DNA of 53,581 nucleotides, from positions 1 through 53,581 of IMG/VR virus record IMGVR_UViG_3300032223_002826; one strand, given 5' to 3'. Origin of the DNA: a virus. Lineage: Duplodnaviria; Caudoviricetes. Positions 1 through 53,581 of the stretch are shown in pieces. Below the pieces are notes generated by a model. It was given only the letters and a program-made list of their open reading frames with translations. It searched no databases and was not told the origin of the DNA. The translations under genes were made by a program, and so were the position numbers. How positions within the stretch are numbered: the stretch's first letter is position 1; each line of letters opens with the position of its first letter.

Positions 1-82
1 ATTTGCACGAACAAATGCATACTGAATAGTTGTTGTAACTAGCGATGCATATGCAGTAAATGTAAGCAAAAATCTTTGCCCA
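1..82. repeat. 82-bp terminal direct repeat (identical to 53500-53581); circular assembly overlap
   Basis: ATTTGCACGA...TTTGCCCA occurs at both ends, and the tail-fibre reading frame runs continuously across the junction. Confidence 0.95.
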
Positions 83-2646
83 ACAAACTGTGGCGTGAAA
101 CTAACTTCAGCACCTGTTAGTGCGTAATATGTTCCAGCGGTCGTGATTGTTGTGGCATCTGCTGAACCTGCCTTATCATAGTTTCCATATACTGGCGTTG
201 TGATTGCGAAGTTATTGCCAACAGTGAGACCTGCAAATGATGGTGTGCTGGCAGTAGCGATCGACTGCGGAAGACTTAGCGTTACGGCACCATTGCTTGC
301 GCTTGCAGTTACTTGATTGGAAGTTCCTGTAATAGATGTTACGCCAGCGTGAATATGATCTTCGCGGGCTGCTGCGGACCCAGTGCCAACGGTATTCGTC
401 GTGCCAACGCTTGATGGCGTTACGCTTGTAAGAGAGACACCAGAGGCGCCAGCATGCACATGGTCTGCTCGTGCAGCCGTAGTTGCCGTACCAACAACAT
501 TTGACCCACCAACGCTTTGAGGCGCAGTGCTAGTAAGAATGTTCGCGTGCACATGGTCTTCTCTTGATGCAGTAGTGGCAGTTCCAGCGGCAGCAGTGCC
601 AAGAGCAGCAGGTGTTGCTACGCCAACAGCAGCCTTGCCATTTGCCAGATCATAGGCAGACTTGACCGCAGTTGGCGTCGCTGCAATGGTGCTGCTCGTT
701 GTGCTTGTTGAATCAGATAGTTGCACAACTCCAGCAACCGTAGTGCTTGCAGCGGCTGCAGCAATAGTAAGGTTAGCAGATAGTGCTTGACCAGTACCTG
801 AAACACCACCAATGGTAATCGGTGCAGTTCCTGTCAGCGTTCTGGTAGCAGGCACAGCGGCGTTTGCTGTGGTATTCGCGGTGTTTGCAAGGTCATATGC
901 TGACTTTACAGCCGTTGAAGTGGCGGCAAGGGTGCTGCTAGTAGTCGATGTGGAGTCACTCAACTGCACGACACCAGAAGCACTTGTGCTCGCGGCAGTT
1001 GCAGCAATCGTCAGGTTAGAAGAGAGCGCTTGCCCAGTACCAGATACTCCACCAACGGTTACTGGAGCGGTACCAGTTAGCGTACGCGTATTTGGGACTG
1101 CAGCGTTTGCTGTGGTATTTGCAGTATTGGCTAGATCGTATGCTGACTTTACGGCAGTAGGAGTTGCCGCAAGGGTACTACTTGTTGTGCTAGTAGAATC
1201 TGACAACTGAGCAATACCAGCAACGGTAGTGCTTGCAGCAGCGACATCGACCGTAGGCGCGGTAGATGTTCCGCCAATCGTGACGCGTGCAGACCCTGCA
1301 GACACGCTTGCGACCTTTGATGTCGCAGTATCATAGGCAGATTTCACTGCCGTTGAAGTGGCGGCAAGGGTGCTGCTGGTCGTGCTGGTTGAATCGCTCA
1401 ACTGAACAACGCCAGCAACGGTTGTAGACGCGGCTGCCACATCTACGGTAGGAGAGGTTGAGGTGCCACCGATTGTTACACGAGAAGATCCAGCGCTAAC
1501 GCTTGCAACTTTAGATGTTGCTGCATCATATGCTGACTTTACCGCAGTTGGGGTAGCAGCGAGCGTGCTGCTTGTCGTGCTAGTTGAGTCGCTTAACTGA
1601 ACAATACCAGCCGTAGTCGTACTTGCAGAGACGGCGTTCAGCGTTACTGATCCAGATGTTCCGCCACCCGTAAGACCAGTGCCAGCAACAACGGCGGTAA
1701 TATCACCAGTAGGAGCAAGCGCCTTCCACATCTTGACGCTATTATCCCAAGTAAGAACATAGCCGTCTGTCGGATCTGACGGGATGGAGACATCGTGAAG
1801 TTCAGTGAGTTCCAATCCATTTTGAATGGCAACAAAGATGCTACCATTGCCAGTGCTATTTCCCTTTACAACAGTTCCGACAATAACACCGTGAGATGGC
1901 TGCGTTGGTCGGGTCGATACGAATGCTCCAGGGGTAGAGTCAGAAAGGAAGAGTAGCGTACCATCAGCAAATCCATGAGTATCTACTGGGTCAATGACGC
2001 CAAAGTTTACTACATAGCCATTATTATTTCTGGTAATGTCGTTTTCTACCATGGCAAATGTTCGCGCAGATGTCGTATCGCTGGTAGCAATCGCCAGTGT
2101 GATTGTTGGAACTGTGCCACTAGATCCGTTAACATACACGATAGAACCACGAGGAATCGTGGTCGTACCAGTATTGCGAACTTCGGTCTTTAGTTTATAG
2201 GCAAACCCATCAAATGTAGAACCCCCCGAAGAGGCAGACCAAGCAGCAGAGCCATCGGTCTGTCGCGTGAGAACCTGACCAGCAGATCCAATCGTTGGAG
2301 CAGCCGTTCCAGCGCCAGTATAGATAGCGCCATTGCTATAGTCAATGGCAAAGCGCTGATATGCGCTTGCGCCCCAGACATCAATAATCTGATTCTCGCG
2401 CGTGTCTTTGTTCATGCTTACGCGAACACGATCACCTACATTGAGTTTAGCCCAGTCAGGAATGCGAAAATCTGTGCCATAGTCAGAAGATCCGCTACCG
2501 TAGATATACACAGATGCAAGGCGACCATCGCCAGATACCTGAGCAACTTTACCCCAAGTGGTATCTGATGCTGCCTCCGTGCCGACAGCCGTATCAATAC
2601 GGCGATCCATAACATCTAAAATGCGAGAAGCATGATTCTTATTCAT
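1..2646 (-). CDS. tail fibre protein, N-terminal part (continues at 53499-53278; about 955 aa total)
   Basis: ATG at 2646 overlaps the upstream TGA (ATGA); begins MNKNHASRILDVMDRRIDTAVG; frame open to position 1; five copies of AASTTxAGxVQLSDSTSTTSSTLAATPTAVKSAYD, the classic phage tail-fibre repeat (PF03406-like). Confidence 0.85.
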   Translation of the reverse strand, partial: MNKNHASRILDVMDRRIDTAVGTEAASDTTWGKVAQVSGDGRLASVYIYGSGSSDYGTDFRIPDWAKLNVGDRVRVSMNKDTRENQIIDVWGASAYQRFAIDYSNGAIYTGAGTAAPTIGSAGQVLTRQTDGSAAWSASSGGSTFDGFAYKLKTEVRNTGTTTIPRGSIVYVNGSSGTVPTITLAIATSDTTSARTFAMVENDITRNNNGYVVNFGVIDPVDTHGFADGTLLFLSDSTPGAFVSTRPTQPSHGVIVGTVVKGNSTGNGSIFVAIQNGLELTELHDVSIPSDPTDGYVLTWDNSVKMWKALAPTGDITAVVAGTGLTGGGTSGSVTLNAVSASTTTAGIVQLSDSTSTTSSTLAATPTAVKSAYDAATSKVASVSAGSSRVTIGGTSTSPTVDVAAASTTVAGVVQLSDSTSTTSSTLAATSTAVKSAYDTATSKVASVSAGSARVTIGGTSTAPTVDVAAASTTVAGIAQLSDSTSTTSSTLAATPTAVKSAYDLANTANTTANAAVPNTRTLTGTAPVTVGGVSGTGQALSSNLTIAATAASTSASGVVQLSDSTSTTSSTLAATSTAVKSAYDLANTANTTANAAVPATRTLTGTAPITIGGVSGTGQALSANLTIAAAAASTTVAGVVQLSDSTSTTSSTIAATPTAVKSAYDLANGKAAVGVATPAALGTAAAGTATTASREDHVHANILTSTAPQSVGGSNVVGTATTAARADHVHAGASGVSLTSVTPSSVGTTNTVGTGSAAAREDHIHAGVTSITGTSNQVTASASNGAVTLSLPQSIATASTPSFAGLTVGNNFAITTPVYGNYDKAGSADATTITTAGTYYALTGAEVSFTPQFVGQRFLLTFTAYASLVTTTIQYAFVRAN
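649..1630 (-). repeat. five tail-fibre repeat units (approx. 649-760, 893-1000, 1136-1245, 1330-1445, 1525-1630)
   Basis: recurrent peptide QLSDSTSTTSSTLAATxTAVKSAYD with synonymous divergence. Confidence 0.85.
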
Positions 2647-3827
2647 CCGATGTCAAACACCCTTTGCACCTTGATCACTTGCTTTGATGTTGCAAGTGGA
2701 ATACTAATGCTACGAATACGATATTTATTTGAGATCTTTGAAAAATCAGATTCCTTGATGGTAACACAATCGTTTTCCATCAATGATGGATTGCAAATAG
2801 TTTCCATCTCGATATCTTCCGTTGTAAATCCAGCCTTGAGGAATAACTTGGTTGCAGCCTTCTTGGCGGCAGCGGTATCGGCGATTGCGGCACTTTGATA
2901 GACATTTGTTCGACGACCAATCTTCGCAATGCTTGTTGGAGATGCAGCATTGTTATCTTCAATCTCATAATACACATTGTCATTTGTTGTTCTGTTGGAG
3001 TTTGTTCCAATAACTACAACATGATTATAAAGATCTTGATCGTTATATGCTGCTCGAAGAGAAAGGAGTGTTCCATTTTGAGAAGAGTCAAATGTCCACA
3101 CAGAAGCAGCATCTGCAGGGTCACGGAAATCCTGAAGCGTCAATGTGCCATTGACATCAAAATAAATGTCAATGCCTTTGCTATCAGCAATAGTCTTAAA
3201 GAATCCACCGATTGGCTCATCTTGACGGAGACTATATGCAGTTCCAAGAGTTTTTACGCTAGTCGGCTGATCTGCCAAATCTGAAAGGTTCATCCTACTT
3301 GCTGGAATACCAGCAAGTAAAGCAAGCGTCTTTACGGTTGCCGCTACGCCTGCAGTTGAAGCAAAGTTGTAGATATTTCCAGTCGTAGCCTTAGATAGCG
3401 CCTTCCAGCCGTCGCTTCCAGAAAGAACAACTGTCGACATACCGCGATCAACGATAACATCTGCGCTATCAATATAGAATGTTCCGACCGTGCAGTATTC
3501 TACATGATCGCCAAAGTCAATCCCTCGTTCAATCCTAACCAATCGATTAACATAAAACAAGCCAGACCAACTTGTATTTGGTCCAAAGACACCATCCTTA
3601 TTGACAAGGGACATAGAGAATGTTCTTCGTGTTTCTCGAGTAACATCCACATCGACAGTGCCGTCAATAATATAGTTCTGAATAAATCGCTCTGAGGGGA
3701 CACCGCTATTGTAGAATGTTCCGCCTGCAACAGGGTTTAGATTTGTATCAAGAACCTGTGCGCGAACAACGCTTCTATGAACTGGCGAGATCAGGGCATT
3801 TTGAAATGCTTGACTTACAGGGAACAT
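2643..3827 (-). CDS. minor tail / baseplate hub-like protein
   Basis: position between the distal tail gene and the fibre; TGATG coupling gives start MFPVSQAF; motifs YNHVVVIG and GRRT typical of siphophage minor tail proteins. Confidence 0.7.
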   Translation of the reverse strand: MFPVSQAFQNALISPVHRSVVRAQVLDTNLNPVAGGTFYNSGVPSERFIQNYIIDGTVDVDVTRETRRTFSMSLVNKDGVFGPNTSWSGLFYVNRLVRIERGIDFGDHVEYCTVGTFYIDSADVIVDRGMSTVVLSGSDGWKALSKATTGNIYNFASTAGVAATVKTLALLAGIPASRMNLSDLADQPTSVKTLGTAYSLRQDEPIGGFFKTIADSKGIDIYFDVNGTLTLQDFRDPADAASVWTFDSSQNGTLLSLRAAYNDQDLYNHVVVIGTNSNRTTNDNVYYEIEDNNAASPTSIAKIGRRTNVYQSAAIADTAAAKKAATKLFLKAGFTTEDIEMETICNPSLMENDCVTIKESDFSKISNKYRIRSISIPLATSKQVIKVQRVFDIG

Positions 3828-4474
3828 CAGACCACCTGAATCCAGCCAACCGTCATCTCCAGTGCTCCGCGAACAAGATATCGCTTTGACGGCGTGCCAA
3901 ACTCTGCGCTCCAAACATCGCCAAATGGAGACTTGAGGATATGTGGACCAGTTGTATTTGTTAGATACTCAAATAGAATCTGACCGTCCCGAGCCTCAGA
4001 TGGCTCAAAGCGAACGGTAATGGTACCTTCAGCGCCAAGAACATTTCCGCGAACAATCGTTTTGCGCGATGAGCCAAGAGGCTCAAATACTTCTTGCTGA
4101 ACTGGAGTCTGATGGCTTTCTTCTGTAATAACAAGAGTGGCAATATGTGCACGAGCAAAGTCAGCGCCAATCACAGCCCAGTCGTCAACTTCAATGGAAA
4201 CAGTAACAATGTCCCCATCCCCAGATTCTAGCAATGTAGTCTTATTAAACTGTGTTACCTTGTATTCATATGTCTCATTGAAGCCAGCCCCATAGTCTCG
4301 AGTTGTCGTTACAACTTTTGAACTAATCTCTTGAATCTTAGCCCAAACCTGAGCCGCTGGCTCACCAGACGGTTCTCGGCGATAAACAAAATAGCCACCA
4401 AAGTCTGCGTCAGCAATCGTTGAAGCATCCCAAGAGAGAAGTACCGATGTACCCGGAGTTACAATAAGTGCCAT
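3827..4474 (-). CDS. minor tail protein (FN3-like N-terminus, distal-tail-like C-terminus)
   Basis: 215 aa, AGGAG RBS, tail module position. Confidence 0.6.
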   Translation of the reverse strand: MALIVTPGTSVLLSWDASTIADADFGGYFVYRREPSGEPAAQVWAKIQEISSKVVTTTRDYGAGFNETYEYKVTQFNKTTLLESGDGDIVTVSIEVDDWAVIGADFARAHIATLVITEESHQTPVQQEVFEPLGSSRKTIVRGNVLGAEGTITVRFEPSEARDGQILFEYLTNTTGPHILKSPFGDVWSAEFGTPSKRYLVRGALEMTVGWIQVV

Positions 4475-4483
4475 GTCTCCTCC

Positions 4484-7384
4484 TTAGTCTAGCGTAACAG
4501 AGAAGCCAGTCACAGACGCTGGTGGCGTCCACGAGGCATTTACTGTAGCGACATTTGAAACAGATGATACCAGATCAGTATCCTTTGTAACAAGTGTGAT
4601 TTTGTACTGAGTATTGTTCTGGATATATCCATTTGGAATAGTGGCATTTCCAGATGAAGAGATGACCTCGCCAGTGTCATATACCTTAGTATCATCTGCA
4701 GAAAGTGTTACAACAACTTGATATGTATATTGCGACTTACTTCCCGGGCTAGAGAATGACCAGTTGACTTGAACAATCGGAGACGATACAGAACTTGTTG
4801 GGCTAGTAATCGCGGCAGTCGGAATCTTTGTAATCCTAAACTGATTCGCGCTTGTCCAAGCACCAGCCTGCGACTTACTATCTGTATAGCGAACGCGCAC
4901 GCGATAAGTAGTATCATAGGCAAGCGTTGTTCCGCCAGCACCAGCAGTCGTAGTGACTCCTGTTGCTCCCCTAGAAAGACTATTCTGACCAGCAATCAGA
5001 CTTGCAGAGTTTGACATTGTGTACATGACGACGCTATCTGAGTCTTGAGAAACTTCTGCCTCAAATAGTGTTGGATAGTCGCCAAAAACATCTTGGTCTG
5101 CGTCAACAAAAACTGCAGATACAGTTGGGTTTGGAGTTGTGACAGTATCAATAATAATCTGATTTTGAGTTGGCACAAGACCAGTTGAAGGAGATGGAAG
5201 TGCATTAATCTTAAAAGTCTTCAATGCGCTATATGAACCAACTGGACCCGTTGACTTCGTATATCGAGCCTGCCAGTAATATCTGGTGCCAGCCTCCAAA
5301 GCAGTAGATCCGTTATACACCTTTGAGAATGATGTTGCTGCAGTTTGTGAGATATCTCCGCTATTCCAAATCAGAGTTGCTGCGTCACTTCCGTAAAGAA
5401 GAATCCTGTAGGCAGTAGCAGATTCGCTATTATAGGTTGTTCCGCTTAGCGTTGGTGTGAGCGTAGAAATCCAAGCATTGTCGGTTGGAGCAGTAATCGT
5501 TGGAATGCCAGCAGCGTCTGTTGTAAAGTCAACAACTCCTGAATACCCGCTGCCCCAAGTTGATCCGCTATCTGCAGATACGCGTACTTTCCAAGCATAG
5601 TTCGTATTCCAAGTAAGTGCAGTTGAGCCAGCATAAGTATACGACTTTGATGTTGCGCTGGCGTGAGTAACTGTTCCACTATCAAAAATAATGGTGGTAT
5701 TATCGCTTGCGTATACAATCAACTGGTATGCATTGAATGATGCAGTTCTGCTAAACTGGAATGATGGCGTGAGACTTGTGATTGGAGAACCGATTGGCGC
5801 AGTTTGCGTGATTGCGCCAGCCGCTGGAGTGACAAACGAAGAGAATACCGTATAGTCACTTGTTCCGCCAACTGAAGAAGTTACACGAGCCTTCCACTTA
5901 TATGTAGTTGAGTAAGATAGAGTTGTTCCAATATATCCAATCGAGAATGTCGAAGATGTAACTCCAGATGTAAGAACTCCGCTATCCCAGATAAGTGTTG
6001 ACTCGTCATTTGCGTACAAAAGAATCTGAACAGAAGTCAACGATTCGGCTGAAGAGGATCGGTCTCCAGTGAATGTTGGCGCGATGCTCGACGAGACAGT
6101 TGCTCCAGATGGAGCAAGATTGATTGGCGCTCCAGTCTTGTGCGTAGCAAATGACTGATCAGAAGAATAGTTTGATGTTGCATTATTCTGATCTGTTGTG
6201 CTCGCGGATACCTTATAGGATGAGCCCCATGAAAGATTTGGGGTTCCCGGGTATGCAAAGGTAATATTTTGAGCAGTCAGTCCAGTTGCAGTACTCGTTG
6301 CGATTGTGGACCCAGACGAATCTTTCCAAAGAACGGAATATGACTTGATGCTATCCGTCAGATCAGCATCGTTATTGGCAATATTGATTGATGGTGTCAA
6401 GGTTCCAAGGTCAGCAGACGGCTGCGTCGTAATAGTTACAACAGGAGCAGATGGGACATTATTGGCAATGAATGACTGCTGGGCAGAGAAGGCTCCAGCA
6501 ACACCAGCGGCATCCTTCGTTCGTGCTTGCCACTTGTAGGTAACATTACCAGTAAGCGATGAGCCGCCATAGATGTTGCTAAACGATGTTCCAGATGCGG
6601 CAACCCAGCCAGAATCATAAATCAGCGTTGTTCCATCAGATGCGTAGACTTGATAGTTTACTGCAGAAAGCGTATCGCCAGCATCTGGGTCGCTGAATAA
6701 GCCAGAGAGCGTTGGGGTAACAGAGTTAACAACCACACCGCCAGTTGGGGAAAGATTGGTTGGGGCATTTGGAGCAGTATTGGTGGTGTAGGTAATGTTG
6801 AGAGTTGGTCGATATGCTGAAGTCGTATTCTCCCTTGAGCCAAACTCCATGTAATGAGCAGTTGAAGTGAGGTTATTATTATAGAGAACAAATCCATTAT
6901 TTGCTGAGCCAGTAAACCAACTGCGAACAATGTCAGTGACAAGCAATGTGATGGTCGACCCATCAGTCTTTGACCCAATGGCAGTGGTATATGTCTGATC
7001 TGCCGTCGCGTAGTCGCTATCAGGCGTGTCGGTATAAAGATGGCTATTATATGTACCAGATGCATTCGTCCAAGAGTTTTCTGCGCCAGCCTGTTCTGTC
7101 CATGCGCGAAGGCTTCTAGCAGCATAAAGCGTCTTGTTGCTATTCGAACCAAAGGCTCCATGATATGAAGTGACTTTGAGCGTCAAGGTCGCATTAGTAA
7201 TACTCGTCATACCGCTAAAGGAAATAGGGAAATAGATCAATGAGCGGGCAGCAAAGGTTGAAGAGAATGCCCCTACGGGATGATGCTGGTCAAACCCGTT
7301 CCAGTCGGAAGTATAGTTGCTTACTCCGCTTGGGTCATAAATAGCGCTTGCGTCTTTAGTAGAACTATAAGTTACAGAAGCCAT
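4484..7384 (-). CDS. large Ser/Thr-rich minor tail protein: DNRLRE/CBM-like N-terminal domain plus about 6 Ig/FN3-like repeats
   Basis: 966 aa directly after tape measure; ARSLIYF..ITNATLTL..NNGFVL..EFGSRE..YRPTLNITY; repeated TYKWQAR/TYKWKAR/NYAWKVR/RYYWQAR. Confidence 0.75.
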   Translation of the reverse strand: MASVTYSSTKDASAIYDPSGVSNYTSDWNGFDQHHPVGAFSSTFAARSLIYFPISFSGMTSITNATLTLKVTSYHGAFGSNSNKTLYAARSLRAWTEQAGAENSWTNASGTYNSHLYTDTPDSDYATADQTYTTAIGSKTDGSTITLLVTDIVRSWFTGSANNGFVLYNNNLTSTAHYMEFGSRENTTSAYRPTLNITYTTNTAPNAPTNLSPTGGVVVNSVTPTLSGLFSDPDAGDTLSAVNYQVYASDGTTLIYDSGWVAASGTSFSNIYGGSSLTGNVTYKWQARTKDAAGVAGAFSAQQSFIANNVPSAPVVTITTQPSADLGTLTPSINIANNDADLTDSIKSYSVLWKDSSGSTIATSTATGLTAQNITFAYPGTPNLSWGSSYKVSASTTDQNNATSNYSSDQSFATHKTGAPINLAPSGATVSSSIAPTFTGDRSSSAESLTSVQILLYANDESTLIWDSGVLTSGVTSSTFSIGYIGTTLSYSTTYKWKARVTSSVGGTSDYTVFSSFVTPAAGAITQTAPIGSPITSLTPSFQFSRTASFNAYQLIVYASDNTTIIFDSGTVTHASATSKSYTYAGSTALTWNTNYAWKVRVSADSGSTWGSGYSGVVDFTTDAAGIPTITAPTDNAWISTLTPTLSGTTYNSESATAYRILLYGSDAATLIWNSGDISQTAATSFSKVYNGSTALEAGTRYYWQARYTKSTGPVGSYSALKTFKINALPSPSTGLVPTQNQIIIDTVTTPNPTVSAVFVDADQDVFGDYPTLFEAEVSQDSDSVVMYTMSNSASLIAGQNSLSRGATGVTTTAGAGGTTLAYDTTYRVRVRYTDSKSQAGAWTSANQFRITKIPTAAITSPTSSVSSPIVQVNWSFSSPGSKSQYTYQVVVTLSADDTKVYDTGEVISSSGNATIPNGYIQNNTQYKITLVTKDTDLVSSVSNVATVNASWTPPASVTGFSVTLD

Positions 7385-10047
7385 CAGCCCACCGCCGCCA
7401 TCTGCTCAAGCGAGCGTACAAGCGCACCAGACTCAATCGCGCCAGCAATCTGCGAAGCAGTAAGCGCATCGACAGCGCCGTCAGGCGAGGTCACCTCAAC
7501 CTTGAGGCTGATTGTTCGCGTATTGTCCGATACCACGCTATATCCTCCGTTTGTTCCAAGCCCAATGTTTGCGGTCGTAGAAGCCGCAGCCTGAGCCAAA
7601 GCCATTGAGTAATCCTGCATTGCAATCAATGCGGAGTCAGTATTGGTAATACCGTTAGCAAGACCTTGAACAATGTTTTCGCCAATGCCAGCCATCAACT
7701 TGCTTGGGCTCTTGATACCAAGGAAATCCTTGATTGGTCCCGGAATCACATCCTTGATGAACTGAGCCACCTTATCGATAAGCCAGCCAATAAGACCAGT
7801 AATACCGTTCCAAAGACCTTGCACAATCGCAGCGCCAATGTCAATAAATGTTTTGATCCCGTCAGTCAGGAACCATTTCATCAGGTTTCCAACAAGTTTT
7901 CCAAGAGCATCAAGCAAGAATGGAATAGCCTTTGGAACCCATGAAATAAATGCATCAATAAAGTTCAGAACTACTTTTTGGATTGTCGGAATATTGTTAA
8001 ACACCCAAATAATAATCATTCCCAAGAACTTGACAAGATTTGCAAGCAGCATTGGGATAGCGTCAACAAGCCACCCAACAAACGCCAAAGCCCATTCCAT
8101 CAACTGATTGACGATGTCCCCAGCATGATCACCAAGCCATGATAGCATACTGCTAAGGAAGTTGCCAATAGCAAGAAGCATGGGAGGAACCGCTTCAAGA
8201 ATCCAGCGGAATAGAGCACTACCTAGTTGCGCAAGTGCTGGCACAAGGGCTGAAAGGAACTCAGCAACTTTTGCAAGAAGATATTGGAATGCACCTGCAA
8301 GGGTAGTCCCCATCTGCGGCATTGCCTGAATGATCCAAACAACGAATGCGCTACCCCACTCAAGGAGAGCATTTGTAATGGCTGGGATTGCGTTAGCAAT
8401 CTCAGTCAAAATGTTTCCAATGAATGTTACAACATCCATCAGCGCAACGCTTAAGGTTGATCCAGCCTTCTTACCAGTATCCATCATGACACTTGCAACG
8501 ATACCGATTGCAATCCCAACTACCGCAAGGGCTGCGGCGAAAGCAAGGGCTGCCGCAATAACTTCTGGCGCAAGCAGCAGGTTCATTACAAAGGTTAGAC
8601 CAGCGACAATCCCAAGAAGACTGCCGATGACTGTAAGTAAACCACCAATAGCAACGGTAATAATGCCAAGGGCTGCAGCAAACCGAACAAGTTGTGGGTT
8701 TTTCTTAATGATTTCGTTAAGAGCAACAACCCACTCTTCAACCTTTTTGACGATTGGCGTTAGGTACTCGGCAGCAACGCGACCGACGGTATTCTTTACC
8801 GCTTCCCATGCACGATTAAGACCTTCGGTAACACCCTTCCAACTGTCAGAGAGCATTGAGAAGTCTTTATCGAGAGACTTTGTTGCATCAGTGCTAACTC
8901 CGCCAAGTACATCGATAGCGCTTGCGTAATCCTTAACATCCTTCTTGCCGCCAGCAAACAGTTCCATCTGCTTATTAAGCAGAGGCATCATCGTTCGAGC
9001 GGCGTTCTGTGTAAATAGTTGATTGATGAGGCGCTGCTTTTCTTCGTCGTTTAGACCCTTCATTGAGTAAGCAAGGATCTTCACAGAGTTGCGCAAACCA
9101 ACAAACTTACCAGCAGGGAAGATCATCTTTGAGAATGTCTTCGTTCCACCATAGACGCTCTTGAACAGTTTATCCATTTCTGTTCGAGCCTGCTTAGATG
9201 GGTTTGCCAACTTATTGAATACCTGGGCAAGTCCGCGACCAGCAATACCGCCTCGGAGACCAAGGTTTCCAAGTGCGCCAAGTGCGGCGGCAACATCCTC
9301 AAATGGAATCTTTAGGTTATGCGCGGCAGTACCAGCGTACTTGAACGCTTCAATCACATTTGGGAACTCGAGTGCGGTAGCCTTAGTGTATCCGTAGAGG
9401 AGATTCGTTACATCTGAGACATTCTTGATACCCTGCTCTGTTCCGTCAAAGGTCATGCCAAACTGCTGCATAACTCCCAAGACGCCCTTAGTTGCCAACT
9501 CGTAGTCAGTCTGAGTAAGCGCCGCCGCCTTCATCACTGGGATGAAGCGTGCCATCAGTTTTTGAATATCATTCTGCTTTGTAATCGTTTCGCCAGTTGC
9601 AGAAGCCCAGAAGTAAAGACCTTGAGCAACATCTGTTGCTGGGAACAACTTGAGTTGAATGGCAGCCTTATTGATGGCATCTTGAAGGTCAATCGTTGTC
9701 GCGGAACCATCCTTAGCCTTGCCATTGAAGAAGTTCAACGCACCAGCGGCTCGATTGACCATAAACTCGAAATCGCCAAACTGCTTTAGTGAATCAGTAA
9801 TCGGGGCAAGCATCGATTGACCAGCAGACATAATCTGTCCACCAAGAATCTGCATACGGAATCCAGCACGGAACACACCGTCAAGACCCTTTTGAGCATC
9901 ATTGACGGCGCCTAGGAATCCACGGCTTGCTCCTTGGGCATTCTCAGCAGCCTTGGAGGTACCATCGATCTGCTTCTTGACATTGTCAAGAGCCTTGCTA
10001 TTCTGGACCGATACCATTACCTTTAGCGCGATTTCGGGATTTGCCAT
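7384..10047 (-). CDS. tape measure protein (TP901-type)
   Basis: 887 aa, Ala/Gly-rich helical; GLRGGIAGRGL core, hydrophobic segment, Trp-periodic repeats, FLGIKSPSK motif. Confidence 0.95.
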   Translation of the reverse strand: MANPEIALKVMVSVQNSKALDNVKKQIDGTSKAAENAQGASRGFLGAVNDAQKGLDGVFRAGFRMQILGGQIMSAGQSMLAPITDSLKQFGDFEFMVNRAAGALNFFNGKAKDGSATTIDLQDAINKAAIQLKLFPATDVAQGLYFWASATGETITKQNDIQKLMARFIPVMKAAALTQTDYELATKGVLGVMQQFGMTFDGTEQGIKNVSDVTNLLYGYTKATALEFPNVIEAFKYAGTAAHNLKIPFEDVAAALGALGNLGLRGGIAGRGLAQVFNKLANPSKQARTEMDKLFKSVYGGTKTFSKMIFPAGKFVGLRNSVKILAYSMKGLNDEEKQRLINQLFTQNAARTMMPLLNKQMELFAGGKKDVKDYASAIDVLGGVSTDATKSLDKDFSMLSDSWKGVTEGLNRAWEAVKNTVGRVAAEYLTPIVKKVEEWVVALNEIIKKNPQLVRFAAALGIITVAIGGLLTVIGSLLGIVAGLTFVMNLLLAPEVIAAALAFAAALAVVGIAIGIVASVMMDTGKKAGSTLSVALMDVVTFIGNILTEIANAIPAITNALLEWGSAFVVWIIQAMPQMGTTLAGAFQYLLAKVAEFLSALVPALAQLGSALFRWILEAVPPMLLAIGNFLSSMLSWLGDHAGDIVNQLMEWALAFVGWLVDAIPMLLANLVKFLGMIIIWVFNNIPTIQKVVLNFIDAFISWVPKAIPFLLDALGKLVGNLMKWFLTDGIKTFIDIGAAIVQGLWNGITGLIGWLIDKVAQFIKDVIPGPIKDFLGIKSPSKLMAGIGENIVQGLANGITNTDSALIAMQDYSMALAQAAASTTANIGLGTNGGYSVVSDNTRTISLKVEVTSPDGAVDALTASQIAGAIESGALVRSLEQMAAVG

Positions 10048-10055
10048 TCTACCTC

Positions 10056-10117
10056 AAATAAAAAAAGGAGCGCACCTGTAAGCCGACCTTAGTCTCTTGG
10101 CTCCAAGTGCGCCCTCC
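10056..10117 (-). terminator. intrinsic terminator-like hairpin plus U-tract upstream of the tape measure gene
   Basis: minus strand GGAGGGCGCAC...GTGCGCTCC followed by TTTTTTTT. Confidence 0.6.
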
Positions 10118-10429
10118 TCAGCGCGACAAAATCTTATTGGCTGCGGTGACTTCCCCAGCCTTGAAATGCTCAAAAATATCCATTAGCCAGTTTGACTGAT
10201 CAAGCAGTCCCCCAGCCTTTGGTAGACAATGCAGCGCAACTGGAAAACGAACGATTTTTGTTTCGTTCTGCTTTCCACCGTTCTTGCTCACCTCAACGGA
10301 GAACACCTGCAGGGAACGGCACATGGTGTAGACAATATATGATTCGGCAATCCGAGGGTTCTTTGCCCGAAGGCTATCGGTCCTCAGACCCTCTGCGCTT
10401 AGGCGCGCGAGGTCGAAGGCGCTTTTCCC
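10118..10429 (-). CDS. tail assembly chaperone gpGT C-terminal portion (-1 frameshift product)
   Basis: G GGA AAA slippery site at 10429-10423; -1 frame GKSAFDLARL...YTMCRSLQ is open to the stop at 10118. Confidence 0.85.
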   Translation of the reverse strand, partial: GKSAFDLARLSAEGLRTDSLRAKNPRIAESYIVYTMCRSLQVFSVEVSKNGGKQNETKIVRFPVALHCLPKAGGLLDQSNWLMDIFEHFKAGEVTAANKILSR

Positions 10430-10752
10430 GCGTTGATATCCGGCGTCATCGACGAGAAGTGATCTGCAAGAACCTGATCAAGCGTTGCGCTTGACTCCTG
10501 AGCCAAGGCAAGGTAGTTATCTACATTTGGTTCAACATCAAGTGACCAGCCAAGGACAAGAGCCTCGAATAGCGCGCCTTGAAATGCTAGACCCTCTGAA
10601 ACGGTAAGACCTTCCTTCGAGACATCCTTATCGGGCATCTGACGAACGAGCGAGTTGAAATCGCCCTTGGAAAGATCAGACTTGACTTCGACCCAATCGC
10701 CGTCGCCAAGATCAATGCGCTTTTTTTCTACGGAAGCAATGCGAAGTGCCAT
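10399..10752 (-). CDS. tail assembly chaperone gpG
   Basis: 117 aa between tail tube and tape measure; GGAGGAGG RBS; slippery site near the end. Confidence 0.85.
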   Translation of the reverse strand: MALRIASVEKKRIDLGDGDWVEVKSDLSKGDFNSLVRQMPDKDVSKEGLTVSEGLAFQGALFEALVLGWSLDVEPNVDNYLALAQESSATLDQVLADHFSSMTPDINAGKAPSTSRA

Positions 10753-10778
10753 TTTGTACTCCTCCTCCAGTTTGGGGT

Positions 10779-10811
10779 GCAGCCGAGGGTATCGTATGTG
10801 ACCCTCGGCTG
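10779..10811 (-). terminator. stable stem-loop after the tail tube gene
   Basis: GCAGCCGAGGGT...ACCCTCGGCTGC 12-bp inverted repeat; no U-tract. Confidence 0.45.
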
Positions 10812-10827
10812 CTTACTCCCTTTTAGT

Positions 10828-11865
10828 TTACCAGTTCCAAGAAGTGCCAGTACCAGCGGTACCAACCTTCTCGTTTGTCGTGAGCACCGCGTCAAATGCA
10901 TTCAGCGAAAGATCAGGTCGGGTGACCGTGAACTCAAGCGACTGCGACAGGTGATCAGCGGCATTCAATGGCATGCTTGACGAGTTGATTCGAGCGTAAG
11001 GAATCGTAATCGTCAGGTTATGCTTTGCACCGCTCGTACCAGCAAGATAGCCACCGTCAAGAACGATAACAACCTTGACAGCCTGCTCATTGAGCAAGCG
11101 ATCAACGATTGGCGTAACGGACTCAGCAGCGGTATTGAAGTCAAGCGTAAGAGCCAACTTCACATCGCGCATACCAGCAGTCATGCGCTTGTAAGCGCGT
11201 GTCTGGCGGAGTGTTCCGATTCGCTCAAAGTTGTTGTTAACCGAGAACGAGAAGTCCTTGACCGTAAGAAGGTCAGAGACAGACGAACCAGCATCACCAA
11301 TCTGAACCTTAGCGCCGCTGAAGTGGAACGGGATAAGACCGTTCGCTGCAGTGCTAAAGGACTTGGTAAGACCAGTCTGAACGCTCTTCTTCTGTCGCGC
11401 AAGACCTTCAAGACCAACGGTTGCCATGACGATTTCGCCGTATGCACCCTTGATATCAAGCGTATTCGCTCGAACACCAAGATACTGCATCAAGAGAACA
11501 TCGTTAGCAGCCGATGACTCAAATGAAAGAGTCGCAAGCGTAGTAGGCTCAGTCGTAGGGGTAAAGGTGTAGGTGTAAGCACCCGAACCAAATGCCGCTG
11601 CAACATCAGCATGGAACGCCGACTTGAGGAGGTAGGCGATCGAGTTGGGAATCAACTCGAGGTCTACAGAGCCAGATACGGCATACGGAGCGGCAAGCGA
11701 AATGCCGGGATCGCGAACACCACGAATCTGGTTAGGAACAGTATAATCGTTGGTCTCGTCGAATGCAAACGAAGAAGCAGGGAGGAACTTGTCGATTGAC
11801 GACGCAAGCGTCCCCTCAGTGGCTTCCACGCCGTATGCAACATAACCAAGTGCGCCAAGGCTCAT
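10828..11865 (-). CDS. major tail tube protein
   Basis: 345 aa; N-terminal GYVAYGVEATEG and FSFSVNNN motifs; position. Confidence 0.85.
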   Translation of the reverse strand: MSLGALGYVAYGVEATEGTLASSIDKFLPASSFAFDETNDYTVPNQIRGVRDPGISLAAPYAVSGSVDLELIPNSIAYLLKSAFHADVAAAFGSGAYTYTFTPTTEPTTLATLSFESSAANDVLLMQYLGVRANTLDIKGAYGEIVMATVGLEGLARQKKSVQTGLTKSFSTAANGLIPFHFSGAKVQIGDAGSSVSDLLTVKDFSFSVNNNFERIGTLRQTRAYKRMTAGMRDVKLALTLDFNTAAESVTPIVDRLLNEQAVKVVIVLDGGYLAGTSGAKHNLTITIPYARINSSSMPLNAADHLSQSLEFTVTRPDLSLNAFDAVLTTNEKVGTAGTGTSWNW

Positions 11866-11885
11866 ATTACTTGGTACTCCTTACC

Positions 11886-12368
11886 CTATGCAACTCGGCT
11901 GTATTGTTTATTTACAGCCAGAGTAATGCGCGCGGACTTAGCAATAACTGAGCCGCGTACTTGAACCATGTAGTCGGTCTCAGAGACCACTACCTCACGA
12001 ACGCCAGAGAGACCTCCGAGCGTCCTGTTATGCGTCTGTCGCAGATACGACCGCAACGCTTGCATAACTGTTACCATCTTTCGATCGCCAGAAGCCTCAT
12101 CGACTCCAGCGTCAAAATATTCCCTTGAGTCAACGAGCAAGGTGATTTGGACCTCATGGTCTCGAATCTCATAGCCCGTATTCTCGCTTACTGGTGTATC
12201 CCTCACGGGGTCAACAGTAATGCAAGGATACAACTGCGCTGGAATGACACCGGGATCGCCAAAGTAGATCGCTTCTACCTTGAGCACATCCGAGCATCCA
12301 CCATTTGCAGCAGTCGTAGTAGTAAAAGTACTGAGGATTGCGATAATCTTGTCGATTACTTGCTCCAT
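11886..12368 (-). CDS. tail terminator / completion protein
   Basis: 160 aa directly upstream of tail tube; YPCITV motif. Confidence 0.65.
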   Translation of the reverse strand: MEQVIDKIIAILSTFTTTTAANGGCSDVLKVEAIYFGDPGVIPAQLYPCITVDPVRDTPVSENTGYEIRDHEVQITLLVDSREYFDAGVDEASGDRKMVTVMQALRSYLRQTHNRTLGGLSGVREVVVSETDYMVQVRGSVIAKSARITLAVNKQYSRVA

Positions 12369-12910
12369 TAGAACCTCAATACATCTTTAGAGACCCAGTC
12401 AAGTAGCCCATCTGCCGCAGCAAAGGCAACCGTTCGGTCAGAATACCAGAATGGTCGCTTTGGGCTATCCTTGGATCCATCATTGTGAACGAACTTCCAA
12501 CCTCGACCATGGAATGTAATCCATCCCTTGTCGCCAGTTGACTTGAACTCTGCGGCAACCTCAACAGGAAGACCGCGATAGTTATCGGTCTTGCTGACAT
12601 GGTACGGTCCATTGATCTTTAGCATCGATTCGATTGCTACAGACTTCAAATGCCCGCTTCGCTCAAGGATTGGAGAGGTTCCAGCAAAGCCAAGAGATTC
12701 TCGACTTCGAATAGTGCTCTCTGCAAGTGGATCCCAAGCCTTATACTTATGACCCTCAGACTCAAAGTTCTCTAGATACTTCTCGCCAGCCTTACGAGTA
12801 GACTTGACAAGACCTTTGTTGATATCCGACCGAAGTCTCTTGTGGATGAGGTTAATCGTTTCCTCAGCCCGCTTGGAATCAACAGTAACAGTAATCGTTG
12901 CGTACGCCAT
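12368..12910 (-). CDS. virion morphogenesis / tail completion protein (HK97 gp10 / Mu gpG-like)
   Basis: FESEG..WDPLAESTI..PILERSGHL and C-terminal PKRPFW motifs. Confidence 0.75.
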   Translation of the reverse strand: MAYATITVTVDSKRAEETINLIHKRLRSDINKGLVKSTRKAGEKYLENFESEGHKYKAWDPLAESTIRSRESLGFAGTSPILERSGHLKSVAIESMLKINGPYHVSKTDNYRGLPVEVAAEFKSTGDKGWITFHGRGWKFVHNDGSKDSPKRPFWYSDRTVAFAAADGLLDWVSKDVLRF

Positions 12911-13464
12911 TAGCCAATCCTACGGCGGCGATACGACTCCAGAAGTTCACCGATCTGCTGAGAAGTCAGTGTAACCAACTCAGGAGCATCGTTTGATGGA
13001 CCAGCATATGCTGGCTGCAGAAGTTCAGTGACCCAGAGTGCGGTAGCGTGCTGAACTGGACCGGGAATGGTATCATATCCAGCGCTGTAGGTGATGTAGT
13101 AGATACGACCCTGAAGGAATGGAGCAGGGAATCGCGTCAACTTCCACTCAATGATACCGCCGGGAAGGATACGAAAATCTGATGGATCATGCGTTCCAGT
13201 CTGACCAGTATCATCAGTCCAACTAATGCTTGTTAGTGAGATAACTGGATATTGCTCAAGGACTAATCGTCGCATGGTCTTCGTGTAATGCGGCTCATTA
13301 GTAATCGTATTAACATCAAACTGGCGATCGCAATACTTTCGAACCTGCTCAGAGGCAGTTGCAATAAAGTTATTGAGCGCAGTGTCGCTCAACTTCTCAA
13401 GCGTAGAAGTCTTGATGCCAAGTGGAAGGCTCTTGAAGTAGTCAAGCGTAATAAGATTACTCAT
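12910..13464 (-). CDS. head-tail adaptor (gp6/gp15-like)
   Basis: ASEQVRKYCDR, ITYSAGY..IP..VQHA and C-terminal LLESYRRRR motifs. Confidence 0.85.
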   Translation of the reverse strand: MSNLITLDYFKSLPLGIKTSTLEKLSDTALNNFIATASEQVRKYCDRQFDVNTITNEPHYTKTMRRLVLEQYPVISLTSISWTDDTGQTGTHDPSDFRILPGGIIEWKLTRFPAPFLQGRIYYITYSAGYDTIPGPVQHATALWVTELLQPAYAGPSNDAPELVTLTSQQIGELLESYRRRRIG

Positions 13465-13745
13465 GTTCTAGGCTTTGTCCTCTTTCGTCCCTTCACAATC
13501 AGGAGACCACGACGACCGCCCAGTGAGCGTGCCGTCTTAGCCTTGAGCCCGATTTTTGCTCGGCTTGTTTTAATACGAATAAGAAGTTTCGAAATGCTAC
13601 CATACTTGCGTTTTAGTCGCTGGCGTCCCTTGATCTGAAACCGCTTTTGCGATCGAGTAAGGCGCTTGACTACACCACCAACTGGGGCAAATCCACGCTT
13701 TAGTCGGCTACGGAGCGTACGGTTTGGCGTCCTCAATAGCGTCAC
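13461..13745 (-). CDS. small extremely basic protein (about 33 K/R of 94 aa, no D/E)
   Basis: GTG start 7 nt after AGGAG; fills the gap between the glycosyltransferase and the adaptor; stop overlaps the next ATG. Confidence 0.6.
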   Translation of the reverse strand: MTLLRTPNRTLRSRLKRGFAPVGGVVKRLTRSQKRFQIKGRQRLKRKYGSISKLLIRIKTSRAKIGLKAKTARSLGGRRGLLIVKGRKRTKPRT

Positions 13746-14880
13746 AAATCTTCTCCTGAAAGTCGCTCCAGTTCAACTCTGCTGCGCGCTTCAAGCCTGC
13801 TTCTCGCATGCGCTTGAGACGCTTAGGGTCTCGCTTAAGCGAAATAATCGTCTTCGCAATATCGAGCGGAGAAACATTTGCATATCGCGTTCCGCTCTTG
13901 TGAATCTCCCAGTCAGCGACTGGAATGCCAGCACCCTCAGCGCCGCGAGCAACTTCCCATCCAGCAGCATACTTAGTCACTGCAACGGGTGTGCCGCATG
14001 CCATCGCCTCGGCGATTGGCAGCCCAAATCCTTCTACCTGACTTGGCAGTACGAATAGGTCTGCAGCCCTGTAGAGATCTGGAAGCGTTGGCTTATCGCC
14101 ATCGCTTCGCTCTGGGATTCCGTCTCCGAAGTTCTCCATCTCAGGGTTGAACATAATCATATCCTCAACGCCAAGAGATCGAGCAACCTGCGGAAGGTGC
14201 CAGCCCTCAAGCCAGAACCTCTGGAACGGAACGGTGTGGTCGTAAAGTAGAATATCTTTTTGTTTGTAGACATCTCGCAAGATTCCCATAGCCTCAAAAA
14301 GGCGTGGGTGCTGCTTGCGTCTAACATTGGCAGCAACAGTGATTACAACAAACTTGTCGCTCCAGCCAAGGTTCTTTCTCACTTCATCCCTGCGCGTATC
14401 GTCTGGGCGGAATACATCAGTATCCACTCCATGGTAAGCCCAGTCAACTTCTTTGTTAAGCGACTGACGAACTACCTTTGCCCCGTACTCGCTGCAGGTA
14501 ATGAACTGAATCGTTGATAGGAGTGACCGCCACTCTTGAAGTGCAATCGGCTCGCCCTCAATCACGCAATATGCCGTAAACGGAATGCGTGCTGGAATAA
14601 CCATCGAGAGAGCAGATAGAGATCCCGGCTCTCCAGCCGAGAAGATGCGATCAGGCTTGAAATCCTCAATCGCTTCTGGTATTGTTGCCAGACCGATTGG
14701 GTCGTTACTTTTTGGTGCGTACTGTTTTACGGGCAGGTCGGTCTTCACTGGCGCTGTCTGCAGCCCCGTCACCGTTGCCACTTCCCAGCCCTTGCTCAGG
14801 AAGGCTTCCATCGCCATCCTGTGCACTCGACCGAACCCCGTCTTCGAGAATGGGCTGTCGCCCAGAATCAGTACTTTCAC
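13708..14880 (-). CDS. GT-B glycosyltransferase, family GT4-like
   Basis: VKVLILGDSP..TGFGRV, HGVD..F.P, RRKQ, ADLFVLPSQVEGFGLPIAEAMACGTPV; GTG start with AGGAG RBS. Confidence 0.92.
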   Translation of the reverse strand: MKVLILGDSPFSKTGFGRVHRMAMEAFLSKGWEVATVTGLQTAPVKTDLPVKQYAPKSNDPIGLATIPEAIEDFKPDRIFSAGEPGSLSALSMVIPARIPFTAYCVIEGEPIALQEWRSLLSTIQFITCSEYGAKVVRQSLNKEVDWAYHGVDTDVFRPDDTRRDEVRKNLGWSDKFVVITVAANVRRKQHPRLFEAMGILRDVYKQKDILLYDHTVPFQRFWLEGWHLPQVARSLGVEDMIMFNPEMENFGDGIPERSDGDKPTLPDLYRAADLFVLPSQVEGFGLPIAEAMACGTPVAVTKYAAGWEVARGAEGAGIPVADWEIHKSGTRYANVSPLDIAKTIISLKRDPKRLKRMREAGLKRAAELNWSDFQEKICDAIEDAKPYAP

Positions 14881-15112
14881 TCTTGACTCCTGCGCTCTTG
14901 GCACTCTGAGGATCTAAAGCCTCGATCCAAACATTTGGATCAACTTCAGCCCCGGTATCTGCGTCTAGACGATAGCCCTTATGGTATGCATTTAGGCACC
15001 ACTCTGGTCGATCGTCTGGGATCTCAACAACTCCATCTACTACGGGAACTTCCCCATCGTAGAAGTAAAGCGCTAGATCTACCTTGTACAACATGTGCTT
15101 TAACTTTGCCAT
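14705..15112 (-). CDS. hypothetical head-associated protein with disordered C-terminus overlapping the glycosyltransferase gene
   Basis: AAAGGAG RBS; directly after the capsid gene. Confidence 0.7.
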   Translation of the reverse strand: MAKLKHMLYKVDLALYFYDGEVPVVDGVVEIPDDRPEWCLNAYHKGYRLDADTGAEVDPNVWIEALDPQSAKSAGVKSESTDSGRQPILEDGVRSSAQDGDGSLPEQGLGSGNGDGAADSASEDRPARKTVRTKK

Positions 15113-15135
15113 CAGGTGGCTCCTTTCGCTGCGCT

Positions 15136-15161
15136 GGGCTGGGAGCCGAAGCCCCCAGCCC
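15136..15161 (-). terminator. UUCG-capped RNA hairpin after the capsid gene
   Basis: minus strand GGGCTGGGGGC-TTCG-GCTCCCAGCCC; no U-tract, so possibly a stabiliser. Confidence 0.5.
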
Positions 15162-15205
15162 GTAGCAACAACCTATCCTAGCACGCTAGGCTAGGTTTGA
15201 CCAAA

Positions 15206-16081
15206 TCACGAGACGGCGGTGAAGCCAGTCAGGACCGTTGGACGACCTTCGAGCGCGAACCCGAAGTAGCCCTTGATCATGAAGTCCGTGGAGTCCTTGG
15301 TCTTTGCCAGTTCCTCATAGGTGAAGTCCTGGTGAACAAGGAGTTTCGCATCCGAGCGGCGGACAAAGGCAATCTTGTCCGACTTCTCGTCATGCAGATC
15401 CGTAACGATCGGAATACCATCATAGGTCATGACGCGGAAGCCAGCGGCAATCTCAGTCTGATCCATGAAGCGCTGTTGCGCAACAAGGAGCGAGTTGATC
15501 TTGCGCTTGACAGCGCGACCAGCCACGATGAGGTCAACCTGACCAAGGGAAGCGTCGATCGCTGAATCGATCGCGGCGAGGGTGAGTGCACCGCTCGTCG
15601 TAACCGTCGAAGCGGCGTTGGCGCCGTCCGCATCAGTAACCTGCTGGTAGATACCCTTGATGCCATTGCCCGTGCCGTCGCCAGTGGCGAGGTCGGTTGA
15701 CAACTTCTCGGCAAGAACGCGGCTGTGAGCCTCGATCTCGAGCGCGAGCGCATCGATAAGCGAGCCAGCGGCGCGCTGAAGGGGACCAGTCACCTCACCA
15801 CGGGTGTACAGGTAAGCAACAGGAACAGCAACGCGGACATGCGTCGTGTTCGTTGCCGACGGAAGCGAGCCGCCGTCGGTCGCCCACGAAGCGGTTGGGT
15901 TAGCCGTGCGCTTGCGGACGAAATAGGTGTTCGTCGCCCAAGGCATCTTGGTGACGGCATTATAAAGAACAGGCTCCTTCGACACATAGTCGCGGATAGC
16001 CTCATCGATCACCAGAGGGATCAGATAAGCGCTAGAACCAGCGGCAATGTCGAGCGCCTTGCGAACGCTAGTGACATCCAT
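15206..16081 (-). CDS. major capsid protein (HK97 fold, no delta domain)
   Basis: 291 aa downstream of protease/scaffold; AYLIPLVID, GDGTG..IKGI, TYDGIPIV motifs; strong codon bias. Confidence 0.9.
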   Translation of the reverse strand: MDVTSVRKALDIAAGSSAYLIPLVIDEAIRDYVSKEPVLYNAVTKMPWATNTYFVRKRTANPTASWATDGGSLPSATNTTHVRVAVPVAYLYTRGEVTGPLQRAAGSLIDALALEIEAHSRVLAEKLSTDLATGDGTGNGIKGIYQQVTDADGANAASTVTTSGALTLAAIDSAIDASLGQVDLIVAGRAVKRKINSLLVAQQRFMDQTEIAAGFRVMTYDGIPIVTDLHDEKSDKIAFVRRSDAKLLVHQDFTYEELAKTKDSTDFMIKGYFGFALEGRPTVLTGFTAVS

Positions 16082-16105
16082 TTGGGTTATTTCCTTCTTT
16101 TATCG

Positions 16106-18433
16106 CTACTTGCGGTGAGCAAGAGCAAGACCCAGTCGCAAACGCTCAGAAGGCGAAATGCTGGCAAGATTTGCCATCACATCGTCCTGAGTCGTCTCAC
16201 CACGCTCAATGAGAGGCGGGGCTGAAACGGCAGGGCTATTTTCCAGTTCCACAATGCGAGCGGATGCCTCAGCAAGAGCACGCTTGAGTTCCTCAGTTTC
16301 GTCGACAACGGTTTCCTTCTCAGGTTCGATGGCGACTTCCTCAAGGTTAGACTCATCGGCGTTAGAGACCGACTTCGCAGTTTCATCTTCAACCTCTTCG
16401 CTAAGGAGACCAAACTCCTTTAGCGCAGCGGTCATTTCTTCGTGGAGGGCAAGGAGACGAGAGGCGGTCTCGGCGCTAATCTTGCGCCCAACCTTCTCTA
16501 CATCAGCCTCAACCTCAACTTCTGGGACAACTACCTCGGCACCGCACTCACCGCATTCGCAGGGAGTTTCATGCTCTGGATTGCTATCCTTTTCAACTTC
16601 GCCCTCAGAAACGACAGCCTCCTCAAGAGGTGCCTCTGCTGGCTCAGATGTTTCAATAACAGGAGCCTCAGGCTCGGCGACAACAGCCTCAGCCTCAGGA
16701 GCAACAACGGTCTCAACCTCTTCGGCTGGAACATCGTCGATCGCCTTGTGCAGAACCGTTCCGAAGGAAGGGGTCCACGCAGGTCGAGTGGTGTTGCTAA
16801 TCTCGTTCAAGGTCACATCGTAATAGGTACGAATGTTCTTGCCAAGATCTGGCATGAACTCATCCTTATACGATCGGACTGCTCCAGCAACGGACATGCC
16901 AAACTGCTTGCCCTTCTGGAGTTGAGCGAACAAATACATTGCTGCAGGATTCGCCTCATCAAGTTTGACCTCGACACCGAGGTGCATCTTATCGGTAATC
17001 CATGCACGGACGATCGAGCCAAGATCACGAAGAACGCCATCTTGAGCATGCGCATCGCGATATGGAAGAGGATTGGTCAATGCATTCTGGCTGATCTGCT
17101 CAGCGAATCGCTGAATAGCATCAGGAGCCATACGCTCATCAGTTGCATCAATCTCTGGACCAGAAGCCTCGCCAAGGATGTAGAATCCGTCAGCGCGCTG
17201 CTCAGCCTTCGAGATAGGGAAAGTAATCTTCCAAGGAGCATTGACGCTCTTAGCAATGCTTTTCATAGACATATCCTCTGGAGTGTTGACATTAGGATCT
17301 TCAACATCCTCCACAACTTCTACGCCAGAGGCGCGAAGTTGCCAAGTCCACTTCTGAAGCATTTCTGCTCGACCAGCAAGGAAGTTTGCAATGCCCTGCT
17401 CATTAGCAGCGCTTGCAACATTGAACATGCGGGTGGTCTCGGCGAGGAGAACATTCAATCGATTGAGGAGGTCCTCAGTCATAAGGTCAGGGTCATCCTG
17501 AACGCCAGTCTCATCTGCGGAAACAAGCCCAGCATCACCAATAGATCGAAGGGCAACAAAGTCTCCAAGACGGAATGGAGCGTCAACAGATAACTTCAAT
17601 AGGCTCTCGGCAATAGGGTCAACTGATTCATAAAGGTCGCTATAGATCTCGCCGAACAGTTCATGATACTGCGAGAAAAGTTCGCCTTTTGCATTCCAGT
17701 GATAGCCATGAGCAGTAAAGTACACGGTAACGGTATCGGACAAAAGTGCCTTGAGCCCATCAACAAGTTCAGGGGTCGCAGTCTTCTGCACTGATTCGCT
17801 CTTTGCGAGATCAGATTCGCTAATAATCCACAACTTACAAACCGCCTCTCCGGGGATTACCCCAGCAACGATCTCGCACTGACCGCCGTTTGCTGCGTCC
17901 CAAAAGACACAGTTCTTGCACATCAGTCCGGCATCCTTGAAGGGGTTCTTATCAGGCGGCGCATAGTGAGCACCGTTAGCCCCCTCTGTTTGGTCAAACT
18001 TACCGAACTCCGATGCAATCTGCTTGTAAGCAGCATACATCGCTTTCTGGCGCTCGTTCAGCATTACGCCCTCACCAAGATCTTTCTTGGTTGAGCCGCT
18101 GGCGACACGCTCAGCCCACGCTCGAGCACGGGCATTATCTGTCTTTGAGCCACCGCCCCAAAGGGCTGCAGCAACAACTCCGGGAGATGGATAGTCAGGA
18201 TGCCCACGCTTTGCAGCAGGAGCACTCATGTCAGGCTCATGGCGAGCAAACCATGCTGCCATACGCTTTGCCTTCTCTCGGCTGATTTTCTTGGACTGAA
18301 CAATGCGCTTCGCTTCAGCAACAGTCTTAGGCTTTAGCCCACTACCAGCCTTGCCCTGCGCATACCAGTTCAAACCATCATTCATGTTGGTAACAAGCCA
18401 ATCGGCTGCGGAAACGAGATCAGATTCAGCCAT
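16106..18433 (-). CDS. capsid maturation polyprotein: N-terminal domain + HiPIP-like CxxC-x10-C-x12-C + Dps/ferritin-like + prohead protease + acidic scaffold
   Basis: between portal and capsid genes; Dps signature HGYHWNAKG..F...HELF.E.Y...VD.IAE (aa 242-276); protease H462, GMSVAG, EIS..RPA; Glu-rich C-terminus. Confidence 0.88.
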   Translation of the reverse strand: MAESDLVSAADWLVTNMNDGLNWYAQGKAGSGLKPKTVAEAKRIVQSKKISREKAKRMAAWFARHEPDMSAPAAKRGHPDYPSPGVVAAALWGGGSKTDNARARAWAERVASGSTKKDLGEGVMLNERQKAMYAAYKQIASEFGKFDQTEGANGAHYAPPDKNPFKDAGLMCKNCVFWDAANGGQCEIVAGVIPGEAVCKLWIISESDLAKSESVQKTATPELVDGLKALLSDTVTVYFTAHGYHWNAKGELFSQYHELFGEIYSDLYESVDPIAESLLKLSVDAPFRLGDFVALRSIGDAGLVSADETGVQDDPDLMTEDLLNRLNVLLAETTRMFNVASAANEQGIANFLAGRAEMLQKWTWQLRASGVEVVEDVEDPNVNTPEDMSMKSIAKSVNAPWKITFPISKAEQRADGFYILGEASGPEIDATDERMAPDAIQRFAEQISQNALTNPLPYRDAHAQDGVLRDLGSIVRAWITDKMHLGVEVKLDEANPAAMYLFAQLQKGKQFGMSVAGAVRSYKDEFMPDLGKNIRTYYDVTLNEISNTTRPAWTPSFGTVLHKAIDDVPAEEVETVVAPEAEAVVAEPEAPVIETSEPAEAPLEEAVVSEGEVEKDSNPEHETPCECGECGAEVVVPEVEVEADVEKVGRKISAETASRLLALHEEMTAALKEFGLLSEEVEDETAKSVSNADESNLEEVAIEPEKETVVDETEELKRALAEASARIVELENSPAVSAPPLIERGETTQDDVMANLASISPSERLRLGLALAHRK

Positions 18434-19730
18434 TTTGCTTTGTCCCCAAACCAGTAATCAACGAAGAAGCCGAAGCATTCCCGTCAACAATCTTTTGACC
18501 AAGCGCTTCAATCAACTTGAGCGGAATCATTCCCGCCGCAGTCTGAACGAAGTGAATGTCTCCACCTTCGACATGCCCAAGACCAAGATCAGATCGAATG
18601 TCGTCAGCATTGAGAACACCCATCTTCTGAAGTTCAGTCAAGAACTTAGTATTTTCCATCTGGTCGCGTCGGCTAATCTCGCGATGAGCAAATACGACAT
18701 CATCCCAGCCAATCATGCGAAGAATCAACTTATTATTGATCTCTTCCTCAACGATGCTTTGAAGCGGAAGGATAGTTTCCTGACGGAATGAGTTATCCGA
18801 TTCCTTGCTGGTTGATCGGTTAGAGTTCTCTAGGAACCCAACCTTATCGGGTGGAATATCAAGAACAGAAAGGATCTCGTCTCGGTTAAACTTGCGACCT
18901 TCGACAAACTGCATTTCCTGAGGCGTAGAGACAGCCTTGGAAACCGTAATGTCACCTTCAAGAAGAAGAGGTCGGTGAGCATTAGCAGACCCGACATAGT
19001 TAGCCTCAAGCCACTCACGGTTTCTGAAAATCTCATCAACGCTGGCATTCTTCATGTTGAAGATGATGCCCGTCTGAGCGCTATTCTCGAAGAAGGAGCC
19101 ATTATATTCCTGAGCATATAGATCGCTTGCGACCGTTGTCTGAAGAGAATGAAGAAGACTTAGACCGTAGATATCGCTCTCAGGGTCATCCAACTTGAAA
19201 TCGCAGATATCCTCGATAGCATAGGTAATCGTTCCCGGCTCGCCATTGGCTCCGTACTTATAGGAGACAAGAACGCCATCCTTGACAACTTTTTCAATAT
19301 ACTTTGGATTCAGACGAAGGGACTCAATAGGCTTGCCAGACTTTGTCTTGCGAACAAGCCAGAATGCCTGACCGTAGATTACAAGATCCTTATATGTCAA
19401 TCGAAGCAACTGAAGACCATCGCTTTCGCGGAATAGTCGCTGCAGTTCCTTGATCTTGTCAGGACTGGTTGGATTCTCTGGATCAAGCGACTTGAACAAG
19501 AACCCGTTGGCGGTGGCAACCTTTGCAATCTTTTCGGTCGCAGCACGAACGACTGGGTGCGTGCTATACATTCGATAGTAAATATCGAGCAGACCGCGAC
19601 GAGCGTTAGTAACAAGAGTAGTATCCGTTCGATTGCCAAGTAGGGCAAATCGAGTTGCTACGCCGGGTGCTGATACTGAGACATCTGACTTCTTCATCTG
19701 TGGCTCTGTGACCTTCTTACGAGACGCCAT
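18426..19730 (-). CDS. portal protein (HK97-family)
   Basis: DLVIYGQAF, YGLSLL, YNGSFFENSAQTG, ILPLQSIVEEEIN, LNADDIRSDLGL. Confidence 0.95.
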   Translation of the reverse strand: MASRKKVTEPQMKKSDVSVSAPGVATRFALLGNRTDTTLVTNARRGLLDIYYRMYSTHPVVRAATEKIAKVATANGFLFKSLDPENPTSPDKIKELQRLFRESDGLQLLRLTYKDLVIYGQAFWLVRKTKSGKPIESLRLNPKYIEKVVKDGVLVSYKYGANGEPGTITYAIEDICDFKLDDPESDIYGLSLLHSLQTTVASDLYAQEYNGSFFENSAQTGIIFNMKNASVDEIFRNREWLEANYVGSANAHRPLLLEGDITVSKAVSTPQEMQFVEGRKFNRDEILSVLDIPPDKVGFLENSNRSTSKESDNSFRQETILPLQSIVEEEINNKLILRMIGWDDVVFAHREISRRDQMENTKFLTELQKMGVLNADDIRSDLGLGHVEGGDIHFVQTAAGMIPLKLIEALGQKIVDGNASASSLITGLGTKQNG

Positions 19731-19929
19731 TATTGTCCCTTTCAACATTCTTTTCGATTGTCATCTCGAGAGGGTATTTGACCATCTCGCCGCACTTTCT
19801 GCACGGACCTTCGACAGAACCACCACGGACCTGTCGGTAGACATCGCGATATTTCATATTCAAGACGCCATTTACTTCGATTCCGAAGAGGCATCCGCAT
19901 GCTGGGCAAAGAATCTTTTTAGGTGTCAT
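19717..19929 (-). CDS. small zinc-ribbon (Com-like) protein
   Basis: CPACG...CRKCG; ATGA coupling to terminase. Confidence 0.7.
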   Translation of the reverse strand: MTPKKILCPACGCLFGIEVNGVLNMKYRDVYRQVRGGSVEGPCRKCGEMVKYPLEMTIEKNVERDNNGVS

Positions 19930-21362
19930 AGGAAGGACATTCTCGCGGCATTCCGACCATGCCCGTAAAGCGCTAGGCAGAGAGACCAGAAGTAGTCGTC
20001 TCGCTTTGCCCCTGAACCGCCGGAGAACTTGTAGAATCCAGCCTCTGACTTTGTTCGGCGGATCCCATGGATCTGACGCATCAGATCGCTATGACGGGGA
20101 TATCGGACGGTCGGCACCCCCTGAAGTTCTCCCTTGAACTTCGTTGCCCAGCGCTCTTTGATCGCATTGGTGAATACTACACCCTCAATCATTGAGGAGC
20201 CAACTTGCGACTTTGCGCTTTCGACGAACATTGCACCAACGCCAGTTTGGTCGATAGAGACCCTTGTGGCTTTAGACTGCTTGATTAGTTTCAAAAGATA
20301 TGACAACTGTGAATCGTATGTATCCTGAGACGATTTCACCAGTCGAACATGCGCAGTTCGCTCGCCATCCTCAGCCTCAATAAACTCAACGACTGTAAAT
20401 ACAGACTCATCTCGTTCTTTTGCTAGGTCGACGCCGATAGCGACTGATCCCTGTGGCTCCCAGCCCGGTGGAAGTTCACGCCACATTGAATGCGTGTCAT
20501 CTACCGCATTGACGATAAGTTCCCACGGATAGTAGGCACTTGTTTCGTCTACGAATGTCGCCTCGTATTCCGTGGCGAACGACTGAAAGTCCCCTCCGAA
20601 GGAGCGTAGAATGGTGAGCAACTTTGGCGTACCAAACTTTTGTACTCGCTCGGCGGTACCCATATCCGCAGCGCTGGCGATGGCTTCCTCAATGAAGCCA
20701 TCCTTGACCATTGCTTGGCACTCCCACCACGGAACAGAGTGGCGAGAATACTCAGGATACGCATCTGAGTTGCTTGCGATATCGTAGAAAAGACCGCTTT
20801 GACCAAGCGGTGTAGAAACAATAGTTAGCCGTGAATCGCCGCGAGTAATAGCAGGGATCGCTGCCTGATACAACTTCTTGGCGTCGCGAATGTGCGCAAA
20901 CTCGTCAAAGTAGATATCTTTTCGACCACCACGAATGGCGGAAGAGGCTGGCTGGCTTACCATGGTCGCAACATTTGGCGGGCGATGGAACGAGAGTTCC
21001 TGTTCGGAGTCGTTCCAGAGCACGGGCTTGATTCCCGCTTCCCCGCCAAAATCGTCGCTAATAGAATGATAAAGATTACGAGCAATCTCAATCTTATCAG
21101 ACGCCTCGGTCTGGTTGACTGAAACATAGTTTGCTCGGTATCCCGGATTCATGATTGCCTTAGCAAACCCTTCGCCGGAAATAACAGTAGAGAATCCAAT
21201 CTGCCGTGACTTATTGACAATGCGGAAGTTGGAGTGATCATTCAAAAACCTGATCTGATACGGTTCCAACTTTAGTGGACCACCATTCAGTTCAGTCAGC
21301 GTCTCCAGAAACAGTGCTGGGCTCTGAGCCAACAGGATCTTGAGATCCTGAATCGTAGGCAT
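19926..21362 (-). CDS. terL: terminase large subunit
   Basis: LEPYQ, KSRQIGFST Walker A, YFDEFAH Walker B, VSTP, IGVDLA nuclease, IDQTGVG, DDYFWS. Confidence 0.95.
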   Translation of the reverse strand: MPTIQDLKILLAQSPALFLETLTELNGGPLKLEPYQIRFLNDHSNFRIVNKSRQIGFSTVISGEGFAKAIMNPGYRANYVSVNQTEASDKIEIARNLYHSISDDFGGEAGIKPVLWNDSEQELSFHRPPNVATMVSQPASSAIRGGRKDIYFDEFAHIRDAKKLYQAAIPAITRGDSRLTIVSTPLGQSGLFYDIASNSDAYPEYSRHSVPWWECQAMVKDGFIEEAIASAADMGTAERVQKFGTPKLLTILRSFGGDFQSFATEYEATFVDETSAYYPWELIVNAVDDTHSMWRELPPGWEPQGSVAIGVDLAKERDESVFTVVEFIEAEDGERTAHVRLVKSSQDTYDSQLSYLLKLIKQSKATRVSIDQTGVGAMFVESAKSQVGSSMIEGVVFTNAIKERWATKFKGELQGVPTVRYPRHSDLMRQIHGIRRTKSEAGFYKFSGGSGAKRDDYFWSLCLALYGHGRNAARMSFL

Positions 21363-21879
21363 TGCCTTCGATGACTCGAGGCTGCTCGCTGTATCCGATG
21401 AGGACACGAAGCCTGTCTGGGTCGATACCCCGGTTTGCGTAGATCCTGAGGAGCGGCTCTGAGCCATCGTCGACATTATCATCTCGCTTGTCAATCTGGT
21501 TCCTTAGCCCCAAGAGGCTGTTCAGAACCTTTAGCCGTTCCGTAACATCTTTTCGGAACTTTGGCTCTTCTAGTGGGTCGTCTTGCTTCATCTCTCCTAC
21601 GAGCGCAGGATAGAGGTTTCTCGAAAGAAGTAGGACAAGTGTGTCCAACTCTGACTTGGTAGAGATGGTCTTGCCTTGGAGGATCACACCCCGCATATAC
21701 TCAAAATGCTCGGGAGGAAGTTGATCCTTCATAGCCAGCAACATTTCATTTGCCAGTTCTTTGGGCACAAGGCTCTTAGGCTTATTAGACGAGCCCTGCG
21801 GTCTTCCGCGTTTTCCCCGTGATACGGCGCCCTCGCGCGACCCTTCGGTCGAGCGTGCTCCTGCGTTCTGCTCAGTCAT
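21292..21879 (-). CDS. probable terminase small subunit (AT-hook-like KRGRPQGSSNK)
   Basis: directly upstream of and overlapping terL. Confidence 0.65.
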   Translation of the reverse strand: MTEQNAGARSTEGSREGAVSRGKRGRPQGSSNKPKSLVPKELANEMLLAMKDQLPPEHFEYMRGVILQGKTISTKSELDTLVLLLSRNLYPALVGEMKQDDPLEEPKFRKDVTERLKVLNSLLGLRNQIDKRDDNVDDGSEPLLRIYANRGIDPDRLRVLIGYSEQPRVIEGNAYDSGSQDPVGSEPSTVSGDAD

Positions 21880-22066
21880 TTGAACCCTTTCGCGCCCAGC
21901 CGCTGCCGTGGTAAATCACAGCGGGGACTGCGTCGGAGAATCGGTAAAGTCGATCGCATACCTTGCCACATTCAGGGCAAAGTGCTGGGTCATCGCTATT
22001 GCACATTGGCTTGCGATCTTCAAATGTGCTGTCGCACACATCGCAATAATAGGCATATGTTGGCAT
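21872..22066 (-). CDS. FmdB-family zinc-ribbon protein
   Basis: MPTYAYYCDVC...CPECG...YHGSGW. Confidence 0.9.
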   Translation of the reverse strand: MPTYAYYCDVCDSTFEDRKPMCNSDDPALCPECGKVCDRLYRFSDAVPAVIYHGSGWARKGSND

Positions 22067-22114
22067 CTTCGTACCTTTAGATTAGTGCTAATAGGAATAT
22101 AGGGCGAAAGCGCC

Positions 22115-22153
22115 TCTACTTATATAGGTGGGTTGAAGGGCATTTTGTGACAT
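22115..22153 (-). promoter_or_regulatory. candidate late promoter (TGTCACAAAA ... TATATAAGTAG)
   Basis: AT-rich intergenic element upstream of the packaging/structural operon; single copy seen, so inferred. Confidence 0.35.
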
Positions 22154-22157
22154 ATGT

Positions 22158-22778
22158 TTAGATCTTTTTATAAACAAAGAATCTGCCAAACCAGTCGCAA
22201 TCCCTAAACATAGCGTCTAGAGCAGCCTCAGGCTCTGGTTGGCGAGCAAGCCCAGCCTGATCAAACCGCCAGCGCCACCAAGTCCGTGGCTGCATAGTAA
22301 AGTGGGTAGAGTCAGCATCGTGGGTATGTTCCTCAAAAGGAGCGTCTGAGACCCCAATCTTGAGCCAAAGTTCCCCACCCGGCTTCAGAAGTTTGATAAA
22401 GTTTTGAATCGTCTGGTCGATTAGATGGTCCTCAATATGCTCAAAGAACTCCCAAGCGCAAACAATATCCTTTCCAGAAACATGTGCCGGAAGCGGTTCA
22501 GTAGCGTCATGCTCATAAAGGTATCCCACAGCACGAGGGGCAGGATTCGATGTGGCATATTTGCTGATGTCATATCCAGTAACATCATTTCCTGCGGCTC
22601 TGGCATGGTGAACAAACCATCCTTTTGCAGCGCCAAACTCAATGATATCTAATCCTTTTCCATGATAGGTATCAATAATCTCCACAATACCAGCCCATCG
22701 CGAGTCATCGCCATAGTTAGTATAGTTTGATCCTTCAGCACGCTCGTAATATTCCTCTGGGTATAGATCGTTAGACAT
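22158..22778 (-). CDS. class I SAM-dependent methyltransferase
   Basis: IIEFGAAKGW motif I, GYDIS, DIV.AWEFFEHI, LLKPGG. Confidence 0.88.
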   Translation of the reverse strand: MSNDLYPEEYYERAEGSNYTNYGDDSRWAGIVEIIDTYHGKGLDIIEFGAAKGWFVHHARAAGNDVTGYDISKYATSNPAPRAVGYLYEHDATEPLPAHVSGKDIVCAWEFFEHIEDHLIDQTIQNFIKLLKPGGELWLKIGVSDAPFEEHTHDADSTHFTMQPRTWWRWRFDQAGLARQPEPEAALDAMFRDCDWFGRFFVYKKI

Positions 22779-23101
22779 TAGTCAGTCCCAGCATAAGGGG
22801 CATATTCTTGGTGAATGCTGGCATAGACAGGCATCCCTTCCTGAAGATATGCTCCCTCAATATTAAAGGAGATAAACTCATCAGCCTCTAGCCAGTGATC
22901 ACATTCGTCAAGGTCATGATCGCCACTTTCAATGCAGGAATCAGTAAACTCTTTGCAAAGATGTGAAGACATAAGGTCGCGATCGTAGATTGCAACCTGT
23001 TGAATACCCTTGCTTGTGAATGTCAAACCATGACCAATAAGGCAATGATCCCATCCTTCTGCATAGACTACATCGTCAATCAGTTCTACTGCCACGGGCA
23101 A
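22778..23101 (-). CDS. hypothetical protein
   Basis: 107 aa acidic ORF coupled to its neighbours. Confidence 0.7.
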   Translation of the reverse strand: MPVAVELIDDVVYAEGWDHCLIGHGLTFTSKGIQQVAIYDRDLMSSHLCKEFTDSCIESGDHDLDECDHWLEADEFISFNIEGAYLQEGMPVYASIHQEYAPYAGTD

Positions 23102-23531
23102 TCCTCCTCTGCTCGGATCTCTTCATATTCCTGACAACCCTAGCCGAGTCTGGGTAGTCTTTGATTAGGGTCTTAGTATACTCTACCATTTGATCTGGCA
23201 CATACTTTCTGTATAGGACCAGCATGCATCGTGCCCACTTTTTATTATGGTCTTCCTGAGACCATAGATGCGCGATTTCATGAATAGCAGTCTCTACACT
23301 GTTGTCGCAGAGCGAAATCTCTTTAGAGTCGAGATCTGCCCAAGCAAGACTATGATCGTGCTTAGGACTATTCTTATGGTTATGAAGCCTTACAGCCTTG
23401 ACCTTGATTGACATTTCTCGCGAGATTTTTGCGAGCATCGCAAGGGCTGGTTCCCACTCGGGAAGGTCGTCCTGCGTCATTGGTCTTGCTGGCTTTACTC
23501 TAAATGGCAAATCCAAGTGTGATGTGTCCAT
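23076..23531 (-). CDS. zincin-like HExxH metalloprotein
   Basis: TAIHEIAHL...H.KKW. Confidence 0.7.
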   Translation of the reverse strand: MDTSHLDLPFRVKPARPMTQDDLPEWEPALAMLAKISREMSIKVKAVRLHNHKNSPKHDHSLAWADLDSKEISLCDNSVETAIHEIAHLWSQEDHNKKWARCMLVLYRKYVPDQMVEYTKTLIKDYPDSARVVRNMKRSEQRRIARGSRTD

Positions 23532-23604
23532 TGATCACCTATCTTCTCGCCCAGCCTCGGGAAACCGAGGGTCAGTTGGTTGAGTTGTCGCTAGCAGATA
23601 CGCC

Positions 23605-23808
23605 TCAGGACGCACGGTCACCGCGCAATCGATAGAGTTCAGTCATCGGACCACCGCAGTTATCACAGGCGGGTCCCTTCTTCCACTTTCGATCAGAGTA
23701 TGCCTTGCCAAAATATTGGCTTTGCCCCTTGTCGTCCACCTTTTTGCAGCACGAATCACATCGTGCCCATACGCGCGGATCGTCAAAGTTCATGCGGATC
23801 TCGTCCAT
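23605..23808 (-). CDS. small zinc-finger protein
   Basis: GAGG RBS, start MDEIR; CDSC...CDNCGG. Confidence 0.6.
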   Translation of the reverse strand: MDEIRMNFDDPRVWARCDSCCKKVDDKGQSQYFGKAYSDRKWKKGPACDNCGGPMTELYRLRGDRAS

Positions 23809-23815
23809 CAAAACC

Positions 23816-24037
23816 TCACTTATTTGGGTCTGGGTTCTTCGTCTCACCATTGGCAGGATTGCCATCGGTATACTGCTCGCAGTTTTTTGCTGCGACATTG
23901 GCAACAGCAAAAGCACGGCTCTCGTTTTTGTTGCGCTTGTAATCGGCATTAAACGCTTCGCGGAACACTGTCTGGCAGCGTTCCTTGTAGTTGTCTCGAA
24001 CTGCCTGAGGCAGGTCGCTGTTCTTATCGTACGGCAT
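23816..24037 (-). CDS. chaB: ChaB-family protein
   Basis: MPY..NSDLP.AVR....CQ.VFREAFN......E.RAF.VA..A. Confidence 0.85.
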   Translation of the reverse strand: MPYDKNSDLPQAVRDNYKERCQTVFREAFNADYKRNKNESRAFAVANVAAKNCEQYTDGNPANGETKNPDPNK

Positions 24038-24038
24038 G

Positions 24039-24302
24039 TTACTCCTTTGTTAGCGCGTCTTTGATAAAGGCTGGATCGTTACGCGCGCCAACGATCCTTC
24101 CAATCTCTTTTCCACCAGCGTCAAGCATGACAACGGTCGGAACCGACCGAATGCCATACTCTTCAGCAAGTGGTCCTTGTTGATCTACATCCACCTTGAC
24201 GAGAGTGACTCCTGTCTCCTCTGCAACCTTGGTCAATACTGGACCGAAGACCTTACATGGGCTACACCAAGTGGCGGAGAAATACAACGCTCTCGCTGCC
24301 AT
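24039..24302 (-). CDS. trxA: thioredoxin
   Basis: FSATWCSPCK, KVDVD, YGIRSVPT; TAATG coupling to RNR. Confidence 0.93.
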   Translation of the reverse strand: MAARALYFSATWCSPCKVFGPVLTKVAEETGVTLVKVDVDQQGPLAEEYGIRSVPTVVMLDAGGKEIGRIVGARNDPAFIKDALTKE

Positions 24303-26569
24303 TAGCAGGCGCTCCATCCGCACGAGAGGCACTTCATGCACCCCTCTTCGCGAACAAGTGAAGTATTTCCGCACTCTGTGCACAGGTCAGCACTGACCTG
24401 CTTGGCTGGCTTTGGCGCAGCATCGACAGCCTCAACCGTTGCCCCGTCTTCCGACGACGCAAGGAGCGCCTCTCCAATCGCGTGCGGGATAGCCTTGGCG
24501 AACTTGCCAAACCCTCCGACACCGAGCAACTGGCTGCCCACCTGTTTCAGGGTCGCGCCCTGCTGCAGGCTAAGGCTGACCAGTCGCCCAAGTGCCTCCC
24601 CCAACTCCATTACATCGGAACCAGCCTTACCGATTGCAACGAAGACCTCAACAGGTCGCCCCTCATCGGAGTTCACTGTTAGGTACGCTGTGCCTGCATT
24701 GGTAGAGACCTTCGTTGTCTTACCATCAAGCACCGCAGGGCGCGTCCAAGACTTTGGAGCCGTAACCTCCGTAGGCTTCTTCGGCTCCTCCTTGTAGAGA
24801 ACTTGCGTTCGCCCACAACCGTCTCGGAAATATGCAACGCCCTTGAGACCAGAATCATATGCCAGCGTATATGCCTTCTCAACATCCTCAATGGTGTGGC
24901 TGTTTGGCGCATTGATCGTCTTGCTGACTGACGAGTCAATGTGCTTCTGAGCAGCAGCCTGCACTGCAATATGCTCCTCAACCGTCACATCGTTCGAAGT
25001 AACAAAGTATGGCGGGAATGGCTTGTCGCTATTGATCTCGCGCCAGTTATCTGCAGGAGGCGCATAAACCTTGTGCGTACCCGTGCGGTCAACTCGCGTA
25101 TACTCAAAGGCAAAATAGGGCTCGATGCCACTATTTACGCCTGCGAGGATCGAGGTCGTTCCCGTCGGAGCCTGCGTGAGCAAGAAGATGTTACGCAGTC
25201 CGCTCTCCACAATCTCGCGATGGATCTTATATGGTAGTTCGCTCAGGTATGGTCGCTGCAGCATATTGTTCTTCCATGCTGGAGCAGCACCCAGTTGACC
25301 AGCCAGTTTTGCCGACTTGGAAATCGCCTCAATCTTCATCAGTTGAAAAACGCGACTCGTAAAGGTCACAGCCTCAGATGAGCCATAGCGAATGCCAAGG
25401 GAAATCATGGCGTCAGCCAAGCCCATGACGCCAAGCCCGATTCGGCGCAGTTTCTTCTGAATGTCCTCATTGTCTGGAAGGAAGTAGTAGTTCTTGTCGA
25501 CCACCTTGTCGAGGAACTCCACTGCTGTGCCGATATCTTGCGAGAAGTTATTCCAGTCAAAGACTGAGCCCTCAGCGCTATGACGAACATATGCCGCAAG
25601 GTTCATCGCACCAAGGTTGCAGACAGAGTAGGCGCCAAGACCCTGCTCGCCGCACGGGTTCACGCAAATGATGCGCTCAACCGCTGCGCCAGTGGATTCC
25701 TTGTTGTAGCGGTCAAGGAAGACAATCCCCGGCTCGCCATTGTCCCATGCTGCCTCAGCAATCTTGCGCCAGATCTCACGCGCCTTGACAGTTGCATAGA
25801 CCTTGACGGGATAGCCGTTCGCACGCCACTTGGCAATATCGCCGTCCCACTCCTCATCATAGGCTGGGTGAGCCGTATCTGGGAAACAAAGATCCCACTT
25901 GCCGTCAGACTTGACCTGCGCCATGAAGTGGTCAGAGACCGCAACCGACACATTGGCGTTGGTGATCTTAGTCAGGTCGCGCTTTGCCTCAATGAAGTCG
26001 ATGACATTTGGGTGCCAGTCGTCAATCATGAACATGGCAGCACCACGGCGCGAACCGCCCTGCTCCACCTCACCGACCGCCTTCGACGCCACATCCATCC
26101 AGCCGATAGGACCAGACGAAGTACCATTGATGCGCTTCAGGTATGCACCCTTCGGACGAAGCACCGACCAGTTGATGCCGACACCACCGCCACGGGACAT
26201 AATGTCCACCATCACGCCGATAGTATCAAAGATCGCCTCGCGGCTATCGCGCCCCTTCTCGATTGTTACTTTATCGTTCTTGCGCGCCTCTCGATGGGAT
26301 CGCGTCTCGACAGGGATCACATAGCAGTTGTAGTAAGTAACTTCTGAGTTAGCGCCAGCGCCAGCAAGGATACGCCCACCAGGGACGAACTTAAAGTTCT
26401 CGAGGATGGCACGGAAGCGTGAGGACTGGAGGGAGTCTTCGCCGATCTCGGCAGCGACACGGTCCCACATTTCTTCAGGGGTCGACTCGACGGGCTGTCC
26501 GTCAGGACCCTTCTTGGCATAACGGTCGAGGAAGACCTTAGTTCGCTGGGCATTGAGTGAGACAGGCAT
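24302..26569 (-). CDS. nrdJ: class II (adenosylcobalamin-dependent) ribonucleotide reductase
   Basis: FVPGGRIL, NCYV, GGGVG, NPCGEQ, CNLG, APTGT, DSSVSKT, C-terminal CTECG..EEGCMKC..CGWSAC; no small subunit gene; AAAGGA RBS. Confidence 0.92.
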   Translation of the reverse strand: MPVSLNAQRTKVFLDRYAKKGPDGQPVESTPEEMWDRVAAEIGEDSLQSSRFRAILENFKFVPGGRILAGAGANSEVTYYNCYVIPVETRSHREARKNDKVTIEKGRDSREAIFDTIGVMVDIMSRGGGVGINWSVLRPKGAYLKRINGTSSGPIGWMDVASKAVGEVEQGGSRRGAAMFMIDDWHPNVIDFIEAKRDLTKITNANVSVAVSDHFMAQVKSDGKWDLCFPDTAHPAYDEEWDGDIAKWRANGYPVKVYATVKAREIWRKIAEAAWDNGEPGIVFLDRYNKESTGAAVERIICVNPCGEQGLGAYSVCNLGAMNLAAYVRHSAEGSVFDWNNFSQDIGTAVEFLDKVVDKNYYFLPDNEDIQKKLRRIGLGVMGLADAMISLGIRYGSSEAVTFTSRVFQLMKIEAISKSAKLAGQLGAAPAWKNNMLQRPYLSELPYKIHREIVESGLRNIFLLTQAPTGTTSILAGVNSGIEPYFAFEYTRVDRTGTHKVYAPPADNWREINSDKPFPPYFVTSNDVTVEEHIAVQAAAQKHIDSSVSKTINAPNSHTIEDVEKAYTLAYDSGLKGVAYFRDGCGRTQVLYKEEPKKPTEVTAPKSWTRPAVLDGKTTKVSTNAGTAYLTVNSDEGRPVEVFVAIGKAGSDVMELGEALGRLVSLSLQQGATLKQVGSQLLGVGGFGKFAKAIPHAIGEALLASSEDGATVEAVDAAPKPAKQVSADLCTECGNTSLVREEGCMKCLSCGWSAC

Positions 26570-26699
26570 CTGTGCTGGTTCCTTTCTGCTATAGGGGTTT
26601 TGAGTGGATAGGTAGTATATACGCTCTTTTTCATATCTCCAAATCCTGCCGGGCGAAGAGACTGATCTAAAATGATCCATTATCACGCATAATGCCTTG

Positions 26700-27005
26700 T
26701 ACGCTCTATACCCCTATACCAGTATAGTATATATAATATATATAACATAGTATAGGTATTAGTATGTATAACGCGTATAGCGCTTATATCCTTTATCTCC
26801 TTATCCCTACCTATCACCCTTATCCTCTTATTGCTATTAGAAGGGCTCATATGCTTAGTAGTACTTAGACACTATAAGCCAATAAACGCCTCTCCTAGGG
26901 CTTCCTAGGGGCTTCTGAGGGCATTATAACCCTAGGTCGTAAATACAAAAATAATACAAAAATAATCAATATCCCCTCGACTTTTAAAACGACATGTATT
27001 TTGTT
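26700..27005. other. AT-rich tract, candidate origin unwinding element
   Basis: TA runs, repeated TTATC(C/T) and AATACAAAAAT x2; sits between divergent transcription units next to the motif array. Confidence 0.45.
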
Positions 27006-28169
27006 TAGTCACCAGCGCACTAATAAATGGGGTGGTTTGGAGCCCCCCAAAGGGGGGCTAACCAAGCACGAAGGGATCACGGCTTACCTACGCCGACCCT
27101 TACAACGCGTGCAGGAGCGCGCGCTAAATACCATGACGCGCACGAAGGCAGGTGCGCGCGGAGCGAGCACGGTAGTTTTACGCGTGCGGTAATCGCGCAG
27201 GAAACTACGCGCCTAGGTAGGCGCCTCAAGGTATCCCGAAGGGATACAAACCGCGCGAGCGTAGCGCCTAGGGGTGCATGCGGGAATACCTTGTCGCGCG
27301 CTCAAGGCGTGCGACTTACCTTGTCGCGCACGCGAGGGTACGCGTGGTTTACCTCGTCGCGGGTAGGGGCGCATGGGGTTCCTTGTCGCGCGCGCAGGCA
27401 TGGGGTTTCCTCGTCGCGGGTAGGGGCGCGTTTCCTTGTCGCGGGCGTAGGGGTAGGCGCCTTGCGCGCGGTCAAGGATAAATAACACGCGCACGGAAAA
27501 CGGCGCCCGTTGTCGCGCAGGGTTTTTACGCCTAGGCGCGCAGGGATTCTTTGACGCGGGCGTAGGCGCCTAGGCACGCGCGAAAAGGAAATCAGGCGGG
27601 CGTGGTTCATTGACGCGGGCGCGTACACCCCCGCAGGCGCGGCAAGGAAAAACACGCGCGCAGGGTTCTTTGACGCGCGTATGGGCGTAGGCGCGCGCGG
27701 AGAATAGTAAACACGCGCGTAGGCGCCCAGCGCGCGGAAATGGATAAATAACACGCGTACATGCGCACGCGTAGAAAACCCTGCGCGGTTGATCTGCGCG
27801 GGGTTTTACGCCTAGGCGCGCGGCAAGGAAGTTGCCCGCACGGGATTCCTTGGCACGCGTGCGGGTATGCGCCTATGCGCGGCAAGGAAAACATGCGCCC
27901 GTGCGGTTCATTGACGCGCCCACGGGCATGCACGCGCACGCGTAGAAGGAAAACCGCAGGCGCAGGAAAACCGCGCAGGATTGATCTGCGCGTGGTTTTT
28001 ACACGCAGGCGCGTGATTTTCATTTCTGCGCGTGCAGGGGTAGGCATGCGCGCGCGTCAAGGAAAACCTGCGGGCGTGTATGCCTAGGGGCGCGTCAATG
28101 AATCCTGCAGGGGCATGGAGACCGCAGGGAGCAACGCCCGCAGTCTCCGTGCGCCGCGCGAAGGCAAAA

Positions 28170-28216
28170 CAACCCCCTAAAGGGGGTTGACAAACCAAAA
28201 TCCGCCGTGGGATGCT
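28170..28216 (+). promoter_or_regulatory. sigma70-type promoter with hairpin overlapping -35
   Basis: CAACCCCC-TAAA-GGGGGTTG, TTGACA 28187, 18 nt, TGn-GATGCT. Confidence 0.65.
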
Positions 28217-28276
28217 TGCAAAAGCAACGCCGATGACGGCGGAGCACAAGTCCCCCGAAGGGGGAAGGAGGGCAAC

Positions 28277-28549
28277 ATGACCGAAGCGAAGATGAGCACT
28301 AAGACCCTACGGGTCTTTTTCGGCTCGGCAAGCGATGACGGCGACCTGAACGAGACCGAAGGTCTCGCGGAGCGGCTTGCCGCTCGGATCGGCTTCTCCG
28401 AAGCCTATGAGACCTCTTGGGTTGATGGATCTCCGAAGGAGATCATGAGCAATGCTCGGTATCGTGAAGCCATCGCCGTGCTCTTTACTGGCGATGGCTT
28501 CGGCTTGTGCTTGATCCCCGAAGCCGTCGTCATGGCTCGCCTAGCCTGA
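28277..28549 (+). CDS. early hypothetical protein (90 aa)
   Basis: AGGAGG RBS, own promoter and terminator. Confidence 0.8.
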   Translation: MTEAKMSTKTLRVFFGSASDDGDLNETEGLAERLAARIGFSEAYETSWVDGSPKEIMSNARYREAIAVLFTGDGFGLCLIPEAVVMARLA

Positions 28550-28566
28550 TCCCCTTCGGGGATCCG

Positions 28567-28601
28567 CCCCCTGATCCCTTCGGGGATCAGGGGGTTTTTT
28601 T
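28567..28601 (+). terminator. intrinsic terminator
   Basis: CCCCTGATCCC-TTCG-GGGATCAGGGG then TTTTTTT. Confidence 0.9.
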
Positions 28602-29573
28602 ATTCCCTTCGGGAATAAAACACGCGCGTATACGCGCCTCAAGGATAGTTATCCTTGAGGCGCCCGCAGGCACATATACGCACGCGCCTCAAGGAATATA
28701 TATTCCTTGCCGCGTAGCGCGGGCGCTTTTCATTGCCGCGCAGCGGGCGCGCTTTTCATTGTCGCGGGCGCATACACGCGCCCCTGCACGCGTAAAAAAG
28801 AACACCCGTGCTTAGGCGGATCTGAAGACTTTCACTTTAGTGAAAGTCTTCTTTACGCACCTGACTGACTACCAGCGACGCGGCTAGGCTAAACCTTCGC
28901 GCGGAGATCAAACGCGCGAGGTTTTTACGCGTGTTTTTCCTTGTCGCGCGCAGAGGCACCGAAGCAGGCGCGAAGACTGAAATCCGCACCCTAAAAACGG
29001 CGCGGGACTAAGTCGCACAGGGTTTTGTGAAGCCATCCGAAGCGCTGCCAATGCCGACGGCGTGGTTTTGGATTCCCCTTAGGGGAATCTCCGAAGCGGT
29101 CGGCAAGGGCTGCTAAAACCCCCTGAAAGGGGGTTTTCCGACACGCTAAGCGGTGTTTGGGCTTTGGGTAGGGTTCTCCCCTTCGGGGAGAAAAAACCGC
29201 GTTTATGCTCGCTTTTCATTGTCGCGCGCTCAACGCGCCCGCGCACGCGGATAAATGAACCGCGCTCCAAAAACAGCGCGCAGTAAACGGCGCCCAGTTT
29301 TTGAGTAGCCACGCGGAAATCAACTAACGCGCGCAGGTGTATACGCGCGCACGCGCGTAAAAGGAAATAACGCGCGCTACTTAGACGCGCCAGCGAACAC
29401 ACCTAGCGACGCGCCCGTGCACATATATACGCATGTACGCGCGCGCCTAACGCGCGAGCGCAGGGCTACGGCTCGTAAAACTCCGCAGAGTTTTACAGCG
29501 CGCAGGGCTGAAGAGAGCAAAATCCTACGGATTTTGCGACTTCGCAACGCAGGCACGCGCGCGAGTATCCGAC

Positions 29574-29701
29574 CGCTTTTTCTTTGCGAAGAAAAAGCGA
29601 CTTCATCGCTATACCCTAAAGGGTATAGCGATGTCATCCCTTTACTCCAAGAGGAGTAAAGGGATGTTTTCTATTCTCGTGGCAATCGTAGATTGCCACG
29701 A
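29574..29701. repeat. four tandem perfect inverted repeats
   Basis: CGCTTTTTCTT/AAGAAAAAGCG; CATCGCTATACCC/GGGTATAGCGATG; CATCCCTTTACTCC/GGAGTAAAGGGATG; TCGTGGCAATC-GTA-GATTGCCACGA. Confidence 0.9.
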
Positions 29702-29906
29702 TAATAGGGATTTGCGGCGATTTGAGGCTGCCGACCCCCCTTTTTGGGCTGCCATGGCTCCCCCTTTTCCAAACGAGCCTATCCCTCGTTCTTTTACTTC
29801 GGTGTAAACACCTCGTAAAATAACTTCGGTCTAGGCTCGTTTGCGTGCGCGCTCGGGGGCGCAAAAGTTTTGCGCGCCTCATGATGCGCAAGCGCGTAGC
29901 GCGTAA

Positions 29907-29977
29907 GTGTGTGCGCGTGTACATGTGCGCGTATACGCGTATACATGTGCGCGTATATGTGTACATATGCGCGCGTG
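29907..29977. repeat. 71-bp perfect alternating purine-pyrimidine tract
   Basis: GTGTGTGCGCGTGTACATGTGCGCGTATACGCG...ATATGCGCGCGTG without a break. Confidence 0.9.
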
Positions 29978-30135
29978 GAAAGGCTGAATATTTTTCGTAG
30001 AAAAATATTTTATATGTGCATAATGCGAAGGGACGCCATGATGTGAGCAGCGTTCAGAATCTCTTTTTTCAGTAAGAAAAAGAGATTTTACTACGCGCGT
30101 ATTTATACGCATGCGACGCATACGCGCATCACACG

Positions 30136-30217
30136 GCGTGTCAATACTAAATACCTTCGGTATTTACCCTTACTTCGTAAGGGTCGTATTGACACGCGAG
30201 GAAGGCTCTGGGATTGT
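30136..30217 (+). promoter_or_regulatory. T-shaped palindromic element A plus promoter (TTGACA 30189, 17 nt, TGn-GATTGT)
   Basis: 12-bp outer arms enclosing two 19-nt triloop hairpins. Confidence 0.8.
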
Positions 30218-30265
30218 TGTTGAGGAAGCGGCGCCAAATCGCCGCATCGGATCGGAGGTCTCGCA

Positions 30266-30643
30266 ATGGCTAGGACAGCACGAACACTCGTCAAGCAGCA
30301 CACTCTGGTTGCAACCACATATGAGGCAGCGGTTCTCGCCGCAACTATTGCCCCCTACGGGGCAAATGCGATTGCCCTTGACACTGATGGGGTAATCGCC
30401 GCAGTAGTCTATAAGACTACTTGCGGTTGGCAGATTGAGCGTTCCGCCGATTGCCCTTGGGCAATCCGTGGTCTTGTGATGCAGTTTACTGCATCACATA
30501 TGCTCATGAAGGATGCGATTCGCCGCCTTCGCCAGATTCAGCGCCTCGCCGTTGCAGATCCTAATGAGGATCTGCATGAGTACGAGGAGGATGAGACCAA
30601 TACCTATAAGGTATTGTGCAACAAGTGCAACCAGTATGCCTGA
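30266..30643 (+). CDS. early hypothetical protein with C-terminal Cys/His motif
   Basis: GGAGG RBS; 125 aa. Confidence 0.75.
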   Translation: MARTARTLVKQHTLVATTYEAAVLAATIAPYGANAIALDTDGVIAAVVYKTTCGWQIERSADCPWAIRGLVMQFTASHMLMKDAIRRLRQIQRLAVADPNEDLHEYEEDETNTYKVLCNKCNQYA

Positions 30644-30707
30644 TCCCTTTGGGATCAGATACAATCGCCCCTCCCCTTCGGGGGAGGGGCAAGCAGGAGG
30701 TGTAAAC

Positions 30708-31085
30708 ATGGCGGAATCCCTTCGGGATTATGTTCTTGCAAACGGCGGTGCAACTATTCTCCTTGAGAATAGTTCGCCATACACTGCAGAAAACGGCTAC
30801 GCCGTTGGCGTTGCGACTGGCACATACTTTCGGGTACCAGTTGCTACAGCAACTGCAGAGCAACTTGGAGCGCTTGTGAATAATATCAAGGATATTATTC
30901 ATCTAGGCGGCACGATTCTTGACGAAGCCAACGCAGTTGGCTTTTGGGTGAATGATGGATGGATCCACATTGACCCAGTGCAGATCGTCCCTTCGGGACG
31001 AGACGCCATCAACCTAGGGTATGAGCGAAAGCAGGAAGCGATCTATGACTTCCGTAGGAAGTCAGAAATCTTCTTGCCCCGCTAA
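30708..31085 (+). CDS. early hypothetical protein
   Basis: AGGAGG RBS, start MAESLRDY; GFW..DG.I.ID...A...G..RKQEAIYD. Confidence 0.8.
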   Translation: MAESLRDYVLANGGATILLENSSPYTAENGYAVGVATGTYFRVPVATATAEQLGALVNNIKDIIHLGGTILDEANAVGFWVNDGWIHIDPVQIVPSGRDAINLGYERKQEAIYDFRRKSEIFLPR

Positions 31086-31105
31086 TCCCAAAGGGATTAC
31101 CAAAG

Positions 31106-31129
31106 CCCCGCCCTCTTCGGAGGGCGGGG
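31106..31129 (+). terminator. UUCG hairpin at operon end
   Basis: CCCCGCCCTC-TTCG-GAGGGCGGGG; no U-tract. Confidence 0.5.
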
Positions 31130-31353
31130 TGAGCACATATATGTAGAGGTGTGTGCATACACCTAGCCGTATGCACACACTCCTGCAGATATGCAGGCGC
31201 ACACACATACACGCGTGCGGGCGCGCACGCACGCACACACGCGTACATACGCGCGTAAAAACCTCTCCAAAAAAACAAAGTTTTTTTAGTAGGGGCAGTG
31301 CTAGTAGCGACGCGGATCGGAAGCAATCCCTAAAGGGATTGGGAAGGAGAAAC

Positions 31354-31644
31354 ATGCAGAAAAACGATCACAGTCAGGTAGGTTATACGCAGGAGCAAAT
31401 CAATAAGTTCATGGAAATGCATACCCTTGTCGTAGACAAGGAAGCGATGCAGGCTCTTCGTGATGAAGTCAAATGGCTTCGTGAGGTGATCGCCAATCTC
31501 CGTAAGGAGATTGATAACCTCCAAGCAGAGAAGTTGCCTATGGCAACTTGTGCCGCTTGCCACGAAGACTTTCCACATAACAAAGTTATGTGGGTCGCCA
31601 ATCGCTACGAATGCGAATGGTGCTACGAGCGCTTGTCCATATGA
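31354..31644 (+). CDS. coiled-coil plus zinc-finger protein
   Basis: AAGGAG RBS; heptad stretch; CAAC...CEWC. Confidence 0.75.
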   Translation: MQKNDHSQVGYTQEQINKFMEMHTLVVDKEAMQALRDEVKWLREVIANLRKEIDNLQAEKLPMATCAACHEDFPHNKVMWVANRYECEWCYERLSI

Positions 31645-31651
31645 GCGCACA

Positions 31652-31732
31652 CTTGTCAAGACTAAAACCCTACGGGTTTTACCTATACGAAGTATAGGTC
31701 GTCTTGACAAGCGGGAAGGGTTGCCGTACCTT
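31652..31732 (+). promoter_or_regulatory. T-shaped palindromic element B plus promoter (TTGACA 31704, 17 nt, TACCTT)
   Basis: 11-bp outer arms enclosing two 19-nt triloop hairpins. Confidence 0.8.
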
Positions 31733-31802
31733 GGAAATCGTCAAGCCGCCGACGGCAAACGGCGGAGATCGGTAAGTGCCCTAAAGGGCAAGGAGGTCGC
31801 TC

Positions 31803-32297
31803 ATGTCGCTCAACTGGAATGTTGCAAAGGTAGCAGACGGAGTCTGCTGGGAGCCTAAGTTTGACAGCAAGGGCAACCCCGTCATCGGAGATGACGGCAA
31901 GCAGGTTGAGACTATGCGTTGGGAAACGGATGCGCTCATCTGGCAGACGATGATAATCGGGCTCAACAACATTACCGAAGGTAATGTGGATGAATGGGTC
32001 TACCGATTGTCGCTTCTCGCGGTGTTGGACAACGGAGTTGGGACTCGCTTTGTTGATGACAAATGGGTTCGGACTTATCTGACGGAGTCAGATGTTCGCC
32101 GCCACATTGGGCTCTATACGAATGCGACGCAGCAAACTCGTAAAGAGTTTGAGAAGCGATTCCTTGAGTGGGTTCACGAAAGGGGTATCGGCACCCTTCG
32201 GGATGCCGAAGAGGATCAGGCAGACTTTGAGCAGCGCCACACCTATGTCGTAGACAAGGGATGGTACTCGGTTGAGAAGTTGGCGGAAGCAATCTAG
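31803..32297 (+). CDS. early hypothetical protein
   Basis: AGGAGG RBS; 164 aa. Confidence 0.8.
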   Translation: MSLNWNVAKVADGVCWEPKFDSKGNPVIGDDGKQVETMRWETDALIWQTMIIGLNNITEGNVDEWVYRLSLLAVLDNGVGTRFVDDKWVRTYLTESDVRRHIGLYTNATQQTRKEFEKRFLEWVHERGIGTLRDAEEDQADFEQRHTYVVDKGWYSVEKLAEAI

Positions 32298-32327
32298 CAA
32301 TGCCCCTTCGGGGCAAGGAGGTACAAC

Positions 32328-32882
32328 ATGACGGACACTGAAGTTCTACACCCTGAAGGGTGTAAGGTAGACGGCGCAACTTGTATCTCATGCAATGAGC
32401 ATGAGTGCGACACCTCTAGCACGGATTGGCAGTATGCCAATCGTCAAGAAGGTTGGCTCTGCTACTCCTGCTATTGCTCCGACACTGAACATGGTTCAGT
32501 GATCACGACGATTGAGCAGGACGGGACGGAGTCCCGTACGCTTATCGGGGATTATGTGGCGATGGACGCGGAGTTTGGCGACTTCGTGAATAGCGAGAAT
32601 GTGGTTCGCGAATACCATCGTACCGATGGTTGGCGAGGACACTACTGCACAACCCTAAAGGGTTGGACGGAAGTTGAGGATGGCGTTGCCCTTGCTGGCA
32701 TGCCGACTCCTGCTACTGATCTTGCAAGCAAGATCAAGGATGCACAAGAGGAGGGTTTCTTGCCTTGCAAGATTGCCATCATCTCCGATCCTACGAGCAA
32801 TGTGTTCTCGGTTGGCGTGTCCTTCTTCGTAGAAGAAGGCAATGAGGAAGTGTTTACCCAATGGGTAAAGGAGGTTGCATGA
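32328..32882 (+). CDS. early hypothetical protein with Cys-rich N-terminus
   Basis: AGGAGG RBS; CISC...CYSC. Confidence 0.8.
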   Translation: MTDTEVLHPEGCKVDGATCISCNEHECDTSSTDWQYANRQEGWLCYSCYCSDTEHGSVITTIEQDGTESRTLIGDYVAMDAEFGDFVNSENVVREYHRTDGWRGHYCTTLKGWTEVEDGVALAGMPTPATDLASKIKDAQEEGFLPCKIAIISDPTSNVFSVGVSFFVEEGNEEVFTQWVKEVA

Positions 32883-33094
32883 GCAAGGTTTTGTGCCATC
32901 GTTGCAATAAAACGATCCGTAAGGATCGTGTCTTCATGCTGTTGTTCACCCCATTCCATAAGGAATGTGCCATGATCTTCGGCGGGATGATGATTATGGC
33001 AACTCCCGATCCTATAGATCGGGATATTCTTACCCGTATTGTGTACGGCGACAAAGTCGCCGACAACATCAAAAACAAGGAGGTGCAAGCATGA
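32879..33094 (+). CDS. small zinc-binding protein
   Basis: ATGA coupling; CHRC...HKEC. Confidence 0.7.
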   Translation: MSKVLCHRCNKTIRKDRVFMLLFTPFHKECAMIFGGMMIMATPDPIDRDILTRIVYGDKVADNIKNKEVQA

Positions 33095-33354
33095 ATCGGA
33101 TCGCTATCATCATTCTGATGATTATGGCTGCTTTTGTTGGGTTCTTTTTGCCGCCATCAGCCGCCGTTGAGACGCTTCTCAACGGCGAACACTTCCGACA
33201 AAACTACCCTGATGGTAGTTTTATGGTTGGTGTTATCTACTACGACGAAGTCGTAGGGGATCGTTGCGCAATGGGAACAATGCACACCGCTGATGGCAAG
33301 GTTTACAACCTTGACAAGTGGTGCGGCGATGACCTACTCCCCGTTGGGGAGTAG
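33091..33354 (+). CDS. small membrane-anchored or secreted protein
   Basis: AGGAGG RBS; hydrophobic N-terminus MNRIAIIILMIMAAFVGFFL. Confidence 0.7.
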   Translation: MNRIAIIILMIMAAFVGFFLPPSAAVETLLNGEHFRQNYPDGSFMVGVIYYDEVVGDRCAMGTMHTADGKVYNLDKWCGDDLLPVGE

Positions 33355-33557
33355 CGCTTTGCTCACACCCCTGCCCTCTATGTGAGGGTAGGAGCGTGTG
33401 CAATCGCACATGGTGTATGTATATGCATACGCACATATACACATGGGCGCGCGTATACGCACGCGCTCGCTCGCGCACATATACGCGCGGGAAAAAGTTG
33501 GAAAACCAACTAGCATGACGGCATAGGTTAGCGACGCGTAAGAAAAGCGACGCAGCC

Positions 33558-33605
33558 CAATCCCCCTAAAGGGGGTTGACAACCAGTTTTTTGAGATGCT
33601 ATCAT
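33558..33605 (+). promoter_or_regulatory. sigma70-type promoter with hairpin at -35
   Basis: CCCCC-TAAA-GGGGG, TTGACA 33576, 18 nt, TGn-TATCAT. Confidence 0.85.
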
Positions 33606-33651
33606 GTATATAGGCGAGGGAAGTCCCCTTGGCAGATCGGGAGGTGCAAAC

Positions 33652-34074
33652 ATGAAGGTTCTGAAGGTATCGCTAAGCAACGAGGATGTTGCAGGCATTA
33701 TTCATACCGCCGTTGAGGGTGGTACGAACTACTGGGGCGAAGTGCGCGGCTACAAGTGGACGACTTGGTATGAACCAGACCCCGAAAAGTCGTACGACGA
33801 CGAGTATGGATCGTACAAGGCGGAGCGTGTCAAGGGTCTCCCCAAAGACTTTGTCTTTGTTGAGATTCGCGAGGATGAGGATCTTACTGATCCTGAACGC
33901 AAACCGAATACTTGGTTCCCTCTTACAAGGGAAGCGATTGAGCGAGGAGTTTGCATGGTTCTTGAGAACCATGGGCACCTTATCAACATTCGGGATGGCG
34001 AGATTGACACTGATGCCTACGGCGCCGATGCCATCGTTCAGATGGCAGTGTTCGGTGAACTCGTCTATGGGTGA
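33652..34074 (+). CDS. early hypothetical protein
   Basis: GGAGG RBS; EGGTNYW and DA..ADAIVQ.AVFGELVYG. Confidence 0.8.
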   Translation: MKVLKVSLSNEDVAGIIHTAVEGGTNYWGEVRGYKWTTWYEPDPEKSYDDEYGSYKAERVKGLPKDFVFVEIREDEDLTDPERKPNTWFPLTREAIERGVCMVLENHGHLINIRDGEIDTDAYGADAIVQMAVFGELVYG

Positions 34075-34243
34075 GCGATGGGAGCAGCGAGCGGCGGCGC
34101 GAGATGCCAAGCGCCGTCGCCGCAACAATCCGATGGACACCTTCTATCAGAAGGTATGGCACGATATTGATCGGCTACGAGCCGATCGCAACAAGGAGGT
34201 GCGACATGATCGTAAGGGCACACGCTCGTCAACGACTCGCTGA
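34067..34243 (+). CDS. possible small Arg-rich protein
   Basis: fills the gap between two genes; weak RBS. Confidence 0.35.
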   Translation: MGERWEQRAAARDAKRRRRNNPMDTFYQKVWHDIDRLRADRNKEVRHDRKGTRSSTTR

Positions 34244-34514
34244 GCGTCTATCTGCTGCAGAGCAGCAGCAGGCTATCAGTCATGCTGCTCAGATCGCCCC
34301 TTCCGTAAGGAAGGGAGATGGAGTGGCAGCCGTGCTTCTCCGACTGGAGAAGCGACGCAACAATGGCAAGCGCTCCGTTTCTAACGGAGACATGGTTGTC
34401 GGCATCATTCGGGATGGCGAACTTATCACCATCATGATGCGCCGCGCTAGTCAGGTATTGGACGCAGCGACGCTACGCGTTCAGCAAGTGGTTGATGCAA
34501 CATTGGCGGCATGA
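34206..34514 (+). CDS. HAxxRxxER-motif protein (possible RelE/DUF4258-like fold)
   Basis: AGGAGG RBS; HARQRLAER...VVGIIRDGELITIM. Confidence 0.6.
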   Translation: MIVRAHARQRLAERLSAAEQQQAISHAAQIAPSVRKGDGVAAVLLRLEKRRNNGKRSVSNGDMVVGIIRDGELITIMMRRASQVLDAATLRVQQVVDATLAA

Positions 34515-34518
34515 AAAC

Positions 34519-34567
34519 CAATCCCCCACAAGGGGGGTTGACAAGCCGAAAAACGGCAGGTTATCAT
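34519..34567 (+). promoter_or_regulatory. sigma70-type promoter with hairpin at -35
   Basis: TTGACA 34538, 18 nt, TATCAT 34562. Confidence 0.85.
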
Positions 34568-34573
34568 GTATAT

Positions 34574-34890
34574 ACACGAGACGGCTTCATCGGCTGTCTC
34601 GGATCGGCTCGGTACCAACAGGTTCCTAGGACTGCTGTTGGACTGAGCACGGGGTGAGATTGGACGAGCGAGCGATCCGCAGCCCTAAGTGCGGAAGAGA
34701 GGCATGGCAGAGCGATGGCAACTAGGACAGACGCTGTAAGTCTGGGAGTTGTAGGTGGTTCGGTTGTAGCCGACGGGCATGACAACCGAGCAGCCAACGA
34801 GCGGCGTATCGCTACCGACGGGTGGCGATGCGTTGCTCGGATCGTGGCGGAAGGGTGCATACGAAAGTTCAGCCCCTTCCGCCACCATTG
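34574..34890 (+). ncRNA. candidate structured non-coding RNA or long leader
   Basis: directly after a promoter; at least six helices with many G-U pairs; the first strong RBS is at 34907. Confidence 0.65.
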
Positions 34891-34918
34891 TTTGGAAAAC
34901 AAAAGTAGGAGGTGCAAC

Positions 34919-35197
34919 ATGGGGTACGCAACGGCAATCGGCATAGCCGATAGTGGATTGGATTTGGATGTTCAGTTGCAGTGGCATTTCACGAGCAACT
35001 GCTACCCGCCTATTCCGCTCGGAATGATTGAGCCAGCAAAGGCAGCCATTGCGCTTGCGCAAAGTGGCGAGTCGGACAAGATGGTAGCGATGCCAGAAGG
35101 CGTTGAGCACCGAAAGTATGGGACGCAGGTTCCTGCATGGGTGCTCATTCATTCGCTGCACTTGGAAGCATTCGCAGACGCAAGCGAGGAGGAGTAA
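34919..35197 (+). CDS. early hypothetical protein
   Basis: AGGAGGTGCAAC-ATG. Confidence 0.8.
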   Translation: MGYATAIGIADSGLDLDVQLQWHFTSNCYPPIPLGMIEPAKAAIALAQSGESDKMVAMPEGVEHRKYGTQVPAWVLIHSLHLEAFADASEEE

Positions 35198-35199
35198 GC

Positions 35200-35469
35200 A
35201 TGTATAAGCATATTGGTTGCAACAGGAACATTGGCGTTGGCTTGACAGCCAAAGCGATTGTCAACCTAACGACAACCTCATATGACAAGGAAAAGTTCTG
35301 GCTTGAAGAGCCAGAAGGCATGAGCGAAGATCTCGTAGAGATCATTGGTATTTATTGCTATGAGTGCAACGAAACAATCAAGGAGATTGAACCCGTTGAC
35401 CTTCAGACCTTTGAGAGCGAGATGTCCATTGGCGCGCATAACGATGTGCTAACATGGGACGCCGACTAG
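35200..35469 (+). CDS. hypothetical protein
   Basis: GGAGGAG RBS; HIGC...CYEC. Confidence 0.7.
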   Translation: MYKHIGCNRNIGVGLTAKAIVNLTTTSYDKEKFWLEEPEGMSEDLVEIIGIYCYECNETIKEIEPVDLQTFESEMSIGAHNDVLTWDAD

Positions 35470-35481
35470 TCGGCGTTTTGC

Positions 35482-35510
35482 TTGACAAGGTTTTTGGCAG
35501 ACTGTATCAT
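35482..35510 (+). promoter_or_regulatory. sigma70-type promoter
   Basis: TTGACA, 17 nt, TATCAT; preceded by GCCGACTAGTCGGC palindrome. Confidence 0.85.
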
Positions 35511-35554
35511 ATAGGTATGCGAGGGACAATCTCTCGCCAAGTAGGAGGTGCAAC

Positions 35555-35911
35555 ATGGATCGGAAGAATGGTCGCTATCGGGTTGGTAGCGTTGGAGTTG
35601 ATGCAGGTATGGTCATGGTCGGAGACCCTTGCTACCTAGACAAGTTCACAGATCACGACTTTGACGACGCAAAGGTAGAGGCGCAAAAGGCGAATGGCAA
35701 GTACGAATACTCGTACAGCGGCGCTTGCGCCGCAACGCTATCGGACAATAGCGCAGGTGAGTTGGGTAATGCTGATGCCGTTGCGGTAAGCAGTGGGTAC
35801 GGCGACGGGGTTTACCCCGTCTTCGCAACTTACAATCATGATGGTCGTATCGTCAAGTTGGAAGTCATCTTTGATGGCGACCATGGCGACGAAGACAGCG
35901 ACGAAAAGTAA
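35555..35911 (+). CDS. DUF4241-like protein
   Basis: VGVDAG.VMVGDPCY and VSSGYGDGVYPV. Confidence 0.7.
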   Translation: MDRKNGRYRVGSVGVDAGMVMVGDPCYLDKFTDHDFDDAKVEAQKANGKYEYSYSGACAATLSDNSAGELGNADAVAVSSGYGDGVYPVFATYNHDGRIVKLEVIFDGDHGDEDSDEK

Positions 35912-35925
35912 GCAGGAGGTGCAAC

Positions 35926-36249
35926 ATGGCTAACCCAGAAGACGCAGACTACACGCCGTGCCAGAAGTGCGGCAATGAGTGGGCTGAAACACTCCATCAG
36001 GAGTGTGGCATCGTTTGTGAAGAGTGCTACAACGCATGGAAGGAGCCAGACATGGGAACAACCTATAGGGTTGTGCGAATGTACTTTGAGGATCACCCTC
36101 GCAAGGTGATTGTTGCTGGCAAGACGCTGGAGGAGGTTCAGCGCTGGTGCAGCGACCCAGACACGAGCAGCAGCACGACAACGAGCGAAGCAGGAAAAGC
36201 CCATACTGAAAAGTATGGGGCATGGTTTGACGGATACGAGGAGGAATAG
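35926..36249 (+). CDS. hypothetical protein with N-terminal zinc finger
   Basis: AGGAGG RBS; CQKC..CEEC; TLEEVQRWC.DP.TSS. Confidence 0.75.
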   Translation: MANPEDADYTPCQKCGNEWAETLHQECGIVCEECYNAWKEPDMGTTYRVVRMYFEDHPRKVIVAGKTLEEVQRWCSDPDTSSSTTTSEAGKAHTEKYGAWFDGYEEE

Positions 36250-36251
36250 GA

Positions 36252-36542
36252 ATGTCGGCGGATATCAATCAAAAACGCTTCCTTGTGAAGTATCACACAA
36301 TGGTTGTCAAGCATCTGCTCGTTTGGGCGGATGACGAAAGCGATGCAGAGGGGCGCCTCATGACCACGGATTCGGAGTTGTTTTTCTCCCCTTCTGGGGA
36401 GGAAGATCTTCGTGCCCTTGGCATTGAGGTGCTCGGCGACGAACCCGCTGGTCATGGGTACGCAGAAGCGATATCCCTTGGCGAGGTTGACGAAAAAAAG
36501 TCAGTTGACAGCAATACGATTGTGGTCAAGGAGGGCGAGTGA
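36252..36542 (+). CDS. hypothetical protein
   Basis: operonic 96-aa ORF. Confidence 0.65.
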   Translation: MSADINQKRFLVKYHTMVVKHLLVWADDESDAEGRLMTTDSELFFSPSGEEDLRALGIEVLGDEPAGHGYAEAISLGEVDEKKSVDSNTIVVKEGE

Positions 36543-36787
36543 ACAGGCTCACATTGGACGGACAGAACAGCGTGCAGGTCATGGGCTTCACAGCCCATGA
36601 TGTGCAGGAACTTGCATACGAGGCAGGCTATGAGATCAGCCGCGAAGAAGCGAACGCGTTTCTTGCGCAGCATTCCATAAAGTTTCGCAACAAGATGGTG
36701 GAGTTCGGCAACGAACTCCTTGAGCAGATGATGTTTGGCGGCGAGCCGAACGATTTGACAGCAGCAAAGCAGGCTGCTAATATGTAG
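36539..36787 (+). CDS. hypothetical protein
   Basis: GTGA coupling, AGGAGG RBS. Confidence 0.7.
   Translation: MNRLTLDGQNSVQVMGFTAHDVQELAYEAGYEISREEANAFLAQHSIKFRNKMVEFGNELLEQMMFGGEPNDLTAAKQAANM
36755..36783 (+). promoter_or_regulatory. sigma70-type promoter
   Basis: TTGACA, 17 nt, TGn-TAATAT. Confidence 0.75.
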
Positions 36788-36826
36788 GTATCATGCATTT
36801 GCATGAGTAAGCATAGGAGGTGTGTT

Positions 36827-37300
36827 ATGGCAGGCGAATGGAAGAATATCCACGATGAGTCGCCACGGGGCGATATTACGATTTCGGTGCTTGCGACAAC
36901 CGTGGATGAGGATGAGTCGGACTACTGGTCAAACAACTACAATGTGTTGTTTGAGCGCAACTATCAGGGGATTGTATACTCGTACCATCTTACGATGGAG
37001 GATGCAATCAAGAACGAGCGCCCAGTGTTTGAGCAGTGCTATTACTATGACCTCTGGCTCTACGAGGGAGAGCCTTCGGCTAACATCGGCAGCAATCGCA
37101 ACAAGTATCTTGATGCGATTCATAAGTGCGGTGTTGAAGATGGCAACCCTAAGTCCTACGGACTTATCTCGCACGATTGCAAGGATTGCGCCTTGGCAAT
37201 CTGGTGGGAAGAGTACCAAGACGGCAATGCATCCTATGAGGATGCAGAAAAGTATATGGACGAGCATAAGTATGCTCTTCTCAAGGAGGTGCAATCATGA
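36827..37300 (+). CDS. acidic Tyr-rich hypothetical protein
   Basis: AGGAGG RBS, start MAGEWKN. Confidence 0.75.
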   Translation: MAGEWKNIHDESPRGDITISVLATTVDEDESDYWSNNYNVLFERNYQGIVYSYHLTMEDAIKNERPVFEQCYYYDLWLYEGEPSANIGSNRNKYLDAIHKCGVEDGNPKSYGLISHDCKDCALAIWWEEYQDGNASYEDAEKYMDEHKYALLKEVQS

Positions 37301-37554
37301 CGATCCTAACGAACGAACAGGTTCAGCGACGGTCTGAGCAGTTAGCGCTCGGCTTTGCGCTCACGGATTGGGGAGACCTAACCTATGAGCAGGCAATCAG
37401 CGCATTGGAAGCCGCAGGCAATGACAGTTTTGCGTTTCCCGATCCGATTGTGCCATGGGAGGCATTTGAGCATTGGAGCCCGCAATCGGTAGCCAACGAG
37501 ATTGATGGCATGCGAGCCGCAATCTATCTGGCTTTCAGCCAAGAAGAGGCGTAG
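37297..37554 (+). CDS. acidic hypothetical protein
   Basis: ATGA coupling, AGGAGG RBS. Confidence 0.75.
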   Translation: MTILTNEQVQRRSEQLALGFALTDWGDLTYEQAISALEAAGNDSFAFPDPIVPWEAFEHWSPQSVANEIDGMRAAIYLAFSQEEA

Positions 37555-37555
37555 C

Positions 37556-37729
37556 ATGAGTGGCAAGAAAACTGAGTGGGCGGAGCAACCAGATGAGCCG
37601 CGATGTCCGAACAACACGCGACATGGCGAACTTGTGCCGCACGAAAAGGGCGGATATGTTTGCCGCGATTGTGAGTCTGCCCACACCAAGCGCTCTCGTG
37701 TAGCGTATCGCTTCTCCGTGCCTAGGTAG
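37556..37729 (+). CDS. small zinc-ribbon protein
   Basis: CP....H...YVCRDC. Confidence 0.55.
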   Translation: MSGKKTEWAEQPDEPRCPNNTRHGELVPHEKGGYVCRDCESAHTKRSRVAYRFSVPR

Positions 37730-37872
37730 GCACTCGCCCCCTCGCGGGGGCGGATCGCGTGGTGCGCGGGCACTTCCCGCACCACGCATAACGCATGCAC
37801 TCGCGCGCGTTATATTTCTTCAATCAAACGCCTCCGCTGCAAAAGTAGCGACGCGGTGTTTTGCCATGCGGT

Positions 37873-37902
37873 TTGACAGGGTTGGAGTTGGGGTGCTAAT
37901 AT
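37873..37902 (+). promoter_or_regulatory. sigma70-type promoter of ardC
   Basis: TTGACA, 18 nt, TGn-TAATAT. Confidence 0.8.
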
Positions 37903-37945
37903 GTATGAGTAGGTGCTTACCTACGCAAGAGAAGGAGGTGCTCAG

Positions 37946-38818
37946 ATGAGCAACAAGGTTTACGAGGTGATCGCCGAAAGCATCACCAATGCACTGGACA
38001 AAGGCGTCGTGCCATGGCGCAAGCCGTGGAACGCGGAGCAGATGACGCCACGCAACATGAAGGGCGTGCCGTATCGTGGCATCAATGTGTGGTTGCTCAT
38101 GCTGCAGGGTCATGGTAGCCCGTATTGGGCAACCTACAAGCAGGTCAACGAGGCTGGCGGCACGATTGTGGCAGGCGCAGAAGGTACGCCTATTGTGTTC
38201 TGGTCGCGCTACGAGGTTGAAGACGAGAATGCAGGCGGCGAAAAAACCGTCAAGAGCATCCCTGTGATTCGCTACTACAAGGTGTTCAATCAGTCGCAGA
38301 TCAAGGGCATTGAGTTCCCTCCGCTGCCTACGGTAGGCAAGAGCGAGTTCTCGCCGATTGAGGCTGCAGAGCGTGTGATTTCATCTATGCCAAAGCGCCC
38401 AGACATTAGCGATAATGGTGGAGCCAAGGCGTATTATGTCCCCTCGCAGGATAGTATTCACATGCCAAGCAAGGATACCTTTGAGAGCGCAAATGGGTAT
38501 TATGCGACGCTCTTCCACGAGATGGCGCATAGCACTGGGCATTCGTCTCGCCTCGCTCGCAAGAGCGTTGATGAAGCGGCGCCATTCGGTAGCGACATCT
38601 ACGCTCAGGAAGAGTTGATTGCTGAGTTTGCTTCGGCGTTCCTCTGCGGAGAGACTGGCATCTCGCCGTCGGTGATTGAGAACGCTGCAGCATATATTGC
38701 TGGCTGGAAGCGAGCGATCAAGGACGACACCCGTGCCGTGATCTCCGCAGCAAGCAAGGCGCAGAAGGCGGCTGACTACATCCTCGGACGGGAGGATGCA
38801 GTTGCCAAGGCAGCGTAG
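37946..38818 (+). CDS. ardC: ArdC-family antirestriction / ssDNA-binding zincin protein
   Basis: GVVPWRKPW, YRGIN..LL, WATYKQ, VFN..Q, AYY.P..D.I.MP, TLFHEMAHSTGH, YA.EELIAE, AAYIAGW. Confidence 0.93.
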   Translation: MSNKVYEVIAESITNALDKGVVPWRKPWNAEQMTPRNMKGVPYRGINVWLLMLQGHGSPYWATYKQVNEAGGTIVAGAEGTPIVFWSRYEVEDENAGGEKTVKSIPVIRYYKVFNQSQIKGIEFPPLPTVGKSEFSPIEAAERVISSMPKRPDISDNGGAKAYYVPSQDSIHMPSKDTFESANGYYATLFHEMAHSTGHSSRLARKSVDEAAPFGSDIYAQEELIAEFASAFLCGETGISPSVIENAAAYIAGWKRAIKDDTRAVISAASKAQKAADYILGREDAVAKAA

Positions 38819-38963
38819 TCGCTGCAACACATGCTTCCGTCCGAGCGAAGGCTCGGAGTGCAGGAAGTGCAAAGGCAAGCGAGAGGCGGCGGAGATTGTC
38901 CGTCGCCTCATCGCAGAGTTAGAGAAGGAGATTCAGGATGGCAAACAGCGAGTTCAAGATTGA
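38796..38963 (+). CDS. small zinc-finger protein (55 aa, below the ORF-track cutoff)
   Basis: MQLPRQRSRCNTCFRPSEGSECRKCK...; start uncertain (alternative TTG 38802). Confidence 0.5.
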   Translation: MQLPRQRSRCNTCFRPSEGSECRKCKGKREAAEIVRRLIAELEKEIQDGKQRVQD

Positions 38964-39237
38964 GGATTTCATGAACGCAGTCGCAGAGGTTATGGGGTTC
39001 GGCAGCGCGTGGAGTAAGGACATTGACGGCACAATCGTGGAAGAGAATATCTTCTTCCATGGGGCTGAGGTATCCGATGATAATGGTCGCGTACATGTGC
39101 AGTTTGCGCTTTCATATCCAAGCCGAGAGCATTCGGAGGCTGGTCTTGCACTGCTCTTGACGGCAGGCGAGGCTCGTCAGTTCGCCAAGGTTTTCACCGT
39201 AGCGGCAGACCTGCTTGACGCGCAGGAAGGTATCTAG
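38938..39237 (+). CDS. hypothetical protein
   Basis: AAGGAG RBS; 99 aa. Confidence 0.7.
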   Translation: MANSEFKIEDFMNAVAEVMGFGSAWSKDIDGTIVEENIFFHGAEVSDDNGRVHVQFALSYPSREHSEAGLALLLTAGEARQFAKVFTVAADLLDAQEGI

Positions 39238-39243
39238 TACACT
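39215..39243 (+). promoter_or_regulatory. promoter of recombinase
   Basis: TTGACG, 17 nt, TACACT. Confidence 0.65.
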
Positions 39244-39307
39244 CGGGGGCAACCCCGATCGGGTGAGTCTGAGTGGCTCACAAAACGGGTATATAGGAGG
39301 GTGCAAC

Positions 39308-40186
39308 ATGGACATGAACGCAGCAGTCAGCCTATTCGTTAGCCAGCGGCAGTCAAGCGAGACGCGCCGTTCGTATGCTCAGGATCTTGCGCGATGGCAG
39401 TCGTGGCTGGATGAGAAGCAGTTGAGCCCGCAGATTGCGGTGGCGTATCGCGACTATCTTAGCGGCAAGTATGCCTCTGCGACAGCCGCCCGCGCGTTCC
39501 ATACGGTTCGCGTGTTCTATCGCTGGCTGCAATCCGCAGGCATTGTGGCGTCCAATCCGTTTGACGGCATTGAGGCGCCAAAGAAGGTCAAGAATCTAAC
39601 GCCAAAGGTTCCCGCAGATGCGGATATTGAGGCGCTTGTCGCAGCGTCTCTTCGCGAAGATGCGCCCGCTCGCTATGCGGCAGTGATCGCGTTGCTGCTC
39701 AACGGGCTGCGAGCCAGCGAGGTGCGTATGCTTCGCAAGGATGCGATTGAGAAGACGGACTACGGGACGATCCTGCGCGTGGTGGGCAAGGGCGTGAAAG
39801 AGCGCCTTGTGCCAGCAACCAGTGAATCAATCTATGCCTTGCAGCGCTATTGGAGCGACGCGGGAAGCAAGGAGATGAGTTCAGTCTGGGCGTTGCCTGA
39901 TACCAATGGCGAGATGCTCACGGTTCGTCAGGTGCAGCACGCAGTATACAAGTGCGCTGAGTGGGCGGGCATTCATGGGATGCATGCTCACGCCTTGCGG
40001 CATCACTATGCCACGCGGCTAATCCGCAATGGCGCTGGGGTGCTTCAAGTATCTAAGTTGCTTGGGCACTCTCGAGCAGATACCACGCAGGTATATGTGA
40101 CGCTGGACTTGGCAGACCTCGTAGAGGCAGCCAGTGTAGATCCAAGGGCGGTACCTGATAAGCCACGCCTTGTCGCTATCGCATAA
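39308..40186 (+). CDS. XerC/D-like tyrosine recombinase / integrase
   Basis: SAM-like N-terminus; GLRASE, GKG.KER, HALRH, LLGH, TTQVY catalytic set. Confidence 0.93.
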   Translation: MDMNAAVSLFVSQRQSSETRRSYAQDLARWQSWLDEKQLSPQIAVAYRDYLSGKYASATAARAFHTVRVFYRWLQSAGIVASNPFDGIEAPKKVKNLTPKVPADADIEALVAASLREDAPARYAAVIALLLNGLRASEVRMLRKDAIEKTDYGTILRVVGKGVKERLVPATSESIYALQRYWSDAGSKEMSSVWALPDTNGEMLTVRQVQHAVYKCAEWAGIHGMHAHALRHHYATRLIRNGAGVLQVSKLLGHSRADTTQVYVTLDLADLVEAASVDPRAVPDKPRLVAIA

Positions 40187-40188
40187 GT

Positions 40189-40226
40189 AAAGGGGCTGAG
40201 CCGCTTGGTGGCTCAGCCCCTTTTTT
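40189..40226. terminator. bidirectional intrinsic terminator
   Basis: AAAGGGGCTGAGCC...GGCTCAGCCCCTTTTTT between convergent genes. Confidence 0.9.
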
Positions 40227-40227
40227 C

Positions 40228-40716
40228 TTACTTGCGCTTTCGCGCTAACTGCTGTTGCTTCGTGTACGCTTTTATTTCAACATCTTGCTGGGGCTGTTCG
40301 CCCTCAATGTCGAGCAAGCGACGCTCTGCTTCAAGCAGTTCGCGATGGCGCTCCTCCGTGATGATGTGGAGATAAGGAATCAGTTTGCCATTTACATGTG
40401 TCGGCGATGCATTCGTCGGCTCAATGCGAATCAGCGGCTTCTTCCCGTTCTGAAAGGACACCTCATTGATGAGGATCCACCACTTCCACAACTTCGCAGG
40501 AACGATTACTTGCTTTGATTCACCAGCATAGGTTCGGCTCAGCGTATCAAAACGCAGAGCGGTAATGTGACCCACGCGCCCAGTACTGCTGACAGTCCCC
40601 ATCCCCGGACGCATCCGAGGATCGGGACCATCATAGGCGAGTAGCCATTTGCCCATTCGCCGCTCCGCGTCCTTTGATCGGCGCAACCTGCGCTTGATCT
40701 CGGACGCCTCGCTCAT
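40228..40716 (-). CDS. PD-(D/E)xK-like nuclease, possible Holliday junction resolvase
   Basis: AER..., FD.L....AGESK pattern; replication operon. Confidence 0.5.
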   Translation of the reverse strand: MSEASEIKRRLRRSKDAERRMGKWLLAYDGPDPRMRPGMGTVSSTGRVGHITALRFDTLSRTYAGESKQVIVPAKLWKWWILINEVSFQNGKKPLIRIEPTNASPTHVNGKLIPYLHIITEERHRELLEAERRLLDIEGEQPQQDVEIKAYTKQQQLARKRK

Positions 40717-41489
40717 CGGTGGATGCTGCGAATGCTACGCTTGAGGTGACCAAAGGTCTGGCGAAGAACCTCGACATCCGCATCGCAGTGTTCTGCGATG
40801 AGGTCGTAGGCGGTATTGTCGCCAGAGACAGCCCTGTCCCAAGTGACCACATCAAGTGGGGTCTTCTTGGCTGCAGTGCCAAAGTACTTGCTCACGGACT
40901 CAAGTGAGCGACGACCAATCCGCATGGATGAGCCGCTCGCCTGATACATCAAGTCGATGTGCATCCAAGGATCAAGACGCTTGCTTGAGCCGTGGAATGC
41001 TGTACGCCCATTAAGCACGGGAATATCAAACAACTTGCCGTTCCATGAGACAAGGATGTCGAACTGGTTTAGGCGATCAATATACGCTTCCACCAACTCC
41101 TTGTCATCGAGAAGACGATTCGTGCCAGGGAACATGTCACGGCTGAATCGCTCGACCTTACCCCACTCGTCAGTGACGGCGGCATAAAGGACGCGTGGCT
41201 GCGTCGAGAAGGTCGTCTCGATATCGAAGAAACCAATCGTGAAGCCGAGATAATCAGCCCCAGTCGCAGCGTTCTTCTTGGTCTTTGGGAGTTTCGCTGG
41301 CTTTAGCGTCTGGCTCTTGAGAGCCTTCACAGCCTGTGCCTCGAGATTCCCGTCTCGCTGCAACTTCCCCTTACGCTGCCGATAGGCATCGTAGGAGATG
41401 TCGGGATATCGAACCTTGAAGTCCGACCATCCAAGAACGGAGACAGCCTTGTCCTCGTCCTTAGCCCAGAAATGATTGCCATTTGGCAT
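40713..41489 (-). CDS. RNase H-like 3'-5' exonuclease (DnaQ/YprB-like)
   Basis: FFDIET, SWNGKLFDIP, HIDL, HCDADV; GGAG RBS. Confidence 0.88.
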   Translation of the reverse strand: MPNGNHFWAKDEDKAVSVLGWSDFKVRYPDISYDAYRQRKGKLQRDGNLEAQAVKALKSQTLKPAKLPKTKKNAATGADYLGFTIGFFDIETTFSTQPRVLYAAVTDEWGKVERFSRDMFPGTNRLLDDKELVEAYIDRLNQFDILVSWNGKLFDIPVLNGRTAFHGSSKRLDPWMHIDLMYQASGSSMRIGRRSLESVSKYFGTAAKKTPLDVVTWDRAVSGDNTAYDLIAEHCDADVEVLRQTFGHLKRSIRSIHR

Positions 41490-41493
41490 CACT

Positions 41494-41706
41494 CTACTCC
41501 TCTGCATCCTTACGCCTGAACAACCGAGACATAGGGATCTCCCTTCGGTAGACCACTCGTCGCTGTCGCTCCTCGCTGAGGACACCTACTTCGCGCAAGG
41601 ATTTTCCTTGCGCATTTGATGCCTGCGTGAGCAGGCATTCTGTCATTGCCTCCAAATCTTGGAGGTCAGGCATTGGCGGCATCGGCTTTACCTTGCGGCG
41701 TGCCAT
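41494..41706 (-). CDS. hypothetical protein
   Basis: GAGG RBS; fills operon gap. Confidence 0.6.
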   Translation of the reverse strand: MARRKVKPMPPMPDLQDLEAMTECLLTQASNAQGKSLREVGVLSEERQRRVVYRREIPMSRLFRRKDAEE

Positions 41707-42070
41707 CGTTCAACCTCTTTACCGCTTTCTTGGCGGCTCGACTGCGTCGCTGCCGTAAGGCAGCGGGGGTTGCAGTGGTGAAATCAGTAGCCTGCTCTGC
41801 CTTCAGGCTATCTGCCCACCCTGTAAGAGCCACTCTATCGGCGGTCGACATCTCCGTTAGCATTTCCTCTGCCTCAAGGAGGTCAAGATGAAAATCGTTT
41901 CCAATCGCTGACGGATACGAGAAGTCAATACCAACGCGATTGTATCCCTGAAGGATGATGCTGCCACCGTGATTCTTCAAGGCTGAGCGAATCGCGTGGC
42001 GCTCAGCAAGCAGGCGAAGAAAGTACTTCGTCGTGTATGAGAGCGCTTTGATTTCAGTTGCGTTTGCCAT
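41666..42070 (-). CDS. sigma-factor region-4-like HTH protein, possible late activator
   Basis: LDL.EA..ML..MS..DR..L......ATPAALRQRRSRAAKK. Confidence 0.5.
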   Translation of the reverse strand: MANATEIKALSYTTKYFLRLLAERHAIRSALKNHGGSIILQGYNRVGIDFSYPSAIGNDFHLDLLEAEEMLTEMSTADRVALTGWADSLKAEQATDFTTATPAALRQRRSRAAKKAVKRLNDGTPQGKADAANA

Positions 42071-42072
42071 AT

Positions 42073-43113
42073 CTATAGGATAACAGGTGCAAGGTGATAT
42101 GACCAACTTACATCAAGATCGGAGATCTTGATTGGCGTGGTCTTATCGTGGTTCCAAGAAAGGCGAATCTTCTTTCCAGAGAGCCCCCTGACGGCATCTT
42201 CAAGTAGGCTGGCGGCAAGCCAGATGGATCCGCGCCCATCGCTTGTCGCAGGCATGCGGATGGCGGCTCCTTCGTTTGCCTTTGGGAACAGCGTAAGCGT
42301 CTCGCTTTCGGCAAGCAATCGCACCCTGCCAAACTCATCGCCATTAGACGACATCTTTAGATTCTCAAGCAACGGCTTCCGATCGACAACCACACTGGCT
42401 GAATACTGATCTACCGATGGCAAAAGCGGAGGCGTGTTATCCAAGTCGGAACGATGGATTGCAAGATATTTACCAGCCTTGATGCTAGTCATTCGTTCGC
42501 CATGGTGCGTAGCGATACCAGCGCTATCAATCCCCTTGACTGACTTGCAAAACGATGCAAAAACAGCATGCAGTGGAGCATTACCGTGGCGTGCGTCAAC
42601 AGCAAGGGTATGCTTCAGGGCATAAAATCCAAGGCGATCAGCATACTCAAAGTATGCATACTTGCCAGTGCCAAACTTCTCCTCCACGCCATCTACAGCC
42701 TTTGCCAAAGTCTCAAGGAACCCAGCAGGAAATGGCGCAGAAGAAACTACGGTGCTAGGCGCTCGATTCCATTCAGATGGAACCTTATTATCACCGACGA
42801 TAGGGAGATCGACTGAGGCGGCGCCGAAGCGAAGGCGCACTCCAGTATTGCCGACCGTCAAGTCGACCTCCCCTTTCCCCTTGAGGCTCTTTGCTGCGGA
42901 CAGGAGCAGCCGAGCGGGGACAATAGCCAAACCGTTTTCTTTGGTCTCAGCGGCGTCAACGATAAGGGTGCTGCTGTCATCACCAGCGATGAACTTGAGT
43001 CGACCAGCCGCAGCCTGAATAAGGATGCGGTCTGTCGGCGTTGGTGCCTTCTCCCTAATCGCAGCAAAACGACCAAGGTTTTCGCAGACTTCACGCAGTT
43101 CTTCGACGAGCAA
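42073..43113 (-). CDS. divergent DNA polymerase III beta sliding-clamp-like protein
   Basis: 346 aa; ILI.A..G.L...A.D, G..IVPAR.L, V.R..L...LK, C-terminal TPI.I....Y.LAPV. Confidence 0.75.
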   Translation of the reverse strand: MLVEELREVCENLGRFAAIREKAPTPTDRILIQAAAGRLKFIAGDDSSTLIVDAAETKENGLAIVPARLLLSAAKSLKGKGEVDLTVGNTGVRLRFGAASVDLPIVGDNKVPSEWNRAPSTVVSSAPFPAGFLETLAKAVDGVEEKFGTGKYAYFEYADRLGFYALKHTLAVDARHGNAPLHAVFASFCKSVKGIDSAGIATHHGERMTSIKAGKYLAIHRSDLDNTPPLLPSVDQYSASVVVDRKPLLENLKMSSNGDEFGRVRLLAESETLTLFPKANEGAAIRMPATSDGRGSIWLAASLLEDAVRGLSGKKIRLSWNHDKTTPIKISDLDVSWSYHLAPVIL

Positions 43114-43156
43114 TGTTTACCCCCAATATGTTGTGTTGTTGACATCAATAACAATA

Positions 43157-43639
43157 CTAACGCCCGCCTTTTCGATCTCCAACTTTTCCATAGTCCCAGT
43201 CAATCCTTACATAGATAACGCCTCTGCCAAGACTGGCAAGTTGCGAGAAAGCAGTTGGAGACAAATCAATGATTCGAGAGTTCCTTGTCCATGGTCTTTT
43301 TGCCGCATCTGTTGCGCCTTGGCAAAAATCCCTTACGATGACAACAACACATCTGTTATAACCGATTCGGCAAACTCTTACTTTATATGGATGATTGGTA
43401 GAAAGCCTGTAATGAGCAACTGCTGCGTACATCACTAGTTCACCGCCACGACCACCCTTAGCCTTGCTTAAATATGGAGAACAAGTATTCCTTCTTCCAA
43501 GGTAAGTTTGATGATGCAAGCAATGAGCGCCATACCATGTTGCAGTGCCGTATTTATGCTCATAAGGATTGCCCTCTGCTGGTGTCCACACTCCTCCTGC
43601 CGCCATTGCAAGTGAAAGGATTGCGGCAACCATTGTCAT
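43157..43639 (-). CDS. secreted RlpA-like double-psi beta-barrel protein
   Basis: signal peptide; GTATWYG, V.V.VRDFC, RIIDLSP.AF..LA.L..GVI.V. Confidence 0.8.
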   Translation of the reverse strand: MTMVAAILSLAMAAGGVWTPAEGNPYEHKYGTATWYGAHCLHHQTYLGRRNTCSPYLSKAKGGRGGELVMYAAVAHYRLSTNHPYKVRVCRIGYNRCVVVIVRDFCQGATDAAKRPWTRNSRIIDLSPTAFSQLASLGRGVIYVRIDWDYGKVGDRKGGR

Positions 43640-44016
43640 CCTCCGTTCCTTCCAAGGAACTTGATTGCATTTATTGCCTGCTCGACTGAGTATAGCAGAT
43701 TCTTTAACTTTCGAGCCTTCTCATAAGCGCGAATCTCAGCCTTCTTATGATCGTATGTTAGCACAAGTGCCTTCGCATTGACCGACGATTCTGTGACCTT
43801 TTCGCCAGATACAGCCGCCTTATCGCGAATATCTGCCGCAGTCGTAGCCTCAGCATGCTTGCGTTCAGCCTCTGCCATCTCAGCATCTGACTCAGCCTGC
43901 GCCGCAAGATAGCCAATGTAGGTGTATTGCGAAACAAGGTAGTCAAGGTCTGCAGTTGTTGGACTTGTTGCAAGGATTGTCATCAACTGCGTTAGTTTAT
44001 CTTGATCTGCTGTCAC
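43636..44016 (-). CDS. helical coiled-coil protein (possibly UvsY-like mediator)
   Basis: Ala/Glu/Lys helical sequence, size and context. Confidence 0.45.
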   Translation of the reverse strand: MTADQDKLTQLMTILATSPTTADLDYLVSQYTYIGYLAAQAESDAEMAEAERKHAEATTAADIRDKAAVSGEKVTESSVNAKALVLTYDHKKAEIRAYEKARKLKNLLYSVEQAINAIKFLGRNGG

Positions 44017-44210
44017 TTGCCCACCTCATGCTTATGAATCCATACAAAACGGCTATGCCCACGCGGACCATCAAACATAATGGTTTTGATACGCGCGCTT
44101 TCTGCAAGGCTCTCAATGGATCCGCCGCACTTGAAGCAGTGCTGCATTCTCCAGCGCGAACCAGCGCCCTTGGCATCACTTGTTGCCGTCTTCTTTTTTC
44201 CTGGTGCCAT
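44013..44210 (-). CDS. small zinc-binding protein
   Basis: GGAGG RBS; CFKC...HKH. Confidence 0.6.
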   Translation of the reverse strand: MAPGKKKTATSDAKGAGSRWRMQHCFKCGGSIESLAESARIKTIMFDGPRGHSRFVWIHKHEVGK

Positions 44211-45491
44211 TTAGTCCTCCTCTCCTGCTTCCATCTCCGTGATCTTTCCAGTCGGAAGATCAAGGTGCGTAGGAACAACGCTTAGTTCACCATGTCGATT
44301 CTTGACAATATGGAAGTCAAGGATCGGGCTCTGCTTGACGCGATCGCGCTTGAGCATGATGCCAACATCAGCAGCATCTCGGATCGCACCGCTACCCTTG
44401 AATGAATAATAGTTATTGTCGCCGCCGTCCTGCTGGTATCGCGCCATTTCGTTTGATACCTGCGAGAAAGCAATGACCGTGCAGTTCAGTTCCTTTGCCA
44501 GCAACTGACTCTGAATCGCCACTTCCCGAGCATCGCCAACCTCATCGCCAGATGAGCCAGAGACATTCTGCAAGAAGTCAATCAGAAGGACATCAAGCCC
44601 CGTTGTTTCCTTCATGCGCTGAGCCTGCAACCGAATGTCCGCCATGCGATAGACCGTGTCAAAAACACGCAAGTTCGCACGGGCAATCTCTGCCTCTGCA
44701 TCCTTTAGCGCCTGCGCAGAGTCGAAGGAATCTGTCGGAAGACGATCACGAATGGCGCGTTGCGGTACATTAGAGATTAGGGATAAAAGTCGGACAAGAT
44801 ACTGCTCCTGCGTCATCTCTGTTGAGATAATACCCACCCAGCGACCACGCTCTCGCATGACATCGCGCACAATATTGCAGGCGACGGCACTCTTGCCAGT
44901 CGAAGAGAAGCCACCAACAACCCAGAAGTGCCCAGCATGAAGTCCGCCAGTCAAGGTCTGAATCGTGGGCGAGAAACGCAACGGAATGCCCGACGATGGT
45001 CCTGCTGTGCGCATGCGCCGCAGGATGTCTGTAGGGTCTGGGCTGCGCTCTGGTGCTGGCATTGCATCCCGAACCTTGCGGAGCATGGTTTCAGCCTCAC
45101 TGATAGCAGCATCGGTATCGCTTCGGTGCTCGCGGGCAATCTCAATAATGCCTGCACCAACACTCGCAAGTTCGCGACTGACCGCAAGCCCCTTGACTGT
45201 GCGTGCGTACTCAATCGCCTGAGGAACGCTTACCACAAGCGTTGATAGTCGTGCAAGATATTCATGCGTCGTTCCAGCATCGCTCACGCGAAGTTCCTCA
45301 AGGATCAGTGGCATATCTGGCTGCTTACGCTCGGATACAACCGCATCGATTGCCTTGAAGACGCGACGGTTCTCGCTGCCAAGGAAGTCTTCCGACTTTA
45401 GTGCGACCTCATTGATACTCCAGAATGCGTCTGGGTGTTTAAGCATGCCTGCCAGCACCAATGCCTCTGCTTCCTGATTGTATAGTTCCAT
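44211..45491 (-). CDS. dnaB: DnaB-like replicative helicase
   Basis: GGFSSTGKS Walker A, STEM, LLIDFLQ, SQVS, KGSGAIRDAAD, KNRHG; DnaB N-terminal domain. Confidence 0.95.
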   Translation of the reverse strand: MELYNQEAEALVLAGMLKHPDAFWSINEVALKSEDFLGSENRRVFKAIDAVVSERKQPDMPLILEELRVSDAGTTHEYLARLSTLVVSVPQAIEYARTVKGLAVSRELASVGAGIIEIAREHRSDTDAAISEAETMLRKVRDAMPAPERSPDPTDILRRMRTAGPSSGIPLRFSPTIQTLTGGLHAGHFWVVGGFSSTGKSAVACNIVRDVMRERGRWVGIISTEMTQEQYLVRLLSLISNVPQRAIRDRLPTDSFDSAQALKDAEAEIARANLRVFDTVYRMADIRLQAQRMKETTGLDVLLIDFLQNVSGSSGDEVGDAREVAIQSQLLAKELNCTVIAFSQVSNEMARYQQDGGDNNYYSFKGSGAIRDAADVGIMLKRDRVKQSPILDFHIVKNRHGELSVVPTHLDLPTGKITEMEAGEED

Positions 45492-45492
45492 A

Positions 45493-46464
45493 TTATTTCC
45501 TCTTCCCCTTCTCCTTCGCGCGATCGCGCGGTGGGATCTTCCCTACAGAGTTGCCTTTCTTCCACTCAGCCTCAGCCTCTTTTGCCGCAAGCGAATGGCA
45601 CAGATCTTTTGCTCGGCAATAGCCGCATTGCCAAAGATCGTCCGTTGGAACCATAGCATACGGCAGTGGTTTCTTTGCATTTTTGGTTGCCGCAAGCGTC
45701 AGCAGTCGGTCGTCAAGGAATGCATCTGCCTCCTCGTCCGTCCAGATCTGTCGTGGCTTTGCGCGACCATTTGCATGCGTGCCACCGTCCGTGAGAGGGA
45801 TCAACTTGACGCCCTCCATAGCGATGTACACAAACTCAATGTCGGTAATCTTCGGGTCAATGCGTAGAAGCCAACGATATAGGTTCCCCTGCTTCTGATG
45901 GCTTGGTGCCGCATAGTTATATGAAGGAAGTTCATTCTTTGTCTTCCAGTCGCGAATCAAGAACCGCGCCCCATCAGGAATCTTTGGCGCTTCTGGAATC
46001 GGCTGATTCTCGTTCTCGGCAGCATATGCCAAGTCGCACCAATCCAGCCAGCCCGCTAGGAACTCTTTTGCATTCTCAACGCCCGTCACGCGGACTGAGT
46101 CAATCTGACCGCTGATGGTTACGCCCTTATAGACGCGCCAAAGACGGCGCTCAACCACTGCATCCTCTGGCTTATTTGCCTCAAGCATGCTGTGTGCAAG
46201 CGTGCCGCGCCACATGATGAAGTTGCTTGTGGGCTCTGCATAATATTCATGCTGCTTCTCAAGGGTCACGGCGCGAGCACAGCCAAGAATCTGCGTGACG
46301 GAAATACCGTCAGGGCGATTCTTCTGCGTCATGTCCTTGTAAAGACCTTGCAGAATCTCATATGGAAAATCCAGAGCCGCTCCGTAGGCATTTGCCTCGT
46401 TAAGCCACTCTTCAAACGGCGCTTCTTTACCCGTTGCTGGGTCGCGCCAACCAATCTGTCCCAT
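45493..46464 (-). CDS. Cas4-like / PD-(D/E)xK exonuclease with Fe-S cysteines
   Basis: SVTQILGC, GT.AH, GQID, DWKT, Q..LY, CGYC.AKDLC. Confidence 0.88.
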   Translation of the reverse strand: MGQIGWRDPATGKEAPFEEWLNEANAYGAALDFPYEILQGLYKDMTQKNRPDGISVTQILGCARAVTLEKQHEYYAEPTSNFIMWRGTLAHSMLEANKPEDAVVERRLWRVYKGVTISGQIDSVRVTGVENAKEFLAGWLDWCDLAYAAENENQPIPEAPKIPDGARFLIRDWKTKNELPSYNYAAPSHQKQGNLYRWLLRIDPKITDIEFVYIAMEGVKLIPLTDGGTHANGRAKPRQIWTDEEADAFLDDRLLTLAATKNAKKPLPYAMVPTDDLWQCGYCRAKDLCHSLAAKEAEAEWKKGNSVGKIPPRDRAKEKGKRK

Positions 46465-46643
46465 GGTGCCTCCTTCTCGCTAGGTTGATAAGGTAGCATC
46501 TCGGCAAGAAACCACCAACTTCGTGCTGCATTTGGAGAAAGTTTCGACAAGCGTTATGATGTCGACATGCCAAACACGCTAGAAGCGTTTAGGTACTCAC
46601 AGGGAGTATCTAGTAAAGGCATTATAAGCCCTAGGAGGGTATA

Positions 46644-47225
46644 ATGGGATTTAACATTCCTAGCGAGCAGGAACTCGCAAGCCGTGGTAACGGAGGTAAC
46701 TATTCACTTCTGCCTGAGGACGAGTATCTCGTCGAAATCAAGCAGATTGATGTTGAGAAGCAGCCTGACACCTTTAATGGTGGGGCTCTTCGCGATGTAG
46801 CCAAGGTTCGCCTCGGCATTGTATCGTTTGCAGATGGCAGCCCTGCTGTGGATGTCGATGGTAAAGAGGCAAATGATCGCCTCTTCTTTGACTTCATTGA
46901 CATCAACAAGGTTGGCATGAAGCCGCGTCCGTCCAAGGCGCGCAAGTTCTTTGCTGCCTGCCTTAATCAGGCGGTCGGCGATGCGCTGACGCTTTCGTCG
47001 TTTGACGAACTGCTTGGCAAGCGCATTGTTGTTGCAACGATTCACCGTACCAGTCAGGCTGGCGTGACTCGCAACACCATCACTGAGTACCGTGCACAGC
47101 GTGCACGCACTCGCCCAACCCCTGCTGCTGGCACTACCACTGCGGTATCTGCCCCAGCCGAGCAGCCAGTCGATCTCGCTTCTAAGGCGAAGGAGATCTT
47201 TGGCAGCGAGGAAGTCCCGTTCTAA
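46644..47225 (+). CDS. putative ssDNA-binding protein (DUF669-like)
   Basis: YSLLPEDEY.VEI; acidic C-terminus EEVPF; AGGAGG RBS. Confidence 0.75.
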   Translation: MGFNIPSEQELASRGNGGNYSLLPEDEYLVEIKQIDVEKQPDTFNGGALRDVAKVRLGIVSFADGSPAVDVDGKEANDRLFFDFIDINKVGMKPRPSKARKFFAACLNQAVGDALTLSSFDELLGKRIVVATIHRTSQAGVTRNTITEYRAQRARTRPTPAAGTTTAVSAPAEQPVDLASKAKEIFGSEEVPF

Positions 47226-47244
47226 GAAACCCATCCTAGGGGGC

Positions 47245-47273
47245 TTGACGCGGGTCTGGTGGGCATGTACTGT
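47245..47273 (+). promoter_or_regulatory. candidate promoter
   Basis: TTGACG, 17 nt, TACTGT. Confidence 0.5.
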
Positions 47274-47305
47274 CAGACCCGCAACCAAGCAAAGAAGGAG
47301 GGGAA

Positions 47306-48160
47306 ATGAGGTATGCACTAACAGATGTCATTGAAGGCATCGTTGGACGACCGATTGCAGAACGGAGCGAAAACGCAATGGTGCGTTGCCCGCTTCACGA
47401 AGACCGACGACCATCGTTGTCGGTTAACTTGGAGTCGGGGGTATGGGTTTGCTTTTCATGTGGAGAGCGTGGGAAGACTGGCAAGTTAGCGCGCGTATTT
47501 GAGAAGCACTACGATTCAAGCGAGGTAGCGCTTCGCTCGGTACGCGGCATTGGCGAAGAGATCTCTGAAGAAGAGTCTGATTTTGCCGAACTTGCCAAGA
47601 GTCTTTATCAACGAGCACAAAAAGAAAAGCCACAGGCAATCATTTCCTACATTTCATCAAAGGGGCTTTCCCCTGCCGTATTCAACCATTTTCAAATGGG
47701 ATGGGATGGCAGCAGGATTGCCTTGCCGTATTGGGATGGGGATAAATGCGTGGGGATCAAGTACCGAAATCTTTTCGGGCAGAAGTCCTCAGAAAAAGGT
47801 AGCCGTAGGGCTATCTATAACATCGATGATATTGGCGGAAAGTCAGAGATCATTGTATGCGAAGGCGAAAGCGATACACAGGCAGTGTGGTCACACCTGA
47901 AGGCACAGGGAAAACTTGATACCATTGCGGCAGTAGGCGTCCCAGGTGCAATGGTGAGCAAGAGCCAATGGGAACTTTGGAATCTAGATTTCCTGTGGGC
48001 GAAGCGCGTACACATTGCGTGGGACGCAGATGATGCTGGTGACAATGGATCGGTACAGGCGATTCAGATCATTGGCGAGAAGGCAATCCGCATGCGCCCA
48101 ACAATGGGCAAAGACATGGCGGAACATTTGATGAATGGAGGAGATCTTGGAAACATCTGA
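47306..48160 (+). CDS. DNA primase (CHC2 zinc finger plus Toprim)
   Basis: CPLHEDRRPS..CFSCG; VCEGESD; WDADDAG. Confidence 0.93.
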   Translation: MRYALTDVIEGIVGRPIAERSENAMVRCPLHEDRRPSLSVNLESGVWVCFSCGERGKTGKLARVFEKHYDSSEVALRSVRGIGEEISEEESDFAELAKSLYQRAQKEKPQAIISYISSKGLSPAVFNHFQMGWDGSRIALPYWDGDKCVGIKYRNLFGQKSSEKGSRRAIYNIDDIGGKSEIIVCEGESDTQAVWSHLKAQGKLDTIAAVGVPGAMVSKSQWELWNLDFLWAKRVHIAWDADDAGDNGSVQAIQIIGEKAIRMRPTMGKDMAEHLMNGGDLGNI

Positions 48161-48530
48161 TTGGCAGAAACAGGTTGTTACATGGGAAATGCTGAGGAGC
48201 AAGCAGACATATATATCTCAGGCGCAGCCGATTTTTGATTGGCTAAAAGACATTGGCATTGTTCCTAGAGATGTTGAGCGAGTCAATGTTGCTCCTGCAA
48301 AAATGAAACTAGATCCATTGCACATTGAGGCTGGTTATATCGCTTCTTGTGCATACGAATGGGATTCGTGGACGCGAGAGGCTGGGGATGACTGGCATTA
48401 CCCAGTGCAGTTCCTTGACGCTATCGAAGCAGAGTTGGAAGGCAACGAGGCTAATGATACTATTAGGGAAATCCTTAGCGCATTAGGTCAACGAGAACCA
48501 GAGCCAGAAGAAGAGGTGGTAAATGCCTGA
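48135..48530 (+). CDS. hypothetical protein
   Basis: operonic acidic ORF; start uncertain. Confidence 0.6.
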   Translation: MEEILETSDWQKQVVTWEMLRSKQTYISQAQPIFDWLKDIGIVPRDVERVNVAPAKMKLDPLHIEAGYIASCAYEWDSWTREAGDDWHYPVQFLDAIEAELEGNEANDTIREILSALGQREPEPEEEVVNA

Positions 48531-48927
48531 GAATATGGTTGTTCGCGTCATGGAGTTGGGAAAGCGCCCATCACTCTGGACTAAGGCGCGTATGTTTGCG
48601 CCTCAGGGGGCGAAAGTATTTGCTGAGTTGTTTGAGCAACAAAACTTCGCAGAGGCTGCAATGATTATTATTGACTGGACAAACGAACTAAAACTGCAGC
48701 CAGTCGAGGCAGCAAAGCCAGTCTTGATTATGCGTATTGCAAATCACTATCAAGATCTTGAAGAGACGCTCACAGTAGAATCTCGGATTGACATCGATGA
48801 TGTCTTTGGTGGAGAAGCCATTGACCGCAGCCTTATGGTTGATTTGGTCAACGAGATGAAAATCAAAGTCGGTCAATCATATGATCGACGCAAGCATGAG
48901 AAGGCAGGACAAAAATGGCGGAAGTAG
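48523..48927 (+). CDS. hypothetical protein
   Basis: GAGGTG RBS; operonic. Confidence 0.7.
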   Translation: MPENMVVRVMELGKRPSLWTKARMFAPQGAKVFAELFEQQNFAEAAMIIIDWTNELKLQPVEAAKPVLIMRIANHYQDLEETLTVESRIDIDDVFGGEAIDRSLMVDLVNEMKIKVGQSYDRRKHEKAGQKWRK

Positions 48928-49262
48928 TTGGTTCGATTGTTCTAGCGATTATTGGATTCTTTGTAACGGCAGTTGTTGCGGGAATCAGCAGTGTTATTCG
49001 CGCTCATGTTCGGGATAAGAACTATGAGTTCCTTCATGCAGTTGCCCTAGACGCGGTTCATGCCGCTGAGCAGGGACACATTGCTGGCATTATCAAGAAT
49101 AAGAAAGAGTCTGCAATGCGCTTAGCGGTAGAGACCCTTTCTGCTAACGGCGTCAAGGTAACAATCAACCAGTTGGATGCTGCGATTGAGGCGGCTGTCC
49201 TTCGAGGTCTGCATACTGGAGGGAAGACAGCAGATGGAGCAGTTGACTCTTTGGACAAGTGA
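48915..49262 (+). CDS. LL-H-family holin-like protein
   Basis: N-terminal TM helix; AV.AAEQ......KK..A....L......T..QLDAAIEAAV. Confidence 0.8.
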   Translation: MAEVVGSIVLAIIGFFVTAVVAGISSVIRAHVRDKNYEFLHAVALDAVHAAEQGHIAGIIKNKKESAMRLAVETLSANGVKVTINQLDAAIEAAVLRGLHTGGKTADGAVDSLDK

Positions 49263-49291
49263 TGAACTAGAAAAGAGCGAGGAGGCAGAAG

Positions 49292-49732
49292 ATGTCGAAC
49301 GAGTTGAAGAATGCGGTGACTGAGCGAGACAATATGGCGATTGATGCAGGTCATCCACCATCGGCAGAGGGCTGGGTTTGCGTTGATTTTGATGGAACGC
49401 TGTATCCATTTGGATATCTTCTTGATGGTCCAGAGCCGCTTCAAGGCGCAGTCGCAGCAATGATGGCGCTACGCAATGAGGGATTCAAGATTGCGATCTA
49501 TACCAGTCGGCTATCACCGTCTTGGTACCGTTCAGAGGGCTGGGATCGCAATGAGGCAGAGATGGAACAGTTTGCTTATATCTCGCAAATCCTTACACGC
49601 GACGGAATCCCTTTTGACAAGATTACTTGCGAGAAGATTCCTGCTATTGCATATATTGACGACAAGGCAGTTGAGTTTAAGGGTGACTGGGGACAGACTC
49701 TTGAGAACTTCTTCAAGAAGGTAGATGGATAA
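49292..49732 (+). CDS. HAD-superfamily phosphatase
   Basis: CVDFDGTL, IYTSR, K.PA.AYIDDKAV. Confidence 0.85.
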   Translation: MSNELKNAVTERDNMAIDAGHPPSAEGWVCVDFDGTLYPFGYLLDGPEPLQGAVAAMMALRNEGFKIAIYTSRLSPSWYRSEGWDRNEAEMEQFAYISQILTRDGIPFDKITCEKIPAIAYIDDKAVEFKGDWGQTLENFFKKVDG

Positions 49733-50322
49733 TGCAAAACATTGCCATTACTGGATTGATGACATCAGGCAAAACGACTCTTGCTCGCGACATTGCAGAT
49801 GCAACTGATTACGAGGTCATCTCTTTTGCCGGAGCGCTAAAGCAGTTTGCAGCAGATGGTCTGAACTGGGGAAAGCCAATCGAGAAGAGTAAGACCTACA
49901 CTTTTGTTCCCTACGGCGCGGATGAAAACCTTATTCTTTCTGGCAGGGAAGTCCTGCAGCGATTCGGCGACGCAGTAAAGACCATTGATACAAACTTCTG
50001 GACTCGTCTTGTGTTAGCACAAACAATGAAGAATCCAACCAAGGGCTATATCATTGACGACCTTCGGTATCATTTCGAGGAGTATACACTAAAGGATATG
50101 GGCTGGAAGATTGTCCGAATAAATACTTCAGAAGATATCCGAATGCAACGGTATACTAATCTTTATGGTCGCACCCCAACTGCGGCAGAGATGAATCATT
50201 CATCAGAGCAGCAGATTCTTGAGATTGCTCATGATATCGAGATCGACGGCACAGCAGACCGAAGCGCTAATGCGGCATCTGTGATGAAATCATTGGGCAT
50301 TCTTGCTAGGTTGATGTATTGA
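49732..50322 (+). CDS. deoxynucleoside monophosphate kinase
   Basis: ITGLMTSGKTT, SFA..LK, RE.LQ.FG, IIDDLRY..E, HSSE. Confidence 0.9.
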   Translation: MQNIAITGLMTSGKTTLARDIADATDYEVISFAGALKQFAADGLNWGKPIEKSKTYTFVPYGADENLILSGREVLQRFGDAVKTIDTNFWTRLVLAQTMKNPTKGYIIDDLRYHFEEYTLKDMGWKIVRINTSEDIRMQRYTNLYGRTPTAAEMNHSSEQQILEIAHDIEIDGTADRSANAASVMKSLGILARLMY

Positions 50323-50395
50323 TTGAGTTGCCTCGTTTCCTTGTCGCAGGATTCCTGTTCTTTCAGTTTGTATTGCTACTAACAATCTGGCAGCA

Positions 50396-50447
50396 AATAA
50401 AAAAGGGGCAGGCTACGCAGTGGGAGGAGATCACCACGCAGCCTGCC
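50396..50447 (-). terminator. intrinsic terminator after the lysis gene
   Basis: minus strand GGCAGGCTGCG...CGTAGCCTGCC then TTTTTATTT. Confidence 0.75.
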
Positions 50448-50493
50448 TTAGAGAACGACCAGCCCGATTATGAGGACTGGAAGAAGTAACGAC

Positions 50494-51654
50494 TTACTTC
50501 TTGATACCGAACTGGGTTTGATTTGGGTCGAGGAACTTCACAACCGTCTGGAGAGCAGATGCAAGTCCAGCCGAGAGGATGACTCTGAAGTCACCACCTT
50601 GAATGTCAAGAAGCGGAATGCCAAGACCAAGTGCAACTGAAATGCTTACAAGCACGAATGCTCGAAGCGCGTCAAGCAATGCCTCGTCGACCTGAGTGTT
50701 TTTGAAGATCCAACCCATAGCAGCAACAAGTCGCTTCATAGGATTCTTTTCTCCTTTCGTCGCTTCGGCAGCATTGCCAAGCGTTTCCAATGCCTCTGCA
50801 CCAGCGTGCTCCCAATCGACCTTACTTAGGTCTGGCATCTCAATCTTGGGATAGTTGCGCGATTTAACCGCAGGCTTTTCCTCTTCTGGGACGATATCCC
50901 CAAGGGCAAGATTTCGCGACCCACCACCAGAAACTGGCTTAGGAGCGACTTGAGTCACTGGCACCGTAGGCTTAGGAGCCTCTGGAGCAGGGGCAGGAGC
51001 CACGGAGACAGGAGTTTCTGCCTTAGGAGCCACCTTGACAGGGTACTCAATAATAATGCAGTGCTTGTAGTCTGGCAAAGAATCAGACTTAGACACTCGC
51101 TTTGAGTCTGCGATGGCGCGAAGTTGCTCTTCAGTCACCTTAACTGCAAACTCTTCTGCGCCCTTACCGCTTCGCGTTGGGCAGCACCACTGCCAGCCCT
51201 CTTCAGGATCCCAGCCAGCAGAGGTCATATGCCCATACCCAGCCTTAACATGGCTTGGGTCTTTCTTGGACCAATACTTTGCCCACTTAACATGCCAAGC
51301 ACTTATTTCCTGTCCAGCAGGATAGCCAATAGGTTGCTGAACCCAGACGCCGATACCCGCACCGCGCTTGCCTGAATCAACAACATCTTGCCAAGATTTT
51401 GCATAGCGAGCCGTAGCGCCAAGAACCTTTGCGGTGGCAATCAACTGAGGAAGTGAAGACCCGTTATCCGAGACCCCATCCTTGTCGACCTGACCAGTTG
51501 CCTTGAACTTAGCCTTAATGCCATCGCCAGCCGACGGATCGAACTGGTACTTGGCTGCCCACGCGACGGCGGCAGCAACACTGGAAGGACCGCAATCGTC
51601 TAGAATGCCACCCTTCTCAATGTAATCAAGTTGTGACTTTACTTTGTACTTCAT
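50494..51654 (-). CDS. putative endolysin (C39/papain-like Cys peptidase) with Pro-rich linker and C-terminal holin-like TM domain
   Basis: SQLD...DDCGPSS..AA and GHM...G; AGGAG RBS; two C-terminal TM helices ending FLDPNQTQFG. Confidence 0.7.
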   Translation of the reverse strand: MKYKVKSQLDYIEKGGILDDCGPSSVAAAVAWAAKYQFDPSAGDGIKAKFKATGQVDKDGVSDNGSSLPQLIATAKVLGATARYAKSWQDVVDSGKRGAGIGVWVQQPIGYPAGQEISAWHVKWAKYWSKKDPSHVKAGYGHMTSAGWDPEEGWQWCCPTRSGKGAEEFAVKVTEEQLRAIADSKRVSKSDSLPDYKHCIIIEYPVKVAPKAETPVSVAPAPAPEAPKPTVPVTQVAPKPVSGGGSRNLALGDIVPEEEKPAVKSRNYPKIEMPDLSKVDWEHAGAEALETLGNAAEATKGEKNPMKRLVAAMGWIFKNTQVDEALLDALRAFVLVSISVALGLGIPLLDIQGGDFRVILSAGLASALQTVVKFLDPNQTQFGIKK

Positions 51655-51664
51655 ACTTCTCCTA

Positions 51665-51838
51665 CTACTCGCCAACGATCCTGAGCGGCATCGTTAGCAC
51701 CCAAACTAGCGTCATTCCAGCAAGAACACTCCCCACAATGTCGCGGGTAGCACCGTCCGGAAGGACAGCCCATGCAATAGCAAGACCAAAGATAGTCCAG
51801 CCTGTTGCAACAATCTCATTGATTACTCTTTTAATCAC
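51665..51838 (-). CDS. small two-TM membrane protein (57 aa, below the ORF-track cutoff)
   Basis: GTGA coupling; MIKRVINEIVATGWTIFGLAIAWAVLPDGATRDIVGSVLAGMTLVWVLTMPLRIVGE. Confidence 0.75.
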   Translation of the reverse strand: MIKRVINEIVATGWTIFGLAIAWAVLPDGATRDIVGSVLAGMTLVWVLTMPLRIVGE

Positions 51839-52923
51839 TTTTGCTTCCTCGTACTACTAGAACCAGACGACGGAGGCGTTGGTCGAGCCGCCAATCCAGC
51901 GGCTGCAACGGCTGCCTGCGCAACCTGAGTTATAATGATTGCGGGGAGCACGGCTTCTCGAGCCTTCTGCCTCTCTTCTGGAGACAGGTCCTTTCCTAGA
52001 TTGGTAACTGCAGATACTGCTTCGCCAACTGCTTGAGAGACTGCCTCTGCTACCGCAGCAACTTCTTGAGGGACTTGAATGTCAATCAATGGCTGCTCAG
52101 TTGGCATTGCGCTAGGCTCTGCAGATGGCAAAGTAGTCGGAACTACAGATGGCTCTACCGAAGGCTGCACAACGGGCTGTGTTGGCTCAGGAGTAGCCAC
52201 AGGAGTGGGATGAGCAGTAGGAACGACTGTCGGAGTAGCCACTGGCGTTGACTCGGGCGTCGGCGTCGGAGTGGGCTCGGGAGTCGCGGAAGGAGTTGGT
52301 TCGACTGTTGGGCTTGGCTCATTTGTCACCTCTGGAGTTTGCGTCGGCTCGGCAGTGGGCGTCGGCTCCACTGTTGGAGTCGGCGTTGGTTCGACGGTTG
52401 GCTCTGGGGTGGGCTCTGATGTTGGTTCTGGCGTTGGAAGAACCGATGGAATAGGCTCTGGAGAAGCCTGCGGCGGAGTCGGATCGAGAACGATTGGAAG
52501 GTTTGTGACAAGATCATAGTATCCGCCCTCGGGGAACGGAGCCTCTGGATGCATGCATGAGTTGTCGTAGCAAACAAACCGACCAGCACGAAGACGGTAG
52601 ACGCCTGCGCTCAACTGGATAGAAACAATAGAAGCCCATGAAACGCCGTCATCGTCGTCGGCGGTAATCATGTTTCCTTGCTCGTCATACAGCCAAAGGA
52701 CACTGTCGGTAAAGTGTCCGCCTTGTTCGGCGCGACGGCACCAGAGTTCCCCAGTGTCAGAACAGAGAAGCGTTCTAGCAGTAAACTGCGTTGGCTCATT
52801 GACCACGACAAAGAAGTCCATTGTGTGGTCAACGGTAACAGTATATTGCTCTTCCATCGCCATGATTGGCGCTTGGATTGAAAATAAAAGAATGGTTGCT
52901 ATAGCAACTCTGAGTAGGTTCAT
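51835..52923 (-). CDS. secreted surface protein: PPC-like domain, Pro/Thr stalk, C-terminal hydrophobic segment
   Basis: signal peptide; TDSVLWLYD..G..I..DDD....S......AG.Y.L; (PTPEPT)n. Confidence 0.8.
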   Translation of the reverse strand: MNLLRVAIATILLFSIQAPIMAMEEQYTVTVDHTMDFFVVVNEPTQFTARTLLCSDTGELWCRRAEQGGHFTDSVLWLYDEQGNMITADDDDGVSWASIVSIQLSAGVYRLRAGRFVCYDNSCMHPEAPFPEGGYYDLVTNLPIVLDPTPPQASPEPIPSVLPTPEPTSEPTPEPTVEPTPTPTVEPTPTAEPTQTPEVTNEPSPTVEPTPSATPEPTPTPTPESTPVATPTVVPTAHPTPVATPEPTQPVVQPSVEPSVVPTTLPSAEPSAMPTEQPLIDIQVPQEVAAVAEAVSQAVGEAVSAVTNLGKDLSPEERQKAREAVLPAIIITQVAQAAVAAAGLAARPTPPSSGSSSTRKQK

Positions 52924-52942
52924 AGTACCCCCTCAGGTGTTA

Positions 52943-53137
52943 TTACTTTCCTTGGCTGCTGATCCATGCGGTAATACCGCCAAGCCCAGAAAGACCAAGA
53001 AGCGCGATCACAAACTTGGCAAGTCTATATGCACCGCGCGTTTCCGCTAGTTCAACCTTGATCTCTGCAAGGTCGGTCTCAATGCGTTCAAGTCGCTCTA
53101 GAATCTGATCTACTTGACTCTTAGTCACAACAAACAC
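52943..53137 (-). CDS. small coiled-coil plus TM protein (XhlA-like lysis accessory)
   Basis: ILERLERIETDLAEIK then hydrophobic C-terminus; start possibly GTG 53128. Confidence 0.7.
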   Translation of the reverse strand: MFVVTKSQVDQILERLERIETDLAEIKVELAETRGAYRLAKFVIALLGLSGLGGITAWISSQGK

Positions 53138-53146
53138 CTATAAAGT

Positions 53147-53269
53147 TTATTCTGATGGCTTCTGATAAAGAGCGCCACACGACTCACAACAATACCATTC
53201 TTGAAAACCAATCGATTGAGGAATACCTTGCTTTTCGCAATCAGTAACTGTGCAAATAAGTTCCCACAT
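53147..53269 (-). CDS. 40-aa Cys-rich protein
   Basis: AGGAG RBS; MWELICTVTDC...CCESCG. Confidence 0.55.
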   Translation of the reverse strand: MWELICTVTDCEKQGIPQSIGFQEWYCCESCGALYQKPSE

Positions 53270-53277
53270 ATTTACTC

Positions 53278-53581
53278 CTAGTTCAATGACATAACTGTCA
53301 TTTGTGTATACGCAAGACTTAATGTTAATCCGTTAGTGGTTTGTGCGGTTCCGTAAAGTTTAAACTTGCGAGCACTTGTTGTATCTGCTACCCAAATCTT
53401 CGTAAAGGCAACTGCTGATCCACGACCAGACTGACCATAGTTATCAGATCGGCTAAATCCTAAGTCGCTTCCCACAATAGTATTAGAAGCATCAGTAATA
53501 TTTGCACGAACAAATGCATACTGAATAGTTGTTGTAACTAGCGATGCATATGCAGTAAATGTAAGCAAAAATCTTTGCCCA
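53278..53581 (-). CDS. tail fibre protein, C-terminal part
   Basis: in frame with 1-2646 across the 82-bp overlap. Confidence 0.85.
   Translation of the reverse strand, partial: GQRFLLTFTAYASLVTTTIQYAFVRANITDASNTIVGSDLGFSRSDNYGQSGRGSAVAFTKIWVADTTSARKFKLYGTAQTTNGLTLSLAYTQMTVMSLN
53500..53581. repeat. 82-bp terminal direct repeat (copy of 1-82)
   Basis: exact match. Confidence 0.95.

Follow-up and report, generated by a model that had tools for sequence, protein, structure and literature searches.

An open reading frame in the head-gene module of a tailed phage encodes a head-assembly polyprotein (P0001) that carries an intact Dps (mini-ferritin) domain in the same chain as an S78-type prohead protease and an acidic scaffold tail. 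The four ferroxidase ligands of this domain are conserved, the joined frame is reproduced in contigs from another sample and from a second study, and the fusion recurs in many related proteins. Judging from these sequences, phages with the fusion probably incorporate an iron enzyme into their heads. The joining of Dps to a prohead protease and scaffold appears to be new, whereas packaged phage head proteins and the ferritin-like cargo of encapsulins were known already.

Five modules can be distinguished in P0001: a helical module (A), a Cys4, HiPIP-like module (B), the Dps domain, the S78-type protease and the acidic scaffold tail (Table 1). The original prediction had Dps, protease and scaffold in one ORF between the portal and HK97-type capsid genes, and both the coordinates and the Pfam matches agree with this. 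The ORF start overlaps the end of the portal gene (18426) by 8 nt, and a gap of 25 nt separates its stop from the capsid gene (15206–16081). The window (the whole stretch of DNA analysed, 53,581 nt) also encodes tape measure and tail proteins.

Table 1 Modules of the head-assembly polyprotein and neighbouring head genes, with positions in the window
Feature	Position (nt)	Strand	Basis
Whole ORF, head-assembly polyprotein P0001	16106..18433	(-)	Open frame, 775 aa + stop
Module A, helical, aa ~10-112	18098..18406	(-)	PHROG 2859, aa 20-112, E 1.2e-11
Module B, Cys4, HiPIP-like, aa ~120-212	17798..18076	(-)	C172, C175, C186, C199
Dps (mini-ferritin) domain, aa 216-372	17318..17788	(-)	Sequence and model; ligands H245, H257, D272, E276
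Acidic linker, Dps to protease, aa 373-396	17246..17317	(-)	Read from sequence, between domain envelopes
S78-type prohead serine protease, aa 397-571, His462 and Ser514	16721..17245	(-)	Profile match, invariant His/Ser
Acidic linker and scaffold tail, aa 572-775	16109..16720	(-)	CxCxxC at aa 624-630; conserved C-terminal helix
Portal protein gene, directly upstream	18426..19748	(-)	PF04860, E 4.4e-51
HK97-fold major capsid protein gene, directly downstream	15206..16081	(-)	PF17236 SU10_MCP, E 5.2e-13; PF05065, E 1.6e-11
Terminase large subunit	19926..21494	(-)	Terminase_6N and Terminase_6C; PHROG 2

The Dps domain was recognised by profile, sequence and structure comparisons. Pfam Ferritin (PF00210) matched aa 225–368 with E 3.4e-9 (37.2 bits against a cut-off of 24.5) and PHROG 3636 matched aa 220–369 with E 3.1e-22. 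The best solved relative was the Pseudomonas aeruginosa Dps 8ff9 (E 4.9e-14), in which residues 14–152 of 156 aligned with aa 222–368 and all four ligands (two His, one Asp and one Glu) were identical. The AF2 model of the domain (pLDDT 90.2, pTM 0.87) has helices at domain residues 6–32, 38–65, 74–80, 100–127 and 131–154; it is a four-helix bundle with the short BC-loop helix typical of Dps and without a fifth, E helix. All matches listed by Foldseek against the PDB were Dps-family mini-ferritins (TM 0.81–0.88). A 7-residue insert at aa 306–312 is unique to the P0001 Dps. An intact Dps domain, as originally predicted, is thus borne out by the above-threshold Pfam match, the match to 8ff9 and the AF2 model, the structure prediction proposed at that time having returned a Dps fold (pLDDT 90). 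The accompanying details were also right: H245, H257, D272 and E276 lie at the positions given for them, the peptide quoted there starts at aa 242, and aa 220–369 convert to nt 17776–17327.

These four ligands, for which the E. coli Dps numbering is, we presume, H51/H63/D78/E82, are invariant in all 98 Dps domains of the fused relatives, and the corresponding columns show no change across 90 representatives. Prediction of a Dps homodimer gave a score of 0.58 against 0.05 for the best control, with contacts agreeing by at least 89% between runs and pLDDT of at least 85; 20 of 30 solved homo-pairs attain this mark, as does 1 of 23 single chains, and the score may reflect the model's memory, because solved Dps dimers exist. 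At the predicted interface the H245–W246 stretch of one copy faces the D272/E276 stretch of the other. As modelled, the domain has the inter-subunit ferroxidase ligands of a Dps, with two His on one subunit and Asp and Glu on its two-fold partner.

One explanation for such a chain would be an artefact, in which separate Dps and protease genes were run together by chimeric assembly or by a frameshift that went unnoticed. In its favour, the window is a contig of metagenome type, and the sole identical full-length contig (X1) may be its own source; a protein identical to P0001 is present on 2 contigs. Against this, contig X2, from another sample, spans 16683–18700, while X5 contigs, from a second study, span 17073–17638 and 17615–18217. 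Between them they cross both Dps borders, where they show substitutions and one compensated −1/+1 pair with no net frameshift, in a comparison that used contigs and in which coverage depth and uncovered parts (X3, X5) carry no meaning. The same architecture was also found in 34 of the best 80 IMG/VR loci and in many protein clusters. Among natural variants in the ORF (40 of 142 differences listed), 27 of 34 sites are synonymous and the 7 others, all non-synonymous, lie outside Dps. The mis-join or frameshift at the domain borders that had been named beforehand as a reason for doubt was not found, and we regard the artefact explanation as close to refuted. Taken together, the invariance of the ligands and the mostly synonymous variation indicate, at the level of sequence, that the ferroxidase chemistry of the Dps domain is under selection.

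The prohead protease also stood as predicted, although its Pfam support is weaker than had been implied: matches to S78 (PF04586) fall below threshold (E 0.0017–0.0058; 17.2–19.0 bits against a cut-off of 21). When protease-only alignments were compared by hhalign with strongly matching S78 domains, the probability was 95.7% (E 1e-8, 134 columns), and the His, the Ser and an E-x-S-x-x-x-x-P-A motif were in register. Both catalytic residues are invariant in the 24 aligned sequences of the subfamily (P0001 segment included), 7 of which match S78 at E≤0.01 (best 2.1e-5), and NCBIfam NF045541 matches at E 5.9e-7. The position of the gene, between portal and major capsid protein, is that of an S78 protease. 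A profile of the protease–scaffold subfamily found no relative among PDB sequences at E<0.7, so the protease can be named to no solved relative by sequence.

Downstream of the protease, the C-terminal 204 aa contain 53 Asp+Glu against 16 Lys+Arg, in keeping with the Glu-rich scaffold described previously, and the last ~70 aa are conserved in 23 relatives. Among the ORFs of the window there is no separate scaffold gene between portal and capsid, and the capsid protein (291 aa) is without an N-terminal delta domain, since its Pfam match begins at aa 18. These two features, together with the placement of the gene and the conserved protease His and Ser, lead us to consider the polyprotein a head-internal carrier.

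The N-terminal modules A and B (aa 1–215) had been missed by the original prediction. Module A was modelled with high confidence (AF2 block-mean pLDDT of 88 for aa 1–10 and 96–98 for aa 11–110), and Foldseek found no PDB fold matching this N-terminal model at E≤0.001. It has 54 shorter relatives, occurs alone or fused to S78 proteases, to a portal or to other proteins, and is present in 22 of the 241 Dps-containing proteins compared. An identification with DUF6321 was rejected (faint Pfam match, E 6.1; hhalign probability only 2%). In module B, all 11 aligned sequences keep the four Cys; their pattern was seen in 15 other proteins, 14 of which phmmer confirmed as module B. A module B profile searched against the PDB returned the HiPIP 1hpi as its top match (E 0.011), with the four Cys and a Trp aligned and with HiPIPs as four of the five top matches. 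Pfam HIPIP (PF01355) gave E 0.0029 and 18.3 bits, under the cut-off of 22, and AF2 confidence was low (pLDDT 44–69). Searches of GenBank phages with tblastn gave matches to module B only at E≥0.2, too weak to be informative. The nearest relative of P0001 (P0002) consists of module A, protease and scaffold without module B and without Dps, from which we infer that B and Dps were inserted together, as a cassette, into a functional head protein.

A survey for the same fusion in phage proteases, as had been proposed, showed that it recurs widely. Dps is carried by 97 of 120 relatives, 71 of them with a detectable protease on one side or the other: 63 are protease–Dps, one is protease–Dps–Dps and 7 are Dps–protease, while in the remaining 26 no protease was detectable by HMM. 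Across 90 longer representatives, S78 was found in 26, XkdF-type S78_2 in 3 and a Mu-like protease in 1; in two other proteins (P0073, P0119) Dps is fused to Mu F. The clade is abundant: it is matched by 538 representative proteins at E≤1e-10 and, in IMG/VR, occurs on at least 568 contigs. The best 80 of the IMG/VR loci comprise 42 fusions and 38 stand-alone genes. Around the 42 fusions, 37 portals and 18 capsid proteins were identified among 72 flanking ORFs. Loading of Dps into the procapsid is the most economical reading of this distribution and, as an inference, a well-supported one, because the partners of Dps, namely prohead proteases of three families and Mu F, are without exception head-internal.

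Members of the clade are 38–59% identical to the P0001 Dps, and all those whose context is known come from phage contigs. Identity levels and architectures are the basis on which we judge the putatively phage-only standing of the clade and the number of fusion events. The clade is absent from deposited cultured phages (5 GenBank phages have a stand-alone Dps, at 23–28% identity), which may explain why it has gone undescribed. In the main texts of openly licensed PMC papers and bioRxiv preprints, we found no paper on a Dps–protease or Dps–scaffold fusion in a phage.

The fused Dps could also serve the architecture of the head, its 12-mer acting as a multivalent core that joins 12 protease–scaffold arms and nucleates or sizes the procapsid, with iron chemistry secondary or vestigial. 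Engineered cage-in-capsid assemblies made with P22 scaffold fusions exist; Waghwani et al. reportedly packed cages in P22 capsids in this manner. Tandem Dps domains in two relatives (P0023, P0121) would suit such a core, as would the stable tetrahedral Dps 12-mer, which displays fused peptides on its outside (PMC6071185). A purely structural role would not, however, require ligands that are invariant in 98 of 98 domains. Moreover, the 23 closest relatives (P0002–P0025 except P0023) assemble heads without Dps, and Dps can precede or follow the protease or be encoded by a gene of its own. We therefore hold a structural core to be very unlikely.

The 38 stand-alone genes encode proteins of 144–217 aa from the same clade as the P0001 Dps. 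Their 73 flanking ORFs include DUF6321 (14), HTH_Crp_2 (10, with more HTH regulator families besides) and DUF7342 (7), and few of head type (5 XkdF proteases, 2 portals and 1 capsid protein). With 38 of 80 genes standing alone, mostly away from portal and capsid genes, Dps function needs no fusion to a head protein and packaging is not obligatory. This raises the alternative that the polyprotein secures co-expression with late genes, Dps being cut off in the cytoplasm to act as an auxiliary gene product against oxidative stress in the infected cell. Benler et al. 2021 (PMC8008677) read stand-alone phage Dps in that way, as do Kyrkou et al. 2019 (PMC6669764). Such a purpose sits poorly with the fused genes, in which Dps lies between protease and scaffold tail in 63 of 120 relatives and so cannot avoid entering with them. 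To our knowledge, HK97-type prohead proteases are active only within assembled procapsids, and four different head-internal carriers are hard to explain by co-expression alone. Release of Dps in the cytoplasm instead of packaging accordingly appears improbable.

Packaged Dps might alternatively be a pre-made effector that acts in the next host cell, where, ejected with the DNA as unfolded chains in the manner of other ejected head proteins and then refolded, it would shield the incoming genome or alter host iron and peroxide chemistry before phage genes are expressed. The company kept by the clade is consistent with this: apart from the Mu F fusions, Dps shares chains with a zeta-toxin kinase (2 of the 90 representatives), RelA/SpoT (1), a HAD phosphatase (8) and AAA_33 (2), it occurs in giant IMG/VR proteins of 883–1984 aa, and the stand-alone genes near HTH regulators would fit an intracellular need. 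Iyer et al. 2017 (PMC5512222) place fusions of Mu F, zeta-toxin and RelA/SpoT among the polyvalent proteins, which travel in the virion and enter the host along with the DNA; their main text mentions neither Dps nor ferritin. Delivery would require unfolding, since a folded 9-nm 12-mer (PMC6071185) cannot pass the tail channel, and iron storage by Dps takes 12 chains. An effector role is for these reasons unlikely, if somewhat less so than the preceding two alternatives.

The reading we prefer, in which Dps is a cargo loaded by way of the head-assembly polyprotein, kept beside the DNA and either protecting it or delivered with it, has as a whole about an even chance of being correct. The scaffold tail and S78 protease would bring the entire chain into the procapsid during assembly, as in HK97-type protease–scaffold fusions, with Dps and the adjacent HiPIP-like domain riding in as passengers. 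Once inside, Dps domains would pair on the usual two-fold axis, creating inter-subunit ferroxidase sites, and would probably go on to form 12-mer cages. S78 proteases usually digest themselves as well as the scaffold, and might not spare Dps; here the protease would cut at the acidic linkers, after which scaffold pieces could exit. A folded 9-nm Dps cage would be too big for the pores of the shell and would therefore stay beside the DNA, where it could spare the packed genome from nicking by clearing Fe(II) and peroxide; alternatively, Dps may travel with the DNA into the next cell. An internal start, of the kind present in lambda C/Nu3, could yield most scaffold copies without Dps. A more far-reaching version, in which the procapsid is a working iron-oxidising compartment with a Dps cage and a HiPIP-like electron carrier, and the virion holds a mineral iron core beside its DNA, we consider improbable.

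In fold, ligands and predicted two-fold dimer the P0001 Dps resembles P. aeruginosa PA0962 (8ff9), B. subtilis MrgA (2chp) and Listeria Dps, at 22–28% identity in Foldseek alignments. Unlike these solved Dps proteins it lies inside a head protein of 775 aa, which leaves it without a free N- or C-terminal tail that could bind DNA. The fold is shared, too, by the stand-alone Dps of other phages (Lactobacillus phages Semele and LP65, the gut 'Gratiaviridae', Synechococcus phage S-SRM01 and C. tetani phages), which are 18–28% identical to the P0001 Dps; these are genes of ~150–190 aa outside the head module and are read as auxiliary metabolic genes. HK97-type protease–scaffold and protease–capsid fusions (NF045541, PHROG 4523, lambda C/Nu3) likewise place an S78 protease and then a scaffold in one chain, but P0001 adds three modules (A, HiPIP-like B and Dps) ahead of the protease.

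Encapsulins offer a further parallel. Systems such as Flp/EncFtn and M. xanthus EncB/C share with the proposed arrangement an HK97-fold shell around a ferritin-superfamily iron oxidase. They differ in that their cargo is a two-helix EncFtn or Flp in place of Dps, and in that loading uses a C-terminal targeting peptide, whereas here it would depend on covalent fusion, in which Dps is attached to the protease and scaffold and the capsid protein remains separate. In the window, portal, terminase and tail genes mark a true phage shell, in which cargo must share space with 53.6 kb of DNA. Of the encapsulin-like cargo originally envisaged, a complete Dps in a recurrent head-internal fusion has held up and the analogy is apt, but this is not an encapsulin system. 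Like Mu F/SPP1 gp7 fusions, polyvalent proteins, T4 internal proteins and Alt, P0001 has a passenger on a head-internal carrier among late genes, and it shows the combination of unrelated domains, virion-gene context and a head-associated domain that characterises polyvalent proteins. It departs from these packaged proteins in that the usual carrier is the prohead protease itself, and its passenger is an oligomeric iron-storage enzyme in place of a nuclease, transferase or anti-restriction domain.

Phage heads are thought to contain DNA and a few small internal or ejection proteins, and encapsulins are regarded as the HK97 shells that hold enzymes. If true, a natural, widespread, ferroxidase-competent Dps–protease–scaffold fusion would blur the line between the two and would give a concrete test case for the relationship between encapsulins and phage procapsids, as well as a natural design for cage-in-capsid loading. 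Were the iron-compartment version also true, these phages would represent a living intermediate form linking phage procapsids with encapsulins that load ferritin, and phage particles would carry iron in aquatic systems. The fusion would further suggest that free virions, or phages in the first minutes of infection, are under selection from oxidative or iron-mediated DNA damage.

The ORF at 16106-18433 (-) comprises 775 open codons, its ATG falling within the portal gene, whose end it overlaps by 8 nt, and 25 nt separating its stop codon from the capsid gene. Within the encoded five-module polyprotein lies a domain that, by sequence, predicted fold and ligands, belongs to the Dps family. It matched PF00210 at 37.2 bits (cut-off 24.5) and PHROG 3636 at E 3.1e-22, and nearly all of the 61 solved chains matching it at E<=1 were Dps, the best being 8ff9 (E 4.9e-14, 139 of its 156 residues). 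As had been anticipated, the domain modelled as Dps: the AlphaFold model (61-row alignment; pLDDT 90.2, pTM 0.87) has four long helices and a short BC-loop helix, and Foldseek matched it to 179 PDB chains at E<=0.001, those listed all being Dps-family mini-ferritins at TM 0.81-0.88. The ferroxidase ligands named in the original prediction, H245, H257, D272 and E276, were found at exactly those positions; all 98 Dps domains from 97 fused relatives keep them unchanged, as do 90 of 90 longer proteins from a separate search with the domain alone.

A homodimer prediction for the Dps domain scored 0.58 (best control 0.05), a level attained by 20 of 30 solved homo-pairs and, among single chains, by 1 of 23, with contacts at least 89% alike between runs and pLDDT of at least 85. 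In the predicted interface, aa 242-247 of one copy face the BC helix and aa 272-279 of its partner, an arrangement that corresponds to the canonical Dps two-fold; this pass denotes likeness rather than proof of binding and, as solved Dps dimers exist, may reflect model memory. Judged from sequence and model, the domain is complete and looks active.

Features of the ORF and of other genes in the window
Feature	Position (nt)	Strand	ORF residues (aa)	Details
GT4-family glycosyltransferase	13708-14904	-		PF00534 E 1e-18
Acidic tail			572-775	53 Asp+Glu vs 16 Lys+Arg; conserved helix at end
CxCxxC motif	16544-16564	-	624-630	PCECGEC, in acidic scaffold linker
Protease			397-571	S78-type; His462 + Ser514
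Dps domain			216-372	
Module B	17798-18076	-	~120-212	C172, C175, C186, C199 in conserved motif; directly before Dps
Module A	18098-18406	-	~10-112	Helical domain; AF2 block-mean pLDDT 96-98 for aa 11-110
Small zinc-ribbon ORF	21872-22066	-		CxxC...CxxC
SAM methyltransferase	22158-22778	-		Adjoins terminase
Ribonucleotide reductase	24302-26686	-		C-terminal TSCPD domain
Anti-restriction-type protein	37913-38818	+		PHROG 7245
Tyrosine integrase	39215-40186	+		

By gene content, the window (a single contig of 53,581 bp, the entire genome on record) looks like a siphovirus-like phage, with genes for terminase large subunit, portal, HK97-fold capsid protein, tape measure and tail proteins, as well as an integrase, a DnaB-type helicase, a primase and a ribonucleotide reductase. 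Its integrase indicates that the phage is probably temperate. No tRNA genes were found in the 53,581-bp window. The glycosyltransferase gene sits in the structural module between the capsid and head-tail genes, which suggests glycosylation of virion proteins.

A mis-join or frameshift at the Dps borders was looked for in other assemblies. The identical ORF protein is recorded on 2 contigs; a single identical full-length contig was left out of the count, since the window itself may derive from it. In a further sample of the same study, contigs covered 16683-18700 and differed by 54 substitutions and a single compensated -1/+1 pair; second-study contigs covered 17073-17638 and 17615-18217, so that, taken together, these contigs span both borders. 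Among the 34 ORF sites within the 40 differences listed of 142, 28 lay at third codon positions and 27 were synonymous, and the 7 amino-acid changes all fell outside Dps. Since contigs of other samples cross both borders and the fusion recurs elsewhere, an artefactual origin is practically out of the question, and the original observation of an intact Dps in a protease/scaffold ORF is confirmed by sequence, model and these contigs. One contig of the set aligned to the window (X3) has an in-frame 21-nt insertion at ~16692, in the acidic linker, indicating that linker length varies in natural populations.

The remaining modules were assessed individually. Module A, which matches PHROG 2859, gave no match to solved folds at E<=0.001. 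It is widespread in phage contigs: 54 shorter relatives carry it alone or fused to S78 proteases, a portal, a DNA polymerase, NUDIX or a glyoxalase-type domain, and it is present in 22 of the 241 Dps-containing proteins collected; it may serve in head targeting or portal binding. The cysteine pattern of module B occurs in 15 other proteins, 14 of which were confirmed as module B by phmmer, and all 11 aligned sequences share its four cysteines. Pfam HIPIP scored 18.3 bits, below the cut-off of 22, and the AF2 model was poor; against PDB sequences, the module B profile ranked HiPIP 1hpi first (E 0.011, four Cys and a trailing Trp aligned), with HiPIPs making up 4 of the top 5 matches. On these alignments module B is tentatively HiPIP-like. 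An iron-sulfur carrier beside a mini-ferritin is reminiscent of the Bfd-bacterioferritin pair. Outside this ORF, module B makes up free-standing phage proteins of ~110-125 aa and occurs in fusions with a glyoxalase-type domain, an S78 protease and two other Dps proteins (P0128, P0216).

The direct Pfam S78 match to the predicted prohead protease fell just under the cut-off. Profile-profile homology to strong S78 domains (such as P0026, E 3.3e-39) has a probability of 95.7%, with E 1e-8 across 134 columns; it brings His462, Ser514 and the E-x-S...P-A motif into register with S78, and these residues are invariant in 24 of 24 sequences. S78 was the sole family recurring in the subfamily alignment, where it matched 7 of the 24 members, counting the window's own segment. 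As the capsid protein lacks a delta domain and no other scaffold gene is present, the acidic tail is presumably the scaffold. The CxCxxC motif in its linker, shared among 23 relatives only with the nearest (P0002), may bind metal or form a disulfide.

The proposed survey of phages showed that the fusion recurs. Of 121 matches in a word-indexed search with the ORF protein, 120 were listed. The 23 closest relatives, of 430-535 aa (37-65% identity in best local alignments), have no Dps; the nearest, P0002, consists of module A, protease and scaffold alone, which marks module B and Dps as an inserted cassette. Dps is present in the remaining 97, arranged as protease-Dps (63), protease-Dps-Dps (1), Dps-protease (7) or Dps with protease undetected by HMM (26). 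Pfam applied to 13 of these 26 found sub-threshold N-terminal S78 in 5 (P0036, P0032, P0038, P0044, P0061) and Mu F in two (P0073, P0119). Tandem Dps pairs in one chain were seen in P0023 (858 aa) and P0121 (777 aa).

With only the Dps domain as query, an exhaustive search returned 2715 representatives at E<=0.001 (538 at E<=1e-10); among the best 150, 37 had <=200 aa and 113 were longer. Pfam families were sought in 90 of the 98 exceeding 250 aa, omitting 3 over 1100 aa and 5 already scanned; those found were S78 (26), HAD acid phosphatase (8), DUF5824 (7), XkdF-type S78_2 and Tudor (Hva1) (3 each), DUF6321, zeta-toxin, AAA_33 and DUF5872 (2 each), and Mu-like protease and RelA/SpoT (1 each). 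Giant multi-domain phage proteins carry the Dps clade far from both ends (L001, a 1740-aa ORF; L076, 1984 aa; P0123 and P0151, 1735-1763 aa) and look like polyvalent packaged proteins; P0123 and P0151 also have module A near the N-terminus.

In IMG/VR, at least 568 contigs, from 600 pattern matches, encode a relative, and the best 80 loci comprise 42 fusions and 38 stand-alone genes. An S78 protease shares the ORF in 34 of the 42 fusions; the others are 3 complete ORFs of 883-1984 aa, a 680-aa ORF without detectable protease and 4 loci where the contig ends before any protease. Their 72 flanking ORFs include 37 portals and 18 capsid proteins. The fusion partners of Dps include three prohead-protease families and Mu F; it usually lies between protease and scaffold tail, with portal and capsid genes on the flanks. 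Given several head-internal carriers in such settings, uptake of Dps into procapsids is the economical reading. The protease-scaffold polyprotein would carry it in, and after cleavage the folded 12-mer, ~9 nm across (PMC6071185), would be too big for the shell pores and so be retained. The constancy of the metal ligands speaks for selection on iron chemistry and not on oligomerisation alone, and a purely structural hub appears improbable.

The 38 stand-alone genes (144-217 aa each) have different surroundings, their 73 flanking ORFs including 14 DUF6321, 10 HTH_Crp_2, 7 DUF7342 and further HTH regulator families, with 5 XkdF proteases, 2 portals and 1 capsid protein. Such copies outside head modules indicate that Dps is also useful when merely expressed, which keeps two rivals alive: packaging followed by delivery to the next cell, which we regard as unlikely, and cytoplasmic action without packaging, which seems quite unlikely. 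The predicted loading of Dps into the head is partly supported, its entry into procapsids being favoured by fusion, carriers and flanks, and we give packaged, active cargo acting in the head about an even chance. In nine loci (L010, L016, L017, L019, L029, L065, L067, L071, L079) stand-alone Dps is followed by a small DUF6321 protein, and in P0064, P0071 and P0080 the same domain separates protease from Dps; the former looks like a split form of the fused pair.

The suggested parallel with encapsulins and their ferritin-like cargo holds for the proposed way of working, but the fusion is not itself an encapsulin system; the ORF also fits the logic of packaged polyvalent and Mu F fusion proteins. 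In the main text of Iyer et al. 2017 (PMC5512222), Dps and ferritin are never named, and in Benler et al. 2021 (PMC8008677) and Kyrkou et al. 2019 (PMC6669764) phage Dps genes are stand-alone and read as auxiliary. In a 2026 paper, biochemical scaffolds and procapsid cargo come up only as a possibility, and Dps goes unmentioned. A literature search limited to the main texts of openly licensed papers found no description of a phage Dps fused to protease or scaffold. The fusion combines known kinds, packaged head proteins and ferritin-like cargo, and is itself apparently undescribed.

Among the GenBank phages searched, no member of this Dps clade was found; 5 have stand-alone Dps with 23-28% identity to this domain. 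BFVD holds entries with this fold from uncultured Caudovirales phages named 'Prohead protease' or 'DNA-binding protein Dps', indicating that fused proteins are already deposited, labelled by one half only. It also holds A0A0B4N267, a 187-aa protein of Escherichia phage vB_EcoP_SU10 with a Dps-like fold (TM 0.78, 18% identity). SU10 is a cultured phage, and the SU10_MCP capsid family matches the window's capsid protein; SU10 may offer a cultured system in which to ask whether phage Dps is a virion component.

Follow-up and report, generated by a model that had tools for sequence, protein, structure and literature searches.

Early operons of an uncultured siphovirus carry a dense array of DNA mini-hairpin palindromes

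The early operons of an uncultured siphovirus were found to be densely set with short perfect palindromes, in spacers and genes alike. The source is a circularly assembled phage of 53.5 kb whose early operons are read by the host polymerase; the window, meaning the whole stretch of 53,581 nt that was analysed, was assembled as a circle, its ends overlapping by 82 nt inside a tail-fibre gene. In our reading, selection on DNA secondary structure has shaped the array, or at any rate preserves it. Its assignment to DNA-level hairpins or cruciforms in the early operons is tentative, held at a little under even confidence, and its function is one that we infer.

Between 27041 and 34543, 82 perfect hairpins (stem at least 7 bp, loop 2-5 nt) were counted, against 1.83 ± 1.40 (maximum 5) in 100 dinucleotide shuffles. 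For hairpins with 3-nt loops the corresponding values were 48 and 0.37 ± 0.56. The enrichment over dinucleotide shuffles amounts to 45- to 130-fold, and a strong excess was also obtained with codon-preserving shuffles. A preliminary description of this DNA had put the inverted repeats at about 30, which is an underestimate. All the hairpins that it named are present, at most 1 nt from the positions it gave (Table 1), together with the class with AAA or TAAA loops (27041, 28170, 29604, 31083, 31324, 31777, 32650 and 33562) and the TTCG hairpins at 28567, 30667 and 31106. The hairpin counts per kb were 16-24 in the core of the array (28170-34543) and 0-8 elsewhere. The regions 1-26000 (17 hairpins vs 5.5 in shuffles) and 40500-53581 (12 vs 2.7) are at or near shuffle level. 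The fade beyond 34.5 kb that had been described is real, though gradual, as 34544-38000 is still moderately enriched (13 hairpins with stem at least 7 bp and loop 2-5 nt vs 0.51 in shuffles). The array starts at a hairpin-TTGACA site (28170-28192) and is limited to the rightward early operons, being absent from the adjoining leftward genes. The roughly 100 stems of the core, 6-14 bp long, are all different, and their spacing is no more regular than random (CV 0.61 vs 0.67). No published explanation for such a hairpin layout over early genes was found in the literature.

Table 1. Coordinates of the hairpin array and of associated features
Feature	Position	Strand	Details
Dense array core	28170..34543	.	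107 perfect hairpins, stem 6-14 (at least 6), loop 2-6, 52 triloops; leader, spacers, ten genes
Thinning array tail, next early operons	34544..37300	.	In-gene hairpins 9 vs 1.57 (synonymous shuffles)
Hairpins named previously, as located	27231, 28251, 28301, 28351, 28428, 28548, 28598, 29174, 29517, 29677, 29987, 30715, 30985, 31046, 32301		
First small early gene, 90 aa	28277..28549	+	5 hairpins
Early gene, 125 aa	30266..30643	+	6 hairpins, stem at least 7
Early gene, 125 aa, real family	30708..31085	+	phrog_17808, E 1.5e-8; 178 relatives at E<=0.001
Seven further hairpin-bearing early genes	31354..34514	+	31354-31644, 31803-32297, 32328-32882, 32879-33094, 33091-33354, 33652-34074, 34206-34514
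ArdC-type anti-restriction gene, distal end of early operons	37946..38818	+	PF08401 ArdcN 2e-30; PF18818 2.4e-37; phrog_7245
Intrinsic terminator	28567..28594	+	12-bp stem, TTCG loop, T-run
TTCG hairpins without T-run	30667-30690; 31106-31129	+	Resemble the 28567 terminator
CCCCCTAAAGGGGG hairpin and adjoining sigma70-type promoter	33562..33605	+	TTGACA-18-TATCAT
Second copy of the hairpin-promoter layout at 33562	34523-34567		
Y-shaped compound palindrome	30136..30197	.	12-bp outer stem around two triloop hairpins; TTGACA in 3' arm
Second Y-shaped palindrome	31652-31712		Like architecture, other inner stems
Oriented array of 12 TTG(T/A)CGCG boxes	27291..29226	+	Gene-free CG-rich stretch that precedes the hairpin array on the left and extends into its start
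Longest Z-DNA-prone tract, 71 nt	29907..29977	.	One of 21 in 27751-34578
Further Z-DNA-prone tracts	29416-29446; 31197-31257; 33413-33489		Intergenic

In both orientations, the loops and their closing pair conform to d(C-GNA-G), the rule for DNA mini-hairpins, which bears out the cGNAg design first proposed. Among 54 triloops the closing pair was C-G in 44, T-A in 7, A-T in 2 and G-C in 1. The loop sequence was GNA in 19 and TNC in 16, together 35/54 vs 12.5% by chance. The orientation is near-symmetric, with 20 cGNAg and 16 cTNCg (stem at least 4 bp). The stems consist of Watson-Crick pairs only and continue past a mismatch in just four hairpins. The pair flanking the stem was G.T in 14 and A.C in 18 of the 107 core hairpins, with no excess of sense-strand G.U. 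Stem GC content was 0.54, compared with 0.53 for the region.

Palindromes had also been reported inside coding sequence, and this holds on a larger scale: ten early genes contain 50 hairpins, whereas 200 synonymous shuffles that kept protein and codon usage gave 3.65 ± 1.84 (maximum 10), a 14-fold excess. Hairpins occupy 26% of the coding nucleotides, and their density is no lower in coding than in non-coding DNA. When whole codons were shuffled the mean was 0.74. The synonymous-shuffle mean is five times this value, suggesting that the palindromes have bent the amino-acid sequences, at a cost not to be expected from drift alone. At least two of the hairpin-bearing early genes are members of real protein families; the gene at 33652-34074 matches phrog_2355. 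In the gene at 30708-31085, the motifs NGYAV, VGFW and YDF, conserved in the family alignment, are all covered by palindromes, and NGYAV is encoded by AACGGC-TAC-GCCGTT.

It is possible, if rather doubtful, that selection acts on the early mRNA. Densely placed hairpins would then shield the transcripts from Rho loading, R-loop formation, 3' exonucleases, RNases specific for single strands and RNA-guided defence (CRISPR of type III or VI), and the perfect palindromes would merely be young products of DNA template switching. The restriction to rightward early transcription units, beginning at the hairpin-TTGACA site, fits this explanation and is not predicted by a purely DNA-level role. In seven of the ten genes the ATG is preceded, at a distance of 12-21 nt, by the end of a hairpin, just 5' of the Shine-Dalgarno (SD) sequence, and the SD-ATG window is clear in all ten (at most 3 hairpin nt each), compared with 38% of random 20-nt windows that are free. 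RNA folding is thus at least a constraint. Moreover, the RNA-type loops occur only in the sense orientation (12:0 overall; TTCG 3:0, GTAA 3:0 and CCCTAAAGGG 6:0). This subset lies near promoters, stops and ribosome sites and has the appearance of signals acting in RNA or in transcription, and the CCCTAAAGGG hairpins sit just 5' of ribosome sites or -35 boxes. Stable sense-strand RNA loops after stops or before ribosome sites are a property of this subset, not of the intragenic triloop majority. The strong early promoters identified in a promoter scan are of the sigma70 type; for the TTGACA that adjoins the hairpin at 28170-28189, the scan found no -10 partner.

Against the mRNA explanation, 3-nt loops dominate (52 of the 107 core hairpins) and conform to the DNA rule in either direction, whereas the terminators, which must work as RNA, use UUCG tetraloops. 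With the sense-only RNA-type loops beside the symmetric triloops, the region itself allows RNA-type hairpins to be contrasted with those of DNA type. G.U pairs are neither used nor extend the stems, although their lack could follow from fast turnover between alleles. Both strands of the array fold about 10 kcal better, and this surplus is strand-symmetric: the sense-minus-antisense difference in RNA folding was -1.7 to -2.4 kcal/120 nt here vs -5.3 to -6.3 in ordinary + strand genes. This symmetry supports the structure in DNA that had been suggested at the outset. The presence of Z-DNA-prone tracts in untranscribed-looking spacers likewise disfavours selection on mRNA.

In favour of the DNA-level reading, an unrelated viral contig (L084) bears 15 hairpins of this kind within 1.3 kb, where 0.24 are expected. 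Its loops are sense-biased, 13 cGNAg vs 3 cTNCg, as selection on mRNA would have it, and in its gene for an acidic protein seven of ten gaa loops (stem at least 4 bp) are in-frame GAA codons. No long purine-pyrimidine tracts were found in this contig. The sense bias, the GAA codons and the lack of long tracts count against the DNA-level reading, as do the irregular spacing and the stems without GC enrichment in the present array; stems of 6-11 bp are moreover at the lower limit for extrusion.

A functionless mutational by-product is unlikely. According to this explanation, chance C-GNA-G nuclei would fold in exposed single strands and be perfected by copy-back (template-switch) synthesis, so that palindromes pile up in fast-evolving, weakly constrained early genes. 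The perfect Watson-Crick stems of ordinary composition and the occurrence of both orientations are in its favour, and so is the variation between close strains, in which loop flips and single changes make or break palindromes. Two loop flips were observed relative to strain L003, one at 28648 (GT->AC) and one at 29080 (T->A), and three palindromes are imperfect in L003. The loop flips also speak for the DNA-level reading, as does a paired (compensatory) change, 33844 A>G with 33858 T>C, present in four of four aligned runs. Homologous alleles also bear hairpins at different positions: in place of the gene at 28277-28549, close strains have a diverged allele with hairpins located elsewhere, two in L003 instead of five. 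With the imperfect palindromes, this indicates that single hairpins are dispensable, which counts against the DNA-level reading. A joint 28270->28544 was found in X2 and X3, and the gene-sized allelic replacement is bounded by the hairpins at 28251 and 28548. On the other hand, a by-product should not be as dense in coding as in non-coding DNA, persist across conserved protein motifs or bend amino-acid sequences (3.65 vs 0.74), a cost beyond drift alone. The sharp limit to one operon set would demand a region-specific exposure, itself unexplained, and the same design arose independently in L084.

Operators bound by dimeric DNA-binding proteins are very improbable. Palindromy as such would suit them, as would the repeated motifs nearby (CCCTAAAGGG six times, TTGWCGCG twelve times and AGCGACGC ten times); TTG(T/A)CGCG boxes number 22 in the window vs 4.2 expected, with 12 on the + strand and 2 on the - strand in 27291..29226. 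However, the stems all differ, and the loop and closing pair are conserved while the arms are not, which is the opposite of an operator.

In phage N4, supercoiling driven by gyrase extrudes the hairpins of promoters P1-P3, which SSB stabilises and which are recognised by a virion RNA polymerase of about 3500 aa, with a mini-vRNAP domain of 1106 aa. These three promoters lie upstream of genes and are conserved from -17 to +1 around the hairpin. The idea that the present hairpins are promoters of this type is the least probable of all and is effectively refuted: stems of 5-11 bp with a 3-nt GNA loop do recall P1-P3 as described in the available part of PMC4496689, but about 100 hairpins with unrelated stems and flanks, in which no conserved -17 to +1 sequence was found, lie in either orientation and for the most part within genes, there are sigma70-type promoters, and the longest ORF is of 966 aa, those above 750 aa matching tail, tape-measure, RNR and ferritin-domain families. 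A PF00940 search of the record gave no match, and neither did its controls, so that it says nothing either way. From the N4 analogy drawn in the preliminary description, the mechanistic part, triloop chemistry, is retained (a short stem and a C-G-closed 3-nt loop with G:A, in a phage early region), and the promoter part is given up, with neither a giant vRNAP ORF nor a conserved promoter sequence.

The DNA-level reading draws on the spacers as well. Within 27041-34600, 21 alternating purine-pyrimidine runs of at least 12 nt were found, totalling 454 nt, compared with 3.1 runs and 41 nt in shuffles. The longest measures 71 nt (maximum in shuffles, 21 nt), and none of the 21 overlaps the ten genes. 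Long alternating runs of this kind, rich in CG and CA/TG steps, are prone to adopt the left-handed form, and their presence lends support to the supercoil reading suggested earlier. In addition, the two Y-shaped palindromes gave predicted DNA folds with z of -6.7 to -8.3 on both strands. Strong negative supercoiling, or a passing single-stranded state of the duplex, would allow hairpins or small cruciforms to form, and copy-back within a strand or correction from one arm to the other may keep the palindromes perfect. The hairpins and the Z-DNA-prone tracts of the spacers upstream of promoters would make up a block of supercoil-responsive non-B DNA, for which we favour a role in buffering or sensing torsion during early transcription. 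Hairpins extruded in gene bodies would store negative turns and so cancel positive supercoils ahead of RNA polymerase, and Z-tracts behind promoters would absorb negative supercoils. The RNA copies of the hairpins would inevitably fold as well.

Extrusion of small N4-type hairpins at physiological supercoiling is documented in the available part of PMC4496689: stems of 5-7 bp with a 3-nt loop and sheared G:A extrude at a superhelical density of -0.035 with Mg2+, and an N4 hairpin placed between -35 and -10 of the E. coli rrnB promoter abolished activity, which was restored by the gyrase inhibitor novobiocin. The same loop and closing-pair chemistry is known from natural phage and plasmid DNA, namely the mini-hairpins d(GCGAAGC)/d(GCGAAAGC), which occur at RSF1010 ssiA and at the complementary-strand origin of G4; DNA mini-hairpins are poor SSB binders and nuclease resistant (Hirao review, PMC13037366, as far as available). 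There, in the part of the review available, each stands alone at the origin of a single-stranded replicon, where the strand must stay folded and SSB-free, unlike the array of about 100 hairpins in a double-stranded phage, for which evidence of priming is absent. Perfect inverted repeats of up to 284 bp lie in functional protein genes of animal mitochondria, as coding palindromes of the Nematomorpha type (2019, PMC6649704, available part); the gene at 30708-31085 is similar in that palindrome arms encode partly conserved protein. With respect to what that part describes, the phage array differs in its stems of 6-14 bp, mini-hairpin loop grammar, restriction to early phage operons and Z-DNA-prone spacers.

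The hairpins that punctuate small early genes just 5' of ribosome sites, and the hairpin-bounded allele replacement (28251, 28548), resemble the PeSL (promoter-early stem-loop) elements of T4-type phages. PeSLs are repeated, conserved intergenic cassettes, whereas the bulk of the hairpins here are unique and intragenic. About 100 tiny palindromes of the most stable known DNA hairpin design overlie the first-expressed genes of a phage, real protein genes included.

In positions 27041-34543, 82 perfect hairpins were found (stem of at least 7, loop of 2-5), against 1.83 ± 1.40 in 100 dinucleotide-preserving shuffles. Hairpins with 3-nt loops numbered 48, as compared with 0.37 ± 0.56 in dinucleotide shuffles. 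The preliminary description had put the total at about 30, which was far too low; each hairpin that it listed was recovered, at most one base away. The core of the array (28170-34543) held 107 hairpins when stems of 6-14 and loops of 2-6 were counted. A moderate enrichment was detected over 34544-38000 (13 hairpins against 0.5 in shuffles) and the remaining window was at background. No significant regularity was observed in the spacing of the hairpins.

The enrichment extended into coding sequence. Fifty hairpins were located in ten early genes, where they occupy 26% of the coding nucleotides, with a weak bias in the codon phase of the loops (16:8:6). A codon-preserving control, as proposed in the preliminary description, was carried out by permuting synonymous codons, so that protein and codon usage were kept. 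It gave 3.65 ± 1.84 hairpins, with a maximum of 10 in 200 permutations, and the excess thus withstood it. Permutation of whole codons gave 0.74. The two nulls differ five-fold, from which it follows that the early genes have been made palindrome-compatible in their amino-acid sequences too, and the proteins are visibly adapted to fit.

What is conserved among the hairpins is the loop with its closing pair, while the arms vary. The triloop hairpins were closed by 5'C-G3' in 44 of 54 cases and by G-C in one, and their loops were GNA (19) or the complement TNC (16), together 35 of 54 against 12.5% expected. A C-G pair closing a GNA triloop defines the extraordinarily stable DNA mini-hairpin, as formulated in a passage of a review (PMC13037366), and the loops and closing pairs of the array obey this rule. 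The preliminary description had held that loops with a strand bias explicable by mRNA structure alone would speak against selection on DNA; the two strands were nearly symmetric, with 20 cGNAg and 16 cTNCg hairpins (stem of at least 4). The stems are purely Watson-Crick, and only four hairpins go on past one mismatch. Among the 107 hairpins, the first pair outside the stem was G.T 14 times and A.C 18 times, so the stems are not extended by wobble on the sense strand. The GC content of the stems (0.54) equals that of the region (0.53). Relative to elsewhere in the genome, folding of either array strand is more favourable by about 10 kcal per 120 nt, and the usual folding advantage of the sense strand is reduced, at -1.7 to -2.4 in the array versus -5.3 to -6.3 in ordinary plus-strand genes.

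A smaller set of elements in the array region was confined to the sense strand, namely three TTCG loops, three GTAA loops and six copies of the motif CCCTAAAGGG (0.04 expected), the complements being absent in each case. These elements lie 3' of stop codons, directly 5' of ribosome sites or abutting -35 boxes; the TTCG-type hairpin at 28567 follows a stop codon and carries a T-run. In seven of ten genes a hairpin ends 12-21 nt upstream of the ATG. All ten windows between the Shine-Dalgarno sequence and the ATG contained at most three hairpin nucleotides, whereas just 38% of random 20-nt windows were hairpin-free. The cleared windows and the hairpin ends before the ATG indicate that RNA folding is at least a constraint on the positions of the palindromes. 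Selection of the palindromes at the level of the early mRNA would also account for the restriction of the array to one transcription direction and for the clear ribosome sites. Since loops and closing pairs follow the mini-hairpin rule, the strands are nearly symmetric and wobble pairs are avoided, and in view of the sense-only RNA-type loops nearby, the loop flips between strains and the Z-DNA-prone tracts, selection on mRNA is possible but rather doubtful, and the evidence points to most palindromes having been made or kept at the DNA rather than the RNA level.

The 82-nt overlap between the ends of the complete 53,581-base virus record falls in a tail-fibre gene, so the assembly is circular and the ends of the record need not be physical genome ends. 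The genome is of the siphovirus type, with leftward structural genes (tail fibre, tape measure, portal, terminase), and it also encodes DnaB, a DnaG-type primase, a beta-clamp, nucleases and a tyrosine recombinase. A 775-aa protein encoded between the gene for the portal and that for the major head protein (16106-18433, minus strand) contains a ferritin/Dps-like domain (PF00210, 3.4e-9; phrog_3636, 'DNA binding protein'), which is unusual in a head module. About 30 small genes form a rightward block at ~28.2-40.2 kb, with an ArdC-type gene and the recombinase at its end. Five near-consensus sigma70-type promoters (TTGACA, 17-18 nt, TATCAT or TAATAT) lie on its plus strand, which identifies it as an early block transcribed by the host polymerase.

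Judged by sequence comparison, the array-bearing early genes are real protein genes. Gene 30708-31085 matched phrog_17808 and gene 33652-34074 phrog_2355. A full HMMER search gave 178 relatives of the 30708-31085 product (E ≤ 0.001), and the family motifs are preserved in an alignment that is strongly divergent, beyond use for a locus scan. Palindromes overlie these motifs, as in AACGGC-TAC-GCCGTT, which encodes the conserved NGYAV. Pfam and PHROGs (E ≤ 0.001) assigned no function to 14 of 18 early-region ORFs and a DUF4241 match to 35555-35911. The two largest early proteins gave no score above 0.9 in a protein atlas.

Between the genes, the region 27751-34578 contains 21 alternating purine-pyrimidine runs of at least 12 nt (454 nt in total; the longest 71, 37, 33 and 31 nt), none of which overlaps a gene. 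Shuffles gave 3.1 runs and 41 nt, the longest being 21 nt. The runs are placed after terminator-like hairpins and before the next promoter or gene start. With their many CG and CA/TG steps, they are of the classic Z-DNA-prone type. Rfam returned only sub-threshold low-complexity matches, on CA/TG tracts. Two Y-shaped compound palindromes share their architecture, with unlike inner stems, and a gene start follows each of them after 70-90 nt; weak -10-like hexamers were seen by eye 17 nt 3' of TTGACA.

Other words were unevenly distributed. TTG(T/A)CGCG boxes occurred 22 times in the window (4.2 expected), of which 12 co-oriented and two inverted copies (28053, 28091) lie in 27291-29226, a CG-rich stretch that is gene-free except for the small gene 28277-28549. 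Possible identities are iterons, operators and decoy -35 boxes. The motif AGCGACGC, a candidate regulator site, was present 12 times in the window (2.5 expected), ten of them on the plus strand of the early block, several 25-70 nt upstream of -35 boxes. CTGCG was absent from the plus strand over 10.5 kb (28069-38643) and occurred four times in 28170-40200 (~19 expected), and its complement CGCAG was found 23 times in 28170-37600, a word avoidance that differs between strands.

Coordinates of the main features (positions in the window unless another record is named)
Feature	Positions	Strand	Location or description
Ribonucleotide reductase	24302-26686		
ArdC-type anti-restriction gene	37946-38818		rightward block
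Sigma70-type promoters	33576, 34538, 35482, 36755, 37873	+	
Alternating purine-pyrimidine runs (examples)	29907-29977, 31197-31257, 33413-33489		intergenic
Y-shaped compound palindromes	30136-30197 and 31652-31712		outer 11-12 bp stem with TTGACA, two triloop hairpins inside
Motif AGCGACGC	28874, 29405, 31306, 33530, 33546, 34351, 34466, 37847, 39854, 40317	+	
L084 mini-hairpin array	8266-9445		IMGVR_UViG_3300007734_000463

A strain fragment (L003), 94-98% identical to the window and overlapping it up to 29633, was used for comparison. Over the 1.09 kb in common, 11 hairpins were identical and three were imperfect in L003; two loops were flipped (GT to AC at 28648, T to A at 29080) and one substitution created a new palindrome in L003. 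Gene 28277-28549 is swapped in L003 for a homologue of ~30% amino-acid identity between flanks that are 94-98% identical. The homologue carries two hairpins, at other positions, and the window gene five. The replaced segment (28270-28544 in the window, 1089-1355 in L003) had an identical joint in two sequencing runs with phage strains (X2 and X3). A hairpin flanks it on either side (28251 and 28548), and the two may be exchange junctions. The turnover of hairpins is fast, as it would be if the array were a mutational by-product, an explanation that we regard as improbable. The 40 strain differences listed, out of 437, include 33844 A>G together with 33858 T>C, which change both partners of a stem base pair and were present in four of four runs. 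In a single run a stem pair was disrupted by 33891 T>C, and a stem was extended by 33927 A>G. Over 33747-34078, four of the 31 listed differences fell in stems, which make up 21% of positions, too small a sample for inferring selection.

Searches for further relatives with the early region found none. Positions 27001-35000 gave no blastn match in 50,697 phage records, the proteins 31803-32297, 33652-34074 and P0002 returned no viral contig, a homologous-protein search found the query itself and nothing more, and the promoter pattern had no matches. The terminator pattern was found in 12 high-GC contigs, related by that hairpin alone and all without arrays. With the ribonucleotide reductase as query, 8 viral and 37 metagenome loci were obtained; L003 was the sole close one, and none of the others had an array. 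The palindromes of one ArdC locus (L055) were rejected as an array, being repeated AT-rich operators. A comparable array was present in one of 118 ArdC loci (65 viral, 53 genomic), and L084, the unrelated viral contig in question (GC 0.44), was the only one among 175 other loci compared with a similar array. Its positions 8201-9500 contain 15 perfect hairpins against 0.24 in shuffles, and the other 12.6 kb contains one. The array starts directly 3' of a divergent promoter region, covers the leader and the first plus-strand genes and lies upstream of an ArdC-like gene. Its loops are biased to the sense strand (13:3). The first gene (8681-9112) encodes a very acidic protein and has ten gaa triloops (stem of at least 4), seven of which are in-frame GAA codons. 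Long purine-pyrimidine runs are absent. The L084 array is independent of that in the window.

By a rough estimate with textbook constants, ~12-15 kcal/mol is released at sigma -0.05 by a palindrome of 19-25 bp, which is about what a small cruciform costs. A 53.5-kb circle has ~255 superhelical turns, most of which could be taken up by about 100 hairpins together with 454 nt of Z-prone DNA. According to passages of an N4 review (PMC4496689), small hairpins extrude in vivo, with cruciforms detected at sigma -0.035 with Mg2+, and an N4 promoter hairpin placed between -35 and -10 of the E. coli rrnB promoter abolished its activity, which the gyrase inhibitor novobiocin restored (PMC4496689). Taken with the evidence for the DNA level, these considerations favour the early region being a supercoil-responsive structural domain. 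Most specifically, it might buffer torsion during early transcription, the polymerase having extruded hairpins in front of it and the promoters having Z-tracts behind them.

N4-type promoters as such were rejected, since a giant polymerase ORF and a conserved promoter sequence are lacking; the ~100 copies inside genes and the presence of sigma70-type promoters also argue against them. A PF00940 search was blank, as were its controls, and so carries no weight here. RNase III sites were discarded because the stems are too short, and REP/BIME-like repeats because no sequence is common to the stems.

A literature search over openly available full texts found no account of a phage early region with dense palindromes in coding sequence or with an array of mini-hairpins. 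The N4 review (PMC4496689), the mini-hairpin review (PMC13037366) and a paper on coding palindromes in Nematomorpha (PMC6649704) came nearest. The Z-DNA-prone, non-B-prone spacers beside the hairpin array are new here.

We tentatively propose, as a possibility still short of probable, that certain phages have extrudable DNA mini-hairpins written across the operons that they express first, including the coding sequence, and that a supercoil-storing and supercoil-sensing non-B domain governs the first minutes of infection. Such control might set when or how fast the early genes are transcribed, or protect exposed single strands, and in the window phage it would join Z-DNA tracts with the mini-hairpin array. 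If the palindromes do act as DNA structures, they would be a large natural example of a second, structural code over viral protein genes, of a class previously undescribed. The in-vivo extrusion of tiny hairpins known from N4 would be widened from three promoters to an entire early region, with a concrete, testable tie between DNA supercoiling and the onset of phage infection. Should selection on mRNA be correct, early transcripts would be passively armoured by structure. Under either reading, the feature is found again in an unrelated uncultured phage.

Follow-up and report, generated by a model that had tools for sequence, protein, structure and literature searches.

Rahmouni and Wells are said to have found in 1989 that (CG)n tracts inserted in E. 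coli plasmids flip to Z-DNA on the upstream side of active promoters. For bacteria, the idea of such DNA as a torsional buffer is a stated hypothesis (PMC13463272). In coliphage N4, promoter hairpins extrude at sigma -0.035 and require a C..G closing pair and a loop with 5' G and 3' A (PMC4496689). Alternating patterns are usually suppressed in the group of organisms concerned (PMC4060949).

The window analyzed here, a stretch of 53,581 nucleotides, is probably the complete genome of a novel siphovirus-like phage of 53.6 kb. A scan for uninterrupted runs of alternating purine and pyrimidine (R/Y) confirmed perfect alternation, at exactly the coordinates given, for all nine tracts that a sequence-only reading had listed, including the 71-bp run, and found 11 further runs of at least 12 bp inside 27751-33489 (Table 1). 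This interval, about 11% of the genome, contains 20 of the 29 such runs in the window. The description of the listed tracts as intergenic was upheld under predicted gene calls in which starts were chosen with a Shine-Dalgarno sequence.

Table 1. Alternating tracts of the phage and the features that surround them (window coordinates)
Feature	Coordinates	Strand	Basis or setting
Array of 22 copies (at most 1 mismatch) of TTCCTTGNCGCG, both orientations	27287-29226	.	context of tracts
Short tracts of 23 (27751-27773), 19 (27926-27944) and 14 bp	27751-28057	.	repeat array between divergent arms
82 perfect hairpins (stem 7 or more, loop 3-8)	28000-35000	.	context of tracts
Short tracts of 18, 18 and 14 bp	28620-28781	.	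directly 3' of g1 terminator hairpins
Tracts of 23 (29337-29359) and 31 bp (29416-29446)	29337-29446	.	run scan; ORF-poor stretch 28550-30265
Longest tract, 71-bp perfect R/Y alternation	29907-29977	.	run scan
Tracts of 12 (30104-30115) and 14 bp (30116-30129)	30104-30129	.	run scan
TTGACA (30189-30194), promoter-like, in right arm of 10-bp outer inverted repeat enclosing two inner hairpins	30139-30196	+	sequence reading
R/Y-rich inverted repeat, tracts of 13, 14 and 13 bp	31133-31196	.	run scan; directly 3' of g3-end hairpin
23-bp tract (31197-31219) and 37-bp tract (31221-31257), one G between	31197-31257	.	run scan
Same TTGACA-in-inverted-repeat design, TTGACA at 31704-31709	31653-31712		sequence reading
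Tracts of 33 (33413-33445), 20 and 18 bp, two short interruptions	33413-33489	.	run scan

The YR steps of the 71-mer comprise 11 CG, 15 CA/TG and 9 TA, and an AT-rich hairpin segment (29978-30100) is flanked by this tract on the left and by the 30104-30129 tracts on the right. The 31197-31257 block, between the g3 stop (31085) and the g4 start (31354), is rich in CG and CA/TG, whereas 33413-33445 has a single CG step. The tracts lie upstream of promoters at variable distances: 87 bp between the 33413-33489 block, which follows the g8 stop (33354), and a promoter-like site at 33576-33605; 212 bp between the 71-mer and TTGACA at 30189; and 130-414 bp between TTGACA at 28187 and the 27751-28057 tracts, which lie in or adjoin the spacers of TTCCTTGNCGCG ... 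CGCGNCAAGGAA inverted units.

In 200 dinucleotide-preserving shuffles of 27600-33600, the mean was 2.4 runs and the longest run 23-25 bp, compared with 20 runs and a maximum of 71 bp observed. When run lengths were summed per intergenic block, none of 500 shuffles matched three of the blocks, and the fraction for the fourth was 0.002. Markov simulations of orders 1-5 (1000 each) were trained on the region's own 3,707 nt of non-coding DNA and are accordingly conservative; a run of at least 71 bp appeared in none of the 1000 at any order, the longest simulated run being 69 bp. For short runs, the total length was matched by orders 4 and 5 (P = 0.25 and 0.65); only tracts of at least about 31 bp therefore exceed local oligomer composition, and runs up to about 25 bp are a consequence of the CGCG-rich local vocabulary. 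Among 210 other viral, metagenomic and genomic loci (2,336,077 bases), there were 308 runs of at least 12 bp (0.13 per kb), the longest of 23 bp. The tracts are thus real, extreme and confined to the early control region.

Their sequence suggests how they arose. CGCG and GCGC are approximately tenfold enriched across 27-30 kb. Tandem Repeats Finder (TRF) resolved the 71-mer into 2.9 copies of a 22-nt period with nested 8-nt and 14-nt units, its tandem copies at 29914-29935 and 29936-29957 differing by one transition, and identified (CGCA) x 4.8 at 31224-31242; the two strongest tracts thereby hold period-22, -14, -8 and -4 arrays. The view that the tracts share their alternation but not their sequence therefore stands in part: ATACGCGC recurs and 22-nt copies are found internally, although no word is common to all long tracts.

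The tracts could accordingly be simple-sequence DNA without function, produced incidentally as CGCG-rich non-coding spacers underwent slippage and duplication; we regard this serious rival as somewhat unlikely. Growth would keep the alternation without selection because misalignment inside an alternating tract is possible only in even register. Besides the TRF arrays and the composition-derived runs of up to about 25 bp, this explanation is favored by strain differences: a contig of run X3 carries a 12-nt insertion after 29922, within the 71-mer, that preserves alternation, and L002, an independent IMG/VR contig, differs from the window by the gain or loss of whole repeat units of the 27287-29226 array. 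The only distant relative, G001, has homologous early spacers with other low-complexity repeats and only short runs; the roughly tenfold local excess of these runs speaks for a retained feature, but the tracts do not exceed 20 bp, and order-2 or order-3 composition accounts for them (P = 0.09-0.23). Slippage, which the sequence-only reading had named as an origin that would speak against a role for the tracts, is hence borne out in part, by the tandem duplication in the 71-mer and the length polymorphism in one strain. It explains less well that a run of at least 71 bp occurred in 0 of 5,000 region-trained simulations, that nothing longer than 23 bp was found in 2.3 Mb of other loci, that TRF detected no tandem repeat in the 31-bp tract or in 33413-33489 with its 33-bp tract, and that tract positions are constant in every spanning contig. 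Moreover, unselected junk is less likely here because strong DNA-level selection has left visible marks on the genome: four palindromes of 4 bp do not occur in it at all, and hairpins are imposed on coding sequence, with 39 perfect hairpins in seven early coding sequences (2,577 nt) where 0.63 are expected and the maximum in 100 shuffles was 4.

The same comparisons bear on whether the tracts are an assembly or sequencing artefact, which we consider scarcely credible. In principle, assembly can go wrong in low-complexity DNA, and the contigs that align to 31197-31247 do include short unrelated ones of (CA)n type. Nevertheless, L002, 94-98% identical to the window, retains all eight tracts that it covers, among them all those of 27751-28057 and both 29337-29359 and 29416-29446, with a single A/G transition at 29425. 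The tracts are also carried by contigs of four runs from two studies, one of these runs, X1, possibly being the sample from which the window came. The three long blocks are spanned, flanks included, by contigs of X2 and X3 from study P1 and of X5 from study P2, which show 2-7 differences over 339-540 bp around 31197-31257. Assembly error, also raised beforehand, is thus contradicted by independent contigs.

Neighboring genes differ by 1-7% between strains, and no tract is deleted in any spanning contig. Changes inside the tracts comprise one transition between strains, seven transitions between internal copies and no transversions; under the population transition share of 0.69, eight transitions out of eight have P ~0.07. 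This all-transition pattern is too weak to establish selection for alternation. A hand count in a 1,090-bp blast segment gave 1 change in 104 bp of tract and 16 in 986 bp of flanking non-coding DNA, no measurable gain in conservation for the tracts.

Recurrent words raise the further option of protein-binding-site arrays, in which a phage or host factor would read CGCG-containing words (ATACGCGC or CGCGTATA, for example), alternation being incidental to their packing. ATACGCGC with its complement and TACGCGCG each occur 16 times in the window, 11 and 12 times, respectively, within 26851-33651; CGCG blocks in the 71-mer are spaced 8, 14 and 22 nt apart; and other motif arrays are abundant, such as the 22 copies of TTCCTTGNCGCG and the AGCGACGCG found upstream of -35 hexamers. 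Several early ORFans contain CxxC pairs on sequence reading, with weak Pfam zinc-ribbon-like matches. We nonetheless judge this option improbable, given that the long tracts have no word in common, that promoter spacing is not fixed, that unbroken alternation over 31-71 bp is more than sequence-specific sites need, and that no DNA-binding family was recognized among 10 early proteins (Pfam, PHROGs).

The B-Z transition was modelled by a simplified SIBZ-like procedure using the published B-Z energy table (PMC3024258); the model includes neither melting or hairpin competition nor Z-Z junctions, and some of its constants come from outside that source. This check, proposed by the sequence-only reading, gave, for the 10-kb domain that holds the tracts, a predicted onset of flipping at sigma -0.0325, earlier than for five other phage domains (-0.04 to -0.0425) and six shuffles (-0.0375 to -0.04); the margin is only about 0.0075 because every other domain also flips by sigma about -0.04. 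At sigma -0.05, the predicted mean Z content is 85 bp in the tract domain versus 29-44 bp, an approximately twofold difference. The best Z-DNA candidate among the tracts is 31197-31257, with a modelled flip at sigma ~ -0.033 and, for the block 31133-31257, P(Z) of 0.94 at sigma -0.035. The 71-mer is predicted to flip near sigma -0.055 (P of any Z-DNA 0.29 at -0.05 and 0.78 at -0.06), and 33413-33489 reaches P(Z) of 0.12-0.48 at sigma -0.05 to -0.07. From nearest-neighbor energies, cruciform extrusion of the long tracts would cost 63-69 kcal/mol for 6-7 turns, with a threshold of about -0.08, compared with about 60 kcal/mol for 13.5 turns as Z-DNA, so that Z-DNA is predicted to be cheaper per turn absorbed. 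Self-complementarity of the perfect tracts is not above that of alternating shuffles (z = -0.6 to -1.3; the 31-mer, at +1.85, is less self-complementary than its shuffles), which together with the energy comparison suggests that the alternation, not a specific hairpin, is the feature.

Elements acting in RNA would be another use of such sequences: once transcribed, the tracts could pair into long duplexes within early RNA, whether read-through or polycistronic, and serve there, for instance, as sites of processing or stability control. The block 31133-31257 is probably transcribed because no promoter-like site was found between g3 and g4, and its 31133-31196 part is a specific hairpin with a perfect 12-bp stem at 31149-31180 (-17.5 kcal/mol as single-stranded DNA, z = -4.1, none of 200 shuffles equally stable). 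Any alternating sequence folds well, the 71-mer reaching -20 kcal/mol as single-stranded DNA, yet alternating shuffles fold at least as well as the perfect tracts, several of the tracts sit 3' of a T-run terminator and 5' of promoters, and the window has no Rfam match. The surrounding hairpins point to DNA rather than RNA because their loops are strand-symmetric (18 GNA on the plus strand, 15 on the minus strand). An RNA role thus appears quite unlikely. Among 106 hairpins, five continue past a mismatch, none of them via a G.T pair, too few to weigh.

The surroundings of the tracts fit a torsion-sensitive region, with N4-type hairpin loops and -35 hexamers inside inverted repeats. GNA loops on either strand account for 33 of 55 triloops, a C..G pair closing 27 of these 33, and the TTGACA inverted repeats at 30139-30196 and 31653-31712 fold at -16 to -19 kcal/mol per strand. 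The promoters are sigma-70-like in appearance; a search for a T7-like polymerase domain, in which the control was also silent, gave no match and carries little weight. The calculated absorbing capacity is 161 turns for the hairpins and 95 turns for the tracts, relative to a genome linking deficit of -155 turns at sigma -0.03.

Overall, we tentatively favor the reading of the tracts as duplication-born spacers that respond to supercoiling, which we consider a real possibility, if short of probable. The tracts would be spacer DNA at early operon ends that expanded, within a non-coding vocabulary rich in CGCG, TATA and CATG, through even-register duplication or slippage. Events in that register automatically preserve R/Y alternation, and the tracts would be retained for their response to supercoiling. 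Gyrase would introduce negative supercoils into the injected genome, and transcription leaving divergent and early promoters would add more. The CG/CA-rich 31197-31257 block would be the first to adopt left-handed Z-DNA, and the TA-richer 29337-29359, 29907-29977 and 33413-33489 would flip later, at sigma ~ -0.045 to -0.06; 29907-29977 and 31197-31257 could each absorb ~12-13.5 helical turns. This flip would compete with extrusion of ~80 small hairpins and the -35-containing inverted repeats, and the tracts would therefore set or buffer the torsional level felt by early promoters. They may also be supercoil-dependent read-through barriers because they directly follow operon-end hairpins that lack a T-run. 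Counting against the proposal, transcription-driven supercoils between co-directional operons should largely cancel, and the tracts keep no fixed distance to promoters. The original suggestion of torsional buffers or switches thus survives in part: a modelled flip within physiological superhelicity and torsion-prone surroundings favor it, whereas Z-DNA formation in vivo and every regulatory effect, including that on promoters, are what we infer.

Compared with coliphage N4, the early region is similar in carrying small hairpins whose triloops have a 5'G and a 3'A and are closed by a C..G pair, and the proposed logic, gyrase-made supercoils gating early expression, would be shared (PMC4496689). 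N4 uses three such promoters, served by a giant virion RNA polymerase (PMC4496689). This phage, in contrast, has promoters of sigma-70-like appearance and, on both strands, ~80-100 hairpins whose stems vary and many of which lie in genes. We know of no N4 counterpart of the R/Y tracts. Degenerate dinucleotide microsatellites ("cryptic simplicity") resemble the tracts in having internal tandem units, in duplicating in even register and in varying in length between strains, but the phage tracts keep stable positions across strains, two long ones have no detectable periodicity, and they occur in a compact genome from an organism group that usually suppresses such patterns (PMC4060949). With SIBZ/Z-Hunt-type sites (PMC3024258) they share a predicted B-Z flip at physiological superhelicity in promoter-proximal non-coding DNA. 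With Z-DNA supercoil sinks ("flipons") they share perfect R/Y alternation from CG, CA/TG and TA steps; they differ in that Z formation here is modelled and that a six-frame search found no Z-DNA-binding (Z-alpha) domain encoded by the phage. They differ further in being natural, 31-71 bp long, mixed in sequence and placed at early operon ends among extrudable hairpins, and these long tracts beside a dense field of small hairpins make the phage a good candidate for a natural system in which DNA twisting controls genes.

The alternating purine-pyrimidine (R/Y) tracts of the early region are real, extreme for a prokaryotic virus, constant in their location and, at least in part, born by duplication. 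Every tract listed in the sequence-only reading, among them the perfect 71-bp alternation at 29907-29977 (the 71-mer), was found at its position. Across the window there are 29 alternating runs of at least 12 bp, and 27751-33489 alone holds 20 of them, with lengths of 12-71 bp. Under our gene calls, all 20 are non-coding, as the earlier description of the tracts as intergenic had it. Each is an unbroken alternation of CG, CA/TG and TA steps, and the operational (SIBZ/Z-Hunt) definition of a Z-DNA-forming sequence asks for at least 8-12 bp of such steps. In dinucleotide shuffles of 27600-33600, runs averaged 2.4 in number and reached at most 23 bp; the real sequence has 20, the longest of 71 bp. 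In a conservative test, Markov chains of orders 1-5 were trained on the region's own 3,707 non-coding nucleotides; a run of 71 occurred in 0 of 1,000 simulations for each order (longest simulated run, 69). Because chains of orders 4-5 match the summed length of the short runs, the excess is two-layered: an R/Y-rich, CGCG-rich oligomer vocabulary (29-58 CGCG per kb in the tract region versus 0-13 elsewhere) accounts for runs up to about 25 bp, and a few long tracts (71, 37+23, 33+20+18 and 31 bp) lie beyond what this vocabulary explains. The longest alternating run in 210 other loci (2.34 Mb) was 23. The claim that such tracts are uncommon in prokaryotic genomes agrees with the excerpted text of published surveys, according to which alternating patterns are generally suppressed or purged there (PMC4060949). 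A limited literature search of main texts found no account of long alternating tracts in the early region of any phage.

Assembly error, one of the ways in which the idea was expected to fail, is not borne out, given that the tracts recur in L002, a second IMG/VR contig, and in contigs from public sequencing runs. L002, with 94-98% identity, reaches as far as 29633 of the window and retains all eight covered tracts, with a single A/G transition in 160 tract bases. Contigs from four public runs in two studies cover 29600-33600; one run (X1) is possibly the window's source sample, and the other three (X2, X3 and X5) are the differing runs. In these three, neighboring genes differ by 1-7%, the three long blocks are spanned and no tract is deleted. 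The contigs from X2 and X5 show no gaps across the 71-mer, and the only change in tract length is a 12-nt insertion after 29922 in the X3 contig. Because its first base is a purine and its last a pyrimidine, this insertion lengthens the perfect alternation to 83 bp. Among the 40 listed of the 114 positions that differ in X2, X3 and X5, none lies within a tract. All eight scored substitutions inside tracts (one between strains, seven between internal copies) are transitions, a tendency too slight to demonstrate selection on the alternation itself (P about 0.07, given a population transition share of 0.69, 113/164). By a hand count over a 1,090-bp blast segment, tracts carry 1 change in 104 bp and the flanking spacer 16 in 986 bp, which gives the tracts no clear advantage in conservation.

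Even-register duplication as the origin of the longest tract is seen directly. Tandem Repeats Finder reported a period of 22 (2.9 copies) at 29910-29976, with nested 14-nt and 8-nt units, and (CGCA) x 4.8, period 4, at 31224-31242; the 31-bp (29416-29446) and 33-bp (33413-33445) tracts yielded no periodicity. The 71-mer comprises two 22-nt copies one transition apart, the other 27 nt being alternating and not clearly repeated. As to the two hallmarks of microsatellites, tandem periodicity is present at 29914-29976 and 31224-31242, and length polymorphism between close strains was observed as one event, the X3 insertion. These repeat units, the insertion and the turnover of units in the TTCCTTGNCGCG array argue for the duplication origin. 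In an alternating tract only even-offset misalignments are homologous, and therefore slippage or duplication keeps the alternation without selection. Simple slippage, also foreseen as a refutation, is partly borne out by the tandem duplication and the length polymorphism. That the tracts are unselected simple-sequence DNA is a possible reading and a close second to their retention as supercoil-responsive elements, which we tentatively consider the most likely reading. If retained in this way, the tracts would act as sinks (through the B-Z transition) or barriers, and torsional stress would be divided among them, the extrudable hairpins and the promoters embedded in inverted repeats.

The B-Z transition was modeled with a simplified SIBZ-type partition function, using dinucleotide energies and a 5 kcal/mol junction cost from Table 1 of PMC3024258. 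The helical constants and supercoiling stiffness are assumed values, and the model omits melting and hairpin competition. Within the 10-kb domain 25000-35000, the block 31133-31257 is predicted to flip before all others, with an onset at sigma -0.0325 and P = 0.94 by -0.035. The modeled probability is 0.44 at sigma -0.05 and 0.62 at -0.06 for 29337-29359, and 0.29 and 0.78, respectively, for the 71-mer; 33413-33489 flips after these. Onsets for five other 10-kb phage domains lie at -0.04 to -0.0425 and those for six dinucleotide shuffles at -0.0375 to -0.04, and at sigma -0.05 the tract domain is predicted to hold 85 Z-form base pairs compared to 29-44 in the controls. The modeling that had been proposed as a check thus predicts an onset at physiological superhelicity, earlier than in all controls, the modeled margin over control DNA being modest.

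As cruciforms, the long tracts would cost 63-69 kcal/mol for 6-7 turns, with a threshold of about -0.08 (nearest-neighbor energies), compared to about 60 kcal/mol for 13.5 turns as Z-DNA. Compared with alternating shuffles, the perfect tracts show no gain in folding (z-scores of -0.6, -1.3, -1.15 and +1.85), and the only specific hairpin is 31133-31196 (z = -4.1). On these fold scores and energy costs, we reject the idea that the long tracts exist for the sake of a particular hairpin or cruciform; because the cruciform is costlier per turn and the folds are unexceptional, left-handed DNA is the alternative structure that the modeling favors. A role of the tracts as RNA structure is very improbable. 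No Z-alpha domain was found encoded by the phage. Among about 60 scanned open reading frames (ORFs), no cytosine DNA methyltransferase, a possible Z-DNA stabilizer, was seen, the sole methyltransferase being a generic SAM methyltransferase (22158-22778).

The alternating blocks start directly 3' of the hairpins that close upstream units. From block ends to the next TTGACA hexamer the distance is 87-414 bp (212 bp from the end of the 71-mer to 30189), and the spacing is not fixed. It is unlikely that the tracts are arrays of protein sites; the remaining probability goes to artefact and to readings that we have not thought of. The stretch 27751-28057 sits between the divergent arms of the genome, where the twin-domain model predicts negative supercoils; between tandem operons, transcription-driven supercoils should partly cancel. 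The torsional idea of the sequence-only reading, in which the tracts buffer or switch supercoiling together with cruciform promoters, appears physically sound in the model and fits this context.

Coordinates of the genome arms, early genes, alternating blocks and promoter-like elements in the window
Feature	Position	Strand	Content or basis
Minus-strand arm	1-26686	-	Tape measure, portal, large terminase, capsid, ribonucleotide reductase
Small-gene series with strong Shine-Dalgarno sites	from 28277	+	Gene calls
Genes further right of the early genes	37946-38818 and 49732-50322 (given for the ArdC-like protein and dNMP kinase)		ArdC-like protein, tyrosine integrase, DnaB, primase, clamp-like protein, dNMP kinase, holin
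Non-coding stretches holding all 20 runs	26851-28276, 28550-30265, 31086-31353, 33355-33651		
Early gene g1 stop to tracts	28549 to tracts from 28620		
Early gene g3 stop to block	31085 to block from 31133		
Early gene g8 stop to block	33354 to block from 33413		
Promoter-like TTGACA hexamers	28187, 30189, 31704, 33576		Sequence reading
GC hairpin plus Shine-Dalgarno site, examples	28254-28275, 31324-31353, 31779-31802, 32304-32327		

The promoter-like site at 33576 matches at 11 of 12 positions and has a spacer of 18 nt. The segments 30139-30196 and 31653-31712 share one promoter design in different letters: a 10-11-bp outer inverted repeat, with the TTGACA -35 box in its right arm, encloses two inner hairpins. 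A CCCCC-TAAA-GGGGG hairpin adjoins TTGACA at 28170-28192 and 33563-33581, and at nearly all early gene starts a small GC hairpin directly precedes a GGAGG-type Shine-Dalgarno site. The motif AGCGACGC(G/A)G, a putative activator or regulator site, occurs in early spacers at 33531, 33549, 37847, 31310, 28873 and 29405, and the copies at 33549 and 37847 start 27 nt upstream of a TTGACA hexamer. Within 27287-29226, TTCCTTGNCGCG is present in 22 copies (one mismatch or fewer) in both orientations, often paired in 44-46-bp inverted units with a GC/RY-rich 20-nt center and in part set at intervals of 57-60 bp; entire units are gained or lost between the window and L002. This array could represent candidate iterons or an operator array.

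The window comprises the full length (53,581 bp) of its IMG/VR record, and because this carries an 82-bp terminal repeat, the genome is probably complete and circularly assembled. The largest ORFs encode tail or tape-measure proteins and ribonucleotide reductase; no DNA polymerase was recognized among the ORFs scanned, and no Rfam families or tRNAs were found in the window. Of ten early proteins, none could be placed in Pfam and two could be placed in PHROG families, neither of which has an assigned function. No cultured phage is close (best terminase identity, 28%), and blastn searches of INPHARED phages with 27001-35000 and 29880-30130 were both without a match. An ArdC-like anti-restriction protein (ArdcN plus zincin peptidase domain) closes the early/middle plus-strand block. 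Between the divergent arms, the cumulative GC skew has its minimum at an AT-rich segment (26690-27000, 35-39% GC) that contains tandem repeats of 9 nt and 11 nt and is a candidate for a replication origin or for a zone of divergent promoters. Four 4-bp palindromes are missing from the 53.6-kb genome: AGCT (0 versus 212 expected), GGCC (0 versus 179), AATT (0 versus 155) and ACGT (0 versus 139); CCGG is depleted (28 versus 112). L002 shows the same pattern, and the distant relative G001 lacks AGCT only (0 versus 243). This absence suggests that the phage evades several restriction systems of the 4-cutter kind, and because ACGT is absent genome-wide, it is never present inside the alternating tracts. 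Mosaicism occurs at exact gene boundaries: the allele of g1 (28277-28549) is strongly diverged in L002, where it has fewer hairpins, between flanks that are 94-98% identical. In the X5 contig, 85 bp at the start of the early gene g4 (31349-31435) are swapped for 20 other letters.

The only distant relative, G001 (contig L003), is 61% identical in terminase and 52% in reductase. Its homologous early spacers hold 11 of its 30 runs of at least 12 bp (4.5 runs per kb versus 0.46 overall, a tenfold local excess) and show a three- to fourfold CGCG excess; none of these runs exceeds 20 bp, and order-2 or order-3 composition accounts for them. These spacers also carry low-complexity repeats and seven copies of a perfect 16-bp palindrome around AGAACGTACGTTCT, located in 40331-42509 (L003 minus strand, 8960-6770), with tandem heptamer and hexamer repeats in between. 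Two 9-mers beside a promoter-like site of G001 may resemble DnaA boxes. From sequence comparison, the compositional habit appears common to both sides of this deep split and the long tracts specific to the window's lineage. Searches by protein, motif and flank found no relatives at intermediate distance. The protein of 32328-32882 matched nothing in viral contigs, and ribonucleotide reductase retrieved only L002 (99%) and G001 (52%) there; matches reached at most 62% (partial match) in metagenome contigs and 51% in genome contigs, and these reductase loci showed no unusual tracts. A scan for the 14-nt repeat motif produced about 118 chance matches and the L002 contig only, and a 19-nt flank scan produced a single match, unrelated by blastn.

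Of the indirect arguments that the tracts act through DNA structure, their hairpin surroundings carry the most weight. Perfect hairpins (stem of 7 or more, loop of 3-8) number 82 in 28000-35000 versus 54 in the other 46.6 kb, and seven early coding sequences (2,577 nt) contain 39, where dinucleotide shuffling predicts 0.63 (no more than 4 in any of 100 shuffles). The usual core is CC(C)-loop-GG(G). Triloops in 28000-35000 are of the GNA type in 33 of 55 cases (18 on the plus strand, 15 on the minus strand), 27 of the 55 also having a C..G closing pair; the corresponding figures for the rest of the genome are 5 and 3 of 26. This strand symmetry of the loops points to DNA-level palindromes and is a stronger pointer than continuation past a mismatch, a count that says little (5 of 106 hairpins, none via a G.T pair); UNCG and GNRA tetraloops are too few to assess strand bias. 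The field is absent in G001, with 28 hairpins in 65 kb. Full transformation would take up 161 turns in hairpins and 95 in tracts, and the linking deficit of the genome is -155 turns at sigma -0.03. The hairpin field may be more important in this window than the tracts. A wider proposal, which we consider improbable, is that the 7-kb early region is a built-in torsional device of hairpins and Z-prone tracts. About 80 C-GNA-G mini-hairpins and about 0.44 kb of tracts would absorb some 250 helical turns, on the order of the unconstrained supercoiling of the whole genome. After injection, it would detect or cushion the supercoils that gyrase introduces and in this way set when the promoters with -35 boxes in extrudable inverted repeats are transcribed, with the R/Y tracts as its low-threshold, high-capacity element and as supercoil-gated barriers at operon ends.

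If the device exists, it would be a natural bacterial-virus case of Z-DNA in gene control. A regulatory role for Z-DNA in bacteria or their viruses is an open issue, and the excerpted text of a 2026 review describes direct in vivo evidence on such regulation in bacteria as limited (PMC13463272). The phage supplies natural tracts of 31-71 bp at defined sites beside promoter-like sequences, which can be cloned for supercoiling assays. Functional tracts would make the phage a compact model of gene control by torsion; functionless ones would be a clear case of even-register slippage building long Z-prone tracts in a virus. A six-frame search with PF00940, a T7-like polymerase domain, gave no match in the phage and none in the control genomes either. 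In phage N4, small promoter hairpins extrude at sigma -0.035, which requires a C:G closing pair and a loop with 5'G and 3'A, according to the extract of PMC4496689. The N4-like feature of the present phage is its C:G-closed triloop hairpins with 5'G and 3'A, which are neighbors of the R/Y tracts and not the tracts themselves.

Follow-up and report, generated by a model that had tools for sequence, protein, structure and literature searches.

To our knowledge, very few natural promoters depend on an extruded DNA structure, foremost among them those of phage N4, which are served by a dedicated polymerase. In Frpo/ssi of conjugative plasmids, the minus-strand origin of M13 and the sso of rolling-circle plasmids, -35 and -10 are both located in a stem, and these elements act on DNA that is entering or replicating in single-stranded form. 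Parvovirus terminal repeats fold into a T whose two small arms end in triloops, and they undergo flip/flop inversion. Horwitz and Loeb reportedly described, in 1988, a palindrome over E. coli promoter elements whose output depends on superhelicity, and Streptomyces telomeres are said to act as promoters.

In N4, extrusion needs a C:G closing pair together with a 5'G and a 3'A in the loop, it was observed at a superhelicity (sigma) of -0.035 with Mg2+, and a hairpin inside an E. coli promoter turns this promoter off in a gyrase-dependent manner (PMC4496689). As described there, the N4 elements are small single hairpins with 3-nt loops and stems of 5-7 bp, located before the earliest genes; stem bases other than the conserved ones vary without loss of the structure, and the hairpin itself is the promoter for an injected polymerase of approximately 3500 residues (PMC4496689). 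The PeSLs of T4-type phages are repeated intergenic units of a plain stem-loop, a full-consensus sigma-70-type early promoter and a Shine-Dalgarno sequence, which border small ORFans in the variable early region of the genome; their hairpins lie upstream of an AT-rich region and are RNA terminators (PMC4122927, PMC2839356). The 'Rabbit Ears' of Streptomyces telomeres consist of an outer duplex of 13 bp, formed by palindromes I and IV, around palindromes II and III, which fold into hairpins whose GNA triloops carry sheared G:A pairs; they form the 3' terminus of a linear replicon, where a terminal protein provides the cap and the ends are patched by Tap/Tpg (PMC5449611).

Here, we describe two elements, A and B, in the genome of an uncultured tailed phage (Caudoviricetes; IMG/VR record IMGVR_UViG_3300032223_002826), whose whole stretch of 53,581 nt is referred to as the window. 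Both are internal to this stretch, 1.5 kb apart and in the same orientation. They follow one plan, in which an outer stem of 11-12 bp encloses two 8-bp triloop hairpins with one common A, followed by one unpaired C. The parts are as follows:

30136-30197: element A
30136-30147, plus strand: left outer arm of A, GCGTGTCAATAC, the complement of the -35 arm
30148-30166: inner hairpin 1 of A, 8-bp stem, loop TTC (GAA on the minus strand), closing pair C:G
30166-30184: inner hairpin 2 of A, 8-bp stem, A30166 in common with hairpin 1, loop TTC (GAA on the minus strand)
30185: unpaired C of A
30186-30197, plus strand: right outer arm of A, GTATTGACACGC, containing TTGACA (30189-30194) as putative -35
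30212-30217, plus strand: putative weak -10 of A, GATTGT, after a 17-nt spacer
30266-31085, plus strand: operon behind A, two 125-aa ORFs (30266-30643 and 30708-31085) with strong ribosome-binding sites
31652-31711: element B, beginning 8 nt past the stop codon of ORF 31354-31644
31652-31662, plus strand: left outer arm of B, CTTGTCAAGAC
31663-31681: inner hairpin 1 of B, 8-bp stem, loop TAC (GTA on the minus strand)
31681-31699: inner hairpin 2 of B, 8-bp stem, A31681 in common with hairpin 1, loop GAA on the plus strand
31700: unpaired C of B
31701-31711, plus strand: right outer arm of B, containing TTGACA (31704-31709) as putative -35
31727-31732, plus strand: putative weak -10 of B, TACCTT, after a 17-nt spacer
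31803-33354, plus strand: operon behind B, ORFs 31803-32297, 32328-32882 and 33091-33354

An earlier note on this DNA had claimed that both elements share one geometry, down to 38 nt between the outer arms, and that their GNA loops switch strand. Both statements can be read directly off the sequence. All four inner hairpins are of the form C-NNN-G with GAA or GTA on one strand, which is the minus strand for both hairpins of A and for hairpin 1 of B, while the GAA loop of B hairpin 2 is flipped relative to A.

With N4, elements A and B share the small C:G-closed triloop hairpins with 5'G and 3'A before the earliest genes, as well as a structure that is kept while stem bases vary. The N4 hairpins extrude from supercoiled duplex, and those of A and B are predicted to do so. 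In A and B, the stems have 8 bp, two hairpins lie within an outer stem, and the stem motif is a host-type -35. Among the 60 ORF translations compared with Pfam, none matched an RNA polymerase family, and the largest ORFs (966, 887 and 882 aa) match tail proteins. The likeness to PeSLs applies to the whole promoter set of the block, where the five consensus rightward promoters at 33576-37873, downstream of A and B, fit better than A and B. The latter have a three-way junction containing the -35, no U-run and a weak -10, and the phage is not T4-like. The outer duplex around two GNA-loop hairpins is common to A, B and the 'Rabbit Ears', but here we find two internal copies of the same orientation before operons, and the scan of the same 60 translations yielded no HUH Rep, terminal protein, protelomerase or Tap. 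As in the single-strand promoters and origins, a motif recognised by the host polymerase would be duplexed by intra-strand pairing. Here, however, only the -35 is located in the stem, which ends 2-3 bp past it and leaves the -10 outside the fold, and the replicon belongs to a tailed phage with double-stranded DNA. The Horwitz and Loeb promoter differs in being a mutant or engineered simple palindrome, and the parvovirus repeats in serving as terminal origins of replication that an HUH Rep nicks. A parvovirus-like origin, as well as IS200/IS605 or Helitron-type ends, was rejected because an HUH protein was not found among the ORFs scanned. A search of the literature for branched cruciform promoters and hairpin-rich early regions of phages returned nothing pertinent. 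What is new is the context, namely T-shaped palindromes that bear a -35 within a field of hairpins, for which we found no published description.

Folded as single-stranded DNA, both strands of both elements have the T as their structure of minimum free energy and also as their centroid (-21.7 and -22.1 kcal/mol for A, -19.3 and -19.7 kcal/mol for B), with z scores of -8.1 to -10.2 against shuffled sequences, none of which folds as well (0 out of 200). A and B have diverged by 14%, and their geometry is still identical to the base. In their alignment 53 of 54 cells pair, compared with only 23-40% when the partner is shifted by one to three columns. Six of the 27 stem pairs are changed on both sides and none on one side only. 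This bears out the earlier claims that differences within the stems are compensatory and that structure rather than sequence is conserved. The covariation is that between A and B, as the searches located the element in no relative. A pattern built from the positions that A and B share matches the genome twice and 100 shuffles not at all, and a covariance model scores A with 90.9 bits, B with 89.0 bits and the next-best genome site with 20. Nested hairpins with long outer stems were found only at A and B in a scan of the whole genome. A third, weaker nested structure lies inside a gene at 28360-28415. In line with the earlier note, which did not recognise the element as a described one, Rfam gave no match at gathering score in the whole genome and, within 29900-31900, none overlapping A or B at E values up to 1. 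A and B may be two paralogous copies of one promoter module, a view that belongs to the explanation we favour and that we hold, together with the rest of it, with less than even confidence.

The best conserved parts of both elements are the outer arms, TGTCAA-N-AC and GT-N-TTGACA, and operators overlapping a -35 are common. It is nevertheless very improbable that the inverted repeats simply bind a dimeric or tetrameric repressor in B-DNA over the -35. A protein that tolerates either base does not require six symmetric, compensated pair changes, the four inner palindromes differ in sequence and are all perfect, and the same type of hairpin occurs approximately 80 times, also within genes. Furthermore, the ORFs scanned gave no hit to an HTH or any other regulator family.

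The TTGACA of the right arm is probably a real -35, because the module is like promoter 28187 and because of its distance to the ATG, which is 77 nt in A and 99 nt in B, with 72-90 nt in five of the six other TTGACA promoters. The promoter compared is the following:

28170-28216, plus strand: promoter 28187, of the weak -10 class common to A and B

Its upstream hairpin, CAACCCCC-TAAA-GGGGGTTG, covers the first three bases of its own TTGACA, and its -10 region reads tggGATGCTtg, that of A tggGATTGTtg. Its leader is built like the leader of B; a GC hairpin is common to the leaders of all three, with a GATCGG motif behind it in A and B. The earlier note had placed a -10 at 17 nt from TTGACA. The hexamer and the spacing stand, with A-11 and T-7 at exactly this distance in both elements; as a correction, both boxes match TATAAT at only three of six positions. 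Neither A nor B is among the promoters predicted in a scan of the genome, which, like the poor -10 boxes, counts against a switch at this site. Leftward promoters starting from the left arms were rejected, as they have no -10.

A and B do not stand alone; they form the top of a phenomenon that spans the whole region:

27000-34500: hairpin field, 78 perfect hairpins (stem 7-14 bp, loop 3-4 nt)
29907-29977: alternating purine-pyrimidine, Z-DNA-prone tract of 71 nt, 160 bp before A
31197-31257 and 33413-33489: similar Z-DNA-prone tracts

The 78 hairpins of the field compare with 0.82 expected and a maximum of two in 50 shuffles. Their density reaches 10-15 per kb at 28-33 kb, and A and B are located at the peak, as the most elaborate members. 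Coding and non-coding DNA are both affected, within ORFs in all frames, and approximately 32% of each of the two ORFs behind A lies within perfect hairpins. Imperfect stems are hardly seen (five listed). Of 51 triloops, 40 are closed by C:G, and 30 have a GNA (18) or TNC (12) loop on the plus strand. The first unpaired position is GT/TG in 11 and AC/CA in 14 of the 78 hairpins, and thus carries no G.U signature; the field is strand-symmetric and without G.T bias. All 12 purine-pyrimidine runs of at least 18 nt fall within 27751-33489. The missing G.U signature, the C:G-closed GNA/TNC triloops, the loop flips between strains described below and the adjoining Z-DNA-prone tracts favour selection on DNA rather than on RNA.

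A transcribed DNA palindrome is also an RNA hairpin, and B is situated where hairpins usually follow an ORF in this region, which counts against a reading in terms of DNA only. The T might be a three-way junction of RNA with which the upstream transcript ends, as part of a composite cassette similar to the PeSLs. It would act as attenuator, 3' protector or processing site, the DNA palindrome being merely its template and the next promoter being packed so tightly that its -35 falls in the outer stem. Besides the position of B directly behind ORF 31354-31644, hairpins at 30640-30690, 31083-31129, 32301-32315, 32912-32929 and 33334-33354 follow other ORFs by at most approximately 25 nt, and a hairpin or terminator directly precedes the -35 of the promoters at 28187, 33576, 34538 and 35482. 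The RNA folds of A and B are very stable (-31.7 and -28.8 kcal/mol), and the tetraloops TTCG and GTAA occur three times each on the plus strand of the field, their complements not at all. PeSLs likewise combine a stem-loop with a sigma-70 early promoter next to ORFans (PMC4122927, PMC2839356). However, no U-run follows the outer stems of A and B, for which reason an intrinsic terminator was rejected as well, and A has neither an ORF nor a recognisable promoter upstream. The 54 cells of the A/B alignment include no G.U pair, in agreement with the unbiased field, the DNA-stable C-GNA-G triloops dominate on either strand, and loop flips would alter an RNA loop. Such a cassette also leaves unexplained why two copies of a three-way junction, and not of a plain hairpin, were kept. 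In sum, we regard the RNA cassette as a possible but rather doubtful explanation.

Related strains were used to see which parts of the region vary. For 29700-32400, 40 of 61 variants were counted; the count is complete for B only in run X2, and the other 21 bear above all on B in runs X3 and X4. None of the 40 listed variants falls into a stem, while hairpins cover 29.2% of this interval (P about 9e-4). Only three of them lie inside hairpins, and these together make up a single flip of a whole loop, from GTA to TAC. Two further loop flips were found in L003, a contig nearly identical to the phage that ends at window position 29633, short of A. The difference between the TTC and GAA loops of A and B is an event of the same type. 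Element A is unchanged in the X3 contig that spans it (all nine differences of this contig being accounted for) and in the part up to 30180 that is covered by the X2 contig. X4 and X5 have no listed difference in A, with two and one of their differences, respectively, outside the listed set. The flanks of A vary at 30103, 30121, 30122, 30126 and 30203-30208. In L003, 3 of 19 differences at 28544-29633 are uncompensated stem changes, so that stems are not inviolable, and its allele of gene 28277-28549 carries different hairpins at different places.

As top of a regional phenomenon, A and B may partly be by-products of the process that makes the field. In the strict form of this explanation, the promoters work as plain duplex, and the T was made, without a function of its own, by a process such as intra-strand template switching where DNA is often single-stranded, and was then duplicated. 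Template-switch correction can maintain perfect palindromes and would give compensated changes without selection. The three loop flips between close strains bear the signature of template switching or of recombination between arms, genes contain hairpins in every reading frame, with gains and losses from allele to allele, as seen for L003, and the weaker structure at 28360-28415 is nested as well. Against this stand the empty record of the stems among the 40 listed variants, the invariance of A (listed differences) between variable flanks, outer stems of 11-12 bp that far exceed chance nesting, and a geometry exact to the base in both copies. Palindromes are, moreover, a liability: they are attacked by SbcCD and Lamassu, so that useless ones should be lost, and the abundance of hairpins thereby argues for a benefit (PMC11707656). 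Relatives point in the same direction. A search with the terminase yielded 21 loci, 20 of them in phages with 48-66% identity, and those with 58-66% identical terminase have no such hairpin field, so that it does not reflect a mutational tendency of the whole group. In all, an origin purely as by-product appears unlikely.

The element occurs in no relative examined: neither the terminase loci nor five whole records contain a match to the model R1, and T shapes in the terminase relatives are limited to two weak 5-bp cases (L008, 805-845; L025, 1907-1948). With 29000-33000 as query, blastn found nothing among phage records, neither of two IUPAC patterns designed on the element hit any viral contig, and a protein-guided search of viral contigs with ORFs 31803-32297, 30708-31085 and 32328-32882 found none. 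The looser of the two patterns matched one metagenome contig and one genome contig; both were rejected as chance matches, because neither has any hairpin.

The genes next to the elements are ORFans. None of the five ORFs in the operons behind A and B contains a Pfam family, and Pfam, PHROGs and Atlas gave no lead to the function of neighbouring genes. ORF 31803-32297 has relatives with 79, 43 and 39% identity, the closest on a 7.1-kb contig, and is hence a real gene. tRNA genes were not found, and enrichment of the cyanobacterial HIP1 motif, considered as a clue to the host, was rejected, with just three copies. The phage encodes a DnaB-type helicase, a DnaG-type primase, a clamp-like protein, nucleases and an Xer-like tyrosine recombinase, and an iteron array is located 1-3 kb from the elements. 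This equipment would suit a T that folds whenever replication, recombination or entry leaves the region single-stranded, and that serves for loading or priming, as binding site or as substrate of the tyrosine recombinase, in parallel to primosome assembly sites, single-strand promoters and the 'Rabbit Ears'. The single-stranded fold is very stable on both strands, and its geometry of an outer duplex with two GNA-loop hairpins equals that of the Streptomyces telomere overhang (PMC5449611). Yet the -10 outside the stem means that it is not a complete promoter of the Frpo/M13 type, both copies share one orientation and precede operons at precisely the distance of a promoter, the copies are internal, not terminal, and the proteins expected at such ends (HUH Rep, terminal protein, protelomerase) are those absent from the translations scanned. 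We consider a single-strand element quite improbable.

Our best reading of A and B, tentative and with chances below even, is that of a supercoil-driven promoter switch for the first two rightward early operons. Each module would combine a perfect sigma-70-type -35, TTGACA, with a weak -10, the -35 being one arm of a nested palindrome. The inner palindromes would extrude first, as mini-hairpins of the N4 type with C:G-closed GNA/TNC triloops; once these are out, the outer arms could pair within each strand, which would turn 60-62 bp into a cruciform with two T-shaped, three-way-junction arms. Selection would act on the DNA, with A and B as part of a 7-kb non-B-DNA domain of approximately 80 extrudable hairpins and long Z-DNA-prone tracts. 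This domain lies between the leftward structural operon and the five strong rightward promoters, where transcription should accumulate negative supercoils. On relaxed or newly injected DNA, the module would behave like any duplex promoter. Extrusion would set in once negative superhelicity is high (about -0.06 by our estimate); it would absorb about six turns and disrupt the normal upstream geometry of the promoter. Since extrusion absorbs turns and breaks this geometry, output is proposed to follow DNA topology. We infer that extrusion happens in vivo, in which direction it shifts transcription, and that supercoiling is the link.

By a rough nearest-neighbour estimate without bonus for GNA loops or Mg2+, full extrusion costs about +40 kcal/mol, which is balanced, again roughly, only near a sigma of -0.055 to -0.06. 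Unconstrained superhelicity in vivo is usually taken as roughly -0.03. The superhelicity required is, on these rough figures, well above the usual level, and this counts against the switch. The earlier note had proposed a switch at DNA level that hides or presents the -35. The DNA level is backed by the field, the loop inversions and the Z-prone tracts; the hiding of the -35 is not, and it is not self-evident either, because the -35 is still duplex in the extruded form.

A more far-reaching view, which we consider unlikely as a whole, takes the start of the early region as a device that reads topology. Approximately 80 extrudable GNA mini-cruciforms, the purine-pyrimidine tracts of up to 71 nt and the two T cruciforms, gathered where divergent and downstream transcription accumulate negative supercoils, would jointly buffer and sense superhelicity, and the T elements would convert its state into on or off for the first two operons. 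This regulatory layer would be written in DNA structure and not in protein-binding sites, and would be kept although several early genes have a quarter to a third of their coding sequence constrained by it.

If the structures form in vivo, the region would offer a natural setting in which to ask to what extent topology by itself can time phage gene expression, and a test of how phages tolerate palindromes that are hit by SbcCD and Lamassu-type defences. It would also represent a case of coding sequence evolving under strong constraint by DNA structure. If they do not form, the field would still be a striking record of a mutational process that makes palindromes.

The sequences of elements A (30136-30197) and B (31652-31711) agree letter for letter with the T-shaped geometry described in the earlier note, in which an outer stem of 11-12 bp surrounds two 8-bp triloop hairpins that share one A, plus one unpaired C. 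Single-stranded DNA folding returns this T shape as minimum-energy and centroid structure for both strands of A and B, with fold energies of -19.3 to -22.1 kcal/mol (z-scores of -8.1 to -10.2) that none of 200 shuffles equals. The two elements share 86% identity across 62 columns, and their homology does not extend beyond the outer stem on the left side, whereas on the right it continues for approximately 12 nt past the stem. The stem differences are indeed compensatory, as had been claimed: both partners have changed in 6 out of 27 pairs, one partner alone in none, and 53 of 54 cells are paired. When the partner is slid by 1-3 columns, only 23-40% pairing is left in the alignment. A shuffle control for this compensation is weak with two sequences; 11 out of 500 shuffles match the observed values.

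The pattern of positions shared by A and B occurs twice in the genome and never in 100 shuffles. In a genome search, a covariance model built from both elements scores 90.9 and 89.0 bits for A and B, 39.7 and 35.2 bits for their reverse strands, and at most 20 bits at all other sites. The earlier note did not recognise the element as a described one, and no Rfam family matches A or B. The observation is real, and chance comes nowhere near explaining it. Inside gene 28277-28549 there is a third nested structure, a weaker one, at 28360-28415; its 7-bp outer stem encloses two 6-bp hairpins, and it competes with a hairpin at 28351-28367.

A and B are located at the peak of a hairpin field. A whole-genome scan for perfect stems of at least 7 bp with loops of 3-4 nt, controlled by shuffling within 1-kb blocks, gives 111 hairpins, 78 of them in 27000-34500, where shuffles lead us to expect 0.82 (maximum 2 in 50 shuffles). 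Stems in the field measure 7-14 bp, and density reaches 10-15 per kb at 28-33 kb and declines both ways. The field tails out to about 38000, and a small cluster is also seen at 41593-41765. With the same scanner, T7 yields 0.05 hairpins per kb, N4 0.52 and T5 0.72 (first 50 kb each for the latter two), with at most 3 within one kb; the field is 15-30 times as dense in hairpins as T7, N4 or T5. Loci of phages with a 48-66% identical terminase carry 0-0.77 hairpins per kb.

The window spans an entire virus record of 53,581 bp in a single contig, and the terminases of its closest named phages are only 28% identical to its own. Its main features are as follows.

Genes, promoters and alternating purine-pyrimidine runs around elements A and B
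1-26686, minus strand: tail fibre, tape measure, tube, capsid, portal, large terminase and class II ribonucleotide reductase genes
27751-27773, 29337-29359 and 29416-29446: further purine-pyrimidine tracts
29907-29977: purine-pyrimidine run of 71 nt, 160 bp before A
30266-40186, plus strand: small genes, the last ones ArdC and a Xer-like tyrosine recombinase
31197-31257: purine-pyrimidine runs of 23 and 37 nt
33413-33489: purine-pyrimidine runs of 33, 20 and 18 nt, just before promoter 33576
33576, 34538, 35482, 36755 and 37873, plus strand: five near-consensus promoters (TTGACA, spacer of 17-18 nt, TATCAT or TAATAT)
beyond 40186: replication genes (DnaB-type helicase, DnaG-type primase, clamp-like protein, nucleases)

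The region from 26.7 to 30.2 kb is G+C-rich and nearly without genes. All 12 alternating purine-pyrimidine runs of at least 18 nt lie within 27751-33489; these tracts are Z-DNA-prone, and several stand directly upstream of promoters. They also raise read depth in metagenome contigs. At 27100-29230, degenerate repeats, at least 13 in number and in many cases spaced by about 60 bp, have the core TTC(A/C)TTG(A/T)CGCG followed by GC-rich sequence; the core is similar to the -35 arm of A (ATTGACACGCG), and the array may be an origin or binding array. Between it and the ribonucleotide reductase gene start, 26700-27000 is AT-rich with TATA-type and CCTTATC-type short repeats and may be a leftward promoter region.

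Several further observations concern the genes. ORF 31803-32297, at least, is a real gene, because it has relatives at 79, 43 and 39% identity. A 775-aa ORF (16106-18433) lying between portal and capsid contains a ferritin-like domain, and the structural block also includes a GT4 glycosyltransferase (13708-14904). In one strain (metagenome run X3), 85 nt at 31349-31435 are exchanged for 20 other letters, a replacement which takes in the ribosome-binding site and start of ORF 31354-31644, encoding a 96-aa coiled-coil protein with two CxxC pairs at its end.

The five promoters listed were found by a sigma-70 scan of the plus strand. Each stands about 72-76 nt ahead of a gene, save 34538 (177 nt); at 33576 and 34538 a CCCCC-loop-GGGGG hairpin abuts the -35, and a terminator lies 5 nt upstream of the -35 of 35482. 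A and B are absent from the scan's list because their -10 boxes, GATTGT and TACCTT, match TATAAT at only 3 of 6 positions each. Of the proposed -35 box in the right arm and -10 box 17 nt further on, TTGACA is probably a -35, and the -10 is weak. We argue for the -35 from three features. TTGACA stands 77 nt (A) and 99 nt (B) ahead of an ATG whose ribosome-binding site is strong (72-90 nt in five of six other TTGACA promoters); both elements have A-11 and T-7 at exactly 17 nt; and promoter 28187 has a -10 of the same weak type (tggGATGCTtg versus tggGATTGTtg in A). A GC hairpin is common to the leaders of all three promoters and is followed in 28187 and B by a second small hairpin ahead of the Shine-Dalgarno site, and a plain hairpin upstream of 28187 extends three bases into its -35. 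A and B thus look like members of a second promoter class with a structure overlapping the -35. The motif GATCGG recurs in the 5' leaders of several early genes, a short distance ahead of the ribosome-binding site (30250, 31315, 31767, 33635 and 34602).

Several features of the field point to DNA rather than RNA as the level of structure. C-GNA-G is an extraordinarily stable DNA mini-hairpin. Triloops make up 51 of the 78 hairpins, 40 of them with a C:G closing pair, and 30 are of the GNA type (18) or its complement TNC (12) in plus-strand reading. In N4, according to an excerpt of PMC4496689, extrusion from supercoiled DNA is made possible by the closing pair together with a 5'G and a 3'A in the loop. 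Field stems are strictly Watson-Crick, and just five listed hairpins have an internal mismatch. The first unpaired position (n = 78) is GT/TG in 11 cases versus AC/CA in 14, and therefore gives no sign of the G.U pairing that a single transcribed strand would leave. Against this, the tetraloops TTCG (3) and GTAA (3) occur on the plus strand only, and two of three TTCG hairpins lie directly behind ORFs and the third ahead of a T-run, an arrangement suggestive of punctuation at the RNA level. An RNA-level composite cassette would accommodate this placement, and is somewhat unlikely given the signatures just named.

Variants of the phage were available from four metagenome runs of two studies. 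Among 40 of the 61 variant positions in 29700-32400, none falls in a stem, despite the 29.2% of the stretch taken up by hairpins and T arms (binomial P about 9e-4 for these 40). Only three of them lie inside structures, at 29997-29999 in run X3, where the loop GTA is inverted as a whole to TAC. The near-identical strain locus L003 shows flips from AGTT to AACT (28648-28649) and from TTA to TAA (29080). Such inversions are the mark that template switching at hairpins, or recombination between their arms, leaves in DNA. An event of this kind also separates the second hairpins of A and B (TTC/GAA), while the first hairpins (TTC/TAC) differ in the free middle base only. The X3 contig covers all of A and leaves it unchanged (all 9 differences accounted for), as does the X2 contig up to 30180, where its coverage of A ends; X4 and X5 have none in A among the differences listed (2 and 1 further differences are outside that listing). 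Its flanks vary at 30103, 30121, 30122, 30126 and 30203-30208.

In L003 (28544-29633), 3 of 19 differences are uncompensated stem changes, which speaks against DNA-level constraint. Gene 28277-28549 has a strongly divergent allele there with other hairpins elsewhere, between flanks of 94-98% identity, and hairpins occupy spacers and genes alike (9-37% of each ORF in 30266-34514, in all three frames). The divergent allele and the spread of hairpins through genes would suit a by-product of a palindrome-making process, a reading we consider unlikely. Excerpts of PMC11707656 report that palindromes able to form hairpins activate Lamassu and are cleaved by SbcCD; a field of 78 is then costly, which argues for a benefit.

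The zone of non-B DNA has the leftward structural operon on one side and the five strong rightward promoters on the other. On the established twin-domain model, we infer from this placement that transcription should make negative supercoils gather in the zone. As a rough estimate from nearest-neighbour duplex stacking and single-stranded fold energies, converting the duplex into two T structures costs about +41 (A) and +40 kcal/mol (B), while the energy set free when a supercoiled domain loses 62 bp is 18-22 kcal/mol at sigma -0.03 and 41-45 at -0.06. The elements could thus extrude fully only under strongly negative local superhelicity, unless Mg2+, the special stability of GNA loops or a protein lowers the requirement; N4 hairpins extrude at -0.035 with Mg2+, contrary to earlier theory (PMC4496689, in excerpt). 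As to the DNA-level switch proposed earlier, GNA/TNC triloops, loop flips and the missing G.U signature favour the DNA level; the switch itself is conjectural and would have to meet this energy demand. Since the -35 arm remains a duplex of unchanged sequence in the extruded form, any effect would stem from altered geometry and not from melting of the box.

Single-strand promoters require the -10 in a stem. A and B fold as T shapes on either single strand and have their putative -10 outside the stem; a single-strand DNA site is quite improbable. The promoter hairpins of N4 can be likened to the mini-hairpins in their mode of working; N4's defining giant virion polymerase was not found in the window. 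PeSLs show a similar order of stem-loop, early promoter and ORFan, but are, as far as excerpts of PMC4122927 and PMC2839356 describe them, plain RNA terminator hairpins before full-consensus promoters. The 'Rabbit Ears' of Streptomyces telomeres are drawn nearly like our T shape; in the excerpt of PMC5449611, however, they are a terminal fold with a role in protein-primed end patching. Comparative support is limited to A and B themselves and to a small number of close strains. The best reading, which we hold tentatively, is that A and B may represent a DNA-level, topology-dependent promoter element within a larger non-B-DNA domain.
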